A stretch of DNA of 64,000 nucleotides from Planctomycetota bacterium (lineage in GTDB: Bacteria > Planctomycetota > B15-G4 > JADJEK01): assembly GCA_044225365.1 (NCBI GenBank), contig JBGAIQ010000012.1:83345-147344 (forward strand), given 5' to 3'. A program made the translations under genes and the position numbers. The stretch's first letter is position 1, and every line of letters begins with the position of its first letter. This document shows, in pieces, positions 1 to 64,000 of this stretch. The notes beneath the pieces were generated by a model. The model was not told the origin of the DNA. It ran no database searches and worked only from the letters and a program-made list of their open reading frames with translations.

Positions 1-786
1 CACCGCATCGGACAGTCGCTCGAGCGTCTCCGCGATCGGCCGTCCGAGTTCCTCGGACTGGATCACGTCGTCGGTGAACTGCCGCACGACCGGCAACGGC
101 GCGCGCTTCGCGAGATTCTCGTAGGCCTGCCGCAATGTCACGCCCATCTCGAGATCCGTGAGGATCGCCCGGAACTCGGTGCCCACCGCTTGGCCCTGGA
201 AGTCGCTGCCGACCCGATCGATCGCGATCGGCATCGAGGCACCCGCGCGCATCGTGAGGGTCAAGAGGTCGAGAACGTAGGGCATCGTTCGGGATATCGA
301 CTTCGCGCGCTCGACGCCCGCAGTCGAAAGTTGCGCCGAAACGAGGCTCGGACCCGCGAGCAGGAAGACGAGGGCGAACGGCGCCGCGAGCGGCTTCAGC
401 ATCAAGAGGATCAGCAGGAACGGAACGGTCAGCACGAGGCCGACGAGGAACGAGAGCGCGAGCACCTCTTCGTCGTCGAGGCCACCCGGCCATCCCGCCT
501 CGGCATAACGAGAACGCAGCGACTCGCGGAACGAGTCGACGGGGAGCCTTCGCGTAATGACGGTGAAGGCCGGCAGGATCGCGAGGACCGACTTCGAAAG
601 GCTCGACTGCGCCGTGAGGCTCTCGCGGCGCAGTCGGCGCTGCGCGTCGCCGATGACGGCGGCGACCGGAACGGACGACAGCTTGAGGCGTCGGACGAGC
701 AGATAGACGACGATCGCGACGGAGATCCCGAGGAGGATGGCGCAGAGGAACGGTAGCAGTGCGAACAGGCGGTCAGACGTCGGCAT
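1..786 (-). CDS. tadC: Tad pilus assembly protein TadC (T2SS F family), 3' end outside window
   Basis: Not in the ORF track. Manual translation from ATG at 786 gives MPTSDRLFALLPFLCAILLG...; it contains MPYVLDLLTLTMRAGAS and SEELGRPIAETLERL and overlaps the tadB stop. Confidence 0.85.
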   Translation of the reverse strand, partial: MPTSDRLFALLPFLCAILLGISVAIVVYLLVRRLKLSSVPVAAVIGDAQRRLRRESLTAQSSLSKSVLAILPAFTVITRRLPVDSFRESLRSRYAEAGWPGGLDDEEVLALSFLVGLVLTVPFLLILLMLKPLAAPFALVFLLAGPSLVSAQLSTAGVERAKSISRTMPYVLDLLTLTMRAGASMPIAIDRVGSDFQGQAVGTEFRAILTDLEMGVTLRQAYENLAKRAPLPVVRQFTDDVIQSEELGRPIAETLERLSDAV

Positions 787-1615
787 TGACGATCCTCCAG
801 GCCCAGAACGTACCGGCGGCGGTGAGCAGCACCGCGATGAGGAGCAGCGCCTGCCCGAAGGGCCGCGTGAACAGCCAGCCGACGGCCTGCATGTCGATCA
901 CCGTCGTGAAACCGAGCATGATGAACGGAGCGAACGCGAGCACCTTGATGTTCATGCGACCTTCCGAGGTCGCGACGAACACTTCCTTGCGCATGCGATC
1001 GACCGATTCGAGAGAGTGCGCGAGACGCTCGAGCGTCTTCACGACGTTGCCGCCCATGCGCTGGTTGATGACGAGCGCGGACGCGAAGAGCGTGAAGTCC
1101 TGCAGCGCGAGCCGGCGCTTCGCTTCCTCGATCGTCGAGGCGAAGTCGGCGCCCATGTTCCAGTAGTTCGCGATGATGCGAAACTCGGTGCGCAGCGGTT
1201 CTTCACCGCGCTCGGCGACGCGTTCGATCGCCTGCACCAGCGACATGCCGGACGCGACGCCCGAGCTGAGCTGGAGCACGGCCTTCGGCAACTGATCGTT
1301 CAGGAGCTTGCGCCGCTTCTGCCACGCGCGGTCGAGCAGGATCTTCGGCATGATCACGCCGACGAACCAGAACGCGAGCAGGATCATCGGCACGGGCAGG
1401 AACAGGACGATCACGATCGGTGTGACGAGGGTGAAGATCCAGAAGATCGTCACGCTCCTGCGACCGTCGTAGGGCTCAGGCGACAAGCGCCAGTGCATGT
1501 GCTCGAGATGGGCGACGTCGCGCCGGAACTTCGCGAGGATCTGCCAACGCATCGAGATGATCAGCAGCGTGATCGACAGACCGATCATCGCCGCGATCGC
1601 GAGACTCATCATCAT
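773..1615 (-). CDS. tadB: Tad pilus assembly protein TadB (T2SS F family)
   Basis: QLPKAVLQLSSGVASGMSL, GEEPLRTEF and NQRMGGN motifs, with TM helices. The start at 1615 forms an ATGA overlap with the cpaF stop. Confidence 0.88.
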   Translation of the reverse strand: MMMSLAIAAMIGLSITLLIISMRWQILAKFRRDVAHLEHMHWRLSPEPYDGRRSVTIFWIFTLVTPIVIVLFLPVPMILLAFWFVGVIMPKILLDRAWQKRRKLLNDQLPKAVLQLSSGVASGMSLVQAIERVAERGEEPLRTEFRIIANYWNMGADFASTIEEAKRRLALQDFTLFASALVINQRMGGNVVKTLERLAHSLESVDRMRKEVFVATSEGRMNIKVLAFAPFIMLGFTTVIDMQAVGWLFTRPFGQALLLIAVLLTAAGTFWAWRIVNADV

Positions 1616-3501
1616 GCGCTCGCCCTCCCGAACCAACGATCGAGATCGATGAGCCGCCGCTCGACGAGGTCGGCCATGAACGACGGCATGTAACCCGTGA
1701 GTTCGAGTCGCGGATTCTTGTTGCCGCCGGTCTGGCGCATGATGTCGCGCACCTCGACCTCGCCGGTGTGCGGATGGATCCCGATCACTTCGGTGATCTG
1801 CGTGATGAGGCGCTTGCCGCTCTTCAGGCGGCGGATGAACACGATCATCTCGACGGCTTGCGAAACCTGACGGCGGATCGCGGCGATCGGCATCTCGACG
1901 GCCATGAGGCACATCGTTTCGATACGGGCGATCGCGTCGTTCGCGGAGTTCGAGTGGATCGTGGTCATCGACCCGTCGTGGCCCGTGTTCATCGCCTGCA
2001 GCATGTCGAACGCTTCTTCACCACGACACTCACCGACGATCACGCGATCGGGGCGCATGCGCAGGGCGTTCTTCACGAGGTCGCGGATCGTGTACGAGCC
2101 GGTGCCTTCGACGTTCGACGGCCGCGTCTCGAGCGACACGACGTGTTCCTGCTGCAGCTGGAGCTCGGCGGCGTCCTCGATCGTCACGATGCGCTCGTCC
2201 GACGGGATGAACGCGGAGAGCACGTTGAGGAGCGTCGTCTTGCCGGAGCCGGTGCCGCCCGCGACCACGATGTTCTTGCGCGAGACCACGGCCGCTTCGA
2301 GCAGCGCATAGGCCGAATCCGTCATCGTGCCCCATTCGACGAGATTGCGAGCGTTGGGCCGCCGCGTGGGGAAACGCCGGATCGTGAGGCAAGGCCCCTT
2401 GAGCGCGAGGGGCGGGATGACGGCGTTGACGCGCGAGCCGTCCTTGAGGCGGGCGTCGACGAGCGGCGTCGAACGATCGATGCGACGGCCGAGCGGCGCG
2501 ACGATGCGTTCGATGACGGCGACCAGTGCTTCGTCGCCGAGGAAAGTGCGGTTCGAGCGCAGCACCTTGCCGGCGCGCTCGACGTACACCTGCGTCGGGC
2601 TCACGATCATGATTTCCGTGATCGACGGCGTATCGAGCAGGTCCTGCAGCGGACCGAGCCCGAACACCATGTCGCAGATGACCTTCTTCAGGAACCGCGC
2701 GACGAGATAGAACTGGACGTTCTCGGGCGTTTCGTCGATCACGCCCGTCACGTTCTCGCGCAGACCGGTGTTGATCTTCTCGAAGTCCTCGCCGAACGAG
2801 TCCTTCGTGCCGAGCAGCTTCATGCGCTTCATGAGGCGACGCGTGAACTCGTCCGCGGCTTCCTCGAGCGCGATGTTGACTCCGGGGACGTTGATGCGAC
2901 CGACGTCGAGCGTCGACGCCGCAGCCTGCTTCGAGAGCGCCGTGAGCAGGCGGTTCTCGTACACCATCGTGAGCATGCGCTTGCGCGTGAGCGGCGAGCC
3001 GAACAGCCGCTGCTGATACTCGCCGTGCATCAACTCATCGATGAAGTTGTTGATCTGCTGGAGCGACTCCTCGCTCGCTTCGAGATTCTCCTTACCCGCC
3101 CGCCGCAGGTCGAGCTTGCGGAGGACTTCGGTGTGGAGTTCGCGCTGCAGCGCGTTCAGGTCCTCGATCGCCGCGTCCGCTTCGGACGTGTCGGGTTTGT
3201 CGTCCTCCTGGAGGAGGTTGATCACGAACTCGGCGAGACGAACCTGGCTGATCGGCTTCAGCAGCGCCGACTTGCCGGGCGCGAGCTTCACGCCGTCGAC
3301 GACGGCGGTCGTCGCCGCCGGATGCACGAGCAGTTCCCAGCCCTGCTCGGTGCGATCGACCTGGATGTGGACCCGCGAGACGAAGCGCGAGGTCGTGAGC
3401 GGGATCGCGCACTCCTCGCTGCGTCCGATCGTGAATCCGGCCACGCCTTCGTAGCCGACCCACTGCTTGTTCTTGAGCGTGTCCTGGATGACGACGCGCA
3501 T
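1612..3501 (-). CDS. cpaF: Tad pilus ATPase CpaF/TadA with N-terminal FHA domain
   Basis: Walker [36 protein letters not shown]. The N-terminal IGRSEEC...VSRVH is the FHA signature. Confidence 0.93.
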
Positions 3502-3507
3502 CTTGGC

Positions 3508-4350
3508 TCAGCCCCCCTGCGTGCCGCTCGCCGCGGGCGCGGGGGAGTTCGGCGCCGGAACGCGAGAGTTGGGCCGCAGGAGCAGGGTGATGTTGTTGGC
3601 GCTCGCCGACATCGCCTGGATCATCTCGACGGCCTGTTCGGGCGTGAGTTCGAGCGTGATCACGGAGCCATTCGATCCGCCGCCTTCACCGCCGGTGAAC
3701 AGGAACTGCTGACGGCTGCCGCCGAGGCTCGAACCGATGCCGACGATGCGGATGTTCGAGAGGATCTCGGTCGACTTGAACTCGTCGGGGTAGGCCGTCT
3801 TGTCGGCGAGCTTCGAGAAGATCGCGCCGATCGCGGCCGAGGGGTTGTTCGGATCGATCGTCGGATTGGCGCCGACGGCCTTGTTCTCGCGCGGCAGGTG
3901 ATAGGTGGCGATCACGTCGACGCGATCGCCCGGCAACAGCAATCCACCCATGAGGTTCTCGTTGCTGACGCGCACGCCGAGAGCGCGCGTACCGGGCGCG
4001 AGGTTCGTGTCCTGGATCGGCTTCAGGTGGGCGTACTGGAGCGGCGTGCCCGCCGGGATCGGCATTCCGATCCGCTGGCCGCGCAGCGACTCCTTCTCGT
4101 CGGCCTTGTACAGCGTCTTCACGAACGGAGCGAGCGTGGAGCCCGCGGGGACCTGCATCGCCTGGAGGTCGCGATCGGGATCGATCGTGTGGTTCGCCTC
4201 GAGGTCGTTCACGACGCGGAGGACGTTCTCCTTCGGTTCGGGAGGCAGGCCGGTGTTCGATGTCGCTCCCTGGATGTAGGTGAACGCGAGTCCGGTGGCG
4301 AAGACGCCGGCGACGACTGCGATCAGCAGGAGCAACTTGTTGTTTTCCAT
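3508..4350 (-). CDS. cpaB: Flp pilus assembly protein CpaB/RcpC (SAF domain)
   Basis: N-terminal TM; GGLLLPGDRVDVIAT, ILSNIRIVGIG and ITLELTPEQA motifs; lies upstream of cpaF. Confidence 0.88.
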   Translation of the reverse strand: MENNKLLLLIAVVAGVFATGLAFTYIQGATSNTGLPPEPKENVLRVVNDLEANHTIDPDRDLQAMQVPAGSTLAPFVKTLYKADEKESLRGQRIGMPIPAGTPLQYAHLKPIQDTNLAPGTRALGVRVSNENLMGGLLLPGDRVDVIATYHLPRENKAVGANPTIDPNNPSAAIGAIFSKLADKTAYPDEFKSTEILSNIRIVGIGSSLGGSRQQFLFTGGEGGGSNGSVITLELTPEQAVEMIQAMSASANNITLLLRPNSRVPAPNSPAPAASGTQGG

Positions 4351-4599
4351 TTCGACCCGATCTCCGTCTTGCGAACACTCTCTTGGGGCGGATGCGATTC
4401 CAAACGGATTCTGACGCGCGGCTCGACCATGCCGTCGTGTCGGCCGTGGACCCAGCGGTTCACGGACCGCCGAAGGCCCGCGCTCGAAACGAGAATCCGA
4501 TGGGCCGCCCGCCGCGCCGAGTCATGCAGTGGGAGCGCGCGGGGGAACCCGCAACCGTTGAATCCGAAGTCGCGGCTCATTCTCTCGGGGGAAAGTCAT

Positions 4600-5415
4600 T
4601 TATTGCAGCGACTTCCCGAGAACTTCGCGCTTCATTTCGACCCCGACCGGGCAGTGGTCTGATCCTTGGATGTGGGGGTCGATCCAAGCGCGCTGGAGAA
4701 AGGGCGCGGCGCCGGGCGATGCGAGGACGTAGTCGATCCGCCATCCGATGTTCTTCTCGCGGACGCCGAAGCGTTGGCTCCACCAGGTGTAGTGCCCCGG
4801 TCCCGTCTCGTAGTGGCGAAAGGTGTCGATCCAACCGGCGTCGAGCCAGCGATCCAATTCCTGGCACTCCTCGGGGCAGAAGCCGCTCGTCTTGCGATTC
4901 TCCTTCGGTCTTGCGAGGTCGATCTCGCGGTGCGCGGTGTTGAAGTCTCCCATGACGATGAGCGGACGGCCGCGCCGGAAATCGGTCTCCAGGCGCTCGA
5001 AGACCCGGCGGTAGAAGGCGAGCTTGTACGGGATGCGGCTGTTGTCGCGATCCTTCCCCGAACCGTTCGGGAAGTAGGCGTTCACCACGCCAAAGTCTCC
5101 GAATTGGACGAGCTGGTAGCGGCCCTCGACATCGAAGTCGGGGTGGTCGAGCGAGGTCTCGATGGCGTCGGGCTTCAGTTTCGAGAAGAGCGCGACCCCG
5201 CTGTACCCCTTCCGCTGCGCACTCACGAAGTGGGAGTGGTATCCGGGCGGCTTCTTGTGGCGGTCGGGGAGGTCGTCCTCGGTCGTCCTCGACTCCTGGA
5301 TCCCGAGGACGTGCGCGCGGGAGTCCCGCAGGTAGTCGAAGAAGCCCTTGCCGGCGCAGGAGCGCAGTCCGTTGACGTTCCAACTCACGATCTTGATGTG
5401 CTTCGACGGCGCCAT
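4600..5415 (-). CDS. xth: Exodeoxyribonuclease III
   Basis: SWNVNGLR, GIQE, KGYSGVA, YFPNG, GDFNTAH, GWRIDY and GSDHCP motifs. TATGAT lies 6 nt before the ATG at 5415. Confidence 0.95.
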   Translation of the reverse strand: MAPSKHIKIVSWNVNGLRSCAGKGFFDYLRDSRAHVLGIQESRTTEDDLPDRHKKPPGYHSHFVSAQRKGYSGVALFSKLKPDAIETSLDHPDFDVEGRYQLVQFGDFGVVNAYFPNGSGKDRDNSRIPYKLAFYRRVFERLETDFRRGRPLIVMGDFNTAHREIDLARPKENRKTSGFCPEECQELDRWLDAGWIDTFRHYETGPGHYTWWSQRFGVREKNIGWRIDYVLASPGAAPFLQRAWIDPHIQGSDHCPVGVEMKREVLGKSLQ

Positions 5416-5633
5416 AAGGGAATCATAGGGTTGTCGCGGCGGACGGCGGCTTGCCCTTCTTCGGGTTTTCCTGAATGCACGCTGGTACGACCTGGGTTCG
5501 AATTGCTGCGCCGGCGGGGATGACGTCGACACCGCCGGGTACCCCAACCCGTGCGAACTCGGCGGGCGACGCGTTTATCCAATTTCAATCGACTTGGTTC
5601 TGGCCGGGATTGCGGGCGCACAGCCGTGCGCCC

Positions 5634-7316
5634 CTACAGTTCGATCACAATATTGGAGCGGCCGGCCTCGACGCCCTTCACGACTTGGATATCGAACTTC
5701 CGGCCCGCGCGTTTGTCGTCTTCACTAGGATATGGATAAACGGTCAGCGTATAAGGTCCTGGTAATAAGGCCGACGCGACGAAGCGGCCCATGCCATCGC
5801 ACTCGGCGTCGCCACTCGCGGATTGCCCACTCTCCGGGTCGACGCTCACGAAACACTTGGGCGGCGTTCCGCCGTCCTTCGCCTTCACGACGCCGGAGAT
5901 CGAGAGGCCTACGGGTACGACGAGTCTTGCTTCTTCTGTCCGCGATCCTTCGGAAACGACCGCCTTCGACGCCGCGGTCTCGTGGGTTCCGGGGATCATC
6001 GCGTGGATGCCGTATTCCCCCGGCGCGATGTCATCGTACGTCGCGACACCGAGTGGATCCGAGAACGCGCTCTCTTCCGCGACATACAAGTCGAGATAGG
6101 GATCCGTGACTTCCCGAGGAAGGAAACGGCTTCGATCGCGATTCGAGCCGGTCACGAAGACTTTGAGGTCGGGGCGAGGCGCGCCGTGCTCGTCGACCAC
6201 GGCGACGCGAAGCGTCGATCCCGCACGCAGCGACAGGATCCCGAAGTCGACGGCCTGTTGCTGCGACGCATCGGCGGGGAAGTCGAAGCGCAGGGTCGCG
6301 AAACCCTTCGAGCGAAGGATCAGCACGTGCCGCGTGTCGGGACGAAGACCGGTCAACTCGAAAGCGCCGTTCTCGTCGGTACGACTCTCCTTCGCATCGA
6401 TCACGACCGTGGCGTTCGATTGCGCCGAGATGCCGATCGCCCGCACGCGGACATCCTTCGCGCCCCTTCCCAGGGCGTCGACCACGACGCCGCGAGCGAT
6501 CTGTTCAGCGGGCAGTTCGAAGACGACGTCCGTTCTGAGGTCATGGGACGGGAACTCACGAATTGCCTGTTCGATCGTGGCATGACCCTTCGCGCTGGCC
6601 CGGAGCGAGTACGCATGGCGCAAGAAGGCGTCGACGACGAAGTGGCCGGCCGCATCGGTGCGTACGGTCGTCCTCCCCGGGATCCCAACCTCGGCATCGG
6701 GCAGCGGTGATTTCGAAACGGCGTCGATCACGAAGCCCGATACCGAATCCGCGGGCGTCGCCGCGATGGCCTCGACGACATGGCTTCCGTCCTGCAGATC
6801 GATCTCGATCGGCCTCTCGATGCTGTAGCGATCGTGTCGCAGCTCGAGTTCGACGTGGCCCGCGACGAGCGAGTCGAAGCGGAAGGAACCCGTCGAATCG
6901 GTCGTCGTGCGGGCCGGGCTTCCTTTCCATCGTGTCGATCGCGGGAGCTCATCGTCTCCTCTCGACACGATCAACGTCGCACCCTCGATCGGGAGGTCGG
7001 TCGCGGCATCGCGGACGCGACCTTCGATCGTCGCGGAGCCGGCGAGGCTCGAGGACCCGGGGAATTCAGGAACGCTACTCGATGACGCCCTCGATGCTCC
7101 CGCATCCGACAGCGGCGAAGAGGACGCAGGATCGCGTTGCGGCGAAGTCTCGATCCTCGGAGCGAGCGGCCGATCGGGCACCGGCGAGTTCGGCGTGTTC
7201 GCACCTGAAATCGAAGTGACCGCGCGGGATGTCCACAGCGCGCGCCCAACGACGGCCGCGACGGCGGAGAGTCCAAGGAAGGCGAGCGTGAGAACGAGGC
7301 GGCGAGTCGAATTCAT
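5634..7316 (-). CDS. Membrane-anchored protein with carboxypeptidase-regulatory-like (Ig/prealbumin-like) repeats
   Basis: N-terminal hydrophobic anchor, Pro/Ser linker, repeated GRVRD..PIEGA...TDSTGSFRF modules. Confidence 0.75.
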   Translation of the reverse strand: MNSTRRLVLTLAFLGLSAVAAVVGRALWTSRAVTSISGANTPNSPVPDRPLAPRIETSPQRDPASSSPLSDAGASRASSSSVPEFPGSSSLAGSATIEGRVRDAATDLPIEGATLIVSRGDDELPRSTRWKGSPARTTTDSTGSFRFDSLVAGHVELELRHDRYSIERPIEIDLQDGSHVVEAIAATPADSVSGFVIDAVSKSPLPDAEVGIPGRTTVRTDAAGHFVVDAFLRHAYSLRASAKGHATIEQAIREFPSHDLRTDVVFELPAEQIARGVVVDALGRGAKDVRVRAIGISAQSNATVVIDAKESRTDENGAFELTGLRPDTRHVLILRSKGFATLRFDFPADASQQQAVDFGILSLRAGSTLRVAVVDEHGAPRPDLKVFVTGSNRDRSRFLPREVTDPYLDLYVAEESAFSDPLGVATYDDIAPGEYGIHAMIPGTHETAASKAVVSEGSRTEEARLVVPVGLSISGVVKAKDGGTPPKCFVSVDPESGQSASGDAECDGMGRFVASALLPGPYTLTVYPYPSEDDKRAGRKFDIQVVKGVEAGRSNIVIEL

Positions 7317-7322
7317 GGTCGA

Positions 7323-7348
7323 GACGGCCGATCGGGGCAACCGGTGCA
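7323..7348 (-). promoter_or_regulatory. Putative ECF-type promoter TGCACC-N16-CGTC, 6 nt before ATG
   Basis: Minus strand reads TGCACC GGTTGCCCCGATCGGC CGTC TCGACC ATG; resembles the ECF -35/-10 consensus. Confidence 0.35.
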
Positions 7349-7414
7349 ATCGGGAGTTCCGCACTCACGAAGAGACTTCACGCGTCGCCGTTGTTAGCAG
7401 CTCGACCCCTTTTC

Positions 7415-9823
7415 TCAGTGAGTCGTGAACCGAAGGATGGAGAGCGAGCGAGCGGGGAACTCGTGCGAGAAGCGCGGCGATTCGACGGCGATCGACGTCG
7501 TTCGCGGCACGATCCTCGTCGGGTGAGAGAGCGAGTTCTCGTCGAGGAGATTGTCGGAGGTCAGCACCGTCAGCGAGGCGGACTTGCCGATCATCGCCCA
7601 TCCGTCGAGTGCGAGCATCGCGCTGACGGGCGCCTCGCCGCCATTCACGACCTTCACGATCACGTCGCCCGAGCCCGTTACGATGCCGGCAACCGCGGCA
7701 AAGGTTGCGAGCGCCTCTTCCTCGGCTTCCTGAACCAACTTCCCGTCGAGATAACAGCGGATCCTCCTGCCCGAGAGCTCGATCTTCACGTCGTACCAGC
7801 GCCCTGTCTCCACGCTCCCCCCGACGCCGTGGCCGACGCCCGATTTCATGCCGGAGACCGATTTCTCGATCGCATGGGTGTGATTACCCCAGCCGCCGAC
7901 GTTCCACCAACACCAGTTCGCGTCGTCCTTCGCGCGAAACAGGATCAGGAATCCCTCGGCACCGTCGAGTTTCCGAGCCTTCATCGTGAGGGTGTAATCG
8001 CTCGCGTCGCGAAGAGCGGGGAGATCGAGGATCGAGTAGATGTCGTCGCCGGTTTGGCTCTGCCGCAGTGCGCCGTCGGCCACCTTCCACTCGCCCCCGT
8101 GGGGCTTCCAGTCCGCGAACCCGTTCTCGGATCCCGAGCGGTAGATCGTGGAGCCATCGACCTCGACGGCGATGTCCTTGAATTCCGCTTTCGTCAGCCA
8201 GGTTCCCACACCGATGCTTCCCTTGGAGATCGACGTGTTCTCGATCACGGGGACATCGCACGGGAGCAGGGTGTCGGGACGGTTCTTCGCGAAGAGAGCC
8301 TGGACGTGATACGACGGCGTCCCGTAGGAATGCACACCGTCGAAGACCATCATGTCCGGGTTCCACTTGCGATCTTCGGCGCGGACGAACATGGGCGCAT
8401 ACGACGCCATCGTGACGACGTCGCTATTTCGCTCGAGACCGGTCATGAACGCGGCCTCGGCGAGTGCGGCCGCGAGATTGCCGTTCCCGCAGCCTTGCGT
8501 GACCGCATATTCTCCGACGTAGATCTTCGGACCCTTCCGGTCCGCGCGATCGTACAGGCCGACATTCGCCCAGAACCACGCGGGTGAATTGTAATAATGA
8601 TCGTCGACCATCTCCATCGGTGCGTCGACTCGCGTGTCGGCGATGGTGACGATGTCGGGGAACTTCCCCTTGATCGCGTCGAAGAACCTTTTGTAGCGAG
8701 GAGTGTAGACGTCCCGCGTACCTCCGAATCCCGACCACAGTCCGTTCTCGTTGCCGATCTCGATGTATTTCAAGCGAAACGGCTCAGGATGACCATTGCG
8801 TACGCGCACGGCTCCCCACTTCGTGTCGGAACCGCCGTTCGCGTACTCGATGGCCGCCAGGCAATCATCGATCCAGGGCTGGAGCTCGTCGAGGGGAGTG
8901 ATGTCCTTGTGGGAGAGTCCGCAATTGACGACGAAGAGGGGTTCGGCGTTCAGATCTTCGCAGGCCTGCAGATACTCGTGGTATCCAAGGCCGTCGCTCG
9001 ACCAGTAATTCCACGTCGCGTTCGCGTGTCCGGGCCGCGTCGCGATGTCGCCGATCGACTTCTCCCAACGAAAAGCGTCCTTCAAAAAGTCTCCGCCTTC
9101 GACGTAGCAGCCACCAGGAAAGCGGACGAATGCCGGTGCGAGGTCCGCGAACAACTCGCCGAGGTCGCGCCGGAATCCGTTCCTCCTGCCCTTCCACGTC
9201 GTCTCGGGCGAAAGGGAGACGAGATCCAGCTGCACTTTCCCTTTGCCCGTGAATCGAAGCTCGAGCTGGGCATTCGCATCGTCGACGTTCGCCGTGATCC
9301 GACCCTCGAACGTCTTCCACTCGCGCGTCAGTCCGTCGAATCGGAGAGCGCCGTGCTTCCCTCCGTTACGATCGGCGAGCACGACGGAGAATTCGGGATC
9401 GGCACCTTCGACGAGTTTCGCGTCGACGCGAACGAGATAGACGTCGTCCTCGATCAGCGGAACGCCCCAAAATCCGCGGTTGAAGATGCGAGCTTCGCCG
9501 TCGATCGCGACGACGAGCGAGTGCGGCGCGGATCCGTACGCGGGATTCCGATCATCGAGTGCGAGGACCGTTCCGGCCGTCGACGCACCCCATCCGGGGG
9601 CCATCCCGTCGACCGCCGGCTCTTCGAACGATCGATTGCGAACCAGTTCGGCGAGCAGACCGCCGTCGCCCGCGTGGTTGATCTCCTCGAAGAAGGCTCC
9701 ATACAGCCGCGGGCTGATGGAATGCGAGGGCTCGCCACCGTGCACTCGGAGTATCGGCGGCTCGCCGACAGCGATCGACGACAGTGCGACGGGGAGGGCC
9801 AAGAGGGCGGGCATACGGACCAT
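7415..9823 (-). CDS. Alpha-L-arabinofuranosidase (GH51) with inserted beta-sandwich domain, secreted
   Basis: LYGAFFEEINHAGDGG, RFPGGCYVEG, IEIGNEN, IYVGEYA and MASYAPMF motifs; signal peptide; GGAGGA before the start. Confidence 0.9.
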   Translation of the reverse strand: MVRMPALLALPVALSSIAVGEPPILRVHGGEPSHSISPRLYGAFFEEINHAGDGGLLAELVRNRSFEEPAVDGMAPGWGASTAGTVLALDDRNPAYGSAPHSLVVAIDGEARIFNRGFWGVPLIEDDVYLVRVDAKLVEGADPEFSVVLADRNGGKHGALRFDGLTREWKTFEGRITANVDDANAQLELRFTGKGKVQLDLVSLSPETTWKGRRNGFRRDLGELFADLAPAFVRFPGGCYVEGGDFLKDAFRWEKSIGDIATRPGHANATWNYWSSDGLGYHEYLQACEDLNAEPLFVVNCGLSHKDITPLDELQPWIDDCLAAIEYANGGSDTKWGAVRVRNGHPEPFRLKYIEIGNENGLWSGFGGTRDVYTPRYKRFFDAIKGKFPDIVTIADTRVDAPMEMVDDHYYNSPAWFWANVGLYDRADRKGPKIYVGEYAVTQGCGNGNLAAALAEAAFMTGLERNSDVVTMASYAPMFVRAEDRKWNPDMMVFDGVHSYGTPSYHVQALFAKNRPDTLLPCDVPVIENTSISKGSIGVGTWLTKAEFKDIAVEVDGSTIYRSGSENGFADWKPHGGEWKVADGALRQSQTGDDIYSILDLPALRDASDYTLTMKARKLDGAEGFLILFRAKDDANWCWWNVGGWGNHTHAIEKSVSGMKSGVGHGVGGSVETGRWYDVKIELSGRRIRCYLDGKLVQEAEEEALATFAAVAGIVTGSGDVIVKVVNGGEAPVSAMLALDGWAMIGKSASLTVLTSDNLLDENSLSHPTRIVPRTTSIAVESPRFSHEFPARSLSILRFTTH

Positions 9824-9939
9824 CGAGTCCTCCATTCGGTCGCGACGCGGAGCCGTGAGAGCGCGACGAGGATACGCTTCCTCTCGCGAACCCGCCGCCA
9901 TCCTTCGTCGTGGATCGCGACGCGACCGATCGGTTGGGA

Positions 9940-12900
9940 TCAGAACCCGATGTTCATCGTTTCGTCGTGGCCCGCCGCGATCGTCACGTTCTTCACGATC
10001 TCCGGATCGTCGCCGAGTTTCACGCGAACGCGATAGTCGCCCGCCGGCAGGTCGAACCACTCCTGCGTCGGCGCCGTGAGACTCTCGTTGACGGCGAAAG
10101 GGACACCCTTCGTGTCCTCGACGACGAGACGGCATCGTGAAGCGAAAGCGATCTGATCCGGAGTGGCGGGCTTCTTCATCCACGACACGGGAGGAAGCCG
10201 CGGATCGGTCAGTTCGAAGATCAGGCTACCGCCGAGGATCGCTTCGATATCGAAGATCGCGTCCTTCTGTCCGGACCCGATCACGAGGATTCGGTCGGCG
10301 GCGACGGTATAGGATTTCATTCCCTGGTAGCGAATGGAGAACCGGATGAAGGGACGCCAGCGACCCGGTGCGAGGCCTGCAACCTCGTAACGTCCGTCGA
10401 CGACTTTCGTCATCTCCGTCGATTCTCCCTTCTCCGAGCGGAATTGGATCATTGCGCCCGTGAAGTTCGCTCCCTGCGGTGCGACGACGCGGCCGCGCGC
10501 GACGACGCCCACCTCGAACGCGAGCACGATGGGTGGCGCATTGTGATCCTTGGGGATCTCGACGTGCTCGAGGTCGATGCCGCGATGACCCGGGGCGCGA
10601 GCGCGAACGCGGTAGACTCCCGGCTCGAGCCCTACGATGCGAAAGCGTCCGGGTGCATAGCGTTCGACCGGCCGCCACAAACCGTTTTGTATGAAGTCGA
10701 CGTTGAATTCGAAGAGCGGCGCGCCGGTACTTGCGTCGCTCGCGGTCCCCTCGATAACGCGATCCTTGCTGCGAGGGCCGGGAAGCGGAAGCACGAGTTC
10801 GATCGCGACGCTCGATGGAACGATCGAGGTCGCGGCCACGGTGACGAACTCGTTCGCACCCGAGCGCTCGTCGAATCCCTCGCCGCCGGCGACGATGCTC
10901 GATCCCGACGCGGGAAGCGCGCGCAACGTGAATCTTCCGAGACTGTCTGCGCGAGTCGAATCGAACTCGTACAGTGCGGGGAACTGCGACGCTCTGCGAA
11001 GCTCCATCAATGCGTCGAGGTCGACGAACGCCGCGCCGATCGGAGTCTCCGGGGCGAGGGCGCGCACCTTCGCATACGCTGCGGGCGACCCATCGATGAA
11101 TCGAACGACGCCGTGCAGCACTTCCGCACGCTCGAGGACGACTGTCCGTTCGGACTCTGCGGGTGCGTCGGGCGCCACGTCGAACGGGCCGATGTCTTGC
11201 GTCACGAATCCTTCGGCGAGGACGCGAATCGCGTCGACGTGAACGGGCTTGGCGTCGTCTTGTTCGACGCGCATCGCGAGAACGATCCTTCCATCGCGGT
11301 CGGCGGCTCTCGCATAGGCCTTCTCCGCCACTGACGCAGCCCGGGCGTGCTCGATGGGTTTGCCCTCTCGATCGACGACTCGCAGTAGGATCGCGGAATC
11401 CGCGTCGAGCACCAGATCGGGGGCCGTCACGGACTTTCCCGGGACGACGACGACATCGACCGTGGCTTCACGATAGGAATAAGGCCGCTGCGTGAACAAC
11501 TTGATCGCGGGACTCTCCTTGTCGCCGTCCGCTCGTTTTGCGGGGACCGAATGGAGTCGATAGGAACCGTCTTCGCCGGTGTGCGCGACTTCGACATACC
11601 CGGGCGGCGATTCCGCCCAGTGCCAATCATAGGGAGCTGCGAAATTATAATTGGCCGCGACGAGAGCCCCGACGACCGGCTTGCCCATCGAATCGACGAC
11701 CCGACCCTCGACCGATGCGACGCCCGATAGTTCGAGCTTCACCTTCTTCGTCTCACCTCGCGCCGGCAGGACGATCATGGAGGCGTCACGCCCGTAGTTC
11801 GGACCGAGCGTCGCGATCACGTACCCGGAGATCGCGCCCGCCGTGGTGAACGTGTTCGCCGGGACTTCGTGGAATCCGAGTGAGGGGATTCCGGTGATCG
11901 TGAACTCGCCCTTCTCGTCGCTCTTCGTCGCTCCGAAGCGCTCGCCGCGCCATGGCGCGACTCGGGGCCGTTCGAAGGGTCTCTCCACGAGATCGGCTCC
12001 GAGCGACGATTCGAACCAGACGTCCGCGCCGGCGATCGGCTTGCCCGTTCCGGCGTCGACGACGACGCCGATCACCGAAGCGCCGTGATGGACCACGAGC
12101 GTGAGGTCGACGTTCGCGCCGCTGTCGTCCTGCTTCATTTCGTAGAGCAGCGGTGCGTATCCAGTCGCCTCGACCTGGAGCATGCCGAGTTCGCCGCGAC
12201 GATTCTCGCCGGCCTCGAGTTGCGCGGGGAAACCGAGGAGAGCGAACCTACCGGCTGCGTCGCTGGTCGCTTCGAGATCGATCGTCGACCGGCCGAGGAC
12301 GCCGAACCAATGGATCGACGCGCTCGCGACCGGCTTGCCGAGTTCGTCGACGACGAGGCCCTCCACCTGTCGCGGACGATCGAGGCGAAGCGTGAGGACG
12401 TCGCCCGGCTTTACCGGACTCTCGTCGAGCAACGCGTAGCCGGTCTTCTTGGCGAGGATCGCGTAGTCGCTCGCTTCGAGGCTGCCCGTGAACGCGAACG
12501 AGCCGTCCGTTCCCGATCGCGCGATACCGGCCTCGCGCGCATGCGCGAGCCCGCCCCGCGAGCCGAACGAGTCGTCGTCGCTCACGAGTTTCAGCTCTAC
12601 GTCGGCGACGGGGTTGTCGCGCGGATCGACGACTCGCCCCCGGATCGTTCGGGAGGGGACGGTCGCTGCGGCGCGATCCGCGTTCTCGCTCGCGCCCTGT
12701 TCCGCTTTGCGGTCGAGCGGAGACTCGCTCTTCGTTCCCCTCGCCGCGGCGCCGCTCGAAGAGTCGACGTCGACCGGGACGACGGACGGATTCGAATGGG
12801 AGGACACGAGGGCAGGTGGATCACCGGATCCCTGCATGAAGAAGATGACGGCGGCGACGAGCGCGATGGCGATCGCGGAAACAGTGAGTTTCACGGCGGC

Positions 12901-13482
12901 GACTCCCGAATACAGCGCAGCGGACGCCGACACCCCGTCGATTGGTACGAGCGGGAGGAGCGCTACCGCGAACGACCGACCGTCTCCTCCGTATTCGCGA
13001 TCCATCTCCGCGCGCAGTCGGTGAAGTCCGCGCTTGAGCCGCGTGCGCACCGTCTCGACGGGCACGCCGAGCGTCGCAGCGATGCGCCGCGGAGGCAGAT
13101 CCTCGTAGTACCGAAGCAAGATGACGTCGCGCGAGGTCTCATCGAGGCGCAGCAAGGCGTCGATGACTCGACGCCGCGCTTCTTCCCGAGCCACGATCTG
13201 CTCGGGTGAGGGTACGACATCGACGCGCGCGGCTTCGCGCTCTCGCCGCGCTCGCGCGCGGCTCGATCGTGAGAAGTCGATCGCGACTCGTTCGACGCAA
13301 CGCGCGAGGAACGCACGAAGGGCACCGCCCGCCGAACTCGCGGGCCGCTCCTCGGCCCGTAGCGTGTTGAGCCATGCCTGTTGCGCGACGTCGTCGCTGG
13401 ACGACGCGTCGTCGAAGAAAAGCACTCCGCGCGCCAGGGCGCGCACGAAGTCATCGTGCTCAAGGAGTTGTTCCGGTGTCAT
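9940..13482 (-). CDS. ECF sigma-70 factor fused via TM helix to long extracytoplasmic carboxypeptidase-regulatory-like repeats
   Basis: Region 2 DDVAQQAWL; region 4 VILLRYYEDL..RRIAATLGVPVETVRTRLKRG; TM AIAIALVAAVIFF; GRVVD..G.P repeats. Confidence 0.85.
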   Translation of the reverse strand: MTPEQLLEHDDFVRALARGVLFFDDASSSDDVAQQAWLNTLRAEERPASSAGGALRAFLARCVERVAIDFSRSSRARARREREAARVDVVPSPEQIVAREEARRRVIDALLRLDETSRDVILLRYYEDLPPRRIAATLGVPVETVRTRLKRGLHRLRAEMDREYGGDGRSFAVALLPLVPIDGVSASAALYSGVAAVKLTVSAIAIALVAAVIFFMQGSGDPPALVSSHSNPSVVPVDVDSSSGAAARGTKSESPLDRKAEQGASENADRAAATVPSRTIRGRVVDPRDNPVADVELKLVSDDDSFGSRGGLAHAREAGIARSGTDGSFAFTGSLEASDYAILAKKTGYALLDESPVKPGDVLTLRLDRPRQVEGLVVDELGKPVASASIHWFGVLGRSTIDLEATSDAAGRFALLGFPAQLEAGENRRGELGMLQVEATGYAPLLYEMKQDDSGANVDLTLVVHHGASVIGVVVDAGTGKPIAGADVWFESSLGADLVERPFERPRVAPWRGERFGATKSDEKGEFTITGIPSLGFHEVPANTFTTAGAISGYVIATLGPNYGRDASMIVLPARGETKKVKLELSGVASVEGRVVDSMGKPVVGALVAANYNFAAPYDWHWAESPPGYVEVAHTGEDGSYRLHSVPAKRADGDKESPAIKLFTQRPYSYREATVDVVVVPGKSVTAPDLVLDADSAILLRVVDREGKPIEHARAASVAEKAYARAADRDGRIVLAMRVEQDDAKPVHVDAIRVLAEGFVTQDIGPFDVAPDAPAESERTVVLERAEVLHGVVRFIDGSPAAYAKVRALAPETPIGAAFVDLDALMELRRASQFPALYEFDSTRADSLGRFTLRALPASGSSIVAGGEGFDERSGANEFVTVAATSIVPSSVAIELVLPLPGPRSKDRVIEGTASDASTGAPLFEFNVDFIQNGLWRPVERYAPGRFRIVGLEPGVYRVRARAPGHRGIDLEHVEIPKDHNAPPIVLAFEVGVVARGRVVAPQGANFTGAMIQFRSEKGESTEMTKVVDGRYEVAGLAPGRWRPFIRFSIRYQGMKSYTVAADRILVIGSGQKDAIFDIEAILGGSLIFELTDPRLPPVSWMKKPATPDQIAFASRCRLVVEDTKGVPFAVNESLTAPTQEWFDLPAGDYRVRVKLGDDPEIVKNVTIAAGHDETMNIGF

Positions 13483-13644
13483 TCTCGATCCGCGATCCTC
13501 CGACCCTCCGTACGCAGGCGAGCCGGCGGAAGGAAGACGGAGCGGCTCATTGAATCGGTTCATGCGAAATCGCCGTCGTCGAGCGCTCGATGACGTATTC
13601 TGAGGCACGATCGATCGCGATGGCCGTGCTGATACGAAGAGTCC

Positions 13645-16368
13645 GTGAACGATCCTTCGGATGGAGTACCCGAAAATCCGGAAATGGAAGCGAATCGAGC
13701 GAACGAAGGCCGAGGCGCGAGTCCAGCGCAGAACCACCCCGCCCCGCGAACCGGCGAGCGGACCTACGTCATCTACTTCGTTCTCGCGGTCTTCGGATTC
13801 CTGGCCGTCGTCCTCGGACTCGTCCTCAACCGCAAGCTGATCGAACTGCAGGTCGAGTCGGGCCGACAGGGTGAGATGTTCGCGACGGTGATCGACGATC
13901 TCAGCGAACTCGGCCGCCTTGCCGCGAACGCCAACGGCCCCGGCAACCACGTATTCGAGTCGCGCGAATTCGATATCGAGGAGAAGAACCTCGACGCTGC
14001 CGCGAACGTCCTCCTCGCCAAGATCGAAACGTGTCGGAAGCGCTTCGCGGAGGAAGGATCGGAACCGCTGGGCGACACGGTGTTCGATGGCATCTCACCG
14101 ATCGAGGAACTGGCGCGGTCGATGATCGACCGGGGTCACGAGATCTTCGCGGCGATGAGGGCGGGGAACTTCGAGTCCGCCGACAAGGCGATGTCGAAGA
14201 TGGACACTCTCCTCTACAAGGTCGTCGAGCGAGTCGCAGCCTTGCAGCACGAGGTGACCGAGAAGGCCAAGAGCGCGAACGAGTCGCGCGAGCGAGAGGC
14301 GCAGGACCTGCGCGGATTCGGCAACGGGCTGTCGACGCTCGTCATCCTGCTCGTCACCATCGTCACGATCTACGGCTTCTTCCTCACGAAGCGAACCGTA
14401 CTCGCGACGGCCGACCGAGAACGGTTGCACCGCAGTGTCGAGGCCGCCGAAGCCCGATTGCGGACGATCCTCGAGCAGGCGCAGGACGGGATCCTGCATG
14501 TCGCCGAGTCCGGTGTAGTCGAGACGCTCAATCGGGCCGTGGCCGAGATCTTCGAGATCGAGCCGCGCGAGGTGCTCGGACGAAGAGTCGAGTTCCTCGT
14601 GCCCGAGCTCGGAACTCGGGTGCGCGAGATCGAAGGTCAGCTCGTCGAACTCGTAGGCAAGCGGCCAAGCGGCACATTTCCCCTCGAAGTGGGCGTCAGC
14701 GCGATGACCCTCGGGGGCGAACGGCACTACATTGCGATCCTGCGCGACATCACTGAGCGCAAGCGATTCGAGGCCGAACTGATCGCCGCGCGACGCGATG
14801 CCGAAGCTGCCGCCAAGGCCAAGTCGGAATTCCTTGCGACGATGAGTCACGAGATCCGAACGCCGATCAACGGCGTCATCGGAATGACGAATCTCCTCCT
14901 CGAATCGGAATTGCGTCCCGAGCAGCGCGAATGCGCCGAAAGCGTTCGAGATTGCGCGGACCATCTGCTCGCGATCATCAACGACATCCTCGACTTCTCT
15001 CGCTACGAATCCGAGCGCATCGAGCTCGAGGAGATCGACATCGAGGTGGAGGGCGTGATCGAACAGGTCGTCGACCTGATGGGACCGGCCGCTCGCGCGA
15101 AGGGACTGGAACTCTTGTATCGAATCGAGAGTGGCGTGCCTCGGTACGTGAAGAGCGATCCGGCGCGGTTGCGTCAGATCCTCGTCAATTACGTGAGCAA
15201 CGCGATCAAGTTCACGACCCGTGGCGAAGTGGAGATCGGCGTCTCAGCGATCGACGAGCCGGGGGCTGCGTCGCGCCTGAGGTTCGCCGTGCGCGATACC
15301 GGAATCGGGATTCCCGCCGAGCGCGTCGATCGCCTGTTCCGAATGTTCTCGCAGGTCGACGCATCGACGACACGGCAGTTCGGCGGAACGGGGCTCGGGC
15401 TCGCGATCTGTCGGCAGATCGCCGAGCGAATGGGCGGGGAGGTCAGCGTGAAGAGTGAGCCGGGAGAGGGCTCTACGTTCTTCGCGACGGTGAAAGTGGA
15501 ATCGGCCGAGAAAGAACGAATCGCCAGCACGTCGATCGACCCGTCGTCGCTCATCGGAAAGAAGATCGTCGTGGTCCTCACGAGTGAGACGGCGCGGAGG
15601 ATCGTGAAGGATTGGATCGACGCGACGGGCGCCGCGTGTTTTCCATGCGCGGACTTGGACGCCGCGATCGCGTTCTGGCGCACCGGATCGTGCATCATCG
15701 ACCTCGTGGTGCTCGAAGAGCCTCGCGATCCCTCGGCCGCGACCCGCACGAAGTTCCAGGAAGTGCAGAATCGCGAACTCGCGCCCGGCACTCCGCGGAT
15801 CCTGATCTCGAGTGCCGGCGTGTTGCTCGATCAAGCTCGCGCCCTCGCCCTCGGTTATCGCGGTGTGCTATCGAAGCCACTCCGTCGATCGCAGCTGATG
15901 CAGCGGCTCCTTGCCGTGTTCGTCGGGACCGACCGAACGATCGACGAAGGCGGCGTCGCGAGCCCGGCGGCGAATGGGAACGACAGGAGCCACCGCATCC
16001 TGGTCGTCGAGGACAATCCCGTGAATCAGAAGATCACGCAGCGATTACTCGAGAAACGTGGCTACGCGGTGACGATCGCGGAGAACGGACGAGCCGCGAT
16101 CGAGGCGCTCTCGACCGCGCTGGACGGTGATTTCGATCTCGTGCTCATGGATTGTCAGATGCCGGAGATGGATGGCTTCTCGGCGACTCGGGCGATCCGC
16201 GCGCTTCCTGGGACGCGATCACGCACGCCGATCATCGCGATGACGGCGAATGCTCTCGCTGACGATCGTGATCGCTGCGTCGAGGCGGGGATGGACGACT
16301 ACATCTGCAAGCCGGTTCGAGTGGGCGAACTCGACGCCATGATCCAGAAAGTACTCGCGCGGTCGTAG
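13645..16368 (+). CDS. Hybrid sensor histidine kinase/response regulator (2 TM, PAS, HisKA, HATPase, degenerate REC + REC)
   Basis: FLATMSHEIRTPINGVIG, NAIKFT, DTGIGI, GGTGLGLAIC and LVLMDCQMPEMDG. The start could be 13684. Confidence 0.93.
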   Translation: MNDPSDGVPENPEMEANRANEGRGASPAQNHPAPRTGERTYVIYFVLAVFGFLAVVLGLVLNRKLIELQVESGRQGEMFATVIDDLSELGRLAANANGPGNHVFESREFDIEEKNLDAAANVLLAKIETCRKRFAEEGSEPLGDTVFDGISPIEELARSMIDRGHEIFAAMRAGNFESADKAMSKMDTLLYKVVERVAALQHEVTEKAKSANESREREAQDLRGFGNGLSTLVILLVTIVTIYGFFLTKRTVLATADRERLHRSVEAAEARLRTILEQAQDGILHVAESGVVETLNRAVAEIFEIEPREVLGRRVEFLVPELGTRVREIEGQLVELVGKRPSGTFPLEVGVSAMTLGGERHYIAILRDITERKRFEAELIAARRDAEAAAKAKSEFLATMSHEIRTPINGVIGMTNLLLESELRPEQRECAESVRDCADHLLAIINDILDFSRYESERIELEEIDIEVEGVIEQVVDLMGPAARAKGLELLYRIESGVPRYVKSDPARLRQILVNYVSNAIKFTTRGEVEIGVSAIDEPGAASRLRFAVRDTGIGIPAERVDRLFRMFSQVDASTTRQFGGTGLGLAICRQIAERMGGEVSVKSEPGEGSTFFATVKVESAEKERIASTSIDPSSLIGKKIVVVLTSETARRIVKDWIDATGAACFPCADLDAAIAFWRTGSCIIDLVVLEEPRDPSAATRTKFQEVQNRELAPGTPRILISSAGVLLDQARALALGYRGVLSKPLRRSQLMQRLLAVFVGTDRTIDEGGVASPAANGNDRSHRILVVEDNPVNQKITQRLLEKRGYAVTIAENGRAAIEALSTALDGDFDLVLMDCQMPEMDGFSATRAIRALPGTRSRTPIIAMTANALADDRDRCVEAGMDDYICKPVRVGELDAMIQKVLARS

Positions 16369-16520
16369 CCGTCGGGCGCCGTCCAGGGCCGCCATGGTTC
16401 CGATGAATTCGGGATCTCGCGAGACGTGCGAACTTCCTTCCGGATTCTTCATGTAATGCGCCACGTACTACGGCGGCGCGACCTCCATCGAAGAACGAAA
16501 GAAGTACGGAGCCCCGAATC

Positions 16521-18137
16521 ATGCGCTGCGACACCCCGATCGTCACTCTCATCGGCCTTGGCCTCTTCGGCGGCATCGCCGATTCCTCGTTCGCGCAGAC
16601 CTGTGCGACCGCCGCGTATCCGAATCCCCTCGCCACGACCGCGCTCGACGCGAACGCGCGCTATGGCGCTTCCGTCGCGATCTCCCAGAATCGCGCGATC
16701 GTCGGCGCGCCCGACGAGGACGGCGGCAAGGGCGCCGCGTTCATCCATGAGTTCGATGGCGTGCAATGGAGCGCGGGAATTCGGATCCAACCGGGGGATG
16801 GCGTCGCGCTCGATCGCTTCGGAACCTCGGTCGCGATCGACGGGGACTGGGCGCTGATCGGCTCACCCGATGACGACGACAACGGCGTCGACGCGGGAAC
16901 GGTCTACGTCTACCACCGCACGTTCCTGCTCAGCACGTTCGTCTGGTTGCAGACGGCGAAGCTGCAAGCGAACGACACCGTCGCCGGCGATCGCTTCGGC
17001 GCGGCTGTGGCCGCGAAGAACGGTCGGGCCGTGATCGGTGCGCCGAACGACAACATCGTCTTCTTCCATCAAGGCAGCGCCTACGCGTTCGAACTCTCTG
17101 CGGGCACGTGGGGCCAGTTGTCGAAACTCACGGCCGGCGGTTCACAGGTGAACGAGAACTTCGGCTCGGTCGTCGCGATCGACGGCGATCACATCGCCGT
17201 CGGCGGACCCGGCTACGACAACGTCTCGCCGAGCAAGATCGATTCGGGTCGCGTCGGCATGTTCCTGCGCCTCACGAGCCCCTCGCTCGGGTGGTTCCTC
17301 GACACGGTCGTCGCGCCGAGTGACCCGGTTACGTCCGGCCGCTACGGCAGCGCCGTCGCGCTCGATGGGATCCGACTCTTCGTCGGCGCTCCGGGAGCGT
17401 CGAATCTCGCGGCGGTCGCGACCGGCGCGAGCTACGTCTACGAGACGGTCGGCGTCGGCGCATGGCTCCAGAAGGACAAGCTGCTTCCGTCCGGTGCGAT
17501 GGGAGATCTCGTCGGCAGTGGCGTCGCGGTGAACCAGAACCGCGCCTACGTCGCCGCGAAGGATTCGGTGTTCGCCTACGAGTACAGCGCGGGCGCGTGG
17601 TCGCAGAAGGGACCGCTCAGCGTTCCGTTCGCGGACTTCCTCAGCGGAGCGGCGGCGAAGCTCTCGTCCGTCCTCGCCATGAACTCGACGCATCTGATCG
17701 TCGGGCGTCCATCGACGGGTGCGGGAGATCTCGGTTCGGCGTTTCCGTTCGCGGTTTGCGGCGGCACGTGGAGCGTTCTCGGCACCGGAACGCTCGGAAC
17801 GGGTGGTATCCCGAAGTTGCGCGGCGCGGGTCCGCTCGACGACGGCCTCCCGCTCGAACTGCGGATGAAGTTCGGGAAGCCGAATGCCGCTTCGGTCCTC
17901 GTCGTCCACGTCGGCGCGCCGGGCGCGCTCCCTTTCCATGGCGGCACGCTCTTCTCGTATCCCGCGGATCTCACCATCTCGCTGCCGCTCTCGGCGACGG
18001 GCGAACTCGTTCTCCCGGCGAATCTGCCCGCGGGTCTCGTGAACGTTCAAATCGTGATGCAGATGCTCATCAGCGATCCGCTTGCGAACGGCGGCGTCGC
18101 GTTGAGCAACGGGATCTCGGCCGTCACGGCGCCCTGA
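16521..18137 (+). CDS. Secreted FG-GAP repeat beta-propeller protein with C-terminal beta domain
   Basis: Repeated FG.SVAIDGD..IG.P...G.AY units; signal peptide. Confidence 0.85.
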   Translation: MRCDTPIVTLIGLGLFGGIADSSFAQTCATAAYPNPLATTALDANARYGASVAISQNRAIVGAPDEDGGKGAAFIHEFDGVQWSAGIRIQPGDGVALDRFGTSVAIDGDWALIGSPDDDDNGVDAGTVYVYHRTFLLSTFVWLQTAKLQANDTVAGDRFGAAVAAKNGRAVIGAPNDNIVFFHQGSAYAFELSAGTWGQLSKLTAGGSQVNENFGSVVAIDGDHIAVGGPGYDNVSPSKIDSGRVGMFLRLTSPSLGWFLDTVVAPSDPVTSGRYGSAVALDGIRLFVGAPGASNLAAVATGASYVYETVGVGAWLQKDKLLPSGAMGDLVGSGVAVNQNRAYVAAKDSVFAYEYSAGAWSQKGPLSVPFADFLSGAAAKLSSVLAMNSTHLIVGRPSTGAGDLGSAFPFAVCGGTWSVLGTGTLGTGGIPKLRGAGPLDDGLPLELRMKFGKPNAASVLVVHVGAPGALPFHGGTLFSYPADLTISLPLSATGELVLPANLPAGLVNVQIVMQMLISDPLANGGVALSNGISAVTAP

Positions 18138-18201
18138 GCGCGCTCGCGGTTGCCGCGATTCCGGGTGCGAAACGAGACGGTCGCGACTATCCTTCGCGCC
18201 G

Positions 18202-19464
18202 ATGTCGTCCGCAGCAGGTCTCGAGAATTCCAAGACCGATGAAGACCCGTTCCGTCCCCTGACGCAACGGGTCTTCGCGCTGCGCAACGTCGTCGCTCGC
18301 AAGGCCACGGGCCAGTACTTCACGCCGAGAGCGCTGCGGTCGAAACTGCTGGACAAGCTGTCGATCGCGCCCGGCATGAAAGTGCTCGACCCCGGCGCTG
18401 GAACCGGAGAGTTCCTGCTCGATGTCCTGGAGCGATGCCCCGGCGCGATCGTCGAGGGTTACGAATTCGACGAGGAGATCGTCGCACTCACGAACGAAGC
18501 GCATCCCGAAGCGAACGTGCGAGGTGTCGATCTGCTCGGTATTCGCCCGGAACCGAAATACGACCTCGTGATCGGCAATCCGCCGTACTACGAGTTCAAG
18601 CTCGATGCAGATTCGAGGGAGCGGTTCTCCGACGTCATCTCGGGGCGCCCGAACGTCTTCGCGGTCTTCTTCCACGTCGGTCTCGAGCTCTTGAAGGATG
18701 GCGGTCGCCTCGCTTTCGTCGCTCCGCCTTCGATGAACAACGGCGCCTATTTCGAGAAGCTGCGCCGGCACATCCTCGGGCGCGCGAGCGTCGAGTCGCT
18801 CGAGATCATCGATGATCCGTTCCTCTTCGAAGGCGCGCAGCAGCAGGTCATGTTGATCGTTCTGAAGAAGGGCGGCACCGATCGCGCTCACGTCTTCGAC
18901 GCGAAGCTCGGCGCGAGCGTGTCGAGCTGCCCGTTGTTCTGCGAGGAGCCCGCACAGTTGCGCGAACTGCTCGACGGATACTCGACGCTCGGCGACCTCG
19001 GATTCAGCATCCGCACGGGACGCTGTGTCTGGAACCAGCACAAGGCCGCGCTTCGGAGACAACCCGAGGAGGGTGCCTCGTACCTGCTGTGGGCCCACAA
19101 CATCGGCGACGGTGTCGTCACCTGGAAGCCGGATCATGCGAAGCGTCCGCAGTGGGTCGTGTTCGACGAACCCGATCGCGGACCCGCGATCGTGGTGAAC
19201 CGTATCATCGGCAAGGTCGGCGCCGGGCGCTTGCGAGCCGCGCTCGTTCCGTCGGACGTATCCTTCGTCGGCGAGAATCACGTCAACGTGATCCGGCACT
19301 TCCCACGCATCGATGGGCCCGTGGTCTCGAGCGAGAATCTCTATCGCGAAGTGCTCGACGGATTGCGCAGCGAGCGCGCTGCCACGACGATGCGTCTCGT
19401 GACCGGCAACACTCAGCTCTCCGCCACCGAGCTGACCTGGTTGATCCCGGTCCTGAAGAAATGA
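18202..19464 (+). CDS. N6-adenine DNA methyltransferase (gamma class, TaqI/Eco57I-like), orphan
   Basis: GQYFTP, VLDPGAGTGEF (motif I) and IGNPPY (motif IV), in gamma-class order. Confidence 0.85.
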   Translation: MSSAAGLENSKTDEDPFRPLTQRVFALRNVVARKATGQYFTPRALRSKLLDKLSIAPGMKVLDPGAGTGEFLLDVLERCPGAIVEGYEFDEEIVALTNEAHPEANVRGVDLLGIRPEPKYDLVIGNPPYYEFKLDADSRERFSDVISGRPNVFAVFFHVGLELLKDGGRLAFVAPPSMNNGAYFEKLRRHILGRASVESLEIIDDPFLFEGAQQQVMLIVLKKGGTDRAHVFDAKLGASVSSCPLFCEEPAQLRELLDGYSTLGDLGFSIRTGRCVWNQHKAALRRQPEEGASYLLWAHNIGDGVVTWKPDHAKRPQWVVFDEPDRGPAIVVNRIIGKVGAGRLRAALVPSDVSFVGENHVNVIRHFPRIDGPVVSSENLYREVLDGLRSERAATTMRLVTGNTQLSATELTWLIPVLKK

Positions 19465-19488
19465 CGACGGCGCGCCAGCCGTCGACCG

Positions 19489-20670
19489 CTACGCGCGAGC
19501 TCGATCGATCCAGCGCTTGCTGACGACGGCGACGATCGTGCCGGCGAACGCGAATCCCGCCATGTTGGTGAATGCCATCACTCCCTCCGCCTTGAAGACG
19601 CGGCCCGACCACATCATCGACAGCGCGCCGATGAGTCCCGAGAGGGCGTACAAGATCCCTTGCGCCGTCGTGCCGCGACCGCGCGGCACGATCGAGCGGA
19701 GGATCGACAGCCCCGCGAGGTGCGTGGCCCCGAACGTGAGCGCGTGGGTGAGCTGCAATGCGAAGAACGCCGCCTTCGATTGGCAGTGCGAGAACAGTGT
19801 CCAGCGAACGATCCCGGTGAGACCGCCGATGACGAGCCAGCGATACACGCCGCCGGACGTGAGCCGGGCTCCGATCGCGAAGAAGAGGATCTCGGCGAGG
19901 ACGCCGAGTGCCCACAGGTTGCCGACCGTGTCCTCGGCATAACCGAGCGATTTCCAATACAGTGAGGAGCAAACGTAGAACGCGCCATGGCTCGCCTGGA
20001 TGAGGCCGTAGGCGAGAACGAGGCAGAGCAGTGCGGCGATCGGCAGTGGAGGTTTGACCGTGGTCCGACGTTCCTCCGAGGTCTCGTGGCCGAACGAATC
20101 GCCGGCAGGCATGAGGAAGAGGACGAACGTGCTCACGAGCATGCCGGCGAGAACGCAGTCGTGGATCAGTTCGGACGATCGTCCGCGCAGGAAGAAGCCG
20201 CCGACCTCGTTGGCGAGCAGGTAGCCGAACGATCCGAACAACCGCACCCGGCCGTAGACGATCCCCGCCTTCGCTCCCGCGGCGAGGATGAGGTGATCGA
20301 GGATCATGAAGATCGCCGAGAACCCGCCATAGAAGACGATGAGGAGCAGGAGCAGCGGATAGAAACTCGTGACGGTCGTCGACGCGTAGAGCGCGAGCGA
20401 CGAGACGGCCATCACCGCGATCGTGATCCGCCGATGGTGGCCCGTGTGGTCCGCGAGCGTCGCGATCGTTGGGAACAGCACGATGCGTACGAGACTCGGC
20501 CACGCGATCAGAAGACCGATTTGCTTCTCGTCGAACCCACGTCCCTTGAGCCACAGCGACCAGAACGGAAGGTACAGCCCGAGCACGACGAAGATCGCGA
20601 ACTGTGCCGTGGCGAGTCGGAAGTAGAGGACTTTGGATGACGGGGAAGAACTCAAGGTGCGTCGGATCAT
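19489..20670 (-). CDS. MFS transporter, HcaT-like
   Basis: GLYLPFWSLWL, YGRVRLFGSFGY, QASHGAFY, LWALGVLAEI and HALTFGATH motifs; about 12 TM. Start uncertain. Confidence 0.85.
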   Translation of the reverse strand: MIRRTLSSSPSSKVLYFRLATAQFAIFVVLGLYLPFWSLWLKGRGFDEKQIGLLIAWPSLVRIVLFPTIATLADHTGHHRRITIAVMAVSSLALYASTTVTSFYPLLLLLIVFYGGFSAIFMILDHLILAAGAKAGIVYGRVRLFGSFGYLLANEVGGFFLRGRSSELIHDCVLAGMLVSTFVLFLMPAGDSFGHETSEERRTTVKPPLPIAALLCLVLAYGLIQASHGAFYVCSSLYWKSLGYAEDTVGNLWALGVLAEILFFAIGARLTSGGVYRWLVIGGLTGIVRWTLFSHCQSKAAFFALQLTHALTFGATHLAGLSILRSIVPRGRGTTAQGILYALSGLIGALSMMWSGRVFKAEGVMAFTNMAGFAFAGTIVAVVSKRWIDRARA

Positions 20671-20749
20671 ACGGAGCAAATCGCCGTTTGAATGACGATC
20701 CGCGTCGACGTACTCTGCGCGCGAATCACCGTCGAATGGATTCGCAGCG

Positions 20750-21667
20750 ATGAAGCTTCGTATCGAACGCAAATACTGGCTCCTCGGTGCAGTCGCCGCA
20801 CTTGTCGTTGCTGGTGCCTATGGGCTTTCCGTCGCCGATGGAGTGACGGCGAAGGCGTCGCAGGATCCTGCTCCGGCTCCGGCTCCGACCGATCCCCTCG
20901 ACCCCTACTTCGCGGCCGCCGATGAGAACGAGTCGAAGCTCGTGGAGTTGATCGAGCGTGGAAGCGCGGCGATCGAGAGCGCCGCGTCATCGGAAGAAGC
21001 GCACAAGATCAGCACGCGCCTCGAACCCTACTCGCGCAAGGTGTTCTTCTCCTCGTTGCGGCCGAAGGGAATGGAGCGGCTCGACATCGCGATCCACACG
21101 GTCGAGAGCAAGCAACTGCCCAAGGCGATCGGGAAGCGCTACCGCTTCGATCCGCATCTGCTCTCCCTGCTCAACGACGACTACGACGCGAAGAAACTGC
21201 GCGTCGGCCAGAAGCTTAAGGTGCTCGACCTCATCGATGGATCGCTGCGTGTCCTCGTCGACAAGACGCACTATCGAGTCGCGATCTGGAAGAAGGCTCC
21301 GGGACGAGATGGAAAATTGCTCCTCGGCTACTGGCCGGTCGGCCTCGGCAAGGTGACGACGGAGACGCCGACGGGAACGACGTTCATCGAGAAACGCGTG
21401 CGGGATCCGTCGTGGACCGACCCCGATACGAAGAAGACGTTCCTCGCGGGCGATCCGCAGAACGTGCTCGGCGGGTTCTGGATGGCGCTCGACTCGAACG
21501 GCATCCATCGCGATGGCATCGGCTTCCACGGCTACACCGGCGCGCCCGCCGCCAATTGGATCGAGCAGCCGGCGTCGCACGGATGCGTGCGCATGTTGCA
21601 GGCCGACATCGGGATCCTCTACGACATCGCACTCGAGGGCACACCGGTCGATCTTCGCGCACAGTGA
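20750..21667 (+). CDS. L,D-transpeptidase (YkuD family) with N-terminal anchor and LysM-like segment
   Basis: VGLGK...TPTGT and GIGFHG...ASHGCVRM catalytic His/Cys motif; HTVES...LRVGQKLKV is LysM-like. Confidence 0.85.
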   Translation: MKLRIERKYWLLGAVAALVVAGAYGLSVADGVTAKASQDPAPAPAPTDPLDPYFAAADENESKLVELIERGSAAIESAASSEEAHKISTRLEPYSRKVFFSSLRPKGMERLDIAIHTVESKQLPKAIGKRYRFDPHLLSLLNDDYDAKKLRVGQKLKVLDLIDGSLRVLVDKTHYRVAIWKKAPGRDGKLLLGYWPVGLGKVTTETPTGTTFIEKRVRDPSWTDPDTKKTFLAGDPQNVLGGFWMALDSNGIHRDGIGFHGYTGAPAANWIEQPASHGCVRMLQADIGILYDIALEGTPVDLRAQ

Positions 21668-21752
21668 GGCGGATCGAGTTTTCGGCATTGCCGAGATCCA
21701 CGTTTCGGACGTACGCTACTGCCCTGCCCCCCCGACCGATCTGGAGCCTCTC

Positions 21753-24284
21753 ATGTCACCGCTGCGCCGCGCCGCTCTGCTTTGCATTGCATGGGTCCCA
21801 TTTTCGGTCGCGCTGTTCGCCGGCGATCTGATCGTCGTTCGGGGGCCGCTCCCTCCGAATGGTGCGAAAGAGATCTCCAAGCACGCGAGCTTCTACGGAG
21901 ACTACGGCTACGTCTCGATTGCCGAAGGCAGCGCTGGCGCGGCGGCGGAACTCGCCGAAGCCGGACTCGACGCGACGGATCTCGGCGCTTGGCCGACGCC
22001 TGACGAAGTGCTCGTTGCTCTCGAGGCAAACGTTCCGACCGGCGCGAAGGTCCTGCTGTCGAACCGCGGGCAGGCGGTCTTCGTATCGGGGACGATCCAC
22101 GGCGATGGCTGTCGGTGCGGGCACGTCGTCGCCCACGTCGAGCGTCGCGCCTACGAGCCGGATCGGGGCTTTTCGGCGCCGCAGCCATCGCAGGACAAGA
22201 GCCTCGTGGTCGACGCCCGCGTCGCCGCGCTCGTGGCGCAGGTGAGTCAGACCAATCTGCAAGCGACGGATACGCAACTCTCGAGCTACTTCACTCGCCG
22301 CGCCGATTCGGCGCAGGTGCAGACCGCAAAGACCTGGATCCTCGGACAACTTGCCATGATCCCCGGGCTCGTGGTCAGCACGCAGACGTTCAATGCGAGC
22401 TACGCGCCGAACATCATCGCCGAGATTCCTGGCACCGTTCATCCCGAGAAGATCCTCGTCCTCGGCGCACATTATGATTCGATCAACGGCGGCGGATCCT
22501 CGCTCCAGGCACCCGGCGCCGACGACAACGCGACCGGAAGCTCTGCGATCCTCGAATGCGCGCGAATCCTATCGCAGCAGAATTTCGAATATACGATTCG
22601 CCTCATGTTCTACTGCGCCGAGGAACTCGGCCTCGTCGGTAGCAATTACGACGCGACGCAGTTGAAAGCGCAGGGCAAAGATGTCGTGGCCATGCTCAAC
22701 ATGGACATGATCGCGCATCTCGAAGCGGGCGATACGTACGACCTCGACTTCGCTACGAATGACACCAACGCCGCGCTGACGCAATTCTGCCGCGATGTGA
22801 CGGCCGCGTACGTGCCGGGCTTCGCGACGAAGACCGGTGTGCTCACAGCGGGCACCTCGGATCACAAGTCGTACAACTCGGTGGGTTTTCCGGCGGCATT
22901 CTTCTTCGAGGACCTCGACAAGTACTCGATGGTGATCCACACCGCGAACGACGTGATCGGTTCGAGTGCGAACAACTTCTTGCTCGCTCGCGACATCGCC
23001 AAATCGTTCCTCGCGACGGCGGCGCTCATCGCGAAGCCGGTCGACCTCGCCATCACGCACGCGCCGCTCGCGGATACGACCGATGGATCGGGTCCCTATC
23101 TCTTTGCGGCGAACGTGACCTCGCTCATCGGATCGCAGATCGCAGGCGTATCGCTCGAGTATCGTGTGAATGGAGGAAGCTGGTCGAGCAAAACGATGCT
23201 GCCGTCCGGGATCTCGGGCCAATACGTGGCGTCGTTGCCAGGTCTTTCGCCGAGCGGCAAGATCGATTACTACCTCGTCGCGACCGACGTGAATGGTTAC
23301 AGCCAGTACGCGCCCGATACTGCCGAGACCGGGCTCGGGACGTACGGATTCTCGATCGGCAACGGATCGACGATCTTGAGCGATGACTTCGACGGGGCCT
23401 CGTCCGGTTGGACGAGCGTCCAGGTCGTGTCGTCGAACGACTGGCAGATCGGCCCGGTGAACGGCGAGAGCACCGACCCGCCTTCGGCCTTCTCGGGGAG
23501 CGCAGTGCGCGGTAATGATCTCGGGGCCGGTTCGTTCAACGGCGAATATCCTGCCAACGTCGAGAATTATCTCGAGTCGCCCACGATCAATTGTGCAGGC
23601 AAGAGCAACGTCCATCTTTCCTATCGTCGCTGGCTCGGTGTGGAGGATGGCTTCTACGATCAGGCCAAGGTCGAAGTGAACGGCAGCGTGGTGTGGCAGA
23701 ACCCGATCACGCCGGGCGGCGGGACGAATCATCTCATCGACACCGCGTGGACTGCGGTCGATCACGACATCAGCGCCATCGCGGCGAACAATTCGGCCGT
23801 CAAGATCCGCTTTCGATTGAAGAGCGACGGCGGGCTGCAATTCGGCGGATGGACGCTCGATGACTTCCGCGTCTACTCGCAGACGCCCGCGACGACGGCG
23901 GCACTCACCACTTCCGAAGCCTTCATTTCGCAGTCCCAAGGCGGAAGCGCGGCGCTCTCCATCGCGGCCGGTGCGGGCAAGGCGGGGCGGACGTATGTCG
24001 TCGGGCTCTCGGTCACGGGTACTGCGCCGTCGACGTCACTCGGCTCAGCGCAGATCCCACTCGTCTTCGACGCCGCGACGAACCTGGGGTTCTCTTTGCT
24101 CAACACGCCGGTCTTCCAGAACTTCGCGGGCGTACTGAACGGCAGCGGGGCCGCGTCTGCGACGCTCTTCCTTCCGCCCTTGAACGATCCCGCGCTGGCG
24201 GGGCTGCATCTCTATTTCGCCGCGTTCACGATCGCGCCCGTCGACTATGCAACGAACTCGGTGAGCGTGCTCCTCGTCCCGTAG
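21753..24284 (+). CDS. Secreted M28 family aminopeptidase with C-terminal beta-sandwich domains
   Basis: GAHYDS, GADDNATG, AEELGL, NMDMI, SDH and IHTAND zinc-binding motifs; signal peptide. Confidence 0.88.
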   Translation: MSPLRRAALLCIAWVPFSVALFAGDLIVVRGPLPPNGAKEISKHASFYGDYGYVSIAEGSAGAAAELAEAGLDATDLGAWPTPDEVLVALEANVPTGAKVLLSNRGQAVFVSGTIHGDGCRCGHVVAHVERRAYEPDRGFSAPQPSQDKSLVVDARVAALVAQVSQTNLQATDTQLSSYFTRRADSAQVQTAKTWILGQLAMIPGLVVSTQTFNASYAPNIIAEIPGTVHPEKILVLGAHYDSINGGGSSLQAPGADDNATGSSAILECARILSQQNFEYTIRLMFYCAEELGLVGSNYDATQLKAQGKDVVAMLNMDMIAHLEAGDTYDLDFATNDTNAALTQFCRDVTAAYVPGFATKTGVLTAGTSDHKSYNSVGFPAAFFFEDLDKYSMVIHTANDVIGSSANNFLLARDIAKSFLATAALIAKPVDLAITHAPLADTTDGSGPYLFAANVTSLIGSQIAGVSLEYRVNGGSWSSKTMLPSGISGQYVASLPGLSPSGKIDYYLVATDVNGYSQYAPDTAETGLGTYGFSIGNGSTILSDDFDGASSGWTSVQVVSSNDWQIGPVNGESTDPPSAFSGSAVRGNDLGAGSFNGEYPANVENYLESPTINCAGKSNVHLSYRRWLGVEDGFYDQAKVEVNGSVVWQNPITPGGGTNHLIDTAWTAVDHDISAIAANNSAVKIRFRLKSDGGLQFGGWTLDDFRVYSQTPATTAALTTSEAFISQSQGGSAALSIAAGAGKAGRTYVVGLSVTGTAPSTSLGSAQIPLVFDAATNLGFSLLNTPVFQNFAGVLNGSGAASATLFLPPLNDPALAGLHLYFAAFTIAPVDYATNSVSVLLVP

Positions 24285-24294
24285 GCAGGCATAC

Positions 24295-24526
24295 GGACCG
24301 CCACGCTGAAGCGTGGCCGAAGTAACCCCATGCCGGGCGGAGCCCGGCGGTCCGAAGAGGAACCCCATGCCGGGCATAGCCCGGCGGTCCGAATGCGGGA
24401 CCGCCACGCTCCAGCGTGGCAAATTCTTTTCCGAATTCCTGTAACCGACCCGCCTCGGGCGCGATGTCCGGGACCGCCACGCTCCAGCGTGGCATCCCCT
24501 TCCCCTGCCGGCCACCCGGCGCTCCC
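24295..24526. repeat. REP cluster upstream of RAYT
   Basis: Type A GGACCGCCACGCTCCAGCGTGGC at 24295 (variant), 24398 and 24471. Inverted type B GCCGGGCRKAGCCCGGCGGTCC at 24332 and 24369. Degenerate copy near 24507-24526. Confidence 0.88.
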
Positions 24527-24540
24527 GGACCACGATCATC

Positions 24541-25206
24541 ATGAACGAACCAACGAATTCCCCCGCCGACTCCAGCCATCGCGCTTGGCATACGCGGGGG
24601 TACCTTCCGCACTTCGATTCCCCGGATATCGTCCAACACGTTACGTTTCGGCTTGCGGACAGCTTGCCCGTGAGGTTCCTGAAGGAATTGGAAGAAGAGC
24701 TGCGACTCGTTCCGGCGGCGAGGCGGTCCCTCTCGAGGTTTCAACGAATCGACGACGCGATCGACGCCGGTCACGGCTGCTGCCTGCTACGGCAACGCGA
24801 AGCGGGATCCTTGATGCGAGACGCGCTTCTTCACTTCGACGGGGTACGGTATCGAATGTACGCCTTCGTCGTGATGCCCAATCACGTCCACACGCTCTTC
24901 GCGCCCCTCGATGGATGGACGACTCCCCGCATCACCGCGTCGTGGAAGTCCTTCACCGGGCGTCTTCTCTCGTCGAGGATGCCGAAGCCCGATGGCTCGG
25001 ATCCGATGCCTCGAGTCTGGCAACGCGAATACTGGGATCGCTTCATCCGGGACGACGAGCACTTCTTCACGACCCGAGAGTACATTCACGAGAATCCAGT
25101 CAAGGCGGGTTTGGCGGCGCGCCAGGAGGATTGGGAGTTCAGCAGCGCGAATCGGGAAGTCCGGTTGCGGATGCGGGACCGCCACGCTCCTGCGTGGCCG
25201 AAGTGA
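24541..25206 (+). mobile_element. rayT: REP-associated tyrosine transposase (RAYT, Y1 HUH family)
   Basis: RGYLPH...VTFRLADSLP, HUH motif VVMPNHVH, WQREYWDRFIRD, catalytic YIHENPVKAG; flanked by REPs. Confidence 0.9.
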
Positions 25207-25510
25207 GCCATGCCGGGCAGAGCCCGGCGGTCCGGATGCGGGACCGCCACGCTCCAGCGTGGCTGAAGAAAGCCATGCCGGGCAGAGCCCGGCGGTCCGA
25301 ATGCGGGACCGCCACGCTCCAGCGTGGCTGAAGAAAGCCATGCCGGGCAGAGCCCGGCGGTCCGGATGCTAGGTTCCGTTCGGGGCAGGGAACCCTATGC
25401 CGGGCAGAGCCCGGCGGTCCGAATAGGGAACCCTATGCCGGGCGGAGCCCGGCGGTCCGGATGCTAGCCCGGCGGTCCGAATGGAAACCCGATGCCGGGC
25501 GGAGCGCAGC
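25176..25510. repeat. BIME/REPIN-like REP array downstream of RAYT (65-bp period)
   Basis: Type A at 25176, 25241 and 25306. Type B at 25212, 25277, 25342, 25399 and 25437. Partial copies at 25466 and 25494. Confidence 0.9.
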
Positions 25511-25525
25511 GCCTCGGCGCCTCCG

Positions 25526-25753
25526 TCAGGGGAGGTCCTTGCTACCGACCACCGCGAGATTCATCGAAACCTGAACCGTGAGGGGCTTGCCGTCGACCGT
25601 GATGATCGCCTTGCTGTTCACGTACCAGCCGAAGCTCTTGGTCGAGAACTCGCGCGGCTGCGCGACGAGCGGCGAGCCGGCGACGTCGATCGTGATCGCC
25701 TGAGCCTTCGTGTTGAAGTCCTCGCGGGAAATGGGGCAGGTCGTCTTGGACAT
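25526..25753 (-). CDS. Small hypothetical beta-rich protein (REFSTxSFGW motif)
   Basis: 75-aa ORF with typical codon usage and CCAGGAGA RBS upstream. Confidence 0.75.
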   Translation of the reverse strand: MSKTTCPISREDFNTKAQAITIDVAGSPLVAQPREFSTKSFGWYVNSKAIITVDGKPLTVQVSMNLAVVGSKDLP

Positions 25754-25829
25754 CTTCGAATCTCCTGGGTGCCAGCCGATGCGGCGGGTGTTCGGGGCCG
25801 CGCAGGATAGCTGGGCGCGGGAGAACGCG

Positions 25830-26552
25830 TCACGAATTTGCGTCGCGCAGCGCCTTGGCGAGGCGAGTCTTGCGCAAACCGAAGTAGCTCACGGTCGCGA
25901 GGACGACGATGAACGCGACGGCGATCCCGATCCGCATGCCGAGGCCTGCGCCCTTCGGATTCCCGAGGTACGCGCAGATCGCCGCTTCCGGAGCCGTGCC
26001 GAGGAACACCCCGATCGAGAAGTCGAGGAGCGGCATGCCGGTCACGGACATCGCGAGCGTCATGAGCAGCGAGTTGCCGACCGGGATGTTGCGAATCAGC
26101 AGATTCGTCATGATCCCGTGGCGGCCGACGTGCTCGAGCACGCTCGCGAGCTTCTGGAATCGCGCGCCGACCTTGCGCGCAACCCAGTCGCGACCGAGTG
26201 CGCGCCCGTAGAGGAACGTGAGGATCGACGCGAAGAGGGTTCCGATCTGGGCGGCGAGGAAACCCGGCCAGAACCCGAAGAGATACCCGCCAAGGCCGGC
26301 GAATAAGAGCCGTGGTGCGCCCAGCGTGACTCCGGCGAGCGTCGCGCCCGCGAACATCAGCGCGCCCAGTGGACCCAGCTTGCGAGCGTCGTCCGCGAAG
26401 TGCTCCCAGCGTTCGAAATGGAGCCAGTCGTTGAGGGGCGTGAGATAGACGATCGCGATGGCGGCAACGACGGAGACGACGAGCACGATCGGCTTCTTGC
26501 TCGAGCGACTCTCACTTTCGTCCGCGACGGGAATGGCCGAGTCGTCCGTCAT
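25830..26552 (-). CDS. TVP38/TMEM64 (VTT/DedA-like) membrane protein
   Basis: GYLFGFWPG...GRALGR and LLIRNIPV motifs; ATGA overlap with the GT2 stop. Confidence 0.8.
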   Translation of the reverse strand: MTDDSAIPVADESESRSSKKPIVLVVSVVAAIAIVYLTPLNDWLHFERWEHFADDARKLGPLGALMFAGATLAGVTLGAPRLLFAGLGGYLFGFWPGFLAAQIGTLFASILTFLYGRALGRDWVARKVGARFQKLASVLEHVGRHGIMTNLLIRNIPVGNSLLMTLAMSVTGMPLLDFSIGVFLGTAPEAAICAYLGNPKGAGLGMRIGIAVAFIVVLATVSYFGLRKTRLAKALRDANS

Positions 26553-27325
26553 CGCGATACGGCCGACTTCGGCGGGCGGGTTTGCGCGACACCCATGAGG
26601 TTCGCTCGACGGCTGTACACGGCGCGTCGGCGATACCAGATCATTGCGAAGCAGTCGAAGAGCCCGCGGATGCCGCGCTCGATGTTCTTGTACTTCGAGA
26701 CGCCGGCCGTGCGCGGGCGATGCTTCACCTCGCACTCGACCACCTTGAATCCCTGGTAGCGCATCATCGCGCCCATCCAGCGATGAGTGCCGTTGAAGAT
26801 CGGGATCTCGACGAGCGCCTCGCGGCGGATGAGCCGGAAGTTGCAGCCGGCGTCCGTGGTGGGGTCGCTCGTCAGCAGCTTGCGCACGCCATTGCCGATC
26901 TTCGACGCCATTCGCTTCGCGAACGTATCGCGACGCTTCTTGCGAACCCCGCACACCGCGTCGGCGTCGCCGAGCGCTGCGAACAGATCGGGAATGCTCG
27001 CGGGATCATTCTGGCCATCGCCGTCGAGCGTGAGGACGAGTTCGCCCCGAGCGGCGCGAAAGCCCGTGCCGAGCGCGGCGCTCTGTCCGCAATTGCGGGA
27101 ATGCCGTACGACGCGGATCTCGGGAAGCTCCATCGCGAGGCGCTCGGCGCGGGCGGCGGTGTCATCCCGACTGCAGTCGTCGACGACGAGGATCTCGAAG
27201 GAATGCTGGAGCGGCACGAGCATTCCGTGGATCTCGCGGACCAGCGTCTCGACGTTGCCCGCTTCGTCGAAGCAGGGCAGCACGACGGACACCGTCGGAG
27301 CCGAAGAATCGTCCCAGGACACCAT
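26549..27325 (-). CDS. Glycosyltransferase family 2 (polyprenol-phosphate sugar synthase-like)
   Basis: SVVLPCFDE, VDDCSRD, NCGQSAAL, TLDGDGQNDP and HRPRTAGVSKY motifs. Confidence 0.92.
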   Translation of the reverse strand: MVSWDDSSAPTVSVVLPCFDEAGNVETLVREIHGMLVPLQHSFEILVVDDCSRDDTAARAERLAMELPEIRVVRHSRNCGQSAALGTGFRAARGELVLTLDGDGQNDPASIPDLFAALGDADAVCGVRKKRRDTFAKRMASKIGNGVRKLLTSDPTTDAGCNFRLIRREALVEIPIFNGTHRWMGAMMRYQGFKVVECEVKHRPRTAGVSKYKNIERGIRGLFDCFAMIWYRRRAVYSRRANLMGVAQTRPPKSAVSR

Positions 27326-27370
27326 CCCGGGATCTTATAGGGCGGATTCGCCGTCAACCTGACGTTTTCG

Positions 27371-29934
27371 TCACCCCTTCCGAAGGGGCCCCGGCAGGTT
27401 TCGCGGTTGGATCTCGATGAATTGGGGTTTCTCCGGATGAAGATGCAGCTGCCCCGTCACTTCCCCGAGAGCATCGGACTTCACAAAGGCCGACTCACCG
27501 TCGACTTTCCATTCGACGTCCGCGTTCGGAGGAAGGTCGTGGATCGTGACCGCCACTTCGGCGTTCGCATCCACCGCGCGAGCGACGAACCTGCGAATCG
27601 CCCGCGGGTTGTCGGGCCAACTCATCACATCGACGTCGATCGTCTCGTAGGGCGTGGTGCCGAGGGTGAATCGGGGCGAGCTTCCCTCTCCCGAGAAGAA
27701 CGAGACTCCGCGCGGACTCACCGCGATGCCGAACGGACTCCGCCGCCGCAGCGTTACGGCCATCGCAGTCGCGGCGATCTCGTGTTCCGCGAGCTCGATC
27801 CGATAGTCGATGCCGCGCAGTCGATAGTTCAGCTTCGTCCCCACGATCTCCGGCACGAGGTGCGGCTCGATGTCGAGTCGGTTCCATTTGGGAACGATCC
27901 CGTAGAGATTGCGGTACAGCCCGACGATCGCGGAGCAGTTGTTGGAAAGAATGTCGTCTCCCGCCCCTTGCTGCGAGCCCGCAGATAGCGTTGAAACGCA
28001 AGGCCGTCCTTTTCGAAGCGTGCGAGTACGTTCTTCACGATGCGGAACGCGATCCTTGGATCCGTCTTCACGTACGCGCGCGTGCCGAGTTCGCCGAATG
28101 CGAGGAACAGATCGCCGTTCTCGTAGTTCGGGAACGGGTACTGGAAATCGTTGGCCTCGCCGGGCGCAAACGGCAATACGCAGATCGGCCAGAAGAAGAG
28201 GTTCTCGCTCTGCACGCATTGCTCGATGCGGTCGAGGATCGCACGAATGCGTACCTCGTCATCGCAGAGGCCGTACGCGATCGCCATGAGATTGACGGGA
28301 ACCGTGAGATTGTCGCCGTGGATCGAATCGTCCTTCTCCCGCCAGTAGACGTACCACGAATGATCCGCGCTCCAGAACCCTCCTTCGGTCGTCGGTCGAT
28401 CGAAGGCCTCCTTCAAACGTAGTGCGCGTGCGTCGTACGTCTTCGCGGCATCGTCGTCTCCGAGCACGCGCTCGATTTCGGCCAGTCGTCGCAGAGCTTC
28501 GTAGAGCTGCGCGTTGATGTACGCGCTCTCGTGACTCGCCCAGACCACGTCGATCCAATCGCTGCTCTTGTGGTTCTTGCACGAATCGGAATCGACTTCG
28601 ACGAGGCCGTCGCCATCGGCATCGCGTCGCAGGAGGAACTCCAGCGCGCGCTCGCAGGGTTCCTTCTGTCCACGCATCCAATCGATGTCGCCCGACAAGT
28701 CGAACTGGTCGGCGGCATTGATCACGTAGCTAGTTTGGGAATCGAGCAGCCGTCCCCATTGGGCTTCGTAATAACCGAGTTCGTCGTACGTGCCGGGCTC
28801 CGCGTCGTTCGCGTTCGACGTCCAGCGCGATTTCACGCGGCCGTCCTTCGCCATGGCGTGATCGCGTTCCTCGTTCATCGTCTTCGCGAACGATGCGACG
28901 TAGTTCGCGTCGTCGATCGCGATCCCGAGTTGGGCGATCCAGGGCTCGTGGAGAGCGACGCCGTTCCAGCCATTGCTGCCCATGAACGTGTCGTCGACGA
29001 CTCCATAGCGCGCGATCGTGTTCATCAATTCGCGTACGGAGGACTCGTCGACGCCGTTCAGCTCGCCGCGATCGAACTTGGATGCGTATCGACGAGCGTG
29101 GAGGCGAAGCGTGACCGACGTCGCGTAGGGTTCGATCTCGATAGGCTGCCAGACGTCGGCCCGATCGGGAAGGAAGCGCGCGACCCCGTGACGCGTCGCG
29201 AGTCGATCGGGAGTGATCGCCAACGACATCTCGAGCGCTCCCGAACGTTGCGAAGTGAAACGCAGCGCGCTGACATAGTTCGCATTCGGTACGGCTTCGA
29301 ATTCCAGGGCGTCGTCGCGCTCACGACTCCACAAGATGGCCTTTCCCGTGTGGACGCCGAGAGTCGCTTGGGGTGATTCGAATCGTGGACTCCACGCGAC
29401 TCCGCCCGTGCCGAGGATCGCTCCCGACCAGGTGGATGCGTCCTTGAACGAGCAGTGAGCGAACGAGACCTCGTCGGCGTGAATGGGCTTCTTGACGAAC
29501 CGATCCACCGTCCACTCGATCGTCTCGCCGCGCAGCCGAAACGCCCATCTCTCCGAAAACGCCCGCCCCTCATCGTCGACCGGTGTGATGACGGTGCCAA
29601 TCTCGCGGAAGAACGGGTCGCTTCCGGAGGATGTGATGTCGCGAGTGGCAATGACTCGCGTCTTTGGCGACGTCCCCCAGTTCTGCCACGTTCCGTCGAT
29701 CTTCAGACCGGTCGTGATTCCGGCAGAAGGATCGAGCACTTCGTGGCCCCGCACTTCGAAGCGGTCGATCTTCCACGGATCGCCGTAGTTCACCCGCAGC
29801 GAGAGCGAACCGCGACGCGTGCAGATCGTGAGCGTCTTCGATCTGGGATCGTCGCTGATCTGGGCAAGAACACTGCACTCGAACGCACTCGTGAGAGCCG
29901 CGGCGAGAGCGATTGCGCGAAGCGTCCGTTTCAT
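27371..29934 (-). pseudogene. Secreted six-hairpin glycosidase-like protein, split by a 1-nt frameshift near 27978
   Basis: The upstream frame gives signal peptide...DADGDGLVE..SSDWID..YENG..FQRYLR. Protein-like sequence continues in another frame as SQQGAGDDILSNN..GLYRNLYGI..EPHL to the stop at 27371. Confidence 0.72.
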
Positions 29935-29941
29935 GTTCCCC

Positions 29942-31444
29942 TCACAACAGAAAGCGCACGATGAACTGGCACCACAGTCCGCAGACGATCGCGGCGGCGA
30001 GGTCGAGGATCGCGCCCGTCTTCGCCATCCGCGCGACCGTGAGATAGCCGCTGCCGAACACGATCGCGTTGGGCGGCGTGCCGGCGGGCAGCGCGAAGTC
30101 GCACGAGCACGCGATCGTCGCCGCGAAGAGGACCGTCGGCATCTGATGCGCGGTCACCGCCGAAGCGAGCACGTTCAACATCACGGCGATCGTCGCCGTG
30201 TTCGATGCCACGGCCGAGATCGCGACCGTCACGACCGAAGCGAGCAGCGTCTGCGTCAGCGGAGAGTAGTCCTGCAATCGCGAGAGCGAGTGCCCGAGGA
30301 AGTCGGAAAGACCGCTCGCTTGCACCGCGGCCGCCATCGAGAACGAGCCGCCAAGGAGCAGGAGCGACTCCCACGGCACTTTCTTGATCGCGGGCCACTC
30401 GAGCGTGCGCCGGCCATCGGCGCGCAGCAGCAAGACGGCGAGGCCCGCGGCGACCGCGATCGTGCCCTCGACGTGGCTGCTCTTCAGATCGAACGCCGTC
30501 ACGTGAGGACGCAGCAGATCGGTGAGCGGCTTGCCGAGGATCCACAGCAGCACGGTGAGCAGGAACACCGTGAGGACGACGTTCTCCGCCCGCTTCTTCG
30601 TGCCGAGGAGGCGTAGTTCGTGGGCGACGGCCTCGGCGCCCGATTCGGACGGCGGTGCATCCTTCTTGCCGACCTGCCACAGCGCGAACCAGACGACGGG
30701 GAGCAAGAGCAGGACGAACGGCAGGCCGACGGCGAAGAAGGTGAAGAACGAGACGTCGATGCCGCGCAGCTCCATGAACTGGGCGAACTGCGTGTTCGGC
30801 ACCGTGCCGATCTTCGTGCCGATGCCCCCGAGATTCGAGGCGTACGCGATCGCCAGCATCAGCGCCGCGCCGTAATGAGCGAGTCGCTTCCCGCCGCCGA
30901 GGATCTCGCATTGCGCGAGGATCGCGAGGCCGATCGGCAGCATCATCGCCGCCGTCGCCGTATTGGAGATCCACAGCGAGATGAACGCGGTCCCGGCGAT
31001 CAGGCCGAGCAGCAGCCGTTTCGGATCGGTGCCGATGATGCGCATGATGTGGAGCGCGATGCGCCGATGCAGGTGGCATTGCTGCATCGCGGCGGCGACG
31101 GCCATGCCGCCCGTGAACAGGAAGATGTACGGATCGACGTAGGGCTTCGCGGCGGCAAGGAATCGATCGAAGGATGTGCCCGGGAACGCCGAGACGAAGG
31201 GAAACAGCACGAGCGGAAGGCACGCGGTCCAGTAGATCGGCAGCGACTCGAAGAGCCAGAAGATCGCCATCAGCGCGGTGACCGCCGCCGCGGCCGCGGG
31301 CCGATCACCGAACTTCGGATCGTGCTTCAGCGGGCTGTCGAGCAAGAGAAGGGCCGAAGCGACGAGGATCCCGAGGGCGATGCCGACCCACTGGGCGCGC
31401 GTGCGCAGCGGTGGCTTCTCGCTCTTCGTGTCCTTCGGAATCAC
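29942..31444 (-). CDS. DASS/SLC13 family sodium-coupled anion symporter
   Basis: ISNTATAAMMLPI, GTKIGTVPN, SNTAT and LPAGTPPNAIVF motifs. Confidence 0.92.
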   Translation of the reverse strand: MIPKDTKSEKPPLRTRAQWVGIALGILVASALLLLDSPLKHDPKFGDRPAAAAAVTALMAIFWLFESLPIYWTACLPLVLFPFVSAFPGTSFDRFLAAAKPYVDPYIFLFTGGMAVAAAMQQCHLHRRIALHIMRIIGTDPKRLLLGLIAGTAFISLWISNTATAAMMLPIGLAILAQCEILGGGKRLAHYGAALMLAIAYASNLGGIGTKIGTVPNTQFAQFMELRGIDVSFFTFFAVGLPFVLLLLPVVWFALWQVGKKDAPPSESGAEAVAHELRLLGTKKRAENVVLTVFLLTVLLWILGKPLTDLLRPHVTAFDLKSSHVEGTIAVAAGLAVLLLRADGRRTLEWPAIKKVPWESLLLLGGSFSMAAAVQASGLSDFLGHSLSRLQDYSPLTQTLLASVVTVAISAVASNTATIAVMLNVLASAVTAHQMPTVLFAATIACSCDFALPAGTPPNAIVFGSGYLTVARMAKTGAILDLAAAIVCGLWCQFIVRFLL

Positions 31445-32400
31445 TTACCGACCCGCGCGAGTTCCGCCTCGCAGCCCATGCATCCGAAGGCCATCCACAC
31501 CTCCGTCGAGTTCGCGACGATCGTCCTGCACAGCTCGAGGCCGTGCTCGCGATGTCCGCTCGTGAGCTCGAGATTCGCGTAGCCGAAACCGAACGTGGGA
31601 TAGTCGACGCTCTTCGGATCGAGCTCTGCGAAGTGCTTCTCGCCGTCGAGCTCCCCGCGATAGAGGCGGCAGAGATCGTGGTACGCGTGGTTCTCGAGCA
31701 CGACGAGATCGGGAGTGATCTTCTCGAGCAGCGCCTTCGCGGCGTCGTGCTTGCCCTGTCGCTCGAGCGCCATGAAGAGCCAGTGCGTCGCGGAGCAGAG
31801 CGAGTCGGGATTCGCAGCGAGACGATGGCACTCCGCGAAGGCGGACTCGGCACTCGGGTAATCGCCCTTCATGAAGCAAGCGACTCCGAGGTGGTAGTAG
31901 ATGTTCTGATGAGCCGTATCGAGAGTCGCACCGCCCGGCTTGCTCGACGGCTCCGGCGAATCGGGTTCGTTCTTCGCGAGTTCGGCACCCTTGCGCAGCG
32001 TCGCGATCGCGTCGTCGAAGCGCCGCAGCGTGATCTGTCGATGGCCGAGATGACGGTACATGCGCGAGTCCTCGGGGAAGCGCTTCACCGCGCTCTCGAA
32101 GAACTGCTCGGAGTCCTTGAAGTGGTTCGCCGCCGCGAGCATCCGGCCGTACCAGATGACTTTGTCCTTGTCGTCCGGAGCGACATCGAGCGCGGTCTTC
32201 GCCGCTGCGAGACGCCACTCGGCTTCGTCCTTGTCCTTGCCCGTCTTCTCGGGTGCGTAGAGCCACGATCCGAGCAGCGACCTCGTCTCGGGCTCCACCT
32301 TCGGGAGCGCAGGGTTGACGCTTTCGTTGGAATTGCATGCCGCGAAGACACCGCAACCGACCAGGAGCGCGAGCAGCAGGGAGTTCGAACGGACGGCCAT
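31441..32400 (-). CDS. Tetratricopeptide repeat protein, probably exported or a lipoprotein
   Basis: Signal ending FAAC; helical TPR-like units (YYHLGVACFMKGDY..AESAF). Confidence 0.72.
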   Translation of the reverse strand: MAVRSNSLLLALLVGCGVFAACNSNESVNPALPKVEPETRSLLGSWLYAPEKTGKDKDEAEWRLAAAKTALDVAPDDKDKVIWYGRMLAAANHFKDSEQFFESAVKRFPEDSRMYRHLGHRQITLRRFDDAIATLRKGAELAKNEPDSPEPSSKPGGATLDTAHQNIYYHLGVACFMKGDYPSAESAFAECHRLAANPDSLCSATHWLFMALERQGKHDAAKALLEKITPDLVVLENHAYHDLCRLYRGELDGEKHFAELDPKSVDYPTFGFGYANLELTSGHREHGLELCRTIVANSTEVWMAFGCMGCEAELARVGK

Positions 32401-32600
32401 GGCTTCTCCTTCATCGCGGATCGAGTCGCACGGGGTCCCCTCGATCGTGAGACCCGTCCTCACCCGCGCATGGTACTGACCGCCCTCGATCGCGCGAACG
32501 CGGCGATTCGCGTTTTCTCGGGGTCGAACGGGGCTCTTCCACGCACGACACGGCTGGTATGCTCCGGCTCGTCGTCCGTATCGACGCGAGGAGTTCGTTC

Positions 32601-33428
32601 ATGGCGAGTCGCAAGGTCGTTCCGAAGTCCAACTCGAAGCGCACGCCCCCGGCGCTCTCCATCCCGCGACCCAAATCGTTCTCGCTCCAGGGCCGCGTCG
32701 CCCTCGTGACGGGCAGCAGCACGGGACTCGGACAAGCGATCGCATTCGCGCTCGGCGCCGCCGGCGCCCGGGTGGCGCTCAACTACAACAACAACGAAGA
32801 GCGCGCCAAACGCTGCCTCGCGGCGTATCGCGGAGCGGGTTTCGTCGGCGAGATGTTCCGCGGCAACGTCATCGACGAGAAGGACGTCGCGCGGATGACG
32901 AAGGAGATCGAGAAGACGCTCGGCGCCGTCGACATCCTCGTCCTCAATGCCACGCCCGATCAGCCGCACATGTCGATCGAGCGCTACGACTGGGCCTTCT
33001 ATCAGTCGATGCTCGACTTCTTCATCAAGAGCCCGTTCCTGCTCACCCGCGCGGTCCTGCCCCACATGAAGAAGCAGAAGTGGGGGCGCATCATCAACGT
33101 CGGCTCGGAAGTGGTCGAGCGCGGCGTCGGCAACTTCAGCGCGTACGTCGCGGCCAAGGCGGGACAGAACGGTTGGACGCGGTCGATGTCGAGCGAGCTC
33201 GTACCGTTCGGCATCACGGTGAACATGATCTCGCCCGGCTGGATCCCCGTCGAACGCCACGTGAAGGATCCGCAGGCGGAGAAGGACGGCTACTTCGCGC
33301 TCATTCCCGCCGGAAGGTGGGGCGTGCCCGACGATGTCGGAGGATCCTGCGTCTTCCTCGCGAGCGATGCGGCGGCGTTCGTCTCCGGTCAGAATCTGCA
33401 CATCAACGGCGGCATGACGGTCCAATGA
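32601..33428 (+). CDS. SDR family NAD(P)-dependent oxidoreductase
   Basis: TGSSTGLG, YVAAK (YxxxK), VNMISPGWI and SGQNLHINGG motifs. Confidence 0.92.
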   Translation: MASRKVVPKSNSKRTPPALSIPRPKSFSLQGRVALVTGSSTGLGQAIAFALGAAGARVALNYNNNEERAKRCLAAYRGAGFVGEMFRGNVIDEKDVARMTKEIEKTLGAVDILVLNATPDQPHMSIERYDWAFYQSMLDFFIKSPFLLTRAVLPHMKKQKWGRIINVGSEVVERGVGNFSAYVAAKAGQNGWTRSMSSELVPFGITVNMISPGWIPVERHVKDPQAEKDGYFALIPAGRWGVPDDVGGSCVFLASDAAAFVSGQNLHINGGMTVQ

Positions 33429-33445
33429 GACCGGGAGCACACCCC

Positions 33446-34444
33446 ATGAAACGCATCTCGATCCTCGTCCTGCTCGCTCTCGCCGGCGCCGTCGCTTGCA
33501 ACCGCACGTCGTCGAAGGGAAAGCCAAGGCTCGCGTTCGTGACCAATTGCGTCGCGCCGTTCTGGACGATCGCGTCCGCCGGTGTCGAACAGGCGAAGGC
33601 GAAGTTCGACGTCGACGCGACGTTCTACATGCCGACGGGCGGCGTCTCCGATCAGAAGAACAAGCTCGAGGATTTCCTCGCGACCGGCGTCGATGGGATC
33701 GCGGTGAGTCCGATCGATCCCGCGAACCAGACGTCGGATCTCGACAAGCTCGCCGCGAAGACGAACCTCATCACGCATGACTCGGATGCGCCGCAGAGCA
33801 AGCGTCTCGTCTACATCGGCATGGACAACTACTCGGCGGGCCGCATGTGCGGGAAGCTGGTGAAGGAAGCCCTGCCCGACGGCGGCGTCGTCGCGAGCTT
33901 CGTCGGCAACATCAGCCAGAACAACGCGCGGCTGCGCCGGCAGGGCATGATCGACGAACTGCTCGATCGATCGGTCGACTCGTCGCGTTATGACAATCCG
34001 GGCCAGCCGCTGAAGAATGCGAAGTACACGATCCTCGATACCTACACCGACGGTACCGATCAGGCGAAGGGCAAGGCCAACGCCGAAGACGCTCTCAACA
34101 GCCACTCCGACCTCGCCTGCATGGTCGGGCTCTTCGAGTACAACACGCCCCTCTGTCTCGAAGCGCTGAAGCAGGCGGGCAAGCTCGACAAGGTGAAGGT
34201 GGTCGCCTTCGACGAGAATGCCGCGACGCTGCAGGGGATCAAGGACGGGCACGTGACGGGCACGGTGGTGCAGGACCCGTTCAACTACGGTTACAAGTCG
34301 ATCGAGGTGCTCGCGGCGCTCGCGCGCGGCGACAAGTCCGTGGTTCCGGCGAACGGCTTCGTCGACATCCCGGGCCGCATCATCAAGAAGGACAACGTCG
34401 ATGCGTTCTGGGCCGATCTCAAGGAGAAGACCGGGAAGAAGTGA
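33446..34444 (+). CDS. Sugar ABC transporter substrate-binding lipoprotein (RbsB-like)
   Basis: Lipobox AVAC; DGIAVSP, HDSDAP, YIGMDNY and VVQDPFNYGY motifs. Confidence 0.9.
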   Translation: MKRISILVLLALAGAVACNRTSSKGKPRLAFVTNCVAPFWTIASAGVEQAKAKFDVDATFYMPTGGVSDQKNKLEDFLATGVDGIAVSPIDPANQTSDLDKLAAKTNLITHDSDAPQSKRLVYIGMDNYSAGRMCGKLVKEALPDGGVVASFVGNISQNNARLRRQGMIDELLDRSVDSSRYDNPGQPLKNAKYTILDTYTDGTDQAKGKANAEDALNSHSDLACMVGLFEYNTPLCLEALKQAGKLDKVKVVAFDENAATLQGIKDGHVTGTVVQDPFNYGYKSIEVLAALARGDKSVVPANGFVDIPGRIIKKDNVDAFWADLKEKTGKK

Positions 34445-34450
34445 GGGAAT

Positions 34451-35695
34451 TCAGCTCTGCCAGTTGCTGAGGATGTTCGTGTCGGCAGAGGAGTTCGAGA
34501 CGACGTTCGAGAATCCGATGAGCGGGGTCTCGCTCAAGGTGACGTTGTCGTGCACCAGGAAGTCGATTCCGGCGAGCAACCGAATTGCTTCCGAGATGGG
34601 GACGGTTCCCGCCGCGACGAACTGATTGCCGACGATCGAAACGCCCTGCGCGGACGCGAACACGTCGATTTGCCGAGTGGTGCACACCGTGAATTGGTTC
34701 GAGTTCACGAGGTTCCACTTCTGGCTGCTGATCTGGATTCCGAGCGCCACCGCGTGGAATTGATTCCCGGTGATGACGTTCGATTCGCCCGTCTTTCCGC
34801 CGAGCGATGCGCTGAGGCGGATCGCTCCGTTGGTGGCGAGAGGGAGTTCCCCGAACGAATTGCCCGTGATCGCGCAGAAGCGGCCTGCGCGAAGATCGAT
34901 GATCTGTTGGCCGGCGCACTGATCGAACACGTTGCCGCTGATCGCGAAGTGATGGCCTTCTCCCTCGGCCTGACACCAGATCGCAGCGTCGATCGGTGAA
35001 CTCGCGCTGCCGAGGTTCATGAACGAGTTGCCGTCGAGAGTCCCCTTCGATTCGTCTCTCAACTCGAGCGCGTAGCGGCACAGTCCCGCCGTCGCACCCT
35101 GGACGCGATCGAACGTGTTGCCATTCGCCCGCAGGGCCATGCCGAGTCGACCGCGATATCCGATCACGCCTGCGCTCAGATCCGAGAAGCGAAACGTATT
35201 CGATTCGAGGAGGGTTCCGCTGTGGAGCGTTACGCCGTCGCCGATGTCGATGAAGCGGAAGTCCGATGCGCCACCGAGCGCGATGAACGAGCAGTGATCG
35301 AAGGCGATTCCATCGCCGGTCGCGACGATCGCCGACTGCGCGGCGGCGGGTTGCGACGTTTCGATTCGCAGGCCCGTGAAGCGAACGCGCGTGGCCGCCG
35401 TCGTGACGTCGAACAAGCCGACGGAGCCTGCGGGAGCGGGGACGAGGCGCGATCCCGCCGTGCCGCGAATCGAGATGCCACTCGTCGAGATCGTGACCGG
35501 GTTCTGGAAGAGATAGTCGCCGGCGAGGACTTCGATGACGCCGCCCTTGGACAGCGCATGAAGTGCACCGACGAAGGGCGCTTCGTCAGTTCCGTTGAAT
35601 CGTCCCTTCGAATGGACGCCGTCTCCGATCGTAATGATGTCGGCGTGGGAGAGCGGAGCCAGAGTCAGGAGGGCCAGTGCGAGGAAGGGCTTCAT
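34451..35695 (-). CDS. Secreted right-handed parallel beta-helix protein (paralog 2)
   Basis: Signal peptide and repeated I.GN.F strands. Alternative upstream starts extend to 35776. Confidence 0.78.
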   Translation of the reverse strand: MKPFLALALLTLAPLSHADIITIGDGVHSKGRFNGTDEAPFVGALHALSKGGVIEVLAGDYLFQNPVTISTSGISIRGTAGSRLVPAPAGSVGLFDVTTAATRVRFTGLRIETSQPAAAQSAIVATGDGIAFDHCSFIALGGASDFRFIDIGDGVTLHSGTLLESNTFRFSDLSAGVIGYRGRLGMALRANGNTFDRVQGATAGLCRYALELRDESKGTLDGNSFMNLGSASSPIDAAIWCQAEGEGHHFAISGNVFDQCAGQQIIDLRAGRFCAITGNSFGELPLATNGAIRLSASLGGKTGESNVITGNQFHAVALGIQISSQKWNLVNSNQFTVCTTRQIDVFASAQGVSIVGNQFVAAGTVPISEAIRLLAGIDFLVHDNVTLSETPLIGFSNVVSNSSADTNILSNWQS

Positions 35696-35784
35696 GAAGG
35701 GATTCGACTCGGGTTTCGGGGGTGCGGTCTTGGGGATCGGCGACGTCGCGGTGTTCATCGTCTTCATCGTGTTCATCGGGGGGC

Positions 35785-37029
35785 TCACGACTTCCAGTTG
35801 TCCGAGACGTTCGTTCCGGGCGCCAGGGCATTGACGACGAACTGGAACGTCTTGCCTGCGACTTCGGATCCCACCTGATTGTCGTGGATCAGGTGGCCGC
35901 TTCCGCCGCCGACGTAGATCGCTTCGCTGATGCTGTTCGCGCCCGAGGAGACGAACTGATTGGCGACGATCGATGTTCCGACCGCGCTCGACGTCACCTC
36001 GATCTGACGCGTCGAACACAGTGTGAACTGATTCGCTTCCGCGACGAGCCACTTCTGAGCGTCGACCCTGATTCCGAGCGCGACGTTGTGGAGTTCGTTC
36101 CCCGAGACGATGTTCGATTCGCCCGGCGATCCTCCGGGCGCCGCTTCGAACGCGATCGCGCCCGCCGTCGCGAGCGTCATGCGACCGATCACGTTGCCGG
36201 TGATCGAGCAGAAGCGTCCTCCGCGAACGAGGATCACGTTGGGTCCGAGGCAGTGCTCGAAGAAATTGCCGCGAATCACGAGACCCGGACTCGCCGCGTC
36301 CGACGTGACGGCGATCACCGAGTCGATCGGCGCTGCGCCGGTGCCCATGTCCTGGAAGCTGTTCCCCGTGATCACCCCGTGAGCCTGGGATTGCAGTTCG
36401 AGCGCGTAGCGACACAGGCCGGAGGGCACGAAGCCGCCGACTCGAAAGTCATTGTTCGTGATCGTGAGACCCGAGCCGAGGCGACCCCGAACGCCGACGA
36501 CGCCCGCACTCGCTTTCGAGAGCGCAAACGTGTTCGACTCGATCCGCACGCCCGAACGCGGTGTCTGACCATCGCCGATATCGATCAGTCGAAAGTCCAG
36601 CGCGCCCGTTCCGACTCCGAGATACGAGTGATCGATCGTGACGTCGTCGGCGTCGACGAAGATCGCAACCTGCGACGCGACGGCTTGCGGGACCGAGATC
36701 TGGATTCCGGTGAGGGCGACGCGCGCGGCCTCGATGTCGAAGAGCCCGACGGCGGGATCGTTCGAACAAGCAAGAACCGCCCCGGACGATCCCCGCAGTG
36801 TGAGGCCCTCGTTCGTGATGACGAGCGGCTTCGTGAACGTGTACGTCCCGGGCAGCACCTCGATGACGCCGCCATCGGGCGCGGCCCGCAACGCGCGATC
36901 GAATGGACCTTCATCGGTCCCGTTGAAGCGTCCGTGCGAGGTCGTGCCATCGCCGATCGTGACGATGGAATCGTGAAACGCGGATGCGTGCGGACAAAGA
37001 AACAGGAATGCAAGCAGCGCGGATCGCAC
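35785..37029 (-). CDS. Secreted right-handed parallel beta-helix protein (paralog 1)
   Basis: Signal peptide; TIGDGTTSHGRFNGTDE; I.GN.F repeats; alignable end-to-end with the neighbouring gene. Confidence 0.8.
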   Translation of the reverse strand: MRSALLAFLFLCPHASAFHDSIVTIGDGTTSHGRFNGTDEGPFDRALRAAPDGGVIEVLPGTYTFTKPLVITNEGLTLRGSSGAVLACSNDPAVGLFDIEAARVALTGIQISVPQAVASQVAIFVDADDVTIDHSYLGVGTGALDFRLIDIGDGQTPRSGVRIESNTFALSKASAGVVGVRGRLGSGLTITNNDFRVGGFVPSGLCRYALELQSQAHGVITGNSFQDMGTGAAPIDSVIAVTSDAASPGLVIRGNFFEHCLGPNVILVRGGRFCSITGNVIGRMTLATAGAIAFEAAPGGSPGESNIVSGNELHNVALGIRVDAQKWLVAEANQFTLCSTRQIEVTSSAVGTSIVANQFVSSGANSISEAIYVGGGSGHLIHDNQVGSEVAGKTFQFVVNALAPGTNVSDNWKS

Positions 37030-37206
37030 GGCTGGCGCTCGAGTCTCTGGTCGGAGATCGGGTGGGAGGAGAGAGAGAGAGAACGGAGAACGGAGAGCGG
37101 ACTCTACTCCAATTTCGAGACGACATCAAGCATCCTCGCCGCTGCCGCCGCGAGTGCGTTGGTATGCTTCGCCGCCTCGCATTTCGAAGACACGATCCGT
37201 CGAACG

Positions 37207-38709
37207 ATGTCGAAATCACCGATCCTCGCCGCGAAGGGAATCGAGAAGCGCTACGCCGGCGTCCATGCATTGCGTGGTGTCGTGCTCGAATTGCAACCGG
37301 GAGAGGTTCTCGCGCTCGTCGGCGAGAACGGCGCAGGCAAGAGCACGCTGATGAAGATCCTCGCGGGTGTCATTGCGCCCGATGCGGGAGAGATTCGAGT
37401 CGACGGTGACGCCGTCGAGTTCTCGAGCGTGAGCGACGCGCTCGCGAGCGGCATCGCCATCATCCATCAAGAACTGCAGCTCGCGGACAATCTCGACATC
37501 GCGGAGAACGTGTTCCTCGGGCGTGAACCGCGAAAAGGCCTCTTCCGCGACAAGTCCCGAATGGACCGTGAGGCGTCTCTCTGGCTGCGAAAGCTCGGCC
37601 TCGACATCGCACCCACCACTCGGGTGTCGACGCTGCCCATCGGGCATCAACAGATGGTCGAGATCGGCAAGGCGTTGTCGTGCGACGCGCGCGTGCTCAT
37701 CATGGACGAGCCCACGTCGAGCCTCACGCTCCACGAGTCCGAGCAGCTGTTTCGCGTGGTCAAGGACCTGCGCGCCAAGGGTGTGTCGATCATCTACATC
37801 TCGCATCGCCTCGGCGAAGTGAAGGAACTCGCGGATCGGGTGGTCGTGCTGCGCGATGGCGAGAACGCGGGAGAGCTCGCGAAGGACCAGATCTCGCACG
37901 ACGCCATGGTGAAGGCGATGGTCGGTCGCGACGTCTCGCGATTGCGTTCCCGGGCGCCGATCGCCCGCGGCGGCGTCGTCCTCGCGGTCAAGGCGCTACG
38001 AACGGCTGCGAATCCGGATCACGAAGTCTCCCTCGAGCTGCACGCCGGCGAGATCGTCGGAATCGCGGGGCTCGTCGGAGCCGGGCGCAGCGAGTTGTTG
38101 AACGCGATCTTTGGCACCGAGGCCCGCGTCGCGGGCGAGGTCGTCATCGGCGAGAAAGTGTTGAACGCTTCCGGCGGGCCGCGCGCCTCGCGGGCGGAAG
38201 GGCTCGCGCTCGTCCCCGAGGATCGCAAACTCCAGGGCCTCGTCCTCGAAGATGCGATCGGCGACAACCTCGCGCTCCCGAGTCTCGACTCCATCGCACG
38301 CCGGGGCTTTCGCGACCGCGCCGCCGAGGACGCCCTCGCGACGAAGGAGATCCGCGATGTGGGGATCAAGGCGTCGTCGAAGCAGCAGCTCGCAGGGCAA
38401 CTCTCCGGCGGCAACCAACAAAAGGTCGTCCTCGGCAAATGGCTCGCGCTCGCGCCGAAGGTGCTCCTCCTGGACGAGCCGACGCGTGGCGTCGACGTTG
38501 GAGCGAAGGCCGAGATCTACGCCCTCCTCGATCGACTCACGGCATCGGGAGTCGGGATCCTCTTCGCGTCGAGCGAGATGGAGGAGGTCTTGCTGCTGGG
38601 CGATCGTGTGCTCGTGATGCACGAAGGCCGCCTCGCGGGCGAGGTCGACCGCGGAGGAATGACCGAAGAAGCGATCATGACCCTCGCGACCGGTGGCGGC
38701 GCTCGATGA
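37207..38709 (+). CDS. Sugar ABC transporter ATP-binding protein (RbsA/MglA-like)
   Basis: GENGAGKSTL, MDEPTSSL, LSGGNQQK and LDEPTRGVDVGAK motifs. Confidence 0.94.
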   Translation: MSKSPILAAKGIEKRYAGVHALRGVVLELQPGEVLALVGENGAGKSTLMKILAGVIAPDAGEIRVDGDAVEFSSVSDALASGIAIIHQELQLADNLDIAENVFLGREPRKGLFRDKSRMDREASLWLRKLGLDIAPTTRVSTLPIGHQQMVEIGKALSCDARVLIMDEPTSSLTLHESEQLFRVVKDLRAKGVSIIYISHRLGEVKELADRVVVLRDGENAGELAKDQISHDAMVKAMVGRDVSRLRSRAPIARGGVVLAVKALRTAANPDHEVSLELHAGEIVGIAGLVGAGRSELLNAIFGTEARVAGEVVIGEKVLNASGGPRASRAEGLALVPEDRKLQGLVLEDAIGDNLALPSLDSIARRGFRDRAAEDALATKEIRDVGIKASSKQQLAGQLSGGNQQKVVLGKWLALAPKVLLLDEPTRGVDVGAKAEIYALLDRLTASGVGILFASSEMEEVLLLGDRVLVMHEGRLAGEVDRGGMTEEAIMTLATGGGAR

Positions 38710-38728
38710 GATTCCAACCTCATCACAG

Positions 38729-38822
38729 GGACCGCCGGGCTCCAGCCCGGCTCTTTTCCTGCGATACGACAAACTGCCCCAGCACCGCATCGATCCGGAG
38801 CCGGGCTGGACCCGGCGCTCCC
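38729..38822. repeat. Isolated inverted REP doublet (REPIN-like)
   Basis: GGACCGCCGGGCTCCAGCCCGGC at 38729-38751 and an inverted GGGAGCGCCGGGTCCAGCCCGGC at 38800-38822; same family as the RAYT-flanking REPs. Confidence 0.8.
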
Positions 38823-38906
38823 GCTGATGAGCAGCCCGGCTCGACGCCCGGCGTTCCCTCGAATATCACATGATCGCGGATTCTTGGTTAGGTACGAAGC
38901 TTCGAC

Positions 38907-39878
38907 ATGAAGAAGATCCTCGGCATCCTCGGGCTCCTCATCGTCTGCTGTCTGCTCACAGCCGCGGCGACGGATCGCTTCCTCACGTACTACAACCTCG
39001 AGAACCTGCTGCGCCGCAGCGCGTTGTTCGGGATCCTCAGCATCGGCGCATCGTTCGTCATCATGACGAGCGGCATCGATCTTTCGATCGGGTCGGTCGT
39101 CTGTCTCGTCGGATGCCTCACGCCGTACTTGCTGATCGAGCAGGGGCTCTCCGTGCCGGCCGTCGTCGTGCTCATGATCCTGCTCTCGATCGGACTCGGC
39201 CTGCTGCACGGACTGCTCATCACGCGCCTTCGGCTCCAGCCGTTCGTCGTGACTCTCTGCGGCCTCCTCATGTATCGCGGCATCACGCGCGGGATCACGG
39301 CGGATCGGACACAGGGATTCCTCAACGAGTACACGACGCTGCGCTCGATCGGCAACGGCCGGATCGACGTACCCGGCATCGAAGGCTTCTCGATCCCCGC
39401 ACCGGTCTTCACGCTCGTCGTCGTCGCGGTGCTGGCGTCGATCTTCCTCAACAAGACCGTGTGGGGACGATATCTCCTCGCCATCGGTCGCAACGAGACG
39501 GCGGCGCGATACTCCGGAGTGAATACCGCGGGAATGACGGTCCTCGCTTATGTGCTGTGCGCCCTGCTCTCGGGCATCGGCGGCATGCTCTTCGTGTTCG
39601 ACGTCGGATCCGCGCAGCCTTCGGACTTCGGCAACTTCTACGAGCTCTACGCGATTGCCGCGGCGGTGCTCGGCGGCTGCTCGCTGCGCGGGGGCGAAGG
39701 CACGGTCATCGGCGTCGTGATCGGGGCGGCCGTGATGCAGGTGCTCCGCAATTCGATCACGCTCATCGATGCGATCCCGGACAACGTGGAATTCGCCGTG
39801 ATCGGAGCGGTGATCCTCGCCGGCGCGATCGTCGATGAGGTGGTGAAGCGGCTCATGGCGAGACGACGGACGGCTTGA
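38907..39878 (+). CDS. Sugar ABC transporter permease (RbsC-like)
   Basis: GIDLSIGS, QPFVVTL, GRYLLAIGRNETAARYSGV and YELYAIAAAVLGG motifs. Confidence 0.93.
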   Translation: MKKILGILGLLIVCCLLTAAATDRFLTYYNLENLLRRSALFGILSIGASFVIMTSGIDLSIGSVVCLVGCLTPYLLIEQGLSVPAVVVLMILLSIGLGLLHGLLITRLRLQPFVVTLCGLLMYRGITRGITADRTQGFLNEYTTLRSIGNGRIDVPGIEGFSIPAPVFTLVVVAVLASIFLNKTVWGRYLLAIGRNETAARYSGVNTAGMTVLAYVLCALLSGIGGMLFVFDVGSAQPSDFGNFYELYAIAAAVLGGCSLRGGEGTVIGVVIGAAVMQVLRNSITLIDAIPDNVEFAVIGAVILAGAIVDEVVKRLMARRRTA

Positions 39879-39900
39879 CCCCGAGGACAAGGAACCGGAC

Positions 39901-40305
39901 ATGACGGGCGATCTCGCACTCTCTCGCATCGCGCAGATCGCGATGAACGTGTACGACCTCGACCGCGCGGTGCGTTTCTATCGCGACGTGCTCGGCTTGA
40001 AGTTCCTCTTCTCCGCGCCTCCGCAGCTCGCATTCTTCGATTGTGCGGGCGTTCGCCTCTTGCTCGACGTCTCCAAGGAGAAGGAATTCCAGCACCCGGG
40101 ATCGATTCTGTACTTCGCTGCGGAAGAGATCGACGCGATGCATCGCGCCCTCGTCGCGCGGGGCGTCGTGTTTCGCCGGGATCCCCATCTCGTCGCGAAA
40201 CTTCCGGATCGCGAAGTGTGGATGGCGTTCTTCTCGGACACCGAGGGCAACACCCTGGCGCTGATGTCGGAGCGGAAGGCGGGAGAGATCACTTCGCGGG
40301 TTTGA
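39901..40305 (+). CDS. VOC (glyoxalase/bleomycin resistance) family protein
   Basis: QIAMNVYDLDRAVRFYRDVLGL and MAFFSDTEGN motifs. Confidence 0.9.
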   Translation: MTGDLALSRIAQIAMNVYDLDRAVRFYRDVLGLKFLFSAPPQLAFFDCAGVRLLLDVSKEKEFQHPGSILYFAAEEIDAMHRALVARGVVFRRDPHLVAKLPDREVWMAFFSDTEGNTLALMSERKAGEITSRV

Positions 40306-41455
40306 ACGCCGACGCCCCAAAGGAACGCGCAGGGCTCGCCGGCGCGACGCGCAGATCGCCCTTGCTCGGATCGCGGAAGTGTGGATCGAATCCGCCCGCT
40401 GGCTCTTTCTCCTCGACGGGCAATTTGGGCGCGCCGGCGAGCGGGTCGTCGTAGTCGAACCAGTAGTTTCGAGCGAACTCGAACGAATCGGCCGCGGTGT
40501 CGGGGCCGATGTTGACGATGTCGTGGACTTCGCTCCTTCGCAGAGCGACGAGGTTGTCGGTGAAGCGGCCGTTGCGGCAGGGGACGAATCCCGGCTGCTT
40601 CGTCTCCTGGAGGATTCGCAAGCACCATTTCGCGGGACGGTAGAACGTGTTGAAGGAGACGGTCGCGCCATCGACACCGACGAACGCAATCGGCGCCTCG
40701 GAGCCGACGAACGTGCTGCCTTCGACGATGATGTCCTTCGCTTCGTAATGCTCACCCTCGCCGAGCGCGGGCCGGAAGTACTCGAGTCCGGTCGACCCGC
40801 CGATATTGACCGCGCGCGTTCCGGCATATTCGAATCTGCATTGCGTGATGCGCACGTCGCGCGAGCCACCCTTCATCTGGATGCCGCTCGCCGCCGTGTC
40901 GATCGCTCGATCGAGGAGCGAGCAGTTTGCGATCACGCCGCGGTGGCAGCCGACCATGTCGATCGCCGAGCCGCCGCGTCCCCAGCGCTCGATCGTGCAT
41001 CCCTCGAGCAGGAAGTCGTCCACGCCCGACAGCTTGATTCCATCCTCGTTGCCGCGTTTGCCGCAATCGCGCACCGTCACGCGTCGCAACGTGACGTGAT
41101 GCGAAGGCGTCTCCATCGTTCCGGCGTCGTCGATGTTGAGTCCGTTGGCGGGAGCGCCTTCGAAGACGAGTCCCACGAGTTCGATGTACTCGACGTCCGA
41201 AGCCTGCACCCCGCTCACGATCGTGGGCGGCGACTTCTCGTCGGCCGCTTCGACGACGATCGGATGCTCGCTCGACCCCTTCACGTTCGCGACGAAGAAG
41301 CCCTCGTACCGACCGGGCGCGACCAGGATGCGCGCGCCGGGCTTCGCGTCCTTCAGCGCCGAGACCAGCGCCTCGGTCGTCGACACGGAAACGTCGCCGT
41401 CTCCTGGCGCCGTCAGGGACGAGTACAGGACGCCGGCGAGGAGGATGTCGATCAT
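40289..41455 (-). CDS. Right-handed parallel beta-helix repeat protein
   Basis: AKPGARILVAPGRY, DGIKLSGVD, IDMVGCH and GIQMKGGS beta-helix repeats. Confidence 0.8.
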   Translation of the reverse strand: MIDILLAGVLYSSLTAPGDGDVSVSTTEALVSALKDAKPGARILVAPGRYEGFFVANVKGSSEHPIVVEAADEKSPPTIVSGVQASDVEYIELVGLVFEGAPANGLNIDDAGTMETPSHHVTLRRVTVRDCGKRGNEDGIKLSGVDDFLLEGCTIERWGRGGSAIDMVGCHRGVIANCSLLDRAIDTAASGIQMKGGSRDVRITQCRFEYAGTRAVNIGGSTGLEYFRPALGEGEHYEAKDIIVEGSTFVGSEAPIAFVGVDGATVSFNTFYRPAKWCLRILQETKQPGFVPCRNGRFTDNLVALRRSEVHDIVNIGPDTAADSFEFARNYWFDYDDPLAGAPKLPVEEKEPAGGFDPHFRDPSKGDLRVAPASPARSFGASAFKPAK

Positions 41456-41535
41456 GCTTCGAGTCTACGCGAAACGAGGGATGCCGTGTTCGCGGCGGCT
41501 CCACCCGGTTCGTCGAATCGTGTAGGATTCGGCGC

Positions 41536-41958
41536 ATGGAAACGCGGAACTCGAACTGGAACTTCGGATCGTGGTTCGGATCGCAATTCGGTCTCACGGT
41601 CTGGATGCTCGTCTTCTCGATGGTGCTGGTCGCGACCGACATCGCGAGCGCCGCGGTTGCGTTCGTCGCCTTCGTTGCGGCAAATGCGGTCGGCGTCCAT
41701 CTCTGGCGACAGCGTGAGCAGCGCGATCACCTGTCGTCGTTGATGACCCTCGTGTTCGTTGCGGGAGTCGCGAGCGCGGTCACGTTCGTCACCGTCAGCG
41801 TTCGCGATGCCTGGCCGAAGGGCAGTCTCGCGGGTCTCATGAGCCTCCCCGCGAATGGGTCGAGCGGCGCCACCTATCTTTGGCTGCTCGTGTATCCCGT
41901 CGTCGGCCTCGTGATGTACCTCGCGCTGAAGAAGCGCGGTCGCAGCGTCATTTCGTGA
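41536..41958 (+). CDS. Hypothetical membrane protein (about 4 TM)
   Basis: Hydrophobic helices; TAGGAT lies 7 nt before the ATG. Confidence 0.65.
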   Translation: METRNSNWNFGSWFGSQFGLTVWMLVFSMVLVATDIASAAVAFVAFVAANAVGVHLWRQREQRDHLSSLMTLVFVAGVASAVTFVTVSVRDAWPKGSLAGLMSLPANGSSGATYLWLLVYPVVGLVMYLALKKRGRSVIS

Positions 41959-44674
41959 AGACGGTCGTCGTCAGTACCGACGGCTGAACATCGATCGTCC
42001 GCTCGGCGAACGTCGACTTCTTCGCAGTGATTCGCAGCGTGTAGCGACCTGGAACGAGGTCGGGCTCGACGATGTTCTCGTAGCCGATCGAGATGAACTT
42101 ACCGAGGATACGGCCGTATCCGCCGCCACCGATGATCACGATCGAGCGGTTCACGATCACGTGATCGGAGGATTCGATCTCGAGCCCCGCCATCTCGAAT
42201 TCGTCTTTCGAGTAGCCGTCGAAGCGAACGAGCAATCGCCCCGCGGGCGCCAGCGCGACTTCGTGGGTGAGAGGCGAGCCGGCGATCAGGGCGACCTCGA
42301 ACTCCTCGGGCGCGTAGATGTTGCTCGCCTTCAGGCGTGTGGCGTCGTCGTCGCTCGCGATCTGGATCTTCCATCGGCCGGGGGAGAGTCCGTCGAGGAC
42401 GATTCGCCGCTCGGTCCATCGCTTCTTGTCGTTGATCGGCTGGAGGGAAGGATCGTCGAGCGAAGTCATGACCACACGGACGGAGGGGTCGTCGTGGAGC
42501 ATCGGCGAGGTCGTCGTGAGGACGAGTGTTGCGGTCTCGCCCGCGGAAGAGAAGTCGGCGACTCTTCGCGTTTGCTCGCCGCGCCCTTTCGCCGGAATGT
42601 CCATCTCGATCGATCGCCGGCCGGGCGAGTTCACGACGACATGCAAGTCCATCTCGGGCGTGCACAGGAAGCCGACCTCGCCGCCCGTCTCCAGGAAGCG
42701 ATGCTCGAACCCGTTCTCTTCGACGACGAAGGAGACGCCGGGCAAGAGCGCGCCGTTGCGCTCGGCGACGAGCGTGACGAGTTGTGAACCGTCGTCGAGG
42801 ACCACGTTCTTCGCGGGCGCCGTGACTTCCACGATCGCACTGCGCTGAAGCGGCACGTAGCGACCGCCGACGTGCTCGACTGCGATCTCGTGTTTGCCGG
42901 GCTCGATCCCGACGAATTCGAAGCGGCCGTTCGCATCCGCCATGGCGGAACGGATCCTGCGTTCGAAGCGGTCGCCGATGCGATCGAGCGAATCGAAATT
43001 CGTGGGCGTCGCGCCCCTCGGCACAGAAGCACGCGGGTCCAAGACGATCGAGCTTCCTCGCGGCGAGATTCCCGCCGGCACCTTCAGGATCCCGGACAGA
43101 CTCACGCCGCGTTTCTCCAGCGTGATCGTCCCGACGTCGATCGATTCCCCGCGCCTCGCGAATCCCGTCGCGACGGCCGCCGACAAGCGCGGATGCGACA
43201 CCACGACGAGCACTTCGCCCTCGGCGTCGATCATCGTTTCGAATCGACCCGTGGATTCGAGTCGCGTTTCCATGCACGCCTCGGCCTCGGGGCGATCGAA
43301 CGCGGCCCTCTCGAAGATGCCGACCTGGAATTCCCAATCGCTATTAGGAGCGGGCAACGCGACCTGCCCCGTCACGGTGGCGCCGAGCGTGGGAGTGAAA
43401 TCGCGGTGGATCTCGATGCGCTCGTCGGGCGCACGCGTCTTGAAGGCCTCCTCGGGCAGCCAGCGCTCCGTCTTGGCGAAGACGAGCGGGTGACGCACGG
43501 TGACGTCGAGCCAGGGTCGCTTCGGTCGTTCGTCCTGTTCTTTCGTCGTCGGGACCGAGGCTTCGATCGAGCTGCCGACCGCGACGATCCTTATCGGCGG
43601 GGCCTCGAATCGCGAGGTGAGGTCGACGACGAACGAGCCGTCCGCTTCAACGGGCGCGTTCAGCGATGCCGTGCGATTCTCGAGCTGGATCGCGAGCTTC
43701 GCGGATTCGGGATGGTGCGCGCCGAGACCGAGGATGCGACCAACGAGATAGAACCCGGGAGGGCCGGAATTGCTTTCGCCGGTCGAAACGGTCGCGGGAA
43801 CGGCGTCGCGTACTTGTTCGTCCGCGGCGGCGGGGCTCGACAGCAACGGTGCGTCCGTCGCGATCTGCGGCGGTGTCGGCGCGGTCGAGGAGGCGTTCGA
43901 AGGCGAGCCCGCCTCCCCGCGAGGGCGCAGCGCATTCGCCGTTCCGAGCACGACGACGATCGCCGCCATCACCGCGATCCAGGTCTTCGCCGACATGAGT
44001 CCTCCGATCGCGAGCAGGCTCGCGCCGCCGAACAGGAGTTTCGCCTTCGCCACTCGCGTCGCCTCGTCGAGCACCGCGGCCTTCATCGCGGCGTGACCGC
44101 GGGATGGCCATGCGAGCACGAGCGCACCTCCGAGCGACGGAGGGAGCGCCGCTCGCAACAGGTCGAGTCCGCGGTGGAGTTGGATGCGAACCGTTCCCGG
44201 CGAGCGCGAGAGATCGGTGGCGACGTCTCCCGGCTTCATGCCATCGAGGACGACGCGGCGCACGACTTCGCGATAGAGCTCGGGAAGGCCGACGATGGCG
44301 GAGGAGATCGCGACGCGAGCCTCGTCCGCCATCGCGGCCCGTTCGGGATTCGGCGCGCTCGAAATGGACTCGAGTTCTGCGTGATGCGCTCGGCCCGAAC
44401 GAGCGGCATCGCGACGCGCCTTGCTTCCCTGTTTCGCGAGGATTCCGAGGAGCCACGGCATCAGCGGTCGATTCACATCGAAGCGCCGAGCATTCGTCAA
44501 CGCCGCAACGAAGGTCGCCTGGACCAGGTCCTCCGCGGAGGCGATGTCCCCGACGAGTCGCGTCGCGACGCGCATCATCTCCGGCGCGGCACGATCGAAG
44601 AGCGCCTCGAAGGCGGCGATATCGCCGTCGTCGACGAAGCGGCGAAAGAGAATGGCGAGCGGGATCGTGTCCAC
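41948..44674 (-). CDS. ECF sigma-70 factor fused to TM and extracytoplasmic beta-sandwich repeats
   Basis: AEDLVQATFV, PWLLGIL and DVATDLSRSPGTVRIQLHRG; TM segment; carboxypeptidase-regulatory-like modules. Confidence 0.85.
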   Translation of the reverse strand: MDTIPLAILFRRFVDDGDIAAFEALFDRAAPEMMRVATRLVGDIASAEDLVQATFVAALTNARRFDVNRPLMPWLLGILAKQGSKARRDAARSGRAHHAELESISSAPNPERAAMADEARVAISSAIVGLPELYREVVRRVVLDGMKPGDVATDLSRSPGTVRIQLHRGLDLLRAALPPSLGGALVLAWPSRGHAAMKAAVLDEATRVAKAKLLFGGASLLAIGGLMSAKTWIAVMAAIVVVLGTANALRPRGEAGSPSNASSTAPTPPQIATDAPLLSSPAAADEQVRDAVPATVSTGESNSGPPGFYLVGRILGLGAHHPESAKLAIQLENRTASLNAPVEADGSFVVDLTSRFEAPPIRIVAVGSSIEASVPTTKEQDERPKRPWLDVTVRHPLVFAKTERWLPEEAFKTRAPDERIEIHRDFTPTLGATVTGQVALPAPNSDWEFQVGIFERAAFDRPEAEACMETRLESTGRFETMIDAEGEVLVVVSHPRLSAAVATGFARRGESIDVGTITLEKRGVSLSGILKVPAGISPRGSSIVLDPRASVPRGATPTNFDSLDRIGDRFERRIRSAMADANGRFEFVGIEPGKHEIAVEHVGGRYVPLQRSAIVEVTAPAKNVVLDDGSQLVTLVAERNGALLPGVSFVVEENGFEHRFLETGGEVGFLCTPEMDLHVVVNSPGRRSIEMDIPAKGRGEQTRRVADFSSAGETATLVLTTTSPMLHDDPSVRVVMTSLDDPSLQPINDKKRWTERRIVLDGLSPGRWKIQIASDDDATRLKASNIYAPEEFEVALIAGSPLTHEVALAPAGRLLVRFDGYSKDEFEMAGLEIESSDHVIVNRSIVIIGGGGYGRILGKFISIGYENIVEPDLVPGRYTLRITAKKSTFAERTIDVQPSVLTTTVFTK

Positions 44675-44682
44675 GCCCTTAC

Positions 44683-44708
44683 TTACCTCCCGGGGCGGAT
44701 TCGTTACA
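44683..44708 (-). promoter_or_regulatory. Putative ECF promoter TGTAAC-N16-GTAA
   Basis: Conserved with 47481-47506 at identical spacing; 8 nt upstream of the GTG start. Confidence 0.6.
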
Positions 44709-44735
44709 CGCTCCCGGCGGGGGATCCGCGAATTC

Positions 44736-47471
44736 CTACGGTCGCAGAACGGCGTTCGTCGTCTTGCCGGCTGCGAGCGTGACCGTCAGGGGTGCGAGAG
44801 GATGCTCGTGGCTGCGCGACGTGATCGTATACGTGCCCGGTGGAACGTTCGGAATCATGTAGTTCGTGGTGCCCGGTTCGAGGCGACGTGAGCGAACGTA
44901 GCCCGGCTTCACCCACGCCGAGAATTCGCGGTCGACGCGCTCGCCCTGCGCGTTCGTCACTTCGACTTCGATCAGGTCCCCGTCGAGCGGGCGCAAGGGC
45001 ATCCCCTCGGTCGAGATCGTGAGGCGGGCGACCTGCGGCATTCGCAATTGGATTTGCGTCGTTTGCTGCGACGCCAGATCGACGTCGAAGTCCTCCTCGG
45101 CGATCACCGGCCCGAACATCGCGGCGGGCTCGCGACCCTCGGCGCCGGGCTCGACGTGGACGTGGACTTTGCCGGGCTCGAGATCGCGCAGCAGCAGATG
45201 GCCGCTCGTGAAGCGCCGTGTCACGATGATCGGCGACGCTGCGGACTCGCCGGTTCGACTCGGCGAGATGGTGATGGCGACGACGCCGTCGAAGTCCTGG
45301 TTGGCCTGCGGTGCCACGAGCTCGAGCGCCGCATCGGCCGCCCTCGTCGCGAAGTCCGCGTGGTACGTCGATTCGAAGACGCGCGACGCCGCCGGAATCT
45401 TCAGGACGATGGGAGTCGATCCGGGACGTGTGACGGTGGCCGTCACATCGACGTCGGAGTAGGCGAGGAATCGCAGCTCGCCGCCGTCGCGACTCGAGAA
45501 TCCGGTGCGATCGCGCGCGGTCTCGATCTCGATCTTCGCCCCCGTGTCGGGCGCGCCGTTCTTGGTCACGAGGATCCGGATCGACTGGACGTTCTCGCCG
45601 AGCACGACATCGCTGTGCGGCGCAGTGACACGGATCGGCTCCTTCGGCTTCATCAGGAACGAGTCGTCGCCCGTGAGCGGCAAGGAGAGCTGATATTCGC
45701 CGGGTTCGAGTCCATCGATCGAGAACTCGCCCGCCGAATCGGACTGCGCGCTGCCCGACGCCACGTGCCATCCATCCGCGCCGTGGGTCATGCCGCCGAA
45801 CGTGACGAGCTTCTCTCCCGCATCGCGCTTCGCTTCTCGGCGGGCATGGATCCGGCATTCGTCGGATCGCAGCGGCGAGGGGAACCGGACGCGCCCCGCG
45901 ATCGCGACGCCTCCGCGAGAAGGGCGGAGGATCCCGACGTCGAGCGTCTCGCCGAGTCTCGCGCGACCCTTGGCGACCGCGGGTTGCAGACCCTGGTGAT
46001 ACGTCACGACCTCCACGTCGCCCTCGATCTCCGAGGCGACGACGAAGCGCCCATTCGCATCGGTCGTCGCCGTGAACCGTGGTTCGATCACCTTGCCCGC
46101 GAACGAGCTCGCGTCGAAGATGCCGACCATCGTCTCGCCGGTTTCTCCATCGTCCCGCTTCACCTCGCCTTGGATCACGCTCGCGAGCGATACGTCGATG
46201 TCGCGACGGACCTCGCGCGGCGCGTTCGCGTCTCGCAGCGAAGGGCGCACATCCGCGAAAGGATGACGGTGCACGCGCGGCTCGACGAATTCGTGCCGAA
46301 CGAGGATCGCGAGATCGTCGCTCGTCGCGGAATGCGGCTCGCTGGCCTGCTCCGTGGTGATGCGCCCGGGGCCGGCCGTTTTGGTCTCCCGCTCGCCGGC
46401 GATGGCTCCTTCTGCGAGAAGCGGCGCGAGATCGCACTCGTACGACCCATCGGGGTGGACGGGCACGCGCAACGGACTCGATCCTCGCAACGAGACCTCG
46501 AGCGTTGCAGATTCGGGATGGTGGTTCTCGAGCCCCTTCACGCGCCCGAAGAGGCGAAGTGTCGCCGCCGCGGCGGGTTCGCGCGAAGCGTCCTTGGAGG
46601 CGGCTTCCATCCGTCGAACGGGATCGCTCGTGGGAGCCGAGACGGTGCTCCGATCGTCGCGGACCGATTCGACGGTCGGTGACCTTGCGGACGTTGGGGC
46701 CGAACTCGGAGCAACGCCCGGTCGCCCGCCGCCATCGTGCGAGAGATAGGAATAACCGAGGGCCGCGAGCAGCGCCGCGACGAGACCGAACTTGAGCGAC
46801 ATGAGGCCTCCTCCCGCTAGGAGCGGGGCAAGGGCTCCCGCGGCGGTCTTGGTTCTCGTGAGTCCCTTCGCGTACTCGAGGACTCTCTCCTTGATCGCGC
46901 CTTCGCCCCGCGAGGGCAAGGCGAGCACGAGCGCGGTGGCGAGCGAGGGCGGCAGCGACGAGCGCAGGAGGTGCAGTCCGCGTTGGAGCTGCATCCGAAC
47001 CGTTCCGGGAGGCCGCCGAAGTTCGTTCGCGATGTCGATCGGCTTCTTGCCGTCGAGGACGCGCTGCATGACTTCGCGATAGAGCATGGGCAGCGAATCG
47101 AGCGCGGCGAGAAGGGCGTTCTTCTGTTCCGTATCGACGATTCGATGGGTCGGATCGACGATGGGTTCGGCCTCGATGCGCGCGGGATCGATCCTTCGGC
47201 GGGCACTGCGCCGCGACTTCGCCGCGAGCTTGGTCAGGATGCCGACGAGCCACGGGACGAGGCGCTGTTTCGCATCGAATCGATGGCGGCTCGTGAGCGC
47301 GGCGACGAACGTCGCTTGGACGAGGTCGTCGGCATCGGTCACGTCGCTCGTGAGGCGTGCCGCGAGGGCGAGCAGTTCGGGCGCGGTGCGGTCGAAGACG
47401 GCCTCGAGCGCGGCGAGGTCGCCCTCGTCACGGAAGCGGAGGAACAGCGTTTCGAGGGTGATCTCGTCCAC
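44736..47471 (-). CDS. ECF sigma-70 factor fused to TM and extracytoplasmic beta-sandwich repeats (tandem paralog)
   Basis: ADDLVQATFV, PWLVGIL and DIANELRRPPGTVRMQLQRG; same architecture as the downstream gene. Confidence 0.85.
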   Translation of the reverse strand: MDEITLETLFLRFRDEGDLAALEAVFDRTAPELLALAARLTSDVTDADDLVQATFVAALTSRHRFDAKQRLVPWLVGILTKLAAKSRRSARRRIDPARIEAEPIVDPTHRIVDTEQKNALLAALDSLPMLYREVMQRVLDGKKPIDIANELRRPPGTVRMQLQRGLHLLRSSLPPSLATALVLALPSRGEGAIKERVLEYAKGLTRTKTAAGALAPLLAGGGLMSLKFGLVAALLAALGYSYLSHDGGGRPGVAPSSAPTSARSPTVESVRDDRSTVSAPTSDPVRRMEAASKDASREPAAAATLRLFGRVKGLENHHPESATLEVSLRGSSPLRVPVHPDGSYECDLAPLLAEGAIAGERETKTAGPGRITTEQASEPHSATSDDLAILVRHEFVEPRVHRHPFADVRPSLRDANAPREVRRDIDVSLASVIQGEVKRDDGETGETMVGIFDASSFAGKVIEPRFTATTDANGRFVVASEIEGDVEVVTYHQGLQPAVAKGRARLGETLDVGILRPSRGGVAIAGRVRFPSPLRSDECRIHARREAKRDAGEKLVTFGGMTHGADGWHVASGSAQSDSAGEFSIDGLEPGEYQLSLPLTGDDSFLMKPKEPIRVTAPHSDVVLGENVQSIRILVTKNGAPDTGAKIEIETARDRTGFSSRDGGELRFLAYSDVDVTATVTRPGSTPIVLKIPAASRVFESTYHADFATRAADAALELVAPQANQDFDGVVAITISPSRTGESAASPIIVTRRFTSGHLLLRDLEPGKVHVHVEPGAEGREPAAMFGPVIAEEDFDVDLASQQTTQIQLRMPQVARLTISTEGMPLRPLDGDLIEVEVTNAQGERVDREFSAWVKPGYVRSRRLEPGTTNYMIPNVPPGTYTITSRSHEHPLAPLTVTLAAGKTTNAVLRP

Positions 47472-47480
47472 GCCCTTCTC

Positions 47481-47506
47481 TTACCGCGAAGGGCGGGATC
47501 GTCACA
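47481..47506 (-). promoter_or_regulatory. Putative ECF promoter TGTGAC-N16-GTAA
   Basis: Conserved with 44683-44708; 9 nt upstream of the GTG start. Confidence 0.6.
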
Positions 47507-47521
47507 CGAATCCGCGAGAGG

Positions 47522-49027
47522 TCAGTGTTTTTCGCCGCCGGGAGCCGGCGGTGGGGAAGGAGCGGCGCCGGGCGCGATCGCTGGAATCGCAAGCTGTCCC
47601 TGTCGCGCATAGTCGATCGCCTCGGCGAGGATACGCGCGACTTCTTGCGGCGCATGGAAGCCCATCGAGTTCTCGGCGGCGACGAAATCGCAACGCCATT
47701 GCGCCTTGCGATGGAGCGCGCGCGCGGCCTTGAGCTGGTCGTCGGTGCCGCCCGCAGCCTTGGCCTTCTCGAGCGCGTTGATGAGGTCGACCGTGGCATT
47801 CTCGGCGCGATCGAGCAGCGCATGCGAGCGTTCCTGGATCGTCGTCACGCGGGCGAGGATCTCGGTCTCCGGCACGACGTGACACGTCTGGCAGGCGCGG
47901 TTCACGTTGAGCAGCGGGCTGCGCACGTGGTGGTCGCTGATCTTCACGGCGCCTTCGCGCATGTACGGCATGTGACAGTCCGCGCACGCCACTCCGGCCC
48001 GGGCGTGAATGCCCTGGCTCCACATCTCGAATTCGGGATGTTGCGCCTTCAAGGTGTTCGCACCGCTCTTCGCGTGCACCCAGTCCTTGTGGCCGACGTC
48101 GTCGTAGTAGCGTTCGATCTGTTCGACCTTCAGCCCGTTCATCCACGGATACGTGAGCAGCTTGCCGTCGCCCTTGAAGTAGTACTCGACGTGGCACTGC
48201 GCGCAGACGAGGCTGCGCAGTTCCTGGCGCGATGCTTCGGCATTGGGATCGTAATCACCTTTCATGCCGCCTTTTCGCCAACGCTCGATCGATGGCAGGT
48301 GCGGGACGGGATCGTCGCTCTTCGCGAGCGCGCGAAGGCCATTCAGGACGCCTGGCCGCGTGATGCGCAGCTGCATCGAATCGGGATCGTGGCAGTCGAG
48401 GCACGTCACGGGATGATCGACGAGCTTGGTCGCGTCGTTGTACGGCATCGCGCAGACCTTCTCGAATCCGGCGAAGAGCTGCGCCTGGCCGTTCGCGGAG
48501 AGCAGCGGATCCGTGAGCGCGCCGGGAGCGCCGGCCTTCAGGCCCTGATCGCGGTAGGCGGGGATGTTGGACGCGTGGCAATGCAGGCACGCGCCGGGCT
48601 GTGCTTTCTTCGTGACGCGCTCCGTCTCGCGCTGATCCTTCAGCATGTACGCGTGGCCGCGATCCTCGCGATAGTCGATGGAGAACGCGTAGCCCGCGAA
48701 GATCGTTCGCAGCTTCGGGTCGTCGTCGAGCTTCTGAATCGCTTCGGAGCCGCCGAACTTCGTGCGTTCGACGTCGACGGTGCGGCGGTAGGCGTCGTAC
48801 TGCCGCGGGTAGTTCTTGCCCCATTCCGCGGGGTCGACCGTCGTCTCGTCGAGATTGGCGACGCGGAAGACGGTCTCGCGCGCTTCGACCTTGCGGTCGC
48901 GAATGTTCTCGATGAGGAGAAGGCCGCCCACGGTCGCGAGCGCGGATCCGACGAGCAGGATTGCCGGGATCCCGATTCCGCCGCGAGTTCGATTCCGAAT
49001 GAGGAAGGGCCGATTCGATTCGTTCAT
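47522..49027 (-). CDS. nrfA: Ammonia-forming cytochrome c nitrite reductase, catalytic subunit
   Basis: Five heme motifs (CLHCH, CLDCH, CAQCH, CADCH, CQTCH); FAGYAFS..Y.EDRGH; KAQHPEFE; AENSMGFHAP. Confidence 0.93.
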   Translation of the reverse strand: MNESNRPFLIRNRTRGGIGIPAILLVGSALATVGGLLLIENIRDRKVEARETVFRVANLDETTVDPAEWGKNYPRQYDAYRRTVDVERTKFGGSEAIQKLDDDPKLRTIFAGYAFSIDYREDRGHAYMLKDQRETERVTKKAQPGACLHCHASNIPAYRDQGLKAGAPGALTDPLLSANGQAQLFAGFEKVCAMPYNDATKLVDHPVTCLDCHDPDSMQLRITRPGVLNGLRALAKSDDPVPHLPSIERWRKGGMKGDYDPNAEASRQELRSLVCAQCHVEYYFKGDGKLLTYPWMNGLKVEQIERYYDDVGHKDWVHAKSGANTLKAQHPEFEMWSQGIHARAGVACADCHMPYMREGAVKISDHHVRSPLLNVNRACQTCHVVPETEILARVTTIQERSHALLDRAENATVDLINALEKAKAAGGTDDQLKAARALHRKAQWRCDFVAAENSMGFHAPQEVARILAEAIDYARQGQLAIPAIAPGAAPSPPPAPGGEKH

Positions 49028-49051
49028 CTTCGTGCTCTCGTTCAAGCGGGA

Positions 49052-49516
49052 TCAGCGCGTCGGGCCGTGGCCGACGCGCGCGTGACAGTGAACGCAATCT
49101 GGAGCCTCACCGCGCAACGCGGCGTGCTCCACCTGGCTCGCATTCAGTTCGCCGTGGCATCGCACGCAGTTCTGCTGAACGACGTCGAGGCTGCGCTGCG
49201 TGATCTGAATGGGCTCGTGAAAATCCTGCATCGTGAAGCCCTTCGAGTGACGCCATCCGTGCTCGATCTTCGTCATGTACTTGCCGACGAAGTCCTGCGG
49301 CACGTGGCAGTCATTGCAGGTTGCGACCGCGTGGTGCCCCGCCTTCTGCCAATCCGCGAGCGGGTCGCGCATCACGTGGCAGTTGGCGCACGCGAGGGGA
49401 TCGTTCGTGAGGTAGGTCGTGGCTCCCGCGTAGGACGCGGTGTAGAGCGCGAGGCCGACGGGGATGCCGACGACGAGGGCGACGAACGGGGCCTTCAGGA
49501 AGAATGCGAGGCTCAT
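49052..49516 (-). CDS. nrfH: Cytochrome c nitrite reductase small subunit (tetraheme NapC/NirT family)
   Basis: N-terminal TM; CANCHVM, CNDCH, CVRCH and CVHCH; lies upstream of nrfA. Confidence 0.92.
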   Translation of the reverse strand: MSLAFFLKAPFVALVVGIPVGLALYTASYAGATTYLTNDPLACANCHVMRDPLADWQKAGHHAVATCNDCHVPQDFVGKYMTKIEHGWRHSKGFTMQDFHEPIQITQRSLDVVQQNCVRCHGELNASQVEHAALRGEAPDCVHCHARVGHGPTR

Positions 49517-49581
49517 GAAATCCCGGAAGTGCCGAATTGCTGAGTGCCGCGGCTGCCATGGCCGCCCATCCGATCATCCGA

Positions 49582-50217
49582 TCATCCGATGCGTTCGTAA
49601 GCGGCGCACTCCACGTGCCGACCCGCAATCGTCGCCTTCCGCTCGAAACTCGAGACCACGACGGGGTAGGGTGCGAAGGCTTCCTCGGAAGATACCGGGC
49701 GAAATCCTGCATCCGCCATGAATGTTTCCCGAATCTCGGCGAAGCGCTCGGCCACGTCCCCCTTCAGCAGGACCCGGCCGCCCGGTTCCAGGACTCGTGC
49801 GAGGAGCGCGAGGAAGGGCTTGTTGATGAGCTTGCGCTTCAGGTGCTTCTTCTTCCAGTACGGGTCGGGGAAGTAGATGTGGATCGTGCGCGCGCAGCCG
49901 GCCGGGATCTGTTTGTCGAAGAGCAGGTTCGCATCGCCGCGGACGAGTCGCACGTTCTTTAGATTCCGCTTCGCGACGCGTTCGGCGGTGTACAGATGCC
50001 GGCCGCTCGACCACTCGAGGGCGAGGAAGTTCGTGTCCTTCATCGTGAGGGCGGCTTCGAGCAGGAACGTGCCCTTACCGTGCCCGATCTCGATCTCGAG
50101 CGGGGCGTCATTGCCGAACATCGCGCGCAAGTCGAAGGGCGGGTAGTCCTCGTCCTTCACCTCGAGGCGCCAGGCCGCGGAGAACTCGAGCGGGTAGAAA
50201 TGGCGACAACGGCTCAT
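49582..50217 (-). CDS. trmB: tRNA (guanine-N7)-methyltransferase
   Basis: LEIEIGHGKG, NFLALE and FPDPYWKKKH motifs. Confidence 0.9.
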   Translation of the reverse strand: MSRCRHFYPLEFSAAWRLEVKDEDYPPFDLRAMFGNDAPLEIEIGHGKGTFLLEAALTMKDTNFLALEWSSGRHLYTAERVAKRNLKNVRLVRGDANLLFDKQIPAGCARTIHIYFPDPYWKKKHLKRKLINKPFLALLARVLEPGGRVLLKGDVAERFAEIRETFMADAGFRPVSSEEAFAPYPVVVSSFERKATIAGRHVECAAYERIG

Positions 50218-50310
50218 GCGGGCGCGGGTCCTCGACGCTTTCGATGATCGGAAGCACTATGCTGGCGAATTCCAACGTCGAGCCAGAAGTCGTGCCGAAT
50301 CGGAGGCCTC

Positions 50311-51150
50311 ATGCGAACATTCATCTCGATCCTCGTCGTCGCAGCCATGACCGGAACCTCGATCGCTCAGGACAAGCCCGAACCGAAGGCCGCACAGGGT
50401 AGCGGTCTGACCGGCGGTGTCAGCGAGGAGGAGTTCAAGGCGTTGCACCAGTTGAAGGAAGGCGCCGTGGCCAAGCTCGAAGGGCAGATGATCGACGTCA
50501 AAGGCGCGGGCAAGGCGTATCTCACGCTACCGAAGGATGGCAAACCGGGAATGCCCGCCGTCATCGTGATCCACGAGTGGTGGGGCCTCAACGACAACGT
50601 GAAGCACTGGTCGGATCGCCTCGCCGCGCTCGGCTACGCGGCGCTCGCAGTCGATCTCTACGACGGCAAGGTGACGACGACTCCCGACGACGCAATGAAG
50701 GCGATGAAGGCGGTCGACGCCGACAAGTCGCGCGTAACGTTGAAGGCCGCGCACGAGTTCCTCGTCACCGACCCCCGGATCAAGGCGGGCAAGACGGCAT
50801 CGATCGGCTGGTGCTTCGGCGGGCACTGGTCGCTCGAGACCGCGATCGCGGTTCCCGAGCTCGATGCCTGTGTCATCTACTACGGGACACCGATCACCGA
50901 TGTCGCGGTGCTCGGCAAGATCAAGGCCCCGATCCTCGGCGTTTTCGGCAAGCAGGACCCCAGCATCAATCCCAAAGTGGTCGAGGGGTTCAGCAAGGCC
51001 CTCGACGAGGCGAAGATCCCGCATACGTTCCACAGCTACGACGCGCCCCACGCCTTCGCAAACCCGTCGAACCCGAAGTACGACGAGAAGTCCGCCGCGG
51101 ATGCCTTCGAGAAGGTGCGCGCCTTCCTTGCGGCCAAGATGAAGTCGTAG
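50311..51150 (+). CDS. Dienelactone hydrolase family protein, secreted
   Basis: HEWWGLN, GWCFGG and HAFANP motifs; signal peptide. Confidence 0.9.
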   Translation: MRTFISILVVAAMTGTSIAQDKPEPKAAQGSGLTGGVSEEEFKALHQLKEGAVAKLEGQMIDVKGAGKAYLTLPKDGKPGMPAVIVIHEWWGLNDNVKHWSDRLAALGYAALAVDLYDGKVTTTPDDAMKAMKAVDADKSRVTLKAAHEFLVTDPRIKAGKTASIGWCFGGHWSLETAIAVPELDACVIYYGTPITDVAVLGKIKAPILGVFGKQDPSINPKVVEGFSKALDEAKIPHTFHSYDAPHAFANPSNPKYDEKSAADAFEKVRAFLAAKMKS

Positions 51151-51167
51151 CTTCGATCCACAGCGGG

Positions 51168-51237
51168 CCGTCTTGGCGTTGGGTGGCCGTCCCGTAGGGG
51201 TCGACGGCTGTCGACCCGTCTTGGCGATGGGTGGCCG
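51168..51237. repeat. GTAG-type REP-like hairpin flanked by 22-bp direct repeats
   Basis: GTAG-GGGTCGAC-GGCT-GTCGACCC at 51194-51217; CCGTCTTGGCGWTGGGTGGCCG at 51168 and 51216. Confidence 0.7.
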
Positions 51238-51256
51238 CGCTGGAGCGCGGCGGTCC

Positions 51257-52525
51257 CTAATGCAGGAGGGAGTCGGCGCGGGCGAGCAGTGTGTCGACTC
51301 CGGTGGCAAGGTCGGCAGCCGTATACGGCACGAGTTCATCCGGGGCCACGCCGATTCCTTCGATCCCACGCCCGCCGTTGAAGCTGATCTTGTTCGATCG
51401 CGTGACGACGTGCAGTGCGAACATTCCCGACGGCAGATCGATGTCTTCCTTCGATCCCGACATCCCGGCCGTGTGATCGTCGCCGATCAGCGTGCCGCGG
51501 CCCTCCTCCTTGAACATGCCGGACGTCGTCTCGCCGGCCGAGACGACCATCGCGTCGACGAGGACGACGACCTTTCCCTCGAAGGGATGTTCGCCGTAGC
51601 TCCCGATCGGTCCCGCGAGTTTGCGGTTGAACTTCTTCTCCTTGCCGACGAAGAGGCCGAACAACTGATCGTGGTCGCAGCCGCCGCCCGTATTGCCGCG
51701 GAAGTCGAGCACCAACCCATGGAGACCCTCGATCTTCGCGAGGGCTTGATCCATCCGCTGAGGAATGTCGTCGAAGATCTTCGGCACCTGGATGTATCCG
51801 AAGCCGGCCTTCGTCTTGCCAACGAACAACCCCGCGACTTCGACCAAACCCTCGGGGGCGACCGCTGGCCCGTCGCGCCGCCGCTCGTCCGAATTCACCG
51901 TGAGCGTGTAGGTCTTCGACTGCGCCTTCGGCGATTTGGCGACGATCTCGAGGCGAGTGCCCCGCGGAAACGTCATTCCTGCTGTCGAAGCAAAAGCCTG
52001 CGCCTGCGCATCCGTCGAGAAGCTCGCGCGATCGCGCCAGTACGCGACGTGCGCCGCGAGCCACGCCTCCGCGGGCTTTCCGTCGACCTTGACGACTTCC
52101 ATGCCGGGCGTGAGTCCCGCCCGCTCCGCGCTGCCCCAAGCTGCCTTCACGAGGATGGCCTTGCCGTTCCGGCACAGATGAAAACCTGCCCCGAGGCGCT
52201 TCTCGGCGAACTCATCGGGAGGCTTGATCGCCTTGCCCTTGTCCTTCGGCAGGACTTCGGAGTGACCATCTCGCAGTCGCGCAAGCAAGCGAATCAGCAC
52301 GCCGAGGTGATCCGAATCGGTCTTCGCGGCCTTGGCCAATGCGGTCATCTCCTTCGTGACGACTTTCCAATCGACGCCCTTCGTCGCGAAGAAATGGCCG
52401 CAGCGCTTCTCGAGCTCGGCGAGTGCGAAATCGACGTCCTGCTCGCAAGCGGACTTCTTAGGGGGAGCGGCAAGACCGCTCGGTATGAAAAGCGCAAGCA
52501 GCAGCGCGCACCATGCCGATCGCAT
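51257..52525 (-). CDS. S41 family peptidase with PDZ-like domain
   Basis: GSAERAGL.PG.EVVKVDG, LVLDFRGNTGG, VSAGE and IEGIGVAPD motifs. Confidence 0.87.
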   Translation of the reverse strand: MRSAWCALLLALFIPSGLAAPPKKSACEQDVDFALAELEKRCGHFFATKGVDWKVVTKEMTALAKAAKTDSDHLGVLIRLLARLRDGHSEVLPKDKGKAIKPPDEFAEKRLGAGFHLCRNGKAILVKAAWGSAERAGLTPGMEVVKVDGKPAEAWLAAHVAYWRDRASFSTDAQAQAFASTAGMTFPRGTRLEIVAKSPKAQSKTYTLTVNSDERRRDGPAVAPEGLVEVAGLFVGKTKAGFGYIQVPKIFDDIPQRMDQALAKIEGLHGLVLDFRGNTGGGCDHDQLFGLFVGKEKKFNRKLAGPIGSYGEHPFEGKVVVLVDAMVVSAGETTSGMFKEEGRGTLIGDDHTAGMSGSKEDIDLPSGMFALHVVTRSNKISFNGGRGIEGIGVAPDELVPYTAADLATGVDTLLARADSLLH

Positions 52526-52566
52526 GGCGCCAATCTAACGAATTCGACGCAATCGGTGCAACGCGC

Positions 52567-53001
52567 TCAGTGCGCGTGACGGATGTACTCTTCGAGCTGC
52601 TCGATGACGTCGTCCTTGTCGCGCATCAGCGCTTTCACGACGTCGCCGATCGAAATGACGCCTGCGAGTCGACCGTCGTCGACCACGGGGAGATGTCGCA
52701 CTCGCCGCGCGGTCATGAGCTCCATGCAACTCTCGATCGACGTCTCCGGCGTCACCATGACGATGCGCCGAGTCATGATCTGCGCGACGGGAATCTCTCG
52801 CGAGCTCTCACCGCGCAGGATCACCTTTCGCGCGTAGTCTCGTTCGGAGAGGATGCCGACGACCGTATCGCGTTCCGTTACGACGAGCGCGCCCACGTCC
52901 TTTCGCGCGAGCAGCACGAGCGCTTCGTAGACCGAGGCGTCCATCGCGATGGTATGGACCTCGGAGCCCTTCGACGCGAGAACATCACGCACGAGCGACA
53001 T
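52567..53001 (-). CDS. CBS domain-containing protein
   Basis: GILSERDYARKV, RHLPVVD and GVISIGDVVK motifs. Confidence 0.92.
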   Translation of the reverse strand: MSLVRDVLASKGSEVHTIAMDASVYEALVLLARKDVGALVVTERDTVVGILSERDYARKVILRGESSREIPVAQIMTRRIVMVTPETSIESCMELMTARRVRHLPVVDDGRLAGVISIGDVVKALMRDKDDVIEQLEEYIRHAH

Positions 53002-53126
53002 ACCGACCTCCACGGCCAAACCGGCCATTTCGGAACGAAATCCTCCCGACCCGCCATGCGAATGATAACTCGCTCCACCCGTCTCGACGTTGCCGCTCCG
53101 CGAAAGGTTCCATCGCTAACGAGTCC

Positions 53127-53174
53127 AAAGAAAAGCCCGGGGCAGAACGACGTTCCGCCCCGGGCGCCCTTTTC
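53127..53174 (-). terminator. Intrinsic terminator, possibly bidirectional
   Basis: GCCCGGGGCAGAAC/GTTCCGCCCCGGGC hairpin followed on the minus strand by TTTTCTTT; lies just after the stop at 53199. Confidence 0.7.
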
Positions 53175-53198
53175 ACGCGTTCCACGCTCCAAGTCGTG

Positions 53199-55814
53199 TC
53201 AGCGCTCGATCTTCGCCTTGGCTCGGATTCCATCGTGTTCGAAGGTCAGTCCGAGATCGATGCTGTCGATGCCCGACAACGTCGGGATCTTCACCTTCGG
53301 CGAAACCGGCTTTCCGAGGTCGCCGAGTTCCGTCGAGGTCATCGTGCGGCGCTCCGCGTCGTAGACGAACGAACCACCGGACGGGGCGACGAGTCGCTCA
53401 TGGAAGAACCGTTCGTGAACGGCGACCGGATCTTCGTTCGGGAATCGGCGCTTCCACTCGTTGAGGATCGGGAGGACTCGCGCGGTTTGCGTTCGAGCCT
53501 CTCGCACGTATTCCTCGCCGCTGAACGCGGTCATGAGGCCGAGCGCACGCGCGTCGAGATGCAGCGCAGCGCTATCGCCCTGCCACTCGTGCTCCACCGA
53601 GGCATCGCTCTTGCCATCGAGTGCGCGATGCACGATCGCCTCGTTCGGCGTGACGAGCAGTCGCGATGGATCGATCGCATAATAGATCGCGAAGTCGACG
53701 TCCTGGGACAGAGGCGAACCGCGATCGGCTTTCACTCGCACGTACTTCTTACCATTGTGGTCGAGCGTGTCGAACGCGAGCAGGCCGGGTACCGTCTGCT
53801 CGGCGAGCATGCGCAGCGACGTCATGAAGATCCCGGCGCGCAGCGGATCCTTGATCGCGACCTCGAATGCGAACGGCATCCGCTTCAACTCGTGCTGCAT
53901 GAAGTCCTCGACGTTCTCGGCTTTCGCGAGGTCGTCGAGGAATGGATCGTTGTCGAAGTAGAACGTGGCCCAATTCCCGACGAAGGCGAGCGGATTCGTG
54001 GCTTCGGAATCTTGCCCCACGTTCATGAAGCTGCCTACCGAATGCAGGACCTCCGACTTGGGATCGATCGCGAAGACGATCTGCGCGACCGATTCCGCGT
54101 GCGGGTGACCCGCGGTCTTTCCGAGCTTCTGACCGAGCACCACGCTCTTGATGTCGTTGAATTCGGAATCGAGGATCAGCGGCATCACGGTCATGTCGAA
54201 CGCGAGTTGATCTTGCGTCGCCGTGATCTTGATGGCGATCGGGTCGAAATAAGCGCGGAACCCACGTTCGTAGGTGTCACGGAATCGAGCGTACGCGTCG
54301 GCCTCCTTCTGCGTGACCTTGTCGATGGTGATCTCGGAGAGAGGCGTTGCGAACGTGAGGGAGCCGTAGACCGGGTCGATCGGTTCGGCGATCTCCTTCG
54401 CGTCGCCGTTCACCACGTACTCGACGCGCGCCGCGCGTTCCTCAGCGAGCTTTGCCATCGCCTTCACGCGCCGCGAGTCCGCGATGCGGTAGCGCGGCGA
54501 TACCCAACGACGCAGTGCGGCATCGGGAAGTACGACGAGCGCGCTCTCGCCGCCGGCGATCGGATAACGATCCCGGAAGAATCGATAATCATCCGAGCTC
54601 GCGAGCGACTTCGTCTTGCCTTCGATCGTCGCCCCGATCGCATCGAGCTGCACCTTCGAATTCGTGACGAGGATGGTGTCGCCCTTGCGTGCGAGGTAGC
54701 TGGAGGTCGAACGATCCTTCGTGAGCACGAACGAATAGGGGAACGGACCGTCCTTCACCTCGACGACCTCTCCGCGGGTCTTGGCGTTCGCTCGCCAGTA
54801 ATCCGCGACCAGATCGGCGCCCTTCTCGCGGGCTTTGAACAACATCGCTACATCGGTTCCGCTGCGATAGAACGGATCGGAGCTCGTGATCGCGACTTGT
54901 TCGATCACGAGCGACCCGAAGCGTCGTCCCAACTCGGAGAGCGGAAGACAGAGCTGGTTCTCGATCCGCGTCGCGGTCATCGCGTCGACGGCTCGAGAGT
55001 CGGCGAGTTCGAGGAGCGGACTCGCGAGTCGATCGAGTTCGTCTTTCACTTCGATGAGCCCGGTGAGCGCCGGGAAGAACACCGCGTGTTGGTCGTGCGG
55101 GATGAAGCTCGCGAGCGGGTCCAGCGTCGGGTTCTTGCCAGCGAGCAGCGGCGCGAAATCGAATGGTCGACTTCCGATCCCGGCGAGGGAATCGAGGGGA
55201 ATCGTGGCTTCGCCCTCGTCCTTCGGACGAAGGATCGTCTCGAGCCGGAGGTTCTCCGCGAGCGCCTGGGCGCCAGAGAACAGATCGAGTGTCTGGTCGA
55301 AGTCGTCGAACGTGGCGCCGGAGTTCGCATCCTGCTCCGAGACCTTGTGGTCCTTCGCGAGGTGGCGGAACCACGCCGCACCCGGGAGATTCTGGTTCGC
55401 GAGTCGCGAGTAATGAAGCGCGCGCGCAGCCGCGAAGTGGGCCAGGTCGGAGGCCTGTTGCGCGGCGGCCGGGATCGTGACGTGGAACGTCTCGACGTAC
55501 GGTTTACCGCTCGTCGGCAAGGTCATCAACGCAGAGAGATCGCCCGTCGCGTTCGCGGGAACGCGGGCAACGACGTCGATGCGTCCCGTCGTCGTATCGT
55601 AGTCGAGGTACGCCTCGCCGCCGGCATCGAGGGAGACATCGAGGACGAACGAGAGGCCCATCCACGCATCCCCACGAATGTAGGGCGCGAGGTTGTCCGC
55701 CACCGGCATTTCGCCGTGCGACGCTTTGATCGCGCTGTAAGGAGAGACGATCACGCGCGAATCCGTGGGACCCGGAGGCAGGGCGAGGGCGATCGATAGC
55801 AGAGCGAGATTCAT
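53199..55814 (-). CDS. Large exported hypothetical protein
   Basis: About 870 aa, normal codon usage, short hydrophobic N-terminus; starts 5 nt after the rhombosortase stop. Confidence 0.75.
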   Translation of the reverse strand: MNLALLSIALALPPGPTDSRVIVSPYSAIKASHGEMPVADNLAPYIRGDAWMGLSFVLDVSLDAGGEAYLDYDTTTGRIDVVARVPANATGDLSALMTLPTSGKPYVETFHVTIPAAAQQASDLAHFAAARALHYSRLANQNLPGAAWFRHLAKDHKVSEQDANSGATFDDFDQTLDLFSGAQALAENLRLETILRPKDEGEATIPLDSLAGIGSRPFDFAPLLAGKNPTLDPLASFIPHDQHAVFFPALTGLIEVKDELDRLASPLLELADSRAVDAMTATRIENQLCLPLSELGRRFGSLVIEQVAITSSDPFYRSGTDVAMLFKAREKGADLVADYWRANAKTRGEVVEVKDGPFPYSFVLTKDRSTSSYLARKGDTILVTNSKVQLDAIGATIEGKTKSLASSDDYRFFRDRYPIAGGESALVVLPDAALRRWVSPRYRIADSRRVKAMAKLAEERAARVEYVVNGDAKEIAEPIDPVYGSLTFATPLSEITIDKVTQKEADAYARFRDTYERGFRAYFDPIAIKITATQDQLAFDMTVMPLILDSEFNDIKSVVLGQKLGKTAGHPHAESVAQIVFAIDPKSEVLHSVGSFMNVGQDSEATNPLAFVGNWATFYFDNDPFLDDLAKAENVEDFMQHELKRMPFAFEVAIKDPLRAGIFMTSLRMLAEQTVPGLLAFDTLDHNGKKYVRVKADRGSPLSQDVDFAIYYAIDPSRLLVTPNEAIVHRALDGKSDASVEHEWQGDSAALHLDARALGLMTAFSGEEYVREARTQTARVLPILNEWKRRFPNEDPVAVHERFFHERLVAPSGGSFVYDAERRTMTSTELGDLGKPVSPKVKIPTLSGIDSIDLGLTFEHDGIRAKAKIER

Positions 55815-55819
55815 GGGGT

Positions 55820-56497
55820 TCAACTCCGTTGCGGTTGTAGATCTTGATGGAGGGGTGGTGCGATCGCTCGCGAAGGGCTCGGGAGCGACGCGATGAGTCC
55901 GGCGGCGGCGCCGAACAGATGTGCGATCGGCCATGGCTCGACGCCGGGATCGGGCGCGAAGAGCGGGACGCCCGCAACGGCTTCGTAGAGCGTCTTGAAC
56001 ACGAAGCCGAGGAACAACGACGCGGCGAGCGCGACGCGCCGCGCATCGTTCCGAGATCGGCCATCGAAGAACATTGCGCCGAGCACGCACGAGTACAGCG
56101 CGGTCGCGAGCGCCGAGAGTCCGCGATACGAACTCACGTCGGCGCAGAGCGGCAGGAGGATCAGGGAGATCACGCCGGAAGAAAGGGCAATCGCGAGCAG
56201 CGCCGCGCCGCGCCGCTGGCGTTCGCAAGCGATGCCGAGCGTCGTCATCGCCAGAGCGTCGTAAGCGAAATGACGCAACGAGTCGTGAGCGAGATGTCCG
56301 GTGAAGAGGCGCCAACACTGCCCACCTGCGACTAGGGCGCGATCGTAGGACAGTGTGCCGTTGAGCGCCGGAATCATGGCGGCGAGGAACGAAATGGAGA
56401 CGACGCGCGCGAGCACGGAGGGCGACGTGCTCGCGAGCGCGGAGGTTCTCCCACTCGCGGTTGGTGGCGTTCGGTTCTTCAAGATTCGAGCATTCAC
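55820..56497 (-). CDS. rrtA: Rhombosortase (rhomboid family intramembrane protease)
   Basis: GQCWRLFTGHLAH, YRGLS (catalytic Ser) and AHLFG (catalytic His); adjacent to a protein with a C-terminal TM tail. Confidence 0.78.
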   Translation of the reverse strand: MNARILKNRTPPTASGRTSALASTSPSVLARVVSISFLAAMIPALNGTLSYDRALVAGGQCWRLFTGHLAHDSLRHFAYDALAMTTLGIACERQRRGAALLAIALSSGVISLILLPLCADVSSYRGLSALATALYSCVLGAMFFDGRSRNDARRVALAASLFLGFVFKTLYEAVAGVPLFAPDPGVEPWPIAHLFGAAAGLIASLPSPSRAIAPPLHQDLQPQRS

Positions 56498-56501
56498 GCG
56501 A

Positions 56502-58520
56502 TCACGCGATCGGCTTCGACTTCGAGCCGAACACGACGACCAGAAGGATCAATCCAGACGCCACGACGAAGATCCCATCGATTGCGCCGGAATGATGCGA
56601 AAAAGACGGCGCATGGAATGCTGGACGATGCTTGTCGACCTGCCGGTCGACGACGGGCTGGCTTGTTCGGATCGCCTGCGCGGCGCGCTCCATTTCGGTC
56701 TTCGCGAGGTTCTTTCGTTCGATCCCCCGTCGCGTGAATGCCTCGTCCTTCAACACCAGCATCGACGTCTCCTCCGTCACGATCTGATACTGGAGTCCGA
56801 GGTCGCGAATCGCGGTCTTCGACTCGTCGGCGTCGGCGAGTCCGCGATCGACGGCGGTGGAGATCGCCTCGACCCGATGCAGGGCGAACATGCGCTCGAG
56901 TTCGGGATTCTCCGTGTCGACCTTCGGCAGTTCGAACGTCGTGGCGTAGACCTTCTCCTCGCCCGAGAGCTTGCAGGTGACCCTTACGTTCACCTCACCG
57001 CCGTTGCGGTAGCGCCCGAAGACGACGAGCTGCTGGCCCGCGTATACGTTTCCGAACCAGAGGTCGTCGACATCGAAGACGTCCGCTTGTCCGGAGACGT
57101 CGACCTTCACGCCGTGCATCGCTTCGCGCAGCAGCTTCTGCTTCACGAGCGCGAGTCGCGTGGGGATGTCGTCCTGATTCGAAATGGTCTCGTAGAAGCC
57201 GCCGCTCGTCGCCGTGATCGCTTCGAGCATCGGCCAGTTCGCGCTGTTGCCGAGGAGGAAGCCGAACACGCGGACATCGACCTTGTCGAGGAGCTTCACG
57301 AAGCCCTTGGGACTCACCTCGCCGACGTTGGCGACTCCGTCCGTCACGAGCAGGATCGACTGCGTGCGATCGGACTCGAGACCGCGGAGAGCGAGCTTCA
57401 CGCCCGCTTCGAGATTCGTGGAACCCGTGGATCGCAGGCCCTTCACCGTTTCGATGGCGGCCGCGACGGTGTCGGGGGTCGCCGGGAGGAAACCGCCCGA
57501 GACGATCTTCGCGTCGTCGTTGAACGTGATGACCCGGAAGCGGTCATTGGCGTGCAGAGACGCGATCGATCTCGAAACCCCGTCCGCGAGGCATCCGAGC
57601 TTGCTCTCCATGCTGCCCGAGGTGTCGAGAACGAACGTGTAGTCGGACCCGAGCGCGAGGGGCTTCAGATCGACGCCGGGCGTCACGACCATCATGAACG
57701 TGCCGGGCTTGCTGTCGTCCGCACGATACGGCACGACTTCGATGCGCCCCGGCGTGCCATCGGCGAGCGCGTAATAGAAGACGAAGTCCTTGTCGAGCTT
57801 GCCTTGCGTCACCGACCACGAGAGATGATGGTGACCCGGATCCGCATCGTTGTTGCCGTCGATGACGGCGCCCGCAAGGCCCGGCGCATAGACCTTCTCG
57901 ACCGGATAAGCCGAGCGGAGGTCGAGCTCGATCGACAGCTTGCCCTCGACGGCGTCGTTCACTTCCCAGAAGGGCTTCTTCACTTCGTCGGTGCCGCCTT
58001 CCGCGAGCGGGTATTGGTAACGACCGACGCCGGCGTCGAGCTTCAGGTTCTGATAATAAGTGAACGAGATGGTCGCAGGGGCATTGGGTTTCAGATTGGC
58101 GATCGCGAAGTCGAACGATTGGTAACCGTCCTTCTCGGCGAGAGCGGCGTCGTTGCCTTGGTTCTTCTCCTCCTCGTACGCGTCGCGCGCCTTCTGGCGC
58201 TCGACCACCTCGCCGCGCATCGTGACCGCGTCACCCATGGTCACCGTCACCTCGCACAGCGCTCCGCTCTTCGGGAGCGGGAAGGTGTAGACGGCTTCGA
58301 GCGGCATCGGATTCGGGTTCGAGAAGACCTGGGTGACGGTCGTCCTCGCGAAGCCGTCGCGGATGACGACATCGACGTGATGGTCCTGGATCGTGATCGG
58401 GCTCGCGCCCGAGTCCTTCGGCTTCAGCGTCCCCGCCGCGAGTGCGGGCCGTGTACCGAGGATGCCGAGCGCGGGGAGAAGCGCGAGGACTGCGAGGCGA
58501 GCGATCTTCATGACGCCCAC
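56502..58520 (-). CDS. VIT + vWA domain protein with GlyGly-CTERM-like C-terminal anchor
   Basis: VIT TTVTQVFSNP...EAVYTFPLP; MIDAS DTSGSM and VTDG; tail SGAIDG-TM-KSK. Confidence 0.87.
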   Translation of the reverse strand: MGVMKIARLAVLALLPALGILGTRPALAAGTLKPKDSGASPITIQDHHVDVVIRDGFARTTVTQVFSNPNPMPLEAVYTFPLPKSGALCEVTVTMGDAVTMRGEVVERQKARDAYEEEKNQGNDAALAEKDGYQSFDFAIANLKPNAPATISFTYYQNLKLDAGVGRYQYPLAEGGTDEVKKPFWEVNDAVEGKLSIELDLRSAYPVEKVYAPGLAGAVIDGNNDADPGHHHLSWSVTQGKLDKDFVFYYALADGTPGRIEVVPYRADDSKPGTFMMVVTPGVDLKPLALGSDYTFVLDTSGSMESKLGCLADGVSRSIASLHANDRFRVITFNDDAKIVSGGFLPATPDTVAAAIETVKGLRSTGSTNLEAGVKLALRGLESDRTQSILLVTDGVANVGEVSPKGFVKLLDKVDVRVFGFLLGNSANWPMLEAITATSGGFYETISNQDDIPTRLALVKQKLLREAMHGVKVDVSGQADVFDVDDLWFGNVYAGQQLVVFGRYRNGGEVNVRVTCKLSGEEKVYATTFELPKVDTENPELERMFALHRVEAISTAVDRGLADADESKTAIRDLGLQYQIVTEETSMLVLKDEAFTRRGIERKNLAKTEMERAAQAIRTSQPVVDRQVDKHRPAFHAPSFSHHSGAIDGIFVVASGLILLVVVFGSKSKPIA

Positions 58521-58741
58521 TCCTTGTTTCTTCGACTTTGGGAACGGCTGCGCAGGAGCGCCGCACGTGCCGCGGCTCGTGCGTCGGTGAATCTCGACGG
58601 GTGCCTGACTTAGAACGGCGTGCGCTCATGCGCCGCGTTGCCGATCGGGCGACCATTGCGCGCTGCCGGACATCGAATGTTCAGGAGGCGCGAGGCGAAC
58701 TCGGTAGACTCGTCGGCGACGTCTCCCTCGAGATCAAGCGA

Positions 58742-60154
58742 TTGGATCATCCTTACGAGTACGACCTCGTGTGCATCGGCGCCGGAGCCGCCGGCCGTCA
58801 CGCCGCGTTGTTCGCGGGAGAGATCGGCAAGCGCGTCGCCGTGATCGAGAAGGAGCGGACGATCGCGCGCCTCGGTACGCAGGGCGGCACGTTGCCGTCG
58901 AAGACTCTGCGGGAGGCGGTTCGATCACTCAAACTGGTCCGGCGAGCGGAACCGTACGGCGTCCCGAGCGGCGGTCTGCGGGACCGACCCGACCTTCGAT
59001 ATCTCCACGATCGCGTCGAAGAAGTCTGCGTGGACGAGGGCACGCGGATCGCGGATCAATTCGCTCGCCTGCGGATCGATCTGCTGTCGGGAAAGGCGCG
59101 ATTCGTCGACCCGCATACGCTCGCGCTCGAGTCCGCGCATGGTGTGCGTGAGATCACCGCGGAATACATCCTCATCGCGGTCGGGGCGAAGGGAATCGAG
59201 CCCGAGGGCGTCGCGTGCGACGGCGAGACGATCGTCGACGTCGACGGTCTGCTCGAATTGCGAGAGCTGCCGCGTTCGCTCATCGTCGTGGGCTGCGGAC
59301 TCGCTGGCCTCGAATTCGGAACGATGTTCGCCACCCTCGGTACGCGCGTCACGCTGGTCGATTCGCGCGAGAAGCCCCTCGACTTCCTCGATCGCTCGCT
59401 CTTCGACGAACTCGTCGCGGAATTGAAGCGCCAGCGGGTCGAGGTCGCGTTCGGCATGGGCGTCGACGGCGCGAGCGTGGAATGCGACGAAAGGGGCAAG
59501 CGCGCGGTGGTTCGATTCGCCGACGGAAGGACCGAGCGCGCCGACGTCGCGCTGTTCGCGACCGCGCGCAATGGTGTGACGCGAACCCTCGGACTCGATC
59601 GGATCGGAATCGAAGTCTCCGAACGCGGGCACGTCCGGGTCGATACCGACTATCGAACCCAGGTCCCGAACGTATTCGCAGCGGGCGACGTGATCGGTCA
59701 CACGCCGCGTGCTTCGATCGCGGCGGAGCAGGGACGCGTGGCGGCAGCGCGGATGTTCCAGATGCCGCTGCCCGCGCTCAGCGATCGCGAAGTGTTCGGG
59801 GTCTACTCGGTCCCCGAGCTCGCGATGATTGGCTCGACAGAACAGCAACTATCCGCCGCGGGCGTCCCGTACGTCGCCGGCGTTGCGCACTACCGCGAGA
59901 TCGCGCGCGGCGCGATGCTCGGAGACGAGTTCGGGTACTTCAAGATGCTGTTCGATCGGCGCGATCGAAAGCTCGTGGGCGTTCATTGCGCGGGGACGAA
60001 CGCGACGGAATTGATCCACGTCGGCCAGGCCGTGCTGATGCTGAACGGCACGCTCGATTACTTCCTGACCAACGTCTTCAATTATCCGACGCTTGCAGAG
60101 TGCTACAAGGTCGCCGCGCTGGACGCGGCGAATCGGATGGCCGCTCACGCCTGA
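58742..60154 (+). CDS. sthA: Soluble pyridine nucleotide transhydrogenase (Si-specific)
   Basis: YDLVCIGAGAAG, GTLPSKTLREAV, ATELIHVGQAV and VFNYPTLAECYKVAALD. Start (TTG at 58742) uncertain. Confidence 0.85.
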   Translation: MDHPYEYDLVCIGAGAAGRHAALFAGEIGKRVAVIEKERTIARLGTQGGTLPSKTLREAVRSLKLVRRAEPYGVPSGGLRDRPDLRYLHDRVEEVCVDEGTRIADQFARLRIDLLSGKARFVDPHTLALESAHGVREITAEYILIAVGAKGIEPEGVACDGETIVDVDGLLELRELPRSLIVVGCGLAGLEFGTMFATLGTRVTLVDSREKPLDFLDRSLFDELVAELKRQRVEVAFGMGVDGASVECDERGKRAVVRFADGRTERADVALFATARNGVTRTLGLDRIGIEVSERGHVRVDTDYRTQVPNVFAAGDVIGHTPRASIAAEQGRVAAARMFQMPLPALSDREVFGVYSVPELAMIGSTEQQLSAAGVPYVAGVAHYREIARGAMLGDEFGYFKMLFDRRDRKLVGVHCAGTNATELIHVGQAVLMLNGTLDYFLTNVFNYPTLAECYKVAALDAANRMAAHA

Positions 60155-60172
60155 CGGCGTCCTCGGTGTAGG

Positions 60173-60982
60173 ATGGTCGCCCGTCGCAGGCTGAGGGACA
60201 CGGAGGATCCACCGATGCATCATTCGCTATTCCCGTTCGAACTACTCGACCGCCCCTCGCTCGCGAATCGCGGTGGATCGGACATCTGCCAAGCGCTTCG
60301 CGCTCGCGCGCCGCGCACGTGTCCCGGCATCCCCAGTCTGACTTTGCTCGAGGCGACGGTCGAATTGCTGCGCGAGGTTCCATGGCGCATTCGAGTCGAT
60401 CACTGTTTCGAGACCGACGGTGACGTGCAGCTCGCCGTGGTGGCAACCGATCTCGGACGGGATGTCGAGATGGGCGATCTCGTCAACGCCGGCTTCTTCC
60501 TCCGCAATTCCGAGTCGAGCGCGACGGGCGCGATGGTCGGCGAACGGATCTTCCGCGTCGTTTGCGGCAACGGGGCGATCGTCGAGCTCGAGAAAGGGCA
60601 GTCGACGATCCTCTCGGCGCGTTCGGACTGGCGTTCGGCTCTCGCCAGAGTGATCGAGCGTTCGTTCTCCGCGGAAGGACTCGATCGAGACGTCGCCCAA
60701 TTCCGGGCGACGAAGGCTCAGATGCTGATCGCTCCGTTCGAACTGCTCTGCGGTCTCGTCGCGCAGCAGATCATTACCGAGGACGAGCAAATCGCCATCC
60801 AAGAAGAGTTCGACGCCGCCGCCGATCACACATTCTACGGAATCATCAACGCGGTGACGCGCGTTGCAGGTCGCCTCCTCGAGCGAGACGACTGGAAGCG
60901 AGCGATGGAACTCGAGCGGCTCGGGGGTCGGATCCTGCGCGGCGATCACCGCTCGACGAACCGGGAACCCGTGTTTCGGTGA
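60173..60982 (+). CDS. DUF932-like protein (family common on phages and plasmids)
   Basis: GD.V.AG..LRNSE...RIFRVVCGNG and TFYGIINAVT...ELERLGG. The start could be 60215. Confidence 0.62.
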   Translation: MVARRRLRDTEDPPMHHSLFPFELLDRPSLANRGGSDICQALRARAPRTCPGIPSLTLLEATVELLREVPWRIRVDHCFETDGDVQLAVVATDLGRDVEMGDLVNAGFFLRNSESSATGAMVGERIFRVVCGNGAIVELEKGQSTILSARSDWRSALARVIERSFSAEGLDRDVAQFRATKAQMLIAPFELLCGLVAQQIITEDEQIAIQEEFDAAADHTFYGIINAVTRVAGRLLERDDWKRAMELERLGGRILRGDHRSTNREPVFR

Positions 60983-61440
60983 ATACGAAGCAACGCAATA
61001 CCTTTCTCGCGAGTGCGATCGCCTCGGGGCTGTTCTCGCTTCCCGCGACGTGGATGCATTTCCGGAATTTCGAGTCGCGAGTCGGAGCGATCGGCGAGCA
61101 GCGCAGTACCGTGCTCCGTGGCGTGTCGCACAGTGTCACGGGCGTGGATGGCGACGTCTCGTTCTTGTTTACCGTTCCCATCTGGGTCGTCGTGTGCATC
61201 GCGATCGGAGCGTCGCTGCTCCATTTCATGCGGGAGTCCGATCGCTTCGCCGTGTCGATGTGGGCGATCTGGGCCACCGGGAGCTTTGCGATCGCTTGGA
61301 TGGTCGTTCCACTCGCGGTGTCGTTGACTCCCGATCACACGATCCTCGGCATCGGAACCCTGCTCGGGATCTACTGCGCGGCGGTGCCTCTGATCTGCGC
61401 GATCCTTTCGCGACGCGACCCGATGAATTCGACGCCGTAA
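60979..61440 (+). CDS. Hypothetical membrane protein
   Basis: GTG start overlapping the upstream stop (GTGA); four hydrophobic segments. Confidence 0.6.
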   Translation: MNTKQRNTFLASAIASGLFSLPATWMHFRNFESRVGAIGEQRSTVLRGVSHSVTGVDGDVSFLFTVPIWVVVCIAIGASLLHFMRESDRFAVSMWAIWATGSFAIAWMVVPLAVSLTPDHTILGIGTLLGIYCAAVPLICAILSRRDPMNSTP

Positions 61441-61455
61441 CGGTGCCGAAGACCG

Positions 61456-62640
61456 CTACTTCGCATTCGCCCACCACGACAGACGCTCCGCGGCGAGCGG
61501 AACGTTCTCGATCGCGCCGCAGCGCCCCGCGATCGCGGCGACTCGGAGATAATGATCGAGGTCGCGCGAGGCCTCGACGGCGTTCACTAATGTGAACTCG
61601 TCCTGATTTCCATTGAGCCACGACACGAACGCGAGCCCCGCTTTGTAAGCGCTCGTCGGCGCCTCGAAGATCGCCTGACCGAGCAACTCGAGGTCGGTCA
61701 TGATCTCGCGGTAACGTTGAAGGTTGCCGAGGGCGAGCCATCGGAGCGCGATCCCGGCGGGGGCGGCGATGGCGTCGAAGATCCCGAGGAGGCCGTGGGA
61801 GAAGTCGCCGAGTGCGACATCCTGGCTGAGGAGCTTCGTCCACTGCGTGGGCTTCCCGCCGTTGCCCTCGATGAGGGAGGCGAAATGGTGATCGTCGCCG
61901 GTGAGCAGGATCTGCCCGCGCGGCAGCATCTCCTTGCGCACGTTTTGCTCGAAGTCGGCGTCGAGGAGCGAGAGCTTCGCGCCGCGGATCTTGTCGGGAT
62001 CGTGTCGAAGGATCCGCTCGAAGCTGTCGCCCGGGAAGTAGCCGTCGAGCGCGGGCATGAACATCTTGCCGAGCCAATGCAAGAACACGGGTCCTTCGAT
62101 GCCGTCGACGATGGAGCGATAGATCTCGACGTAGTCGTCGGCCGTGCATCCCATCGTCACGAGCGATGGCAGAGGCAGCAGGATCACCGCTCCGCCCGCG
62201 GCCTGGATCTCTCGCGCCTGCGACTGCACGCCGGCGATCAGCGCCGCGCGATCGAGAGGATCCTCGCACGAGTCGCCGCCGGCCCCCGCGATGAAGCCAT
62301 GCGCTAGTTTCGTCGCGCCCGTGCGGACGATGAGTTCGCGCGCGGCGGGCCAGCCGATCTCGAAGCGTTGCGCGGTGTCCATCGCCTCCGCGATTGCAAA
62401 GCCGTGGCTCGCGAGATGACGTCGAAACGCGAGCGTCTTCTCGAAGTCGAAGTGCGCGATGAGCTCGGAGCGGGGAACGTCCTTGCGATAGGTCGGCTTC
62501 AGGATCACGTGCGCCGCGGCGGCGACGAAACGTGCGGGCTTCAGCGGGTCGAGGGATGCGAGCGCTTCTCGATCGTGGTCCTGGACGCCGTCGTCCAGTT
62601 CGATCGAACGGCCCGCGACATTCACCGTCACGCGTGTCAT
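61456..62640 (-). CDS. DUF993 family protein (DHDPS-like TIM barrel)
   Basis: AAAHV, AEAMDTAQR, LHWLGKMF.PAL.GY, TGDD and SHGLLGIFD motifs. Confidence 0.85.
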   Translation of the reverse strand: MTRVTVNVAGRSIELDDGVQDHDREALASLDPLKPARFVAAAAHVILKPTYRKDVPRSELIAHFDFEKTLAFRRHLASHGFAIAEAMDTAQRFEIGWPAARELIVRTGATKLAHGFIAGAGGDSCEDPLDRAALIAGVQSQAREIQAAGGAVILLPLPSLVTMGCTADDYVEIYRSIVDGIEGPVFLHWLGKMFMPALDGYFPGDSFERILRHDPDKIRGAKLSLLDADFEQNVRKEMLPRGQILLTGDDHHFASLIEGNGGKPTQWTKLLSQDVALGDFSHGLLGIFDAIAAPAGIALRWLALGNLQRYREIMTDLELLGQAIFEAPTSAYKAGLAFVSWLNGNQDEFTLVNAVEASRDLDHYLRVAAIAGRCGAIENVPLAAERLSWWANAK

Positions 62641-62650
62641 CGTCGGATCC

Positions 62651-64000
62651 TCACGACGACGCGCGCTGCGCGGCCTTGATCGCCTTCACGCGCTCGTTCT
62701 CCGGCATGGCGCGATAATGAGGATCGAGGGGATAACAACCGCTGATCATGCCGTGCCGCGGCGCGGTCGTGCAGTCGGAGAACGTGCGACAGATCTTCTT
62801 GCGATCGAGCGCTCGCCCCGCGAGGAGATCGGAAGGAAGCTCAGGATAGGAGAGAACCATTCGTCCGAGTCCGACGGCGTCGACGAAGCCGTTGCGGACT
62901 TCGTATTGCGCGACGTTCCCCAGATACTCCTGAAGATAACTATATGCAGTCCCGACGAAGATCATGTCGGGGAAGGCGCGCTTGAAATGGCGTGCGATCC
63001 GCAATTGGAGGGCGACGAATCGCAGCGGGTCGTCCGGGGGCGGATAACCATCGCTCGGAGGATACGCTGCCGGCCGTTGGAGATGAGGGCAGTAATAAGG
63101 CGAGCCGAGCGTGAGATTGATCATCCTCACGCCGACGGCTCGCAGCATTTCGATGACCCGGCGCGGCTCGTCGAGATCGGGCTGCGTCGGGTGATCGACG
63201 TCCACGCCGAAGCCGTATCGATACGGCCCATCGAACGGAACGGGGCGGCCCCGCCCGGCGTCGTCCTTCGCGTAGGGGATGACGTCGCTCGCCGACAGTC
63301 GCACGCCGATCGCGAGCTTTGGGCACTCCGCCTGGATCGACTCGATGATCCGTCGAAGCAGCGCCGTCCGATTGCGGAGGATCCCGCCGTACTTGCCTTC
63401 TCGCGTGTGCGCCGACAGCGATTCGTGGAGCAGGTAGCCGTGGCAGCACTTGACGTCGACGAAGTCGAATCCGACGCGCTCGGCGCACTTCGCCGCGCGG
63501 ACGTACGCATCGGCGATCGATTCGAGTTCGGCGTCGCGAAGGATCGGGGCGTCGTCGATCACCCCGACACGGGCATCGAGGATCGGGTGGCGATAGAGGA
63601 TGCGGGGTTTCTTGAGATCCGTCTCCGGCTTCGAGAAGCGGCCCGAATGCGTGAGTTGGAGGCCGACCGCGAGATCGTCGTCGCTGCCGCGTCGTGGATG
63701 GTGTGCGCGATGCTCGTCGCGAAGCGCGCGCAACAGCGCGCCGAGCCCGGCCTCGGCGCGGGTCTCGTCGTGGAGGTACAACTGATTCGGATTCGCGCGG
63801 CCGTCGGCGGTGACGGCATACGCTTCGCCGCCCCAGATCCACTTCGCGCCGCTTTGGCCGAATCGCCGCCATCGCCGCATTGTGTGTTCGGTGGGATCGC
63901 CCTTTGGCGTGCCGTCCCAACCCTCCATGGGATGGATGACGAAGCGATTGGAGATGCGTTTGAAGGTTAGATCGAGCGGCTGCGCGAGCGCGCCGTTCGG
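62651..64000 (-). CDS. NADH:flavin oxidoreductase (Old Yellow Enzyme family), 5' end outside window
   Basis: NRFVIHPMEGWD, QLTHSGR, DVKCCHGYLLHE and VGLGRM. The frame stays open to the window edge. Confidence 0.88.
   Translation of the reverse strand, partial: PNGALAQPLDLTFKRISNRFVIHPMEGWDGTPKGDPTEHTMRRWRRFGQSGAKWIWGGEAYAVTADGRANPNQLYLHDETRAEAGLGALLRALRDEHRAHHPRRGSDDDLAVGLQLTHSGRFSKPETDLKKPRILYRHPILDARVGVIDDAPILRDAELESIADAYVRAAKCAERVGFDFVDVKCCHGYLLHESLSAHTREGKYGGILRNRTALLRRIIESIQAECPKLAIGVRLSASDVIPYAKDDAGRGRPVPFDGPYRYGFGVDVDHPTQPDLDEPRRVIEMLRAVGVRMINLTLGSPYYCPHLQRPAAYPPSDGYPPPDDPLRFVALQLRIARHFKRAFPDMIFVGTAYSYLQEYLGNVAQYEVRNGFVDAVGLGRMVLSYPELPSDLLAGRALDRKKICRTFSDCTTAPRHGMISGCYPLDPHYRAMPENERVKAIKAAQRASS

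Follow-up and report, generated by a model that had tools for sequence, protein, structure and literature searches.

Genes in which an ECF sigma factor is fused to a membrane-spanning helix and an extracytoplasmic region raise the question of whether they encode one protein or two. Three genes of this type, designated A, B, and C, are present in the window, i.e. the whole stretch of 64,000 nucleotides of planctomycete DNA that was analyzed. Their architecture comprises a sigma module, a cytoplasmic linker of about 50 residues, one transmembrane (TM) helix, and a large Ig-like (CarboxypepD_reg) extracytoplasmic region. All three matched Sigma70_r2, Sigma70_r4 or r4_2, and CarboxypepD_reg in Pfam, two of these matches being slightly under the cut-off: CarboxypepD_reg in gene A (30.6 bits for a cut-off of 32.3) and Sigma70_r4_2 in gene B, its only r4 match (24.7 bits for a cut-off of 25.7). 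The sigma regions of gene A span residues 25-92 (Sigma70_r2) and 121-171 (Sigma70_r4_2), and gene C contains four CarboxypepD_reg stretches. TIGR02937 scored above its cut-off in the three genes, which satisfy the test for ECF (group 4) sigma-70 factors, namely the presence of the sigma2 and sigma4 regions only, with the reservation mentioned above for region 4 of gene B. No subfamily or equivalog model of NCBIfam passed for genes A, B, or C, leaving nothing finer than the ECF superfamily. The AF2 model of residues 1-248 was confident (mean pLDDT of 83.4), with two predicted helices in the approximately 50-residue linker connecting sigma4 to the TM helix. Genes A and B share about 50% identity across their first 270 residues; as tandem paralogs, they are not independent cases. 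Their neighbors, scanned with Pfam, code for NrfA, a beta-helix protein, a hybrid kinase, and a 140-residue ORF without Pfam match. No Rfam family reached its gathering score within positions 41800-47700.

The earlier note had claimed that a Shine-Dalgarno (SD)-like motif and an in-frame start codon immediately precede the TM helix in the three fusion genes. This claim held at all coordinates, on the minus strand (Table 1). It was also confirmed that the motifs are built from GGA glycine codons in a genome dominated by GGC (fractions of 0.168 and 0.539, respectively, genome-wide), and that two of the full-length genes lack a properly spaced SD at their own start: neither gene A nor gene B harbors GGAG or GAGG at 4-10 nt before its GTG. 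In gene A, the GGAGGA motif is predicted to pair with the anti-SD with a duplex energy of -9.5 kcal/mol, and the distance between GGAGG and ATG is atypical (4 nt versus 7 nt in the family consensus).

Table 1. Fusion genes of the window, their internal initiation sites, and promoter-like motifs.
Feature	Coordinates	Strand	Remarks
Gene A	41948..44674	minus	ECF sigma/TM/ectodomain fusion, full-length 908 aa, GTG start (ORF)
Gene A promoter-like motif (ECF-type), GTAAC-N16-GTAAGT	44681..44707	minus	ends 6 nt before gene A GTG
Gene A internal SD-like motif, GGAGGA	44000..44005	minus	codes for Gly-Gly (GGA GGA)
Gene A internal in-frame ATG (Met227)	43994..43996	minus	CTC between GGAGGA and ATG
Gene A TM helix, about aa 231-249	43928..43984	minus	hydrophobicity scan; AF2 helix 229-246
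Gene A short form (predicted)	43996-41948	minus	682 aa, MSAK + TM + ectodomain
Gene B	44736..47471	minus	911 aa, GTG start, tandem paralog of gene A
Gene B promoter-like motif, GTGAC-N16-GTAAGA	47479..47505	minus	ends 7 nt before gene B GTG
Gene B internal SD-like motif, GGGAGGAGG (GGA GGA GGC)	46807..46815	minus	first GGAGG 7 nt before ATG
Gene B internal in-frame ATG (Met224)	46800..46802	minus	CCTC between GGGAGGAGG and ATG
Gene B short form (predicted)	46802-44736	minus	688 aa
Gene C	9940..13482	minus	second-subfamily fusion, 1180 aa from ATG at 13482; alternative ATG 13563
Gene C internal SD-like motif, GGGAG (tcG GGA Gtc)	12903..12907	minus	
Gene C internal in-frame GTG	12892..12894	minus	8 nt after GGGAG, four codons past the GGA codon
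Gene C short form (predicted)	12894-9940	minus	984 aa

Genes A, B, and C belong to a set of 38 ECF-sigma/TM/CarboxypepD_reg fusion paralogs encoded by the 6.5-Mb genome, and relatives were found in many Planctomycetota MAGs. The non-redundant set retained for analysis comprised 133 members from this and other genomes, the latter members having been gathered with subfamily-A queries only. Protein identity in the sigma-to-TM region was only 27-48%, and the upstream linker is conserved as protein (R-G-L-A-A-V-R-x-x-V-L). The criterion for an SD was GGAG or GAGG with a spacer of 4-10 nt before the start codon, and the tests were anchored either on the K/R residues flanking the TM helix or on an in-frame GGA-G alone. 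They superseded a cruder test, in which the TM helix was anchored by a 19-mer and sites were scored by duplex energy, and which overlooked gene B and the GTG cases (observed energy of -6.45 versus a synonymous null of -5.09, z = -3.4). Part of the SD-likeness is accounted for by the Gly-rich amino acid sequence.

An in-frame ATG or GTG was present at most 8 codons ahead of the TM-flanking K/R in 110 of the 133 members, and ATG occurred within a 9-codon window in 23/38 and 51/95 members versus about 9% expected from Met content. GGAG or GAGG was found at the required distance in 74 of 116 start-bearing pre-TM sites, versus about 16 by synonymous resampling. The excess was observed both in the own genome (18/33 sites; null of 5.3 +/- 1.9) and in the other genomes (56/83; null of 10.4 +/- 2.9), where the longer GGAGG motif was present in 40 sites versus 5.9 +/- 2.2. 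Since members share descent, p-values overstate independence; dereplication at 60% identity altered little (64/101 versus 14.8 +/- 3.3; the highest value reached among 3000 resamplings was 26). As a control, other internal TM-like segments following K/R in the own genome combined ATG or GTG with an SD-like motif in only 45 of 1448 cases (3.1%). Many of these 45 matches are true gene starts. The consensus of the site is GGA-GGN-N6-ATG/GTG, i.e. GGAGG, 7 nt, the start codon, x-K-K, and a hydrophobic helix, the residue following the start being mostly S, K, or A. About one third of the members lack the full signature, in some cases due to errors of the TM-anchoring rule.

The bases under constraint are those that form the SD and the start codon. 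Glycine preceding a G-starting codon was encoded by GGA in 55/67 cases at the site versus 12.2% elsewhere in the same genes (Fisher test, 2e-37), the corresponding figures for the own genome being 17/22 and 17.7%. For Gly-Gly pairs located at the site in other genomes, the first codon was GGA in 40/42 cases, whereas this codon occupied the first position in only 8.2% of the 10531 Gly-Gly pairs of the genome. The second codon of the pair was free to vary (GGA 22, GGT 12, GGC 5, and GGG 3). GGA was infrequent at other conserved glycine columns (7/78, 16/85, and 7/42). The motif was also built, in the same register, from other residue pairs, namely G-V (GGA GTC), G-A (GGA GCN), and G-S (GGG AGY). 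A similar constraint applied to the start codon. The in-frame GGA-G anchor was present in 76 of the 133 members and was followed at codon +4 by ATG or GTG in 62 of these 76 (ATG 35 and GTG 27); GTC occupied this position in 1 other member. Valine was encoded by GTG in 27/28 cases at position +4 and by GTC in 16/18 cases at position +3 (GTG in the other 2), GTG representing 33-42% of the Val codons elsewhere in the fusion genes. After dereplication, position +4 comprised 21 GTG codons for 1 GTC, and position +3 comprised 2 GTG codons for 12 GTC (Fisher test, 8.7e-7). The SD and the start codon co-occurred among the 133 members (both in 84, start only in 26, SD only in 8, and neither in 15; odds ratio of 6.1, p = 2.7e-4). 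In addition, predicted folding of the -30 to +19 region was weaker than that of control windows from the same genes (-12.6 versus -17.2 kcal/mol, n = 110, p = 1.7e-15), and the GC content fell from 0.72-0.76 to 0.52-0.54 at the site, which thereby resembles a genuine initiation region. Because the third bases of GGA and GTG are held and the third base of the second Gly codon is free, the site is selected as an SD and a start codon. Thus, the comparison of homologs at the DNA level that the earlier note had proposed, for an excess of GGA and for SD strength relative to synonymous expectation, was strongly positive. These results establish nucleotide-level selection for both elements at the pre-TM site, which is conserved across the family. 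The site satisfies the two sequence-based criteria for an internal start, which are an SD-like motif suitably spaced from an ATG or GTG in the frame of the ORF, and conservation combined with synonymous constraint.

The 3' end of the 16S rRNA reads ...CACCUCCUUUCU, and, among 3798 long ORFs, GGAGG displayed a maximum at a spacer of 5-7 before the first start codon, versus about 1 per 1000 per position at internal ATGs of the own genome. The organism uses SD sites, and their spacing matches that of the internal sites.

At the 5' end of the fusion genes, an SD-like motif was detected in only 20/116 members. In a subset of members, the 5' start is located 7-12 nt downstream of an ECF-like promoter motif, a distance that suggests leaderless mRNA; the candidate motifs read GT(A/G)AC-N16-GTAAG or GACAAT. 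Genes A and B both harbor such a promoter-like motif, which in gene B starts 17 nt past the stop codon of the upstream nrfA-like gene. Members with an adjacent motif of this type are thus likely to be transcribed as leaderless mRNAs, both promoter function and the leaderless state being inferred.

Separate genes built like the predicted short form, with a start encoding M-x-K/R followed by a TM helix, exist in the own genome, and most of them are preceded by a GGAG- or GAGG-like motif. These homologs share up to 32% identity with the fusion ectodomains over 650-760 residues (tblastn, own genome). A word-based protein search with the 682-residue short form of gene A returned gene A as the sole match; the ectodomains diverge too fast for this type of search to find relatives.

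The reading best supported by these data is that of the earlier note, one gene for two proteins. Initiation at the 5' end would produce the membrane-tethered sigma/sensor fusion, and initiation at the pre-TM site would produce a second protein harboring the same TM helix and ectodomain and devoid of the sigma factor. With only 3-4 cytoplasmic residues, this short form would be a type II signal-anchored membrane protein. We consider it likely that the internal start provides such a separate ectodomain alongside the full-length fusion, on the basis of comparative sequence evidence only, in the absence of translation data. Use of the internal site in vivo, an excess of the short form, and its role as a partner, decoy, or effector, as had been suggested, all remain inferences. 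An additional limitation is that elongating ribosomes can mask an SD-like site located within a translated ORF.

Several other explanations were considered. GGAGG might act as an internal SD-like pause or mRNA signal that slows the ribosome before the TM helix, Met or Val being a mere residue and no second protein being made. For membrane proteins, it has been proposed that ribosomes pause at SD-like sites within the gene. This explanation, which we regard as unlikely, would account for the selection of the SD-like motif at the nucleotide level, for its fixed position relative to the TM helix, and for the 8 members that retain an SD-like 4-mer without a nearby ATG or GTG. A pause requires no start codon, yet ATG or GTG occupies codon +4 in 62/76 cases, Val codons at +4 and +3 are opposite, and the SD and start codon co-occur. 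Moreover, the motif is not a feature of other pre-TM positions in the own genome (45/1448, many of which are true gene starts), and the ribosome would pause with none of the TM helix yet synthesised. The alternative of a neutral fossil, proposed in the earlier note as the junction of sigma and anti-sigma genes, holds that the SD and start codon are left from a once-separate downstream gene and kept by descent alone. The site is located exactly where a separate TM-ectodomain gene would start, and such genes exist in the genome. A fusion junction is a plausible origin of the site. Its retention is not accounted for, because third-codon positions are held at 27-48% protein identity, where silent sites should be randomised, in a genome whose Gly-Gly pairs otherwise rarely begin with GGA (8.2%). 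The upstream linker is a conserved protein sequence, indicating that the fusion is old and happened once. Retention is also left unexplained because the downstream product lacks a cytoplasmic anti-sigma domain and because stand-alone ECFs instead precede an ATGA-overlapping ORF (5/13). Conservation by descent alone is accordingly very unlikely.

It is also improbable that the short form is the sole functional product in many members, the sigma part being a decaying or rarely translated relic. The weak 5' starts (SD-like motif in 20/116), the existence of stand-alone homologs that work without a sigma factor, and one member on contig C12 that is interrupted between sigma2 and sigma4 are compatible with this possibility. 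It is opposed by the Pfam-level similarity and conserved columns of sigma2 and sigma4, by the absence of stop codons in the 38 paralogs and their relatives, by the confident AF2 model of residues 1-248, and by the subset of members in which an ECF-like promoter is well placed immediately ahead of the 5' start. Finally, the possibility that a protein motif (G-G-x-x-M-x-K-K) coincides with a local codon bias unrelated to initiation can be all but dismissed. Gly-Gly and K-K are indeed conserved as residues, and resampling showed that the amino acid sequence alone yields some SD-likeness. However, only the bases forming the start codon and GGAGG are biased, the second Gly codon being free at its third base, Val at +3 and +4 take opposite codons, and the SD is also built from other residue pairs. 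Two further candidates were rejected. An SD-stimulated frameshift at the K-K codons, located 12-13 nt after the SD, was discarded upon inspection since NNG AAG AAG does not conform to X XXY YYZ and the frame is open. A cleavable signal peptide for the short form was considered less fitting than a signal anchor since the hydrophobic stretch comprises at least about 18-20 residues, often ending with W, Y, or F (no predictor was used).

The predicted production of two proteins from one fusion gene is comparable to the in-frame iTIS of bacteria, such as that of arcB, which leads to ArcB-C, and that of infB, which leads to two forms of IF2 (Meydan et al., bioRxiv 10.1101/520783). As in these genes, an in-frame SD-like motif and an ATG or GTG are located at a domain boundary and would give rise to a second protein that lacks the N-terminal part. 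Like the site of the fusion family, that of arcB is conserved in other species. The fusion family differs by the evidence, which is comparative only, by the distribution of the site in dozens of paralogs per genome and in many Planctomycetota MAGs, and by the host gene, a sigma/sensor fusion. The predicted short product would retain the half of the protein that is in and beyond the membrane, whereas ArcB-C is the soluble half.

The full-length product resembles the sigma/anti-sigma hybrid IutY of Pseudomonas putida, which belongs to group ECF243; ECF52 (SCO4117), ECF48, and ECF53 are predicted to act like IutY (PMC5411451 and PMC8999054). As in IutY, a single polypeptide of the fusion family combines an ECF sigma domain at its N-terminus, one TM segment, and a C-terminal domain outside the cytoplasm. 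The tethered fusion would, by analogy with IutY, need proteolysis to free the sigma factor, and regulated proteolysis is its likely mode of action, release being inferred. The FecR/TonB criterion for an IutY-type system was not met, as no FecR family was detected among the Pfam matches of genes A, B, and C at E <= 0.01 and no TonB-dependent receptor among the genes scanned beside A and B. Likewise, the criterion of a cytoplasmic anti-sigma domain was not met, as no zf-HC2 or RskA match was found by Pfam between sigma4 and the TM helix. Unlike IutY, the fusion family has an ectodomain of 600-1000 residues consisting of CarboxypepD_reg-like repeats. In the relevant passages of the IutY paper (PMC5411451), neither a start codon nor translation nor a Shine-Dalgarno site is mentioned, and no internal start was described for any fused ECF gene in the open-access literature that was searched. 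Fused sigma/anti-sigma proteins are regarded as one-protein devices, and their regulation is little understood outside IutY. The present family, with 38 copies in one genome and relatives in many Planctomycetota MAGs, appears to make a sigma-less sensor from the same gene. If so, models of fusion silencing and activation must include a second product, annotation overlooks this product for dozens of genes per genome, and silent-site conservation alone can reveal internal starts in uncultured organisms.

A bolder extension of the two-protein reading is that each member is a complete single-gene signaling circuit, which is possible as one joint claim and no more than that. An ECF-type promoter would direct the synthesis of a leaderless mRNA, on which rare 5' initiation would give few tethered sigma/sensor molecules and the strong internal SD start would give many copies of the sensor without the sigma factor. 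The sigma-less copies, acting as decoys or partners, would set the threshold at which proteolysis releases the sigma factor, which would then act at its own promoter. Sensitivity would be tuned by the balance between leaderless and SD-led initiation. If this were true, dozens of such circuits would operate side by side in planctomycetes.

The fusion family also resembles the two-gene ECF sigma/anti-sigma operons, in which a fixed gene arrangement ensures that the sigma factor is expressed together with a membrane protein sensing outside the cytoplasm. It differs from them by the absence of a stop codon between the two parts, and its predicted short product has no cytoplasmic sigma-binding domain with which to sequester the sigma factor in the classical manner. 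Among 13 stand-alone short ECF ORFs of the own genome, the 5 for which the next ORF starts in an ATGA overlap with the stop codon probably correspond to classical sigma/anti-sigma operons. Some of the ORFs located after stand-alone ECFs display, by eye only, a Cys-rich, zinc-finger-like N-terminus.

The N-terminal portions of the products of genes A, B, and C match Pfam Sigma70_r2 and r4/r4_2, and their long C-terminal parts match CarboxypepD_reg-type domains, the gene A score for CarboxypepD_reg (30.6 bits) and the gene B score for Sigma70_r4_2 (24.7 bits) being just under the Pfam cut-offs (32.3 and 25.7, respectively). TIGR02937 (ECF superfamily) was the sole NCBIfam model over cut-off for the three proteins, which each contain one hydrophobic helix about 50 residues past sigma4. 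An earlier note, made from sequence alone, had claimed that a Shine-Dalgarno (SD)-like motif and an in-frame start codon precede this helix in each gene, which might thus encode two proteins. The positions of the three motifs held exactly in the window sequence, as did their in-frame placement immediately 5' of x-K and the helix (GGAGGA-CTC-ATG in gene A, GGGAGGAGG-CCTC-ATG in gene B, and GGGAG-N8-GTG in gene C). Genes A and B are tandem paralogs, approximately 50% identical across the first 270 residues, and therefore provide one observation rather than two when taken alone.

Features of the window and of other contigs of the same genome (c, contig)
Feature	Coordinates	Strand	Details
Gene A	41948-44674	minus	long ORF, 908 aa
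Gene B	44736-47471	minus	long ORF, 911 aa
Gene C	9940-13482 or 13563	minus	long ORF, two candidate upstream ends
Gene A promoter-like motif	44681-44707	minus	GTAAC-N16-GTAAGT-N6-GTG
Gene B promoter-like motif	47479-47505	minus	GTGAC-N16-GTAAGA-N7-GTG
Gene A linker	~43997-44140	minus	residues ~179-226; helical by prediction, block pLDDT 63-86
Cytochrome c552 gene	47522-49045	minus	NrfA-type nitrite reductase
Beta-helix protein gene	40289-41455		right-handed; downstream of gene A
Hybrid histidine kinase gene	13645-16368	plus	PAS, HisKA, HATPase_c, receiver
Stand-alone ectodomain gene	c20 21091-24274
Stand-alone ectodomain gene	c25 24237-27339
Stand-alone ectodomain gene	c25 27491-30701
Split family member	c12 ~4700-5500	minus	two ORFs in different frames

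Searching the genome containing the window by tblastn revealed 51 ECF loci, comprising 38 long fusions (>500 aa) of one build and 13 short ECF ORFs. The fusions are often in tandem arrays, e.g. four within 14 kb on contig C23 and four on C47; C31, C33, C59, and C76, among others, also carry family members. The search covered 21 genomes, of which 16 (the own genome counted) contain fused relatives; these include each of the 11 other genomes from the same family, which span six other genera. Of 598 candidate stretches from a scan of species-representative genomes, 469 proved to be relatives. The best 80 were kept, nearly all from Planctomycetota MAGs and a few labelled only "bacterium", several being located on megabase-long contigs or a chromosome-level record. 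Once identical sites were removed, the set comprised 133 members, of which the own genome contributed 38 and other genomes 95. The 95 were gathered with subfamily-A queries, and subfamily C is represented by the own genome only.

A fixed rule was used to locate the pre-TM site: the TM core was the most hydrophobic uncharged 15-mer, the anchor was the nearest upstream K or R, and an in-frame start codon was scored up to 8 codons before this anchor. ATG, GTG, and TTG were found in 23, 8, and 2 of the own-genome members (none in 5) and in 51, 28, and 4 of the members from other genomes (none in 12). The rule is heuristic, and misplacement of some members lowered these counts. Since Met accounts for 1.0-1.1% of the family proteins, ATG is expected by chance in about 9% of 9-codon windows; the excess was significant in the own genome (binomial p = 8e-15) and in the others (2e-28). 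GGAG or GAGG was present at a spacer of 4-10 nt in 18 of 33 own-genome and 56 of 83 other-genome start-bearing sites. When the six codons upstream were redrawn 3000 times according to the codon usage of these genes, with the peptide kept, the counts were 5.3 +/- 1.9 (max 11) and 10.4 +/- 2.9 (max 21), respectively. For GGAGG, 40 occurrences were observed in other genomes versus 5.9 +/- 2.2 by resampling. An SD-like 4-mer and ATG/GTG occurred together in 84 members, the start alone in 26, the SD alone in 8, and neither in 15 (odds ratio 6.1, p = 2.7e-4).

The same bias was apparent in the Gly codons. GGC is the most frequent Gly codon in the own genome (0.539, versus 0.168 for GGA, 0.152 for GGG, and 0.141 for GGT). 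At the site, Gly followed by a G-starting codon was encoded by GGA in 55 of 67 cases, versus 12.2% elsewhere in the same genes (Fisher 2e-37); the corresponding values for the own genome were 17 of 22 and 17.7%. The first codon of Gly-Gly pairs at the site was GGA in 40 of 42 cases in other genomes, versus 8.2% of 10531 pairs genome-wide, and only the third base required for GGAGG is fixed in these pairs. At three further Gly columns conserved in these genes, GGA was used in 7/78, 16/85, and 7/42 cases. These results indicate that the nucleotides themselves are selected at the pre-TM site. The check proposed by the earlier note, a comparison of GGA excess and SD strength with synonymous expectation, was clearly positive across homologs. 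The second Gly codon was also skewed (GGA 22, GGT 12, GGC 5, GGG 3), though GGC is the Gly codon that these genes use most often outside the site (0.46); the skew would be compatible with an SD extended to GGAGGU or with selection that keeps the initiation region open and rich in A/T.

Base counts over 48 sites (G41, G38, A28, G32, and G24 from -12 to -8) correspond to GGAGG followed by 7 nt, a spacing in agreement with that of real starts of the own genome (6.53 Mb, 103 contigs, 65.1% GC). This organism uses SD sites: its 16S rRNA ends in ...GGATCACCTCCTTTCT, and in 3798 long ORFs whose GC pattern is of the coding type, GGAG, GAGG, and GGAGG peak at a spacer of 5-9 nt before the first start codon. 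Before 20737 internal ATGs, the frequency of GGAGG is about 1 per 1000 at each position. The region from -30 to +19 of the pre-TM site is predicted to fold less stably than control windows of the same genes (-12.6 versus -17.2 kcal/mol; n = 110, Wilcoxon 1.7e-15) and has a lower GC content (0.52-0.54 versus 0.72-0.76), differences partly due to Lys codons. The residue next to the start codon is mainly S, K, or A.

Could these features be explained by a pause site or by a preference for particular residues, without a start codon? An analysis blind to the start codon was anchored on in-frame GGA-G only (76 of 133 members). The fourth codon after GGA was ATG in 35 members, GTG in 27, and GTC in one, whereas Val at the third was encoded by GTC in 16 and GTG in 2, GTG representing 33-42% of the Val codons elsewhere in these genes. 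Met and GTG-coded Val interchange at +4 and GTC-coded Val does not, which identifies a start-codon pattern that neither a residue preference nor a pause site would show. The motif might also be a general feature of positions preceding TM helices. ATG/GTG with GGAG/GAGG was found in only 45 of 1448 (3.1%) internal TM-like segments preceded by K or R from own-genome ORFs outside the family, so that it is not a general feature; many of the 45 were plainly real signal-peptide gene starts within over-long stop-to-stop ORFs. Finally, family members share ancestry, and our p-values ignore kinship except where dereplicated. Single-linkage clustering at 60% identity (115 clusters) left 64 SD motifs in 101 sites, versus a null of 14.8 +/- 3.3 (max 26); the GTG contrast for Val was 21 to 1 at +4 as opposed to 2 to 12 at +3 (Fisher 8.7e-7). 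Together, these results show that an SD and a start codon are conserved at the domain boundary under purifying selection.

By the same criterion, an SD-like motif was present at the candidate 5' start of only 20 of 116 members. The earlier note had reported that two of the full-length genes lack a properly spaced SD at their own start; this held for genes A and B, which have none. An ad-hoc search, without shuffle control, detected NNAAC-N15-18-GACAA/GTAAG in 22 of 133 members, its end lying in most cases 7-12 nt upstream of the start codon. Other paralogs harbor G(G/T)AAC-N15-16-GACAAT, and the distance from the end of the motif to the start codon is 6-12 nt across A, B, and these paralogs. 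Outside the window, it was seen on own-genome contigs C23 and C47 and at loci L002, L007, and L044. In ECF promoters, the -35 element contains AAC and the -10 element is short. The motif resembles an ECF-dependent promoter that would give a leaderless or nearly leaderless mRNA, an inference made with no 5' ends known, and autoregulation is a possibility.

Internal initiation would produce a sigma-less short form consisting of M-x-K-K, the TM helix, and the entire ectodomain (682, 688, and 984 residues for genes A, B, and C, respectively). Lacking a cytoplasmic domain, this form cannot function in the manner of a classical anti-sigma factor. Separate genes of exactly this build, without a sigma part, are present in the own genome on contigs C20, C25 (two), C75, C77, C59, C2, and C18, indicating that such a protein is viable by itself. 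Their products are 25-32% identical to the fusion ectodomains over 250-760 residues and begin with M-x-K/R and a TM helix, most with a GGAG- or GAGG-like motif upstream. The stop codon of 5 of the 13 short ECF ORFs overlaps the start of the next ORF (ATGA), and some of these next ORFs have a Cys-rich, zinc-finger-like N-terminus, as judged by eye without a family-library scan. The fusion junction is unlike these ATGA junctions.

In the absence of expression or translation data, use of the internal site to give the sigma-less form is inferred, although likely. The short form would be in excess over the weakly initiated full-length form, which may be a tethered sigma factor freed by proteolysis, as is the sigma factor in IutY (PMC5411451, PMC8999054). 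The short form may modulate the tethered sigma factor as a decoy, partner, or effector; these roles, suggested by the earlier note, are purely inferred. In-frame internal initiation is already known for arcB, infB, and other genes (bioRxiv 10.1101/520783), as are sigma/anti-sigma fusions (PMC5411451, PMC8999054). No paper joining the two was found in the open-access text searched, which did not cover ECF classification supplements that may describe this planctomycetal group.

In the AF2 model of gene A residues 1-248 (mean pLDDT 83.4), sigma2 and sigma4 are followed by a linker with two helices (179-188 and 190-226) and then by the TM helix. This linker contains a conserved amphipathic segment, R-G-L-A-A-V-R-x-x-V-L (family alignment columns 200-215). 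Conceivably, this segment inhibits the sigma domains from within the same protein by folding back onto them, a role inferred without data. The member on contig C12 is split into a sigma2 ORF and a sigma4/TM/ectodomain ORF that have the segment RFYEGLPPRE in common, possibly owing to a short duplication or frameshift, a pseudogene, or an assembly error. An Rfam search of the A/B region returned no family match. The promoter-like motif of gene B begins 17 nt past the end of the cytochrome c552 gene. The hybrid histidine kinase gene is divergent from gene C, and its long ORF overlaps the open region upstream of the latter.
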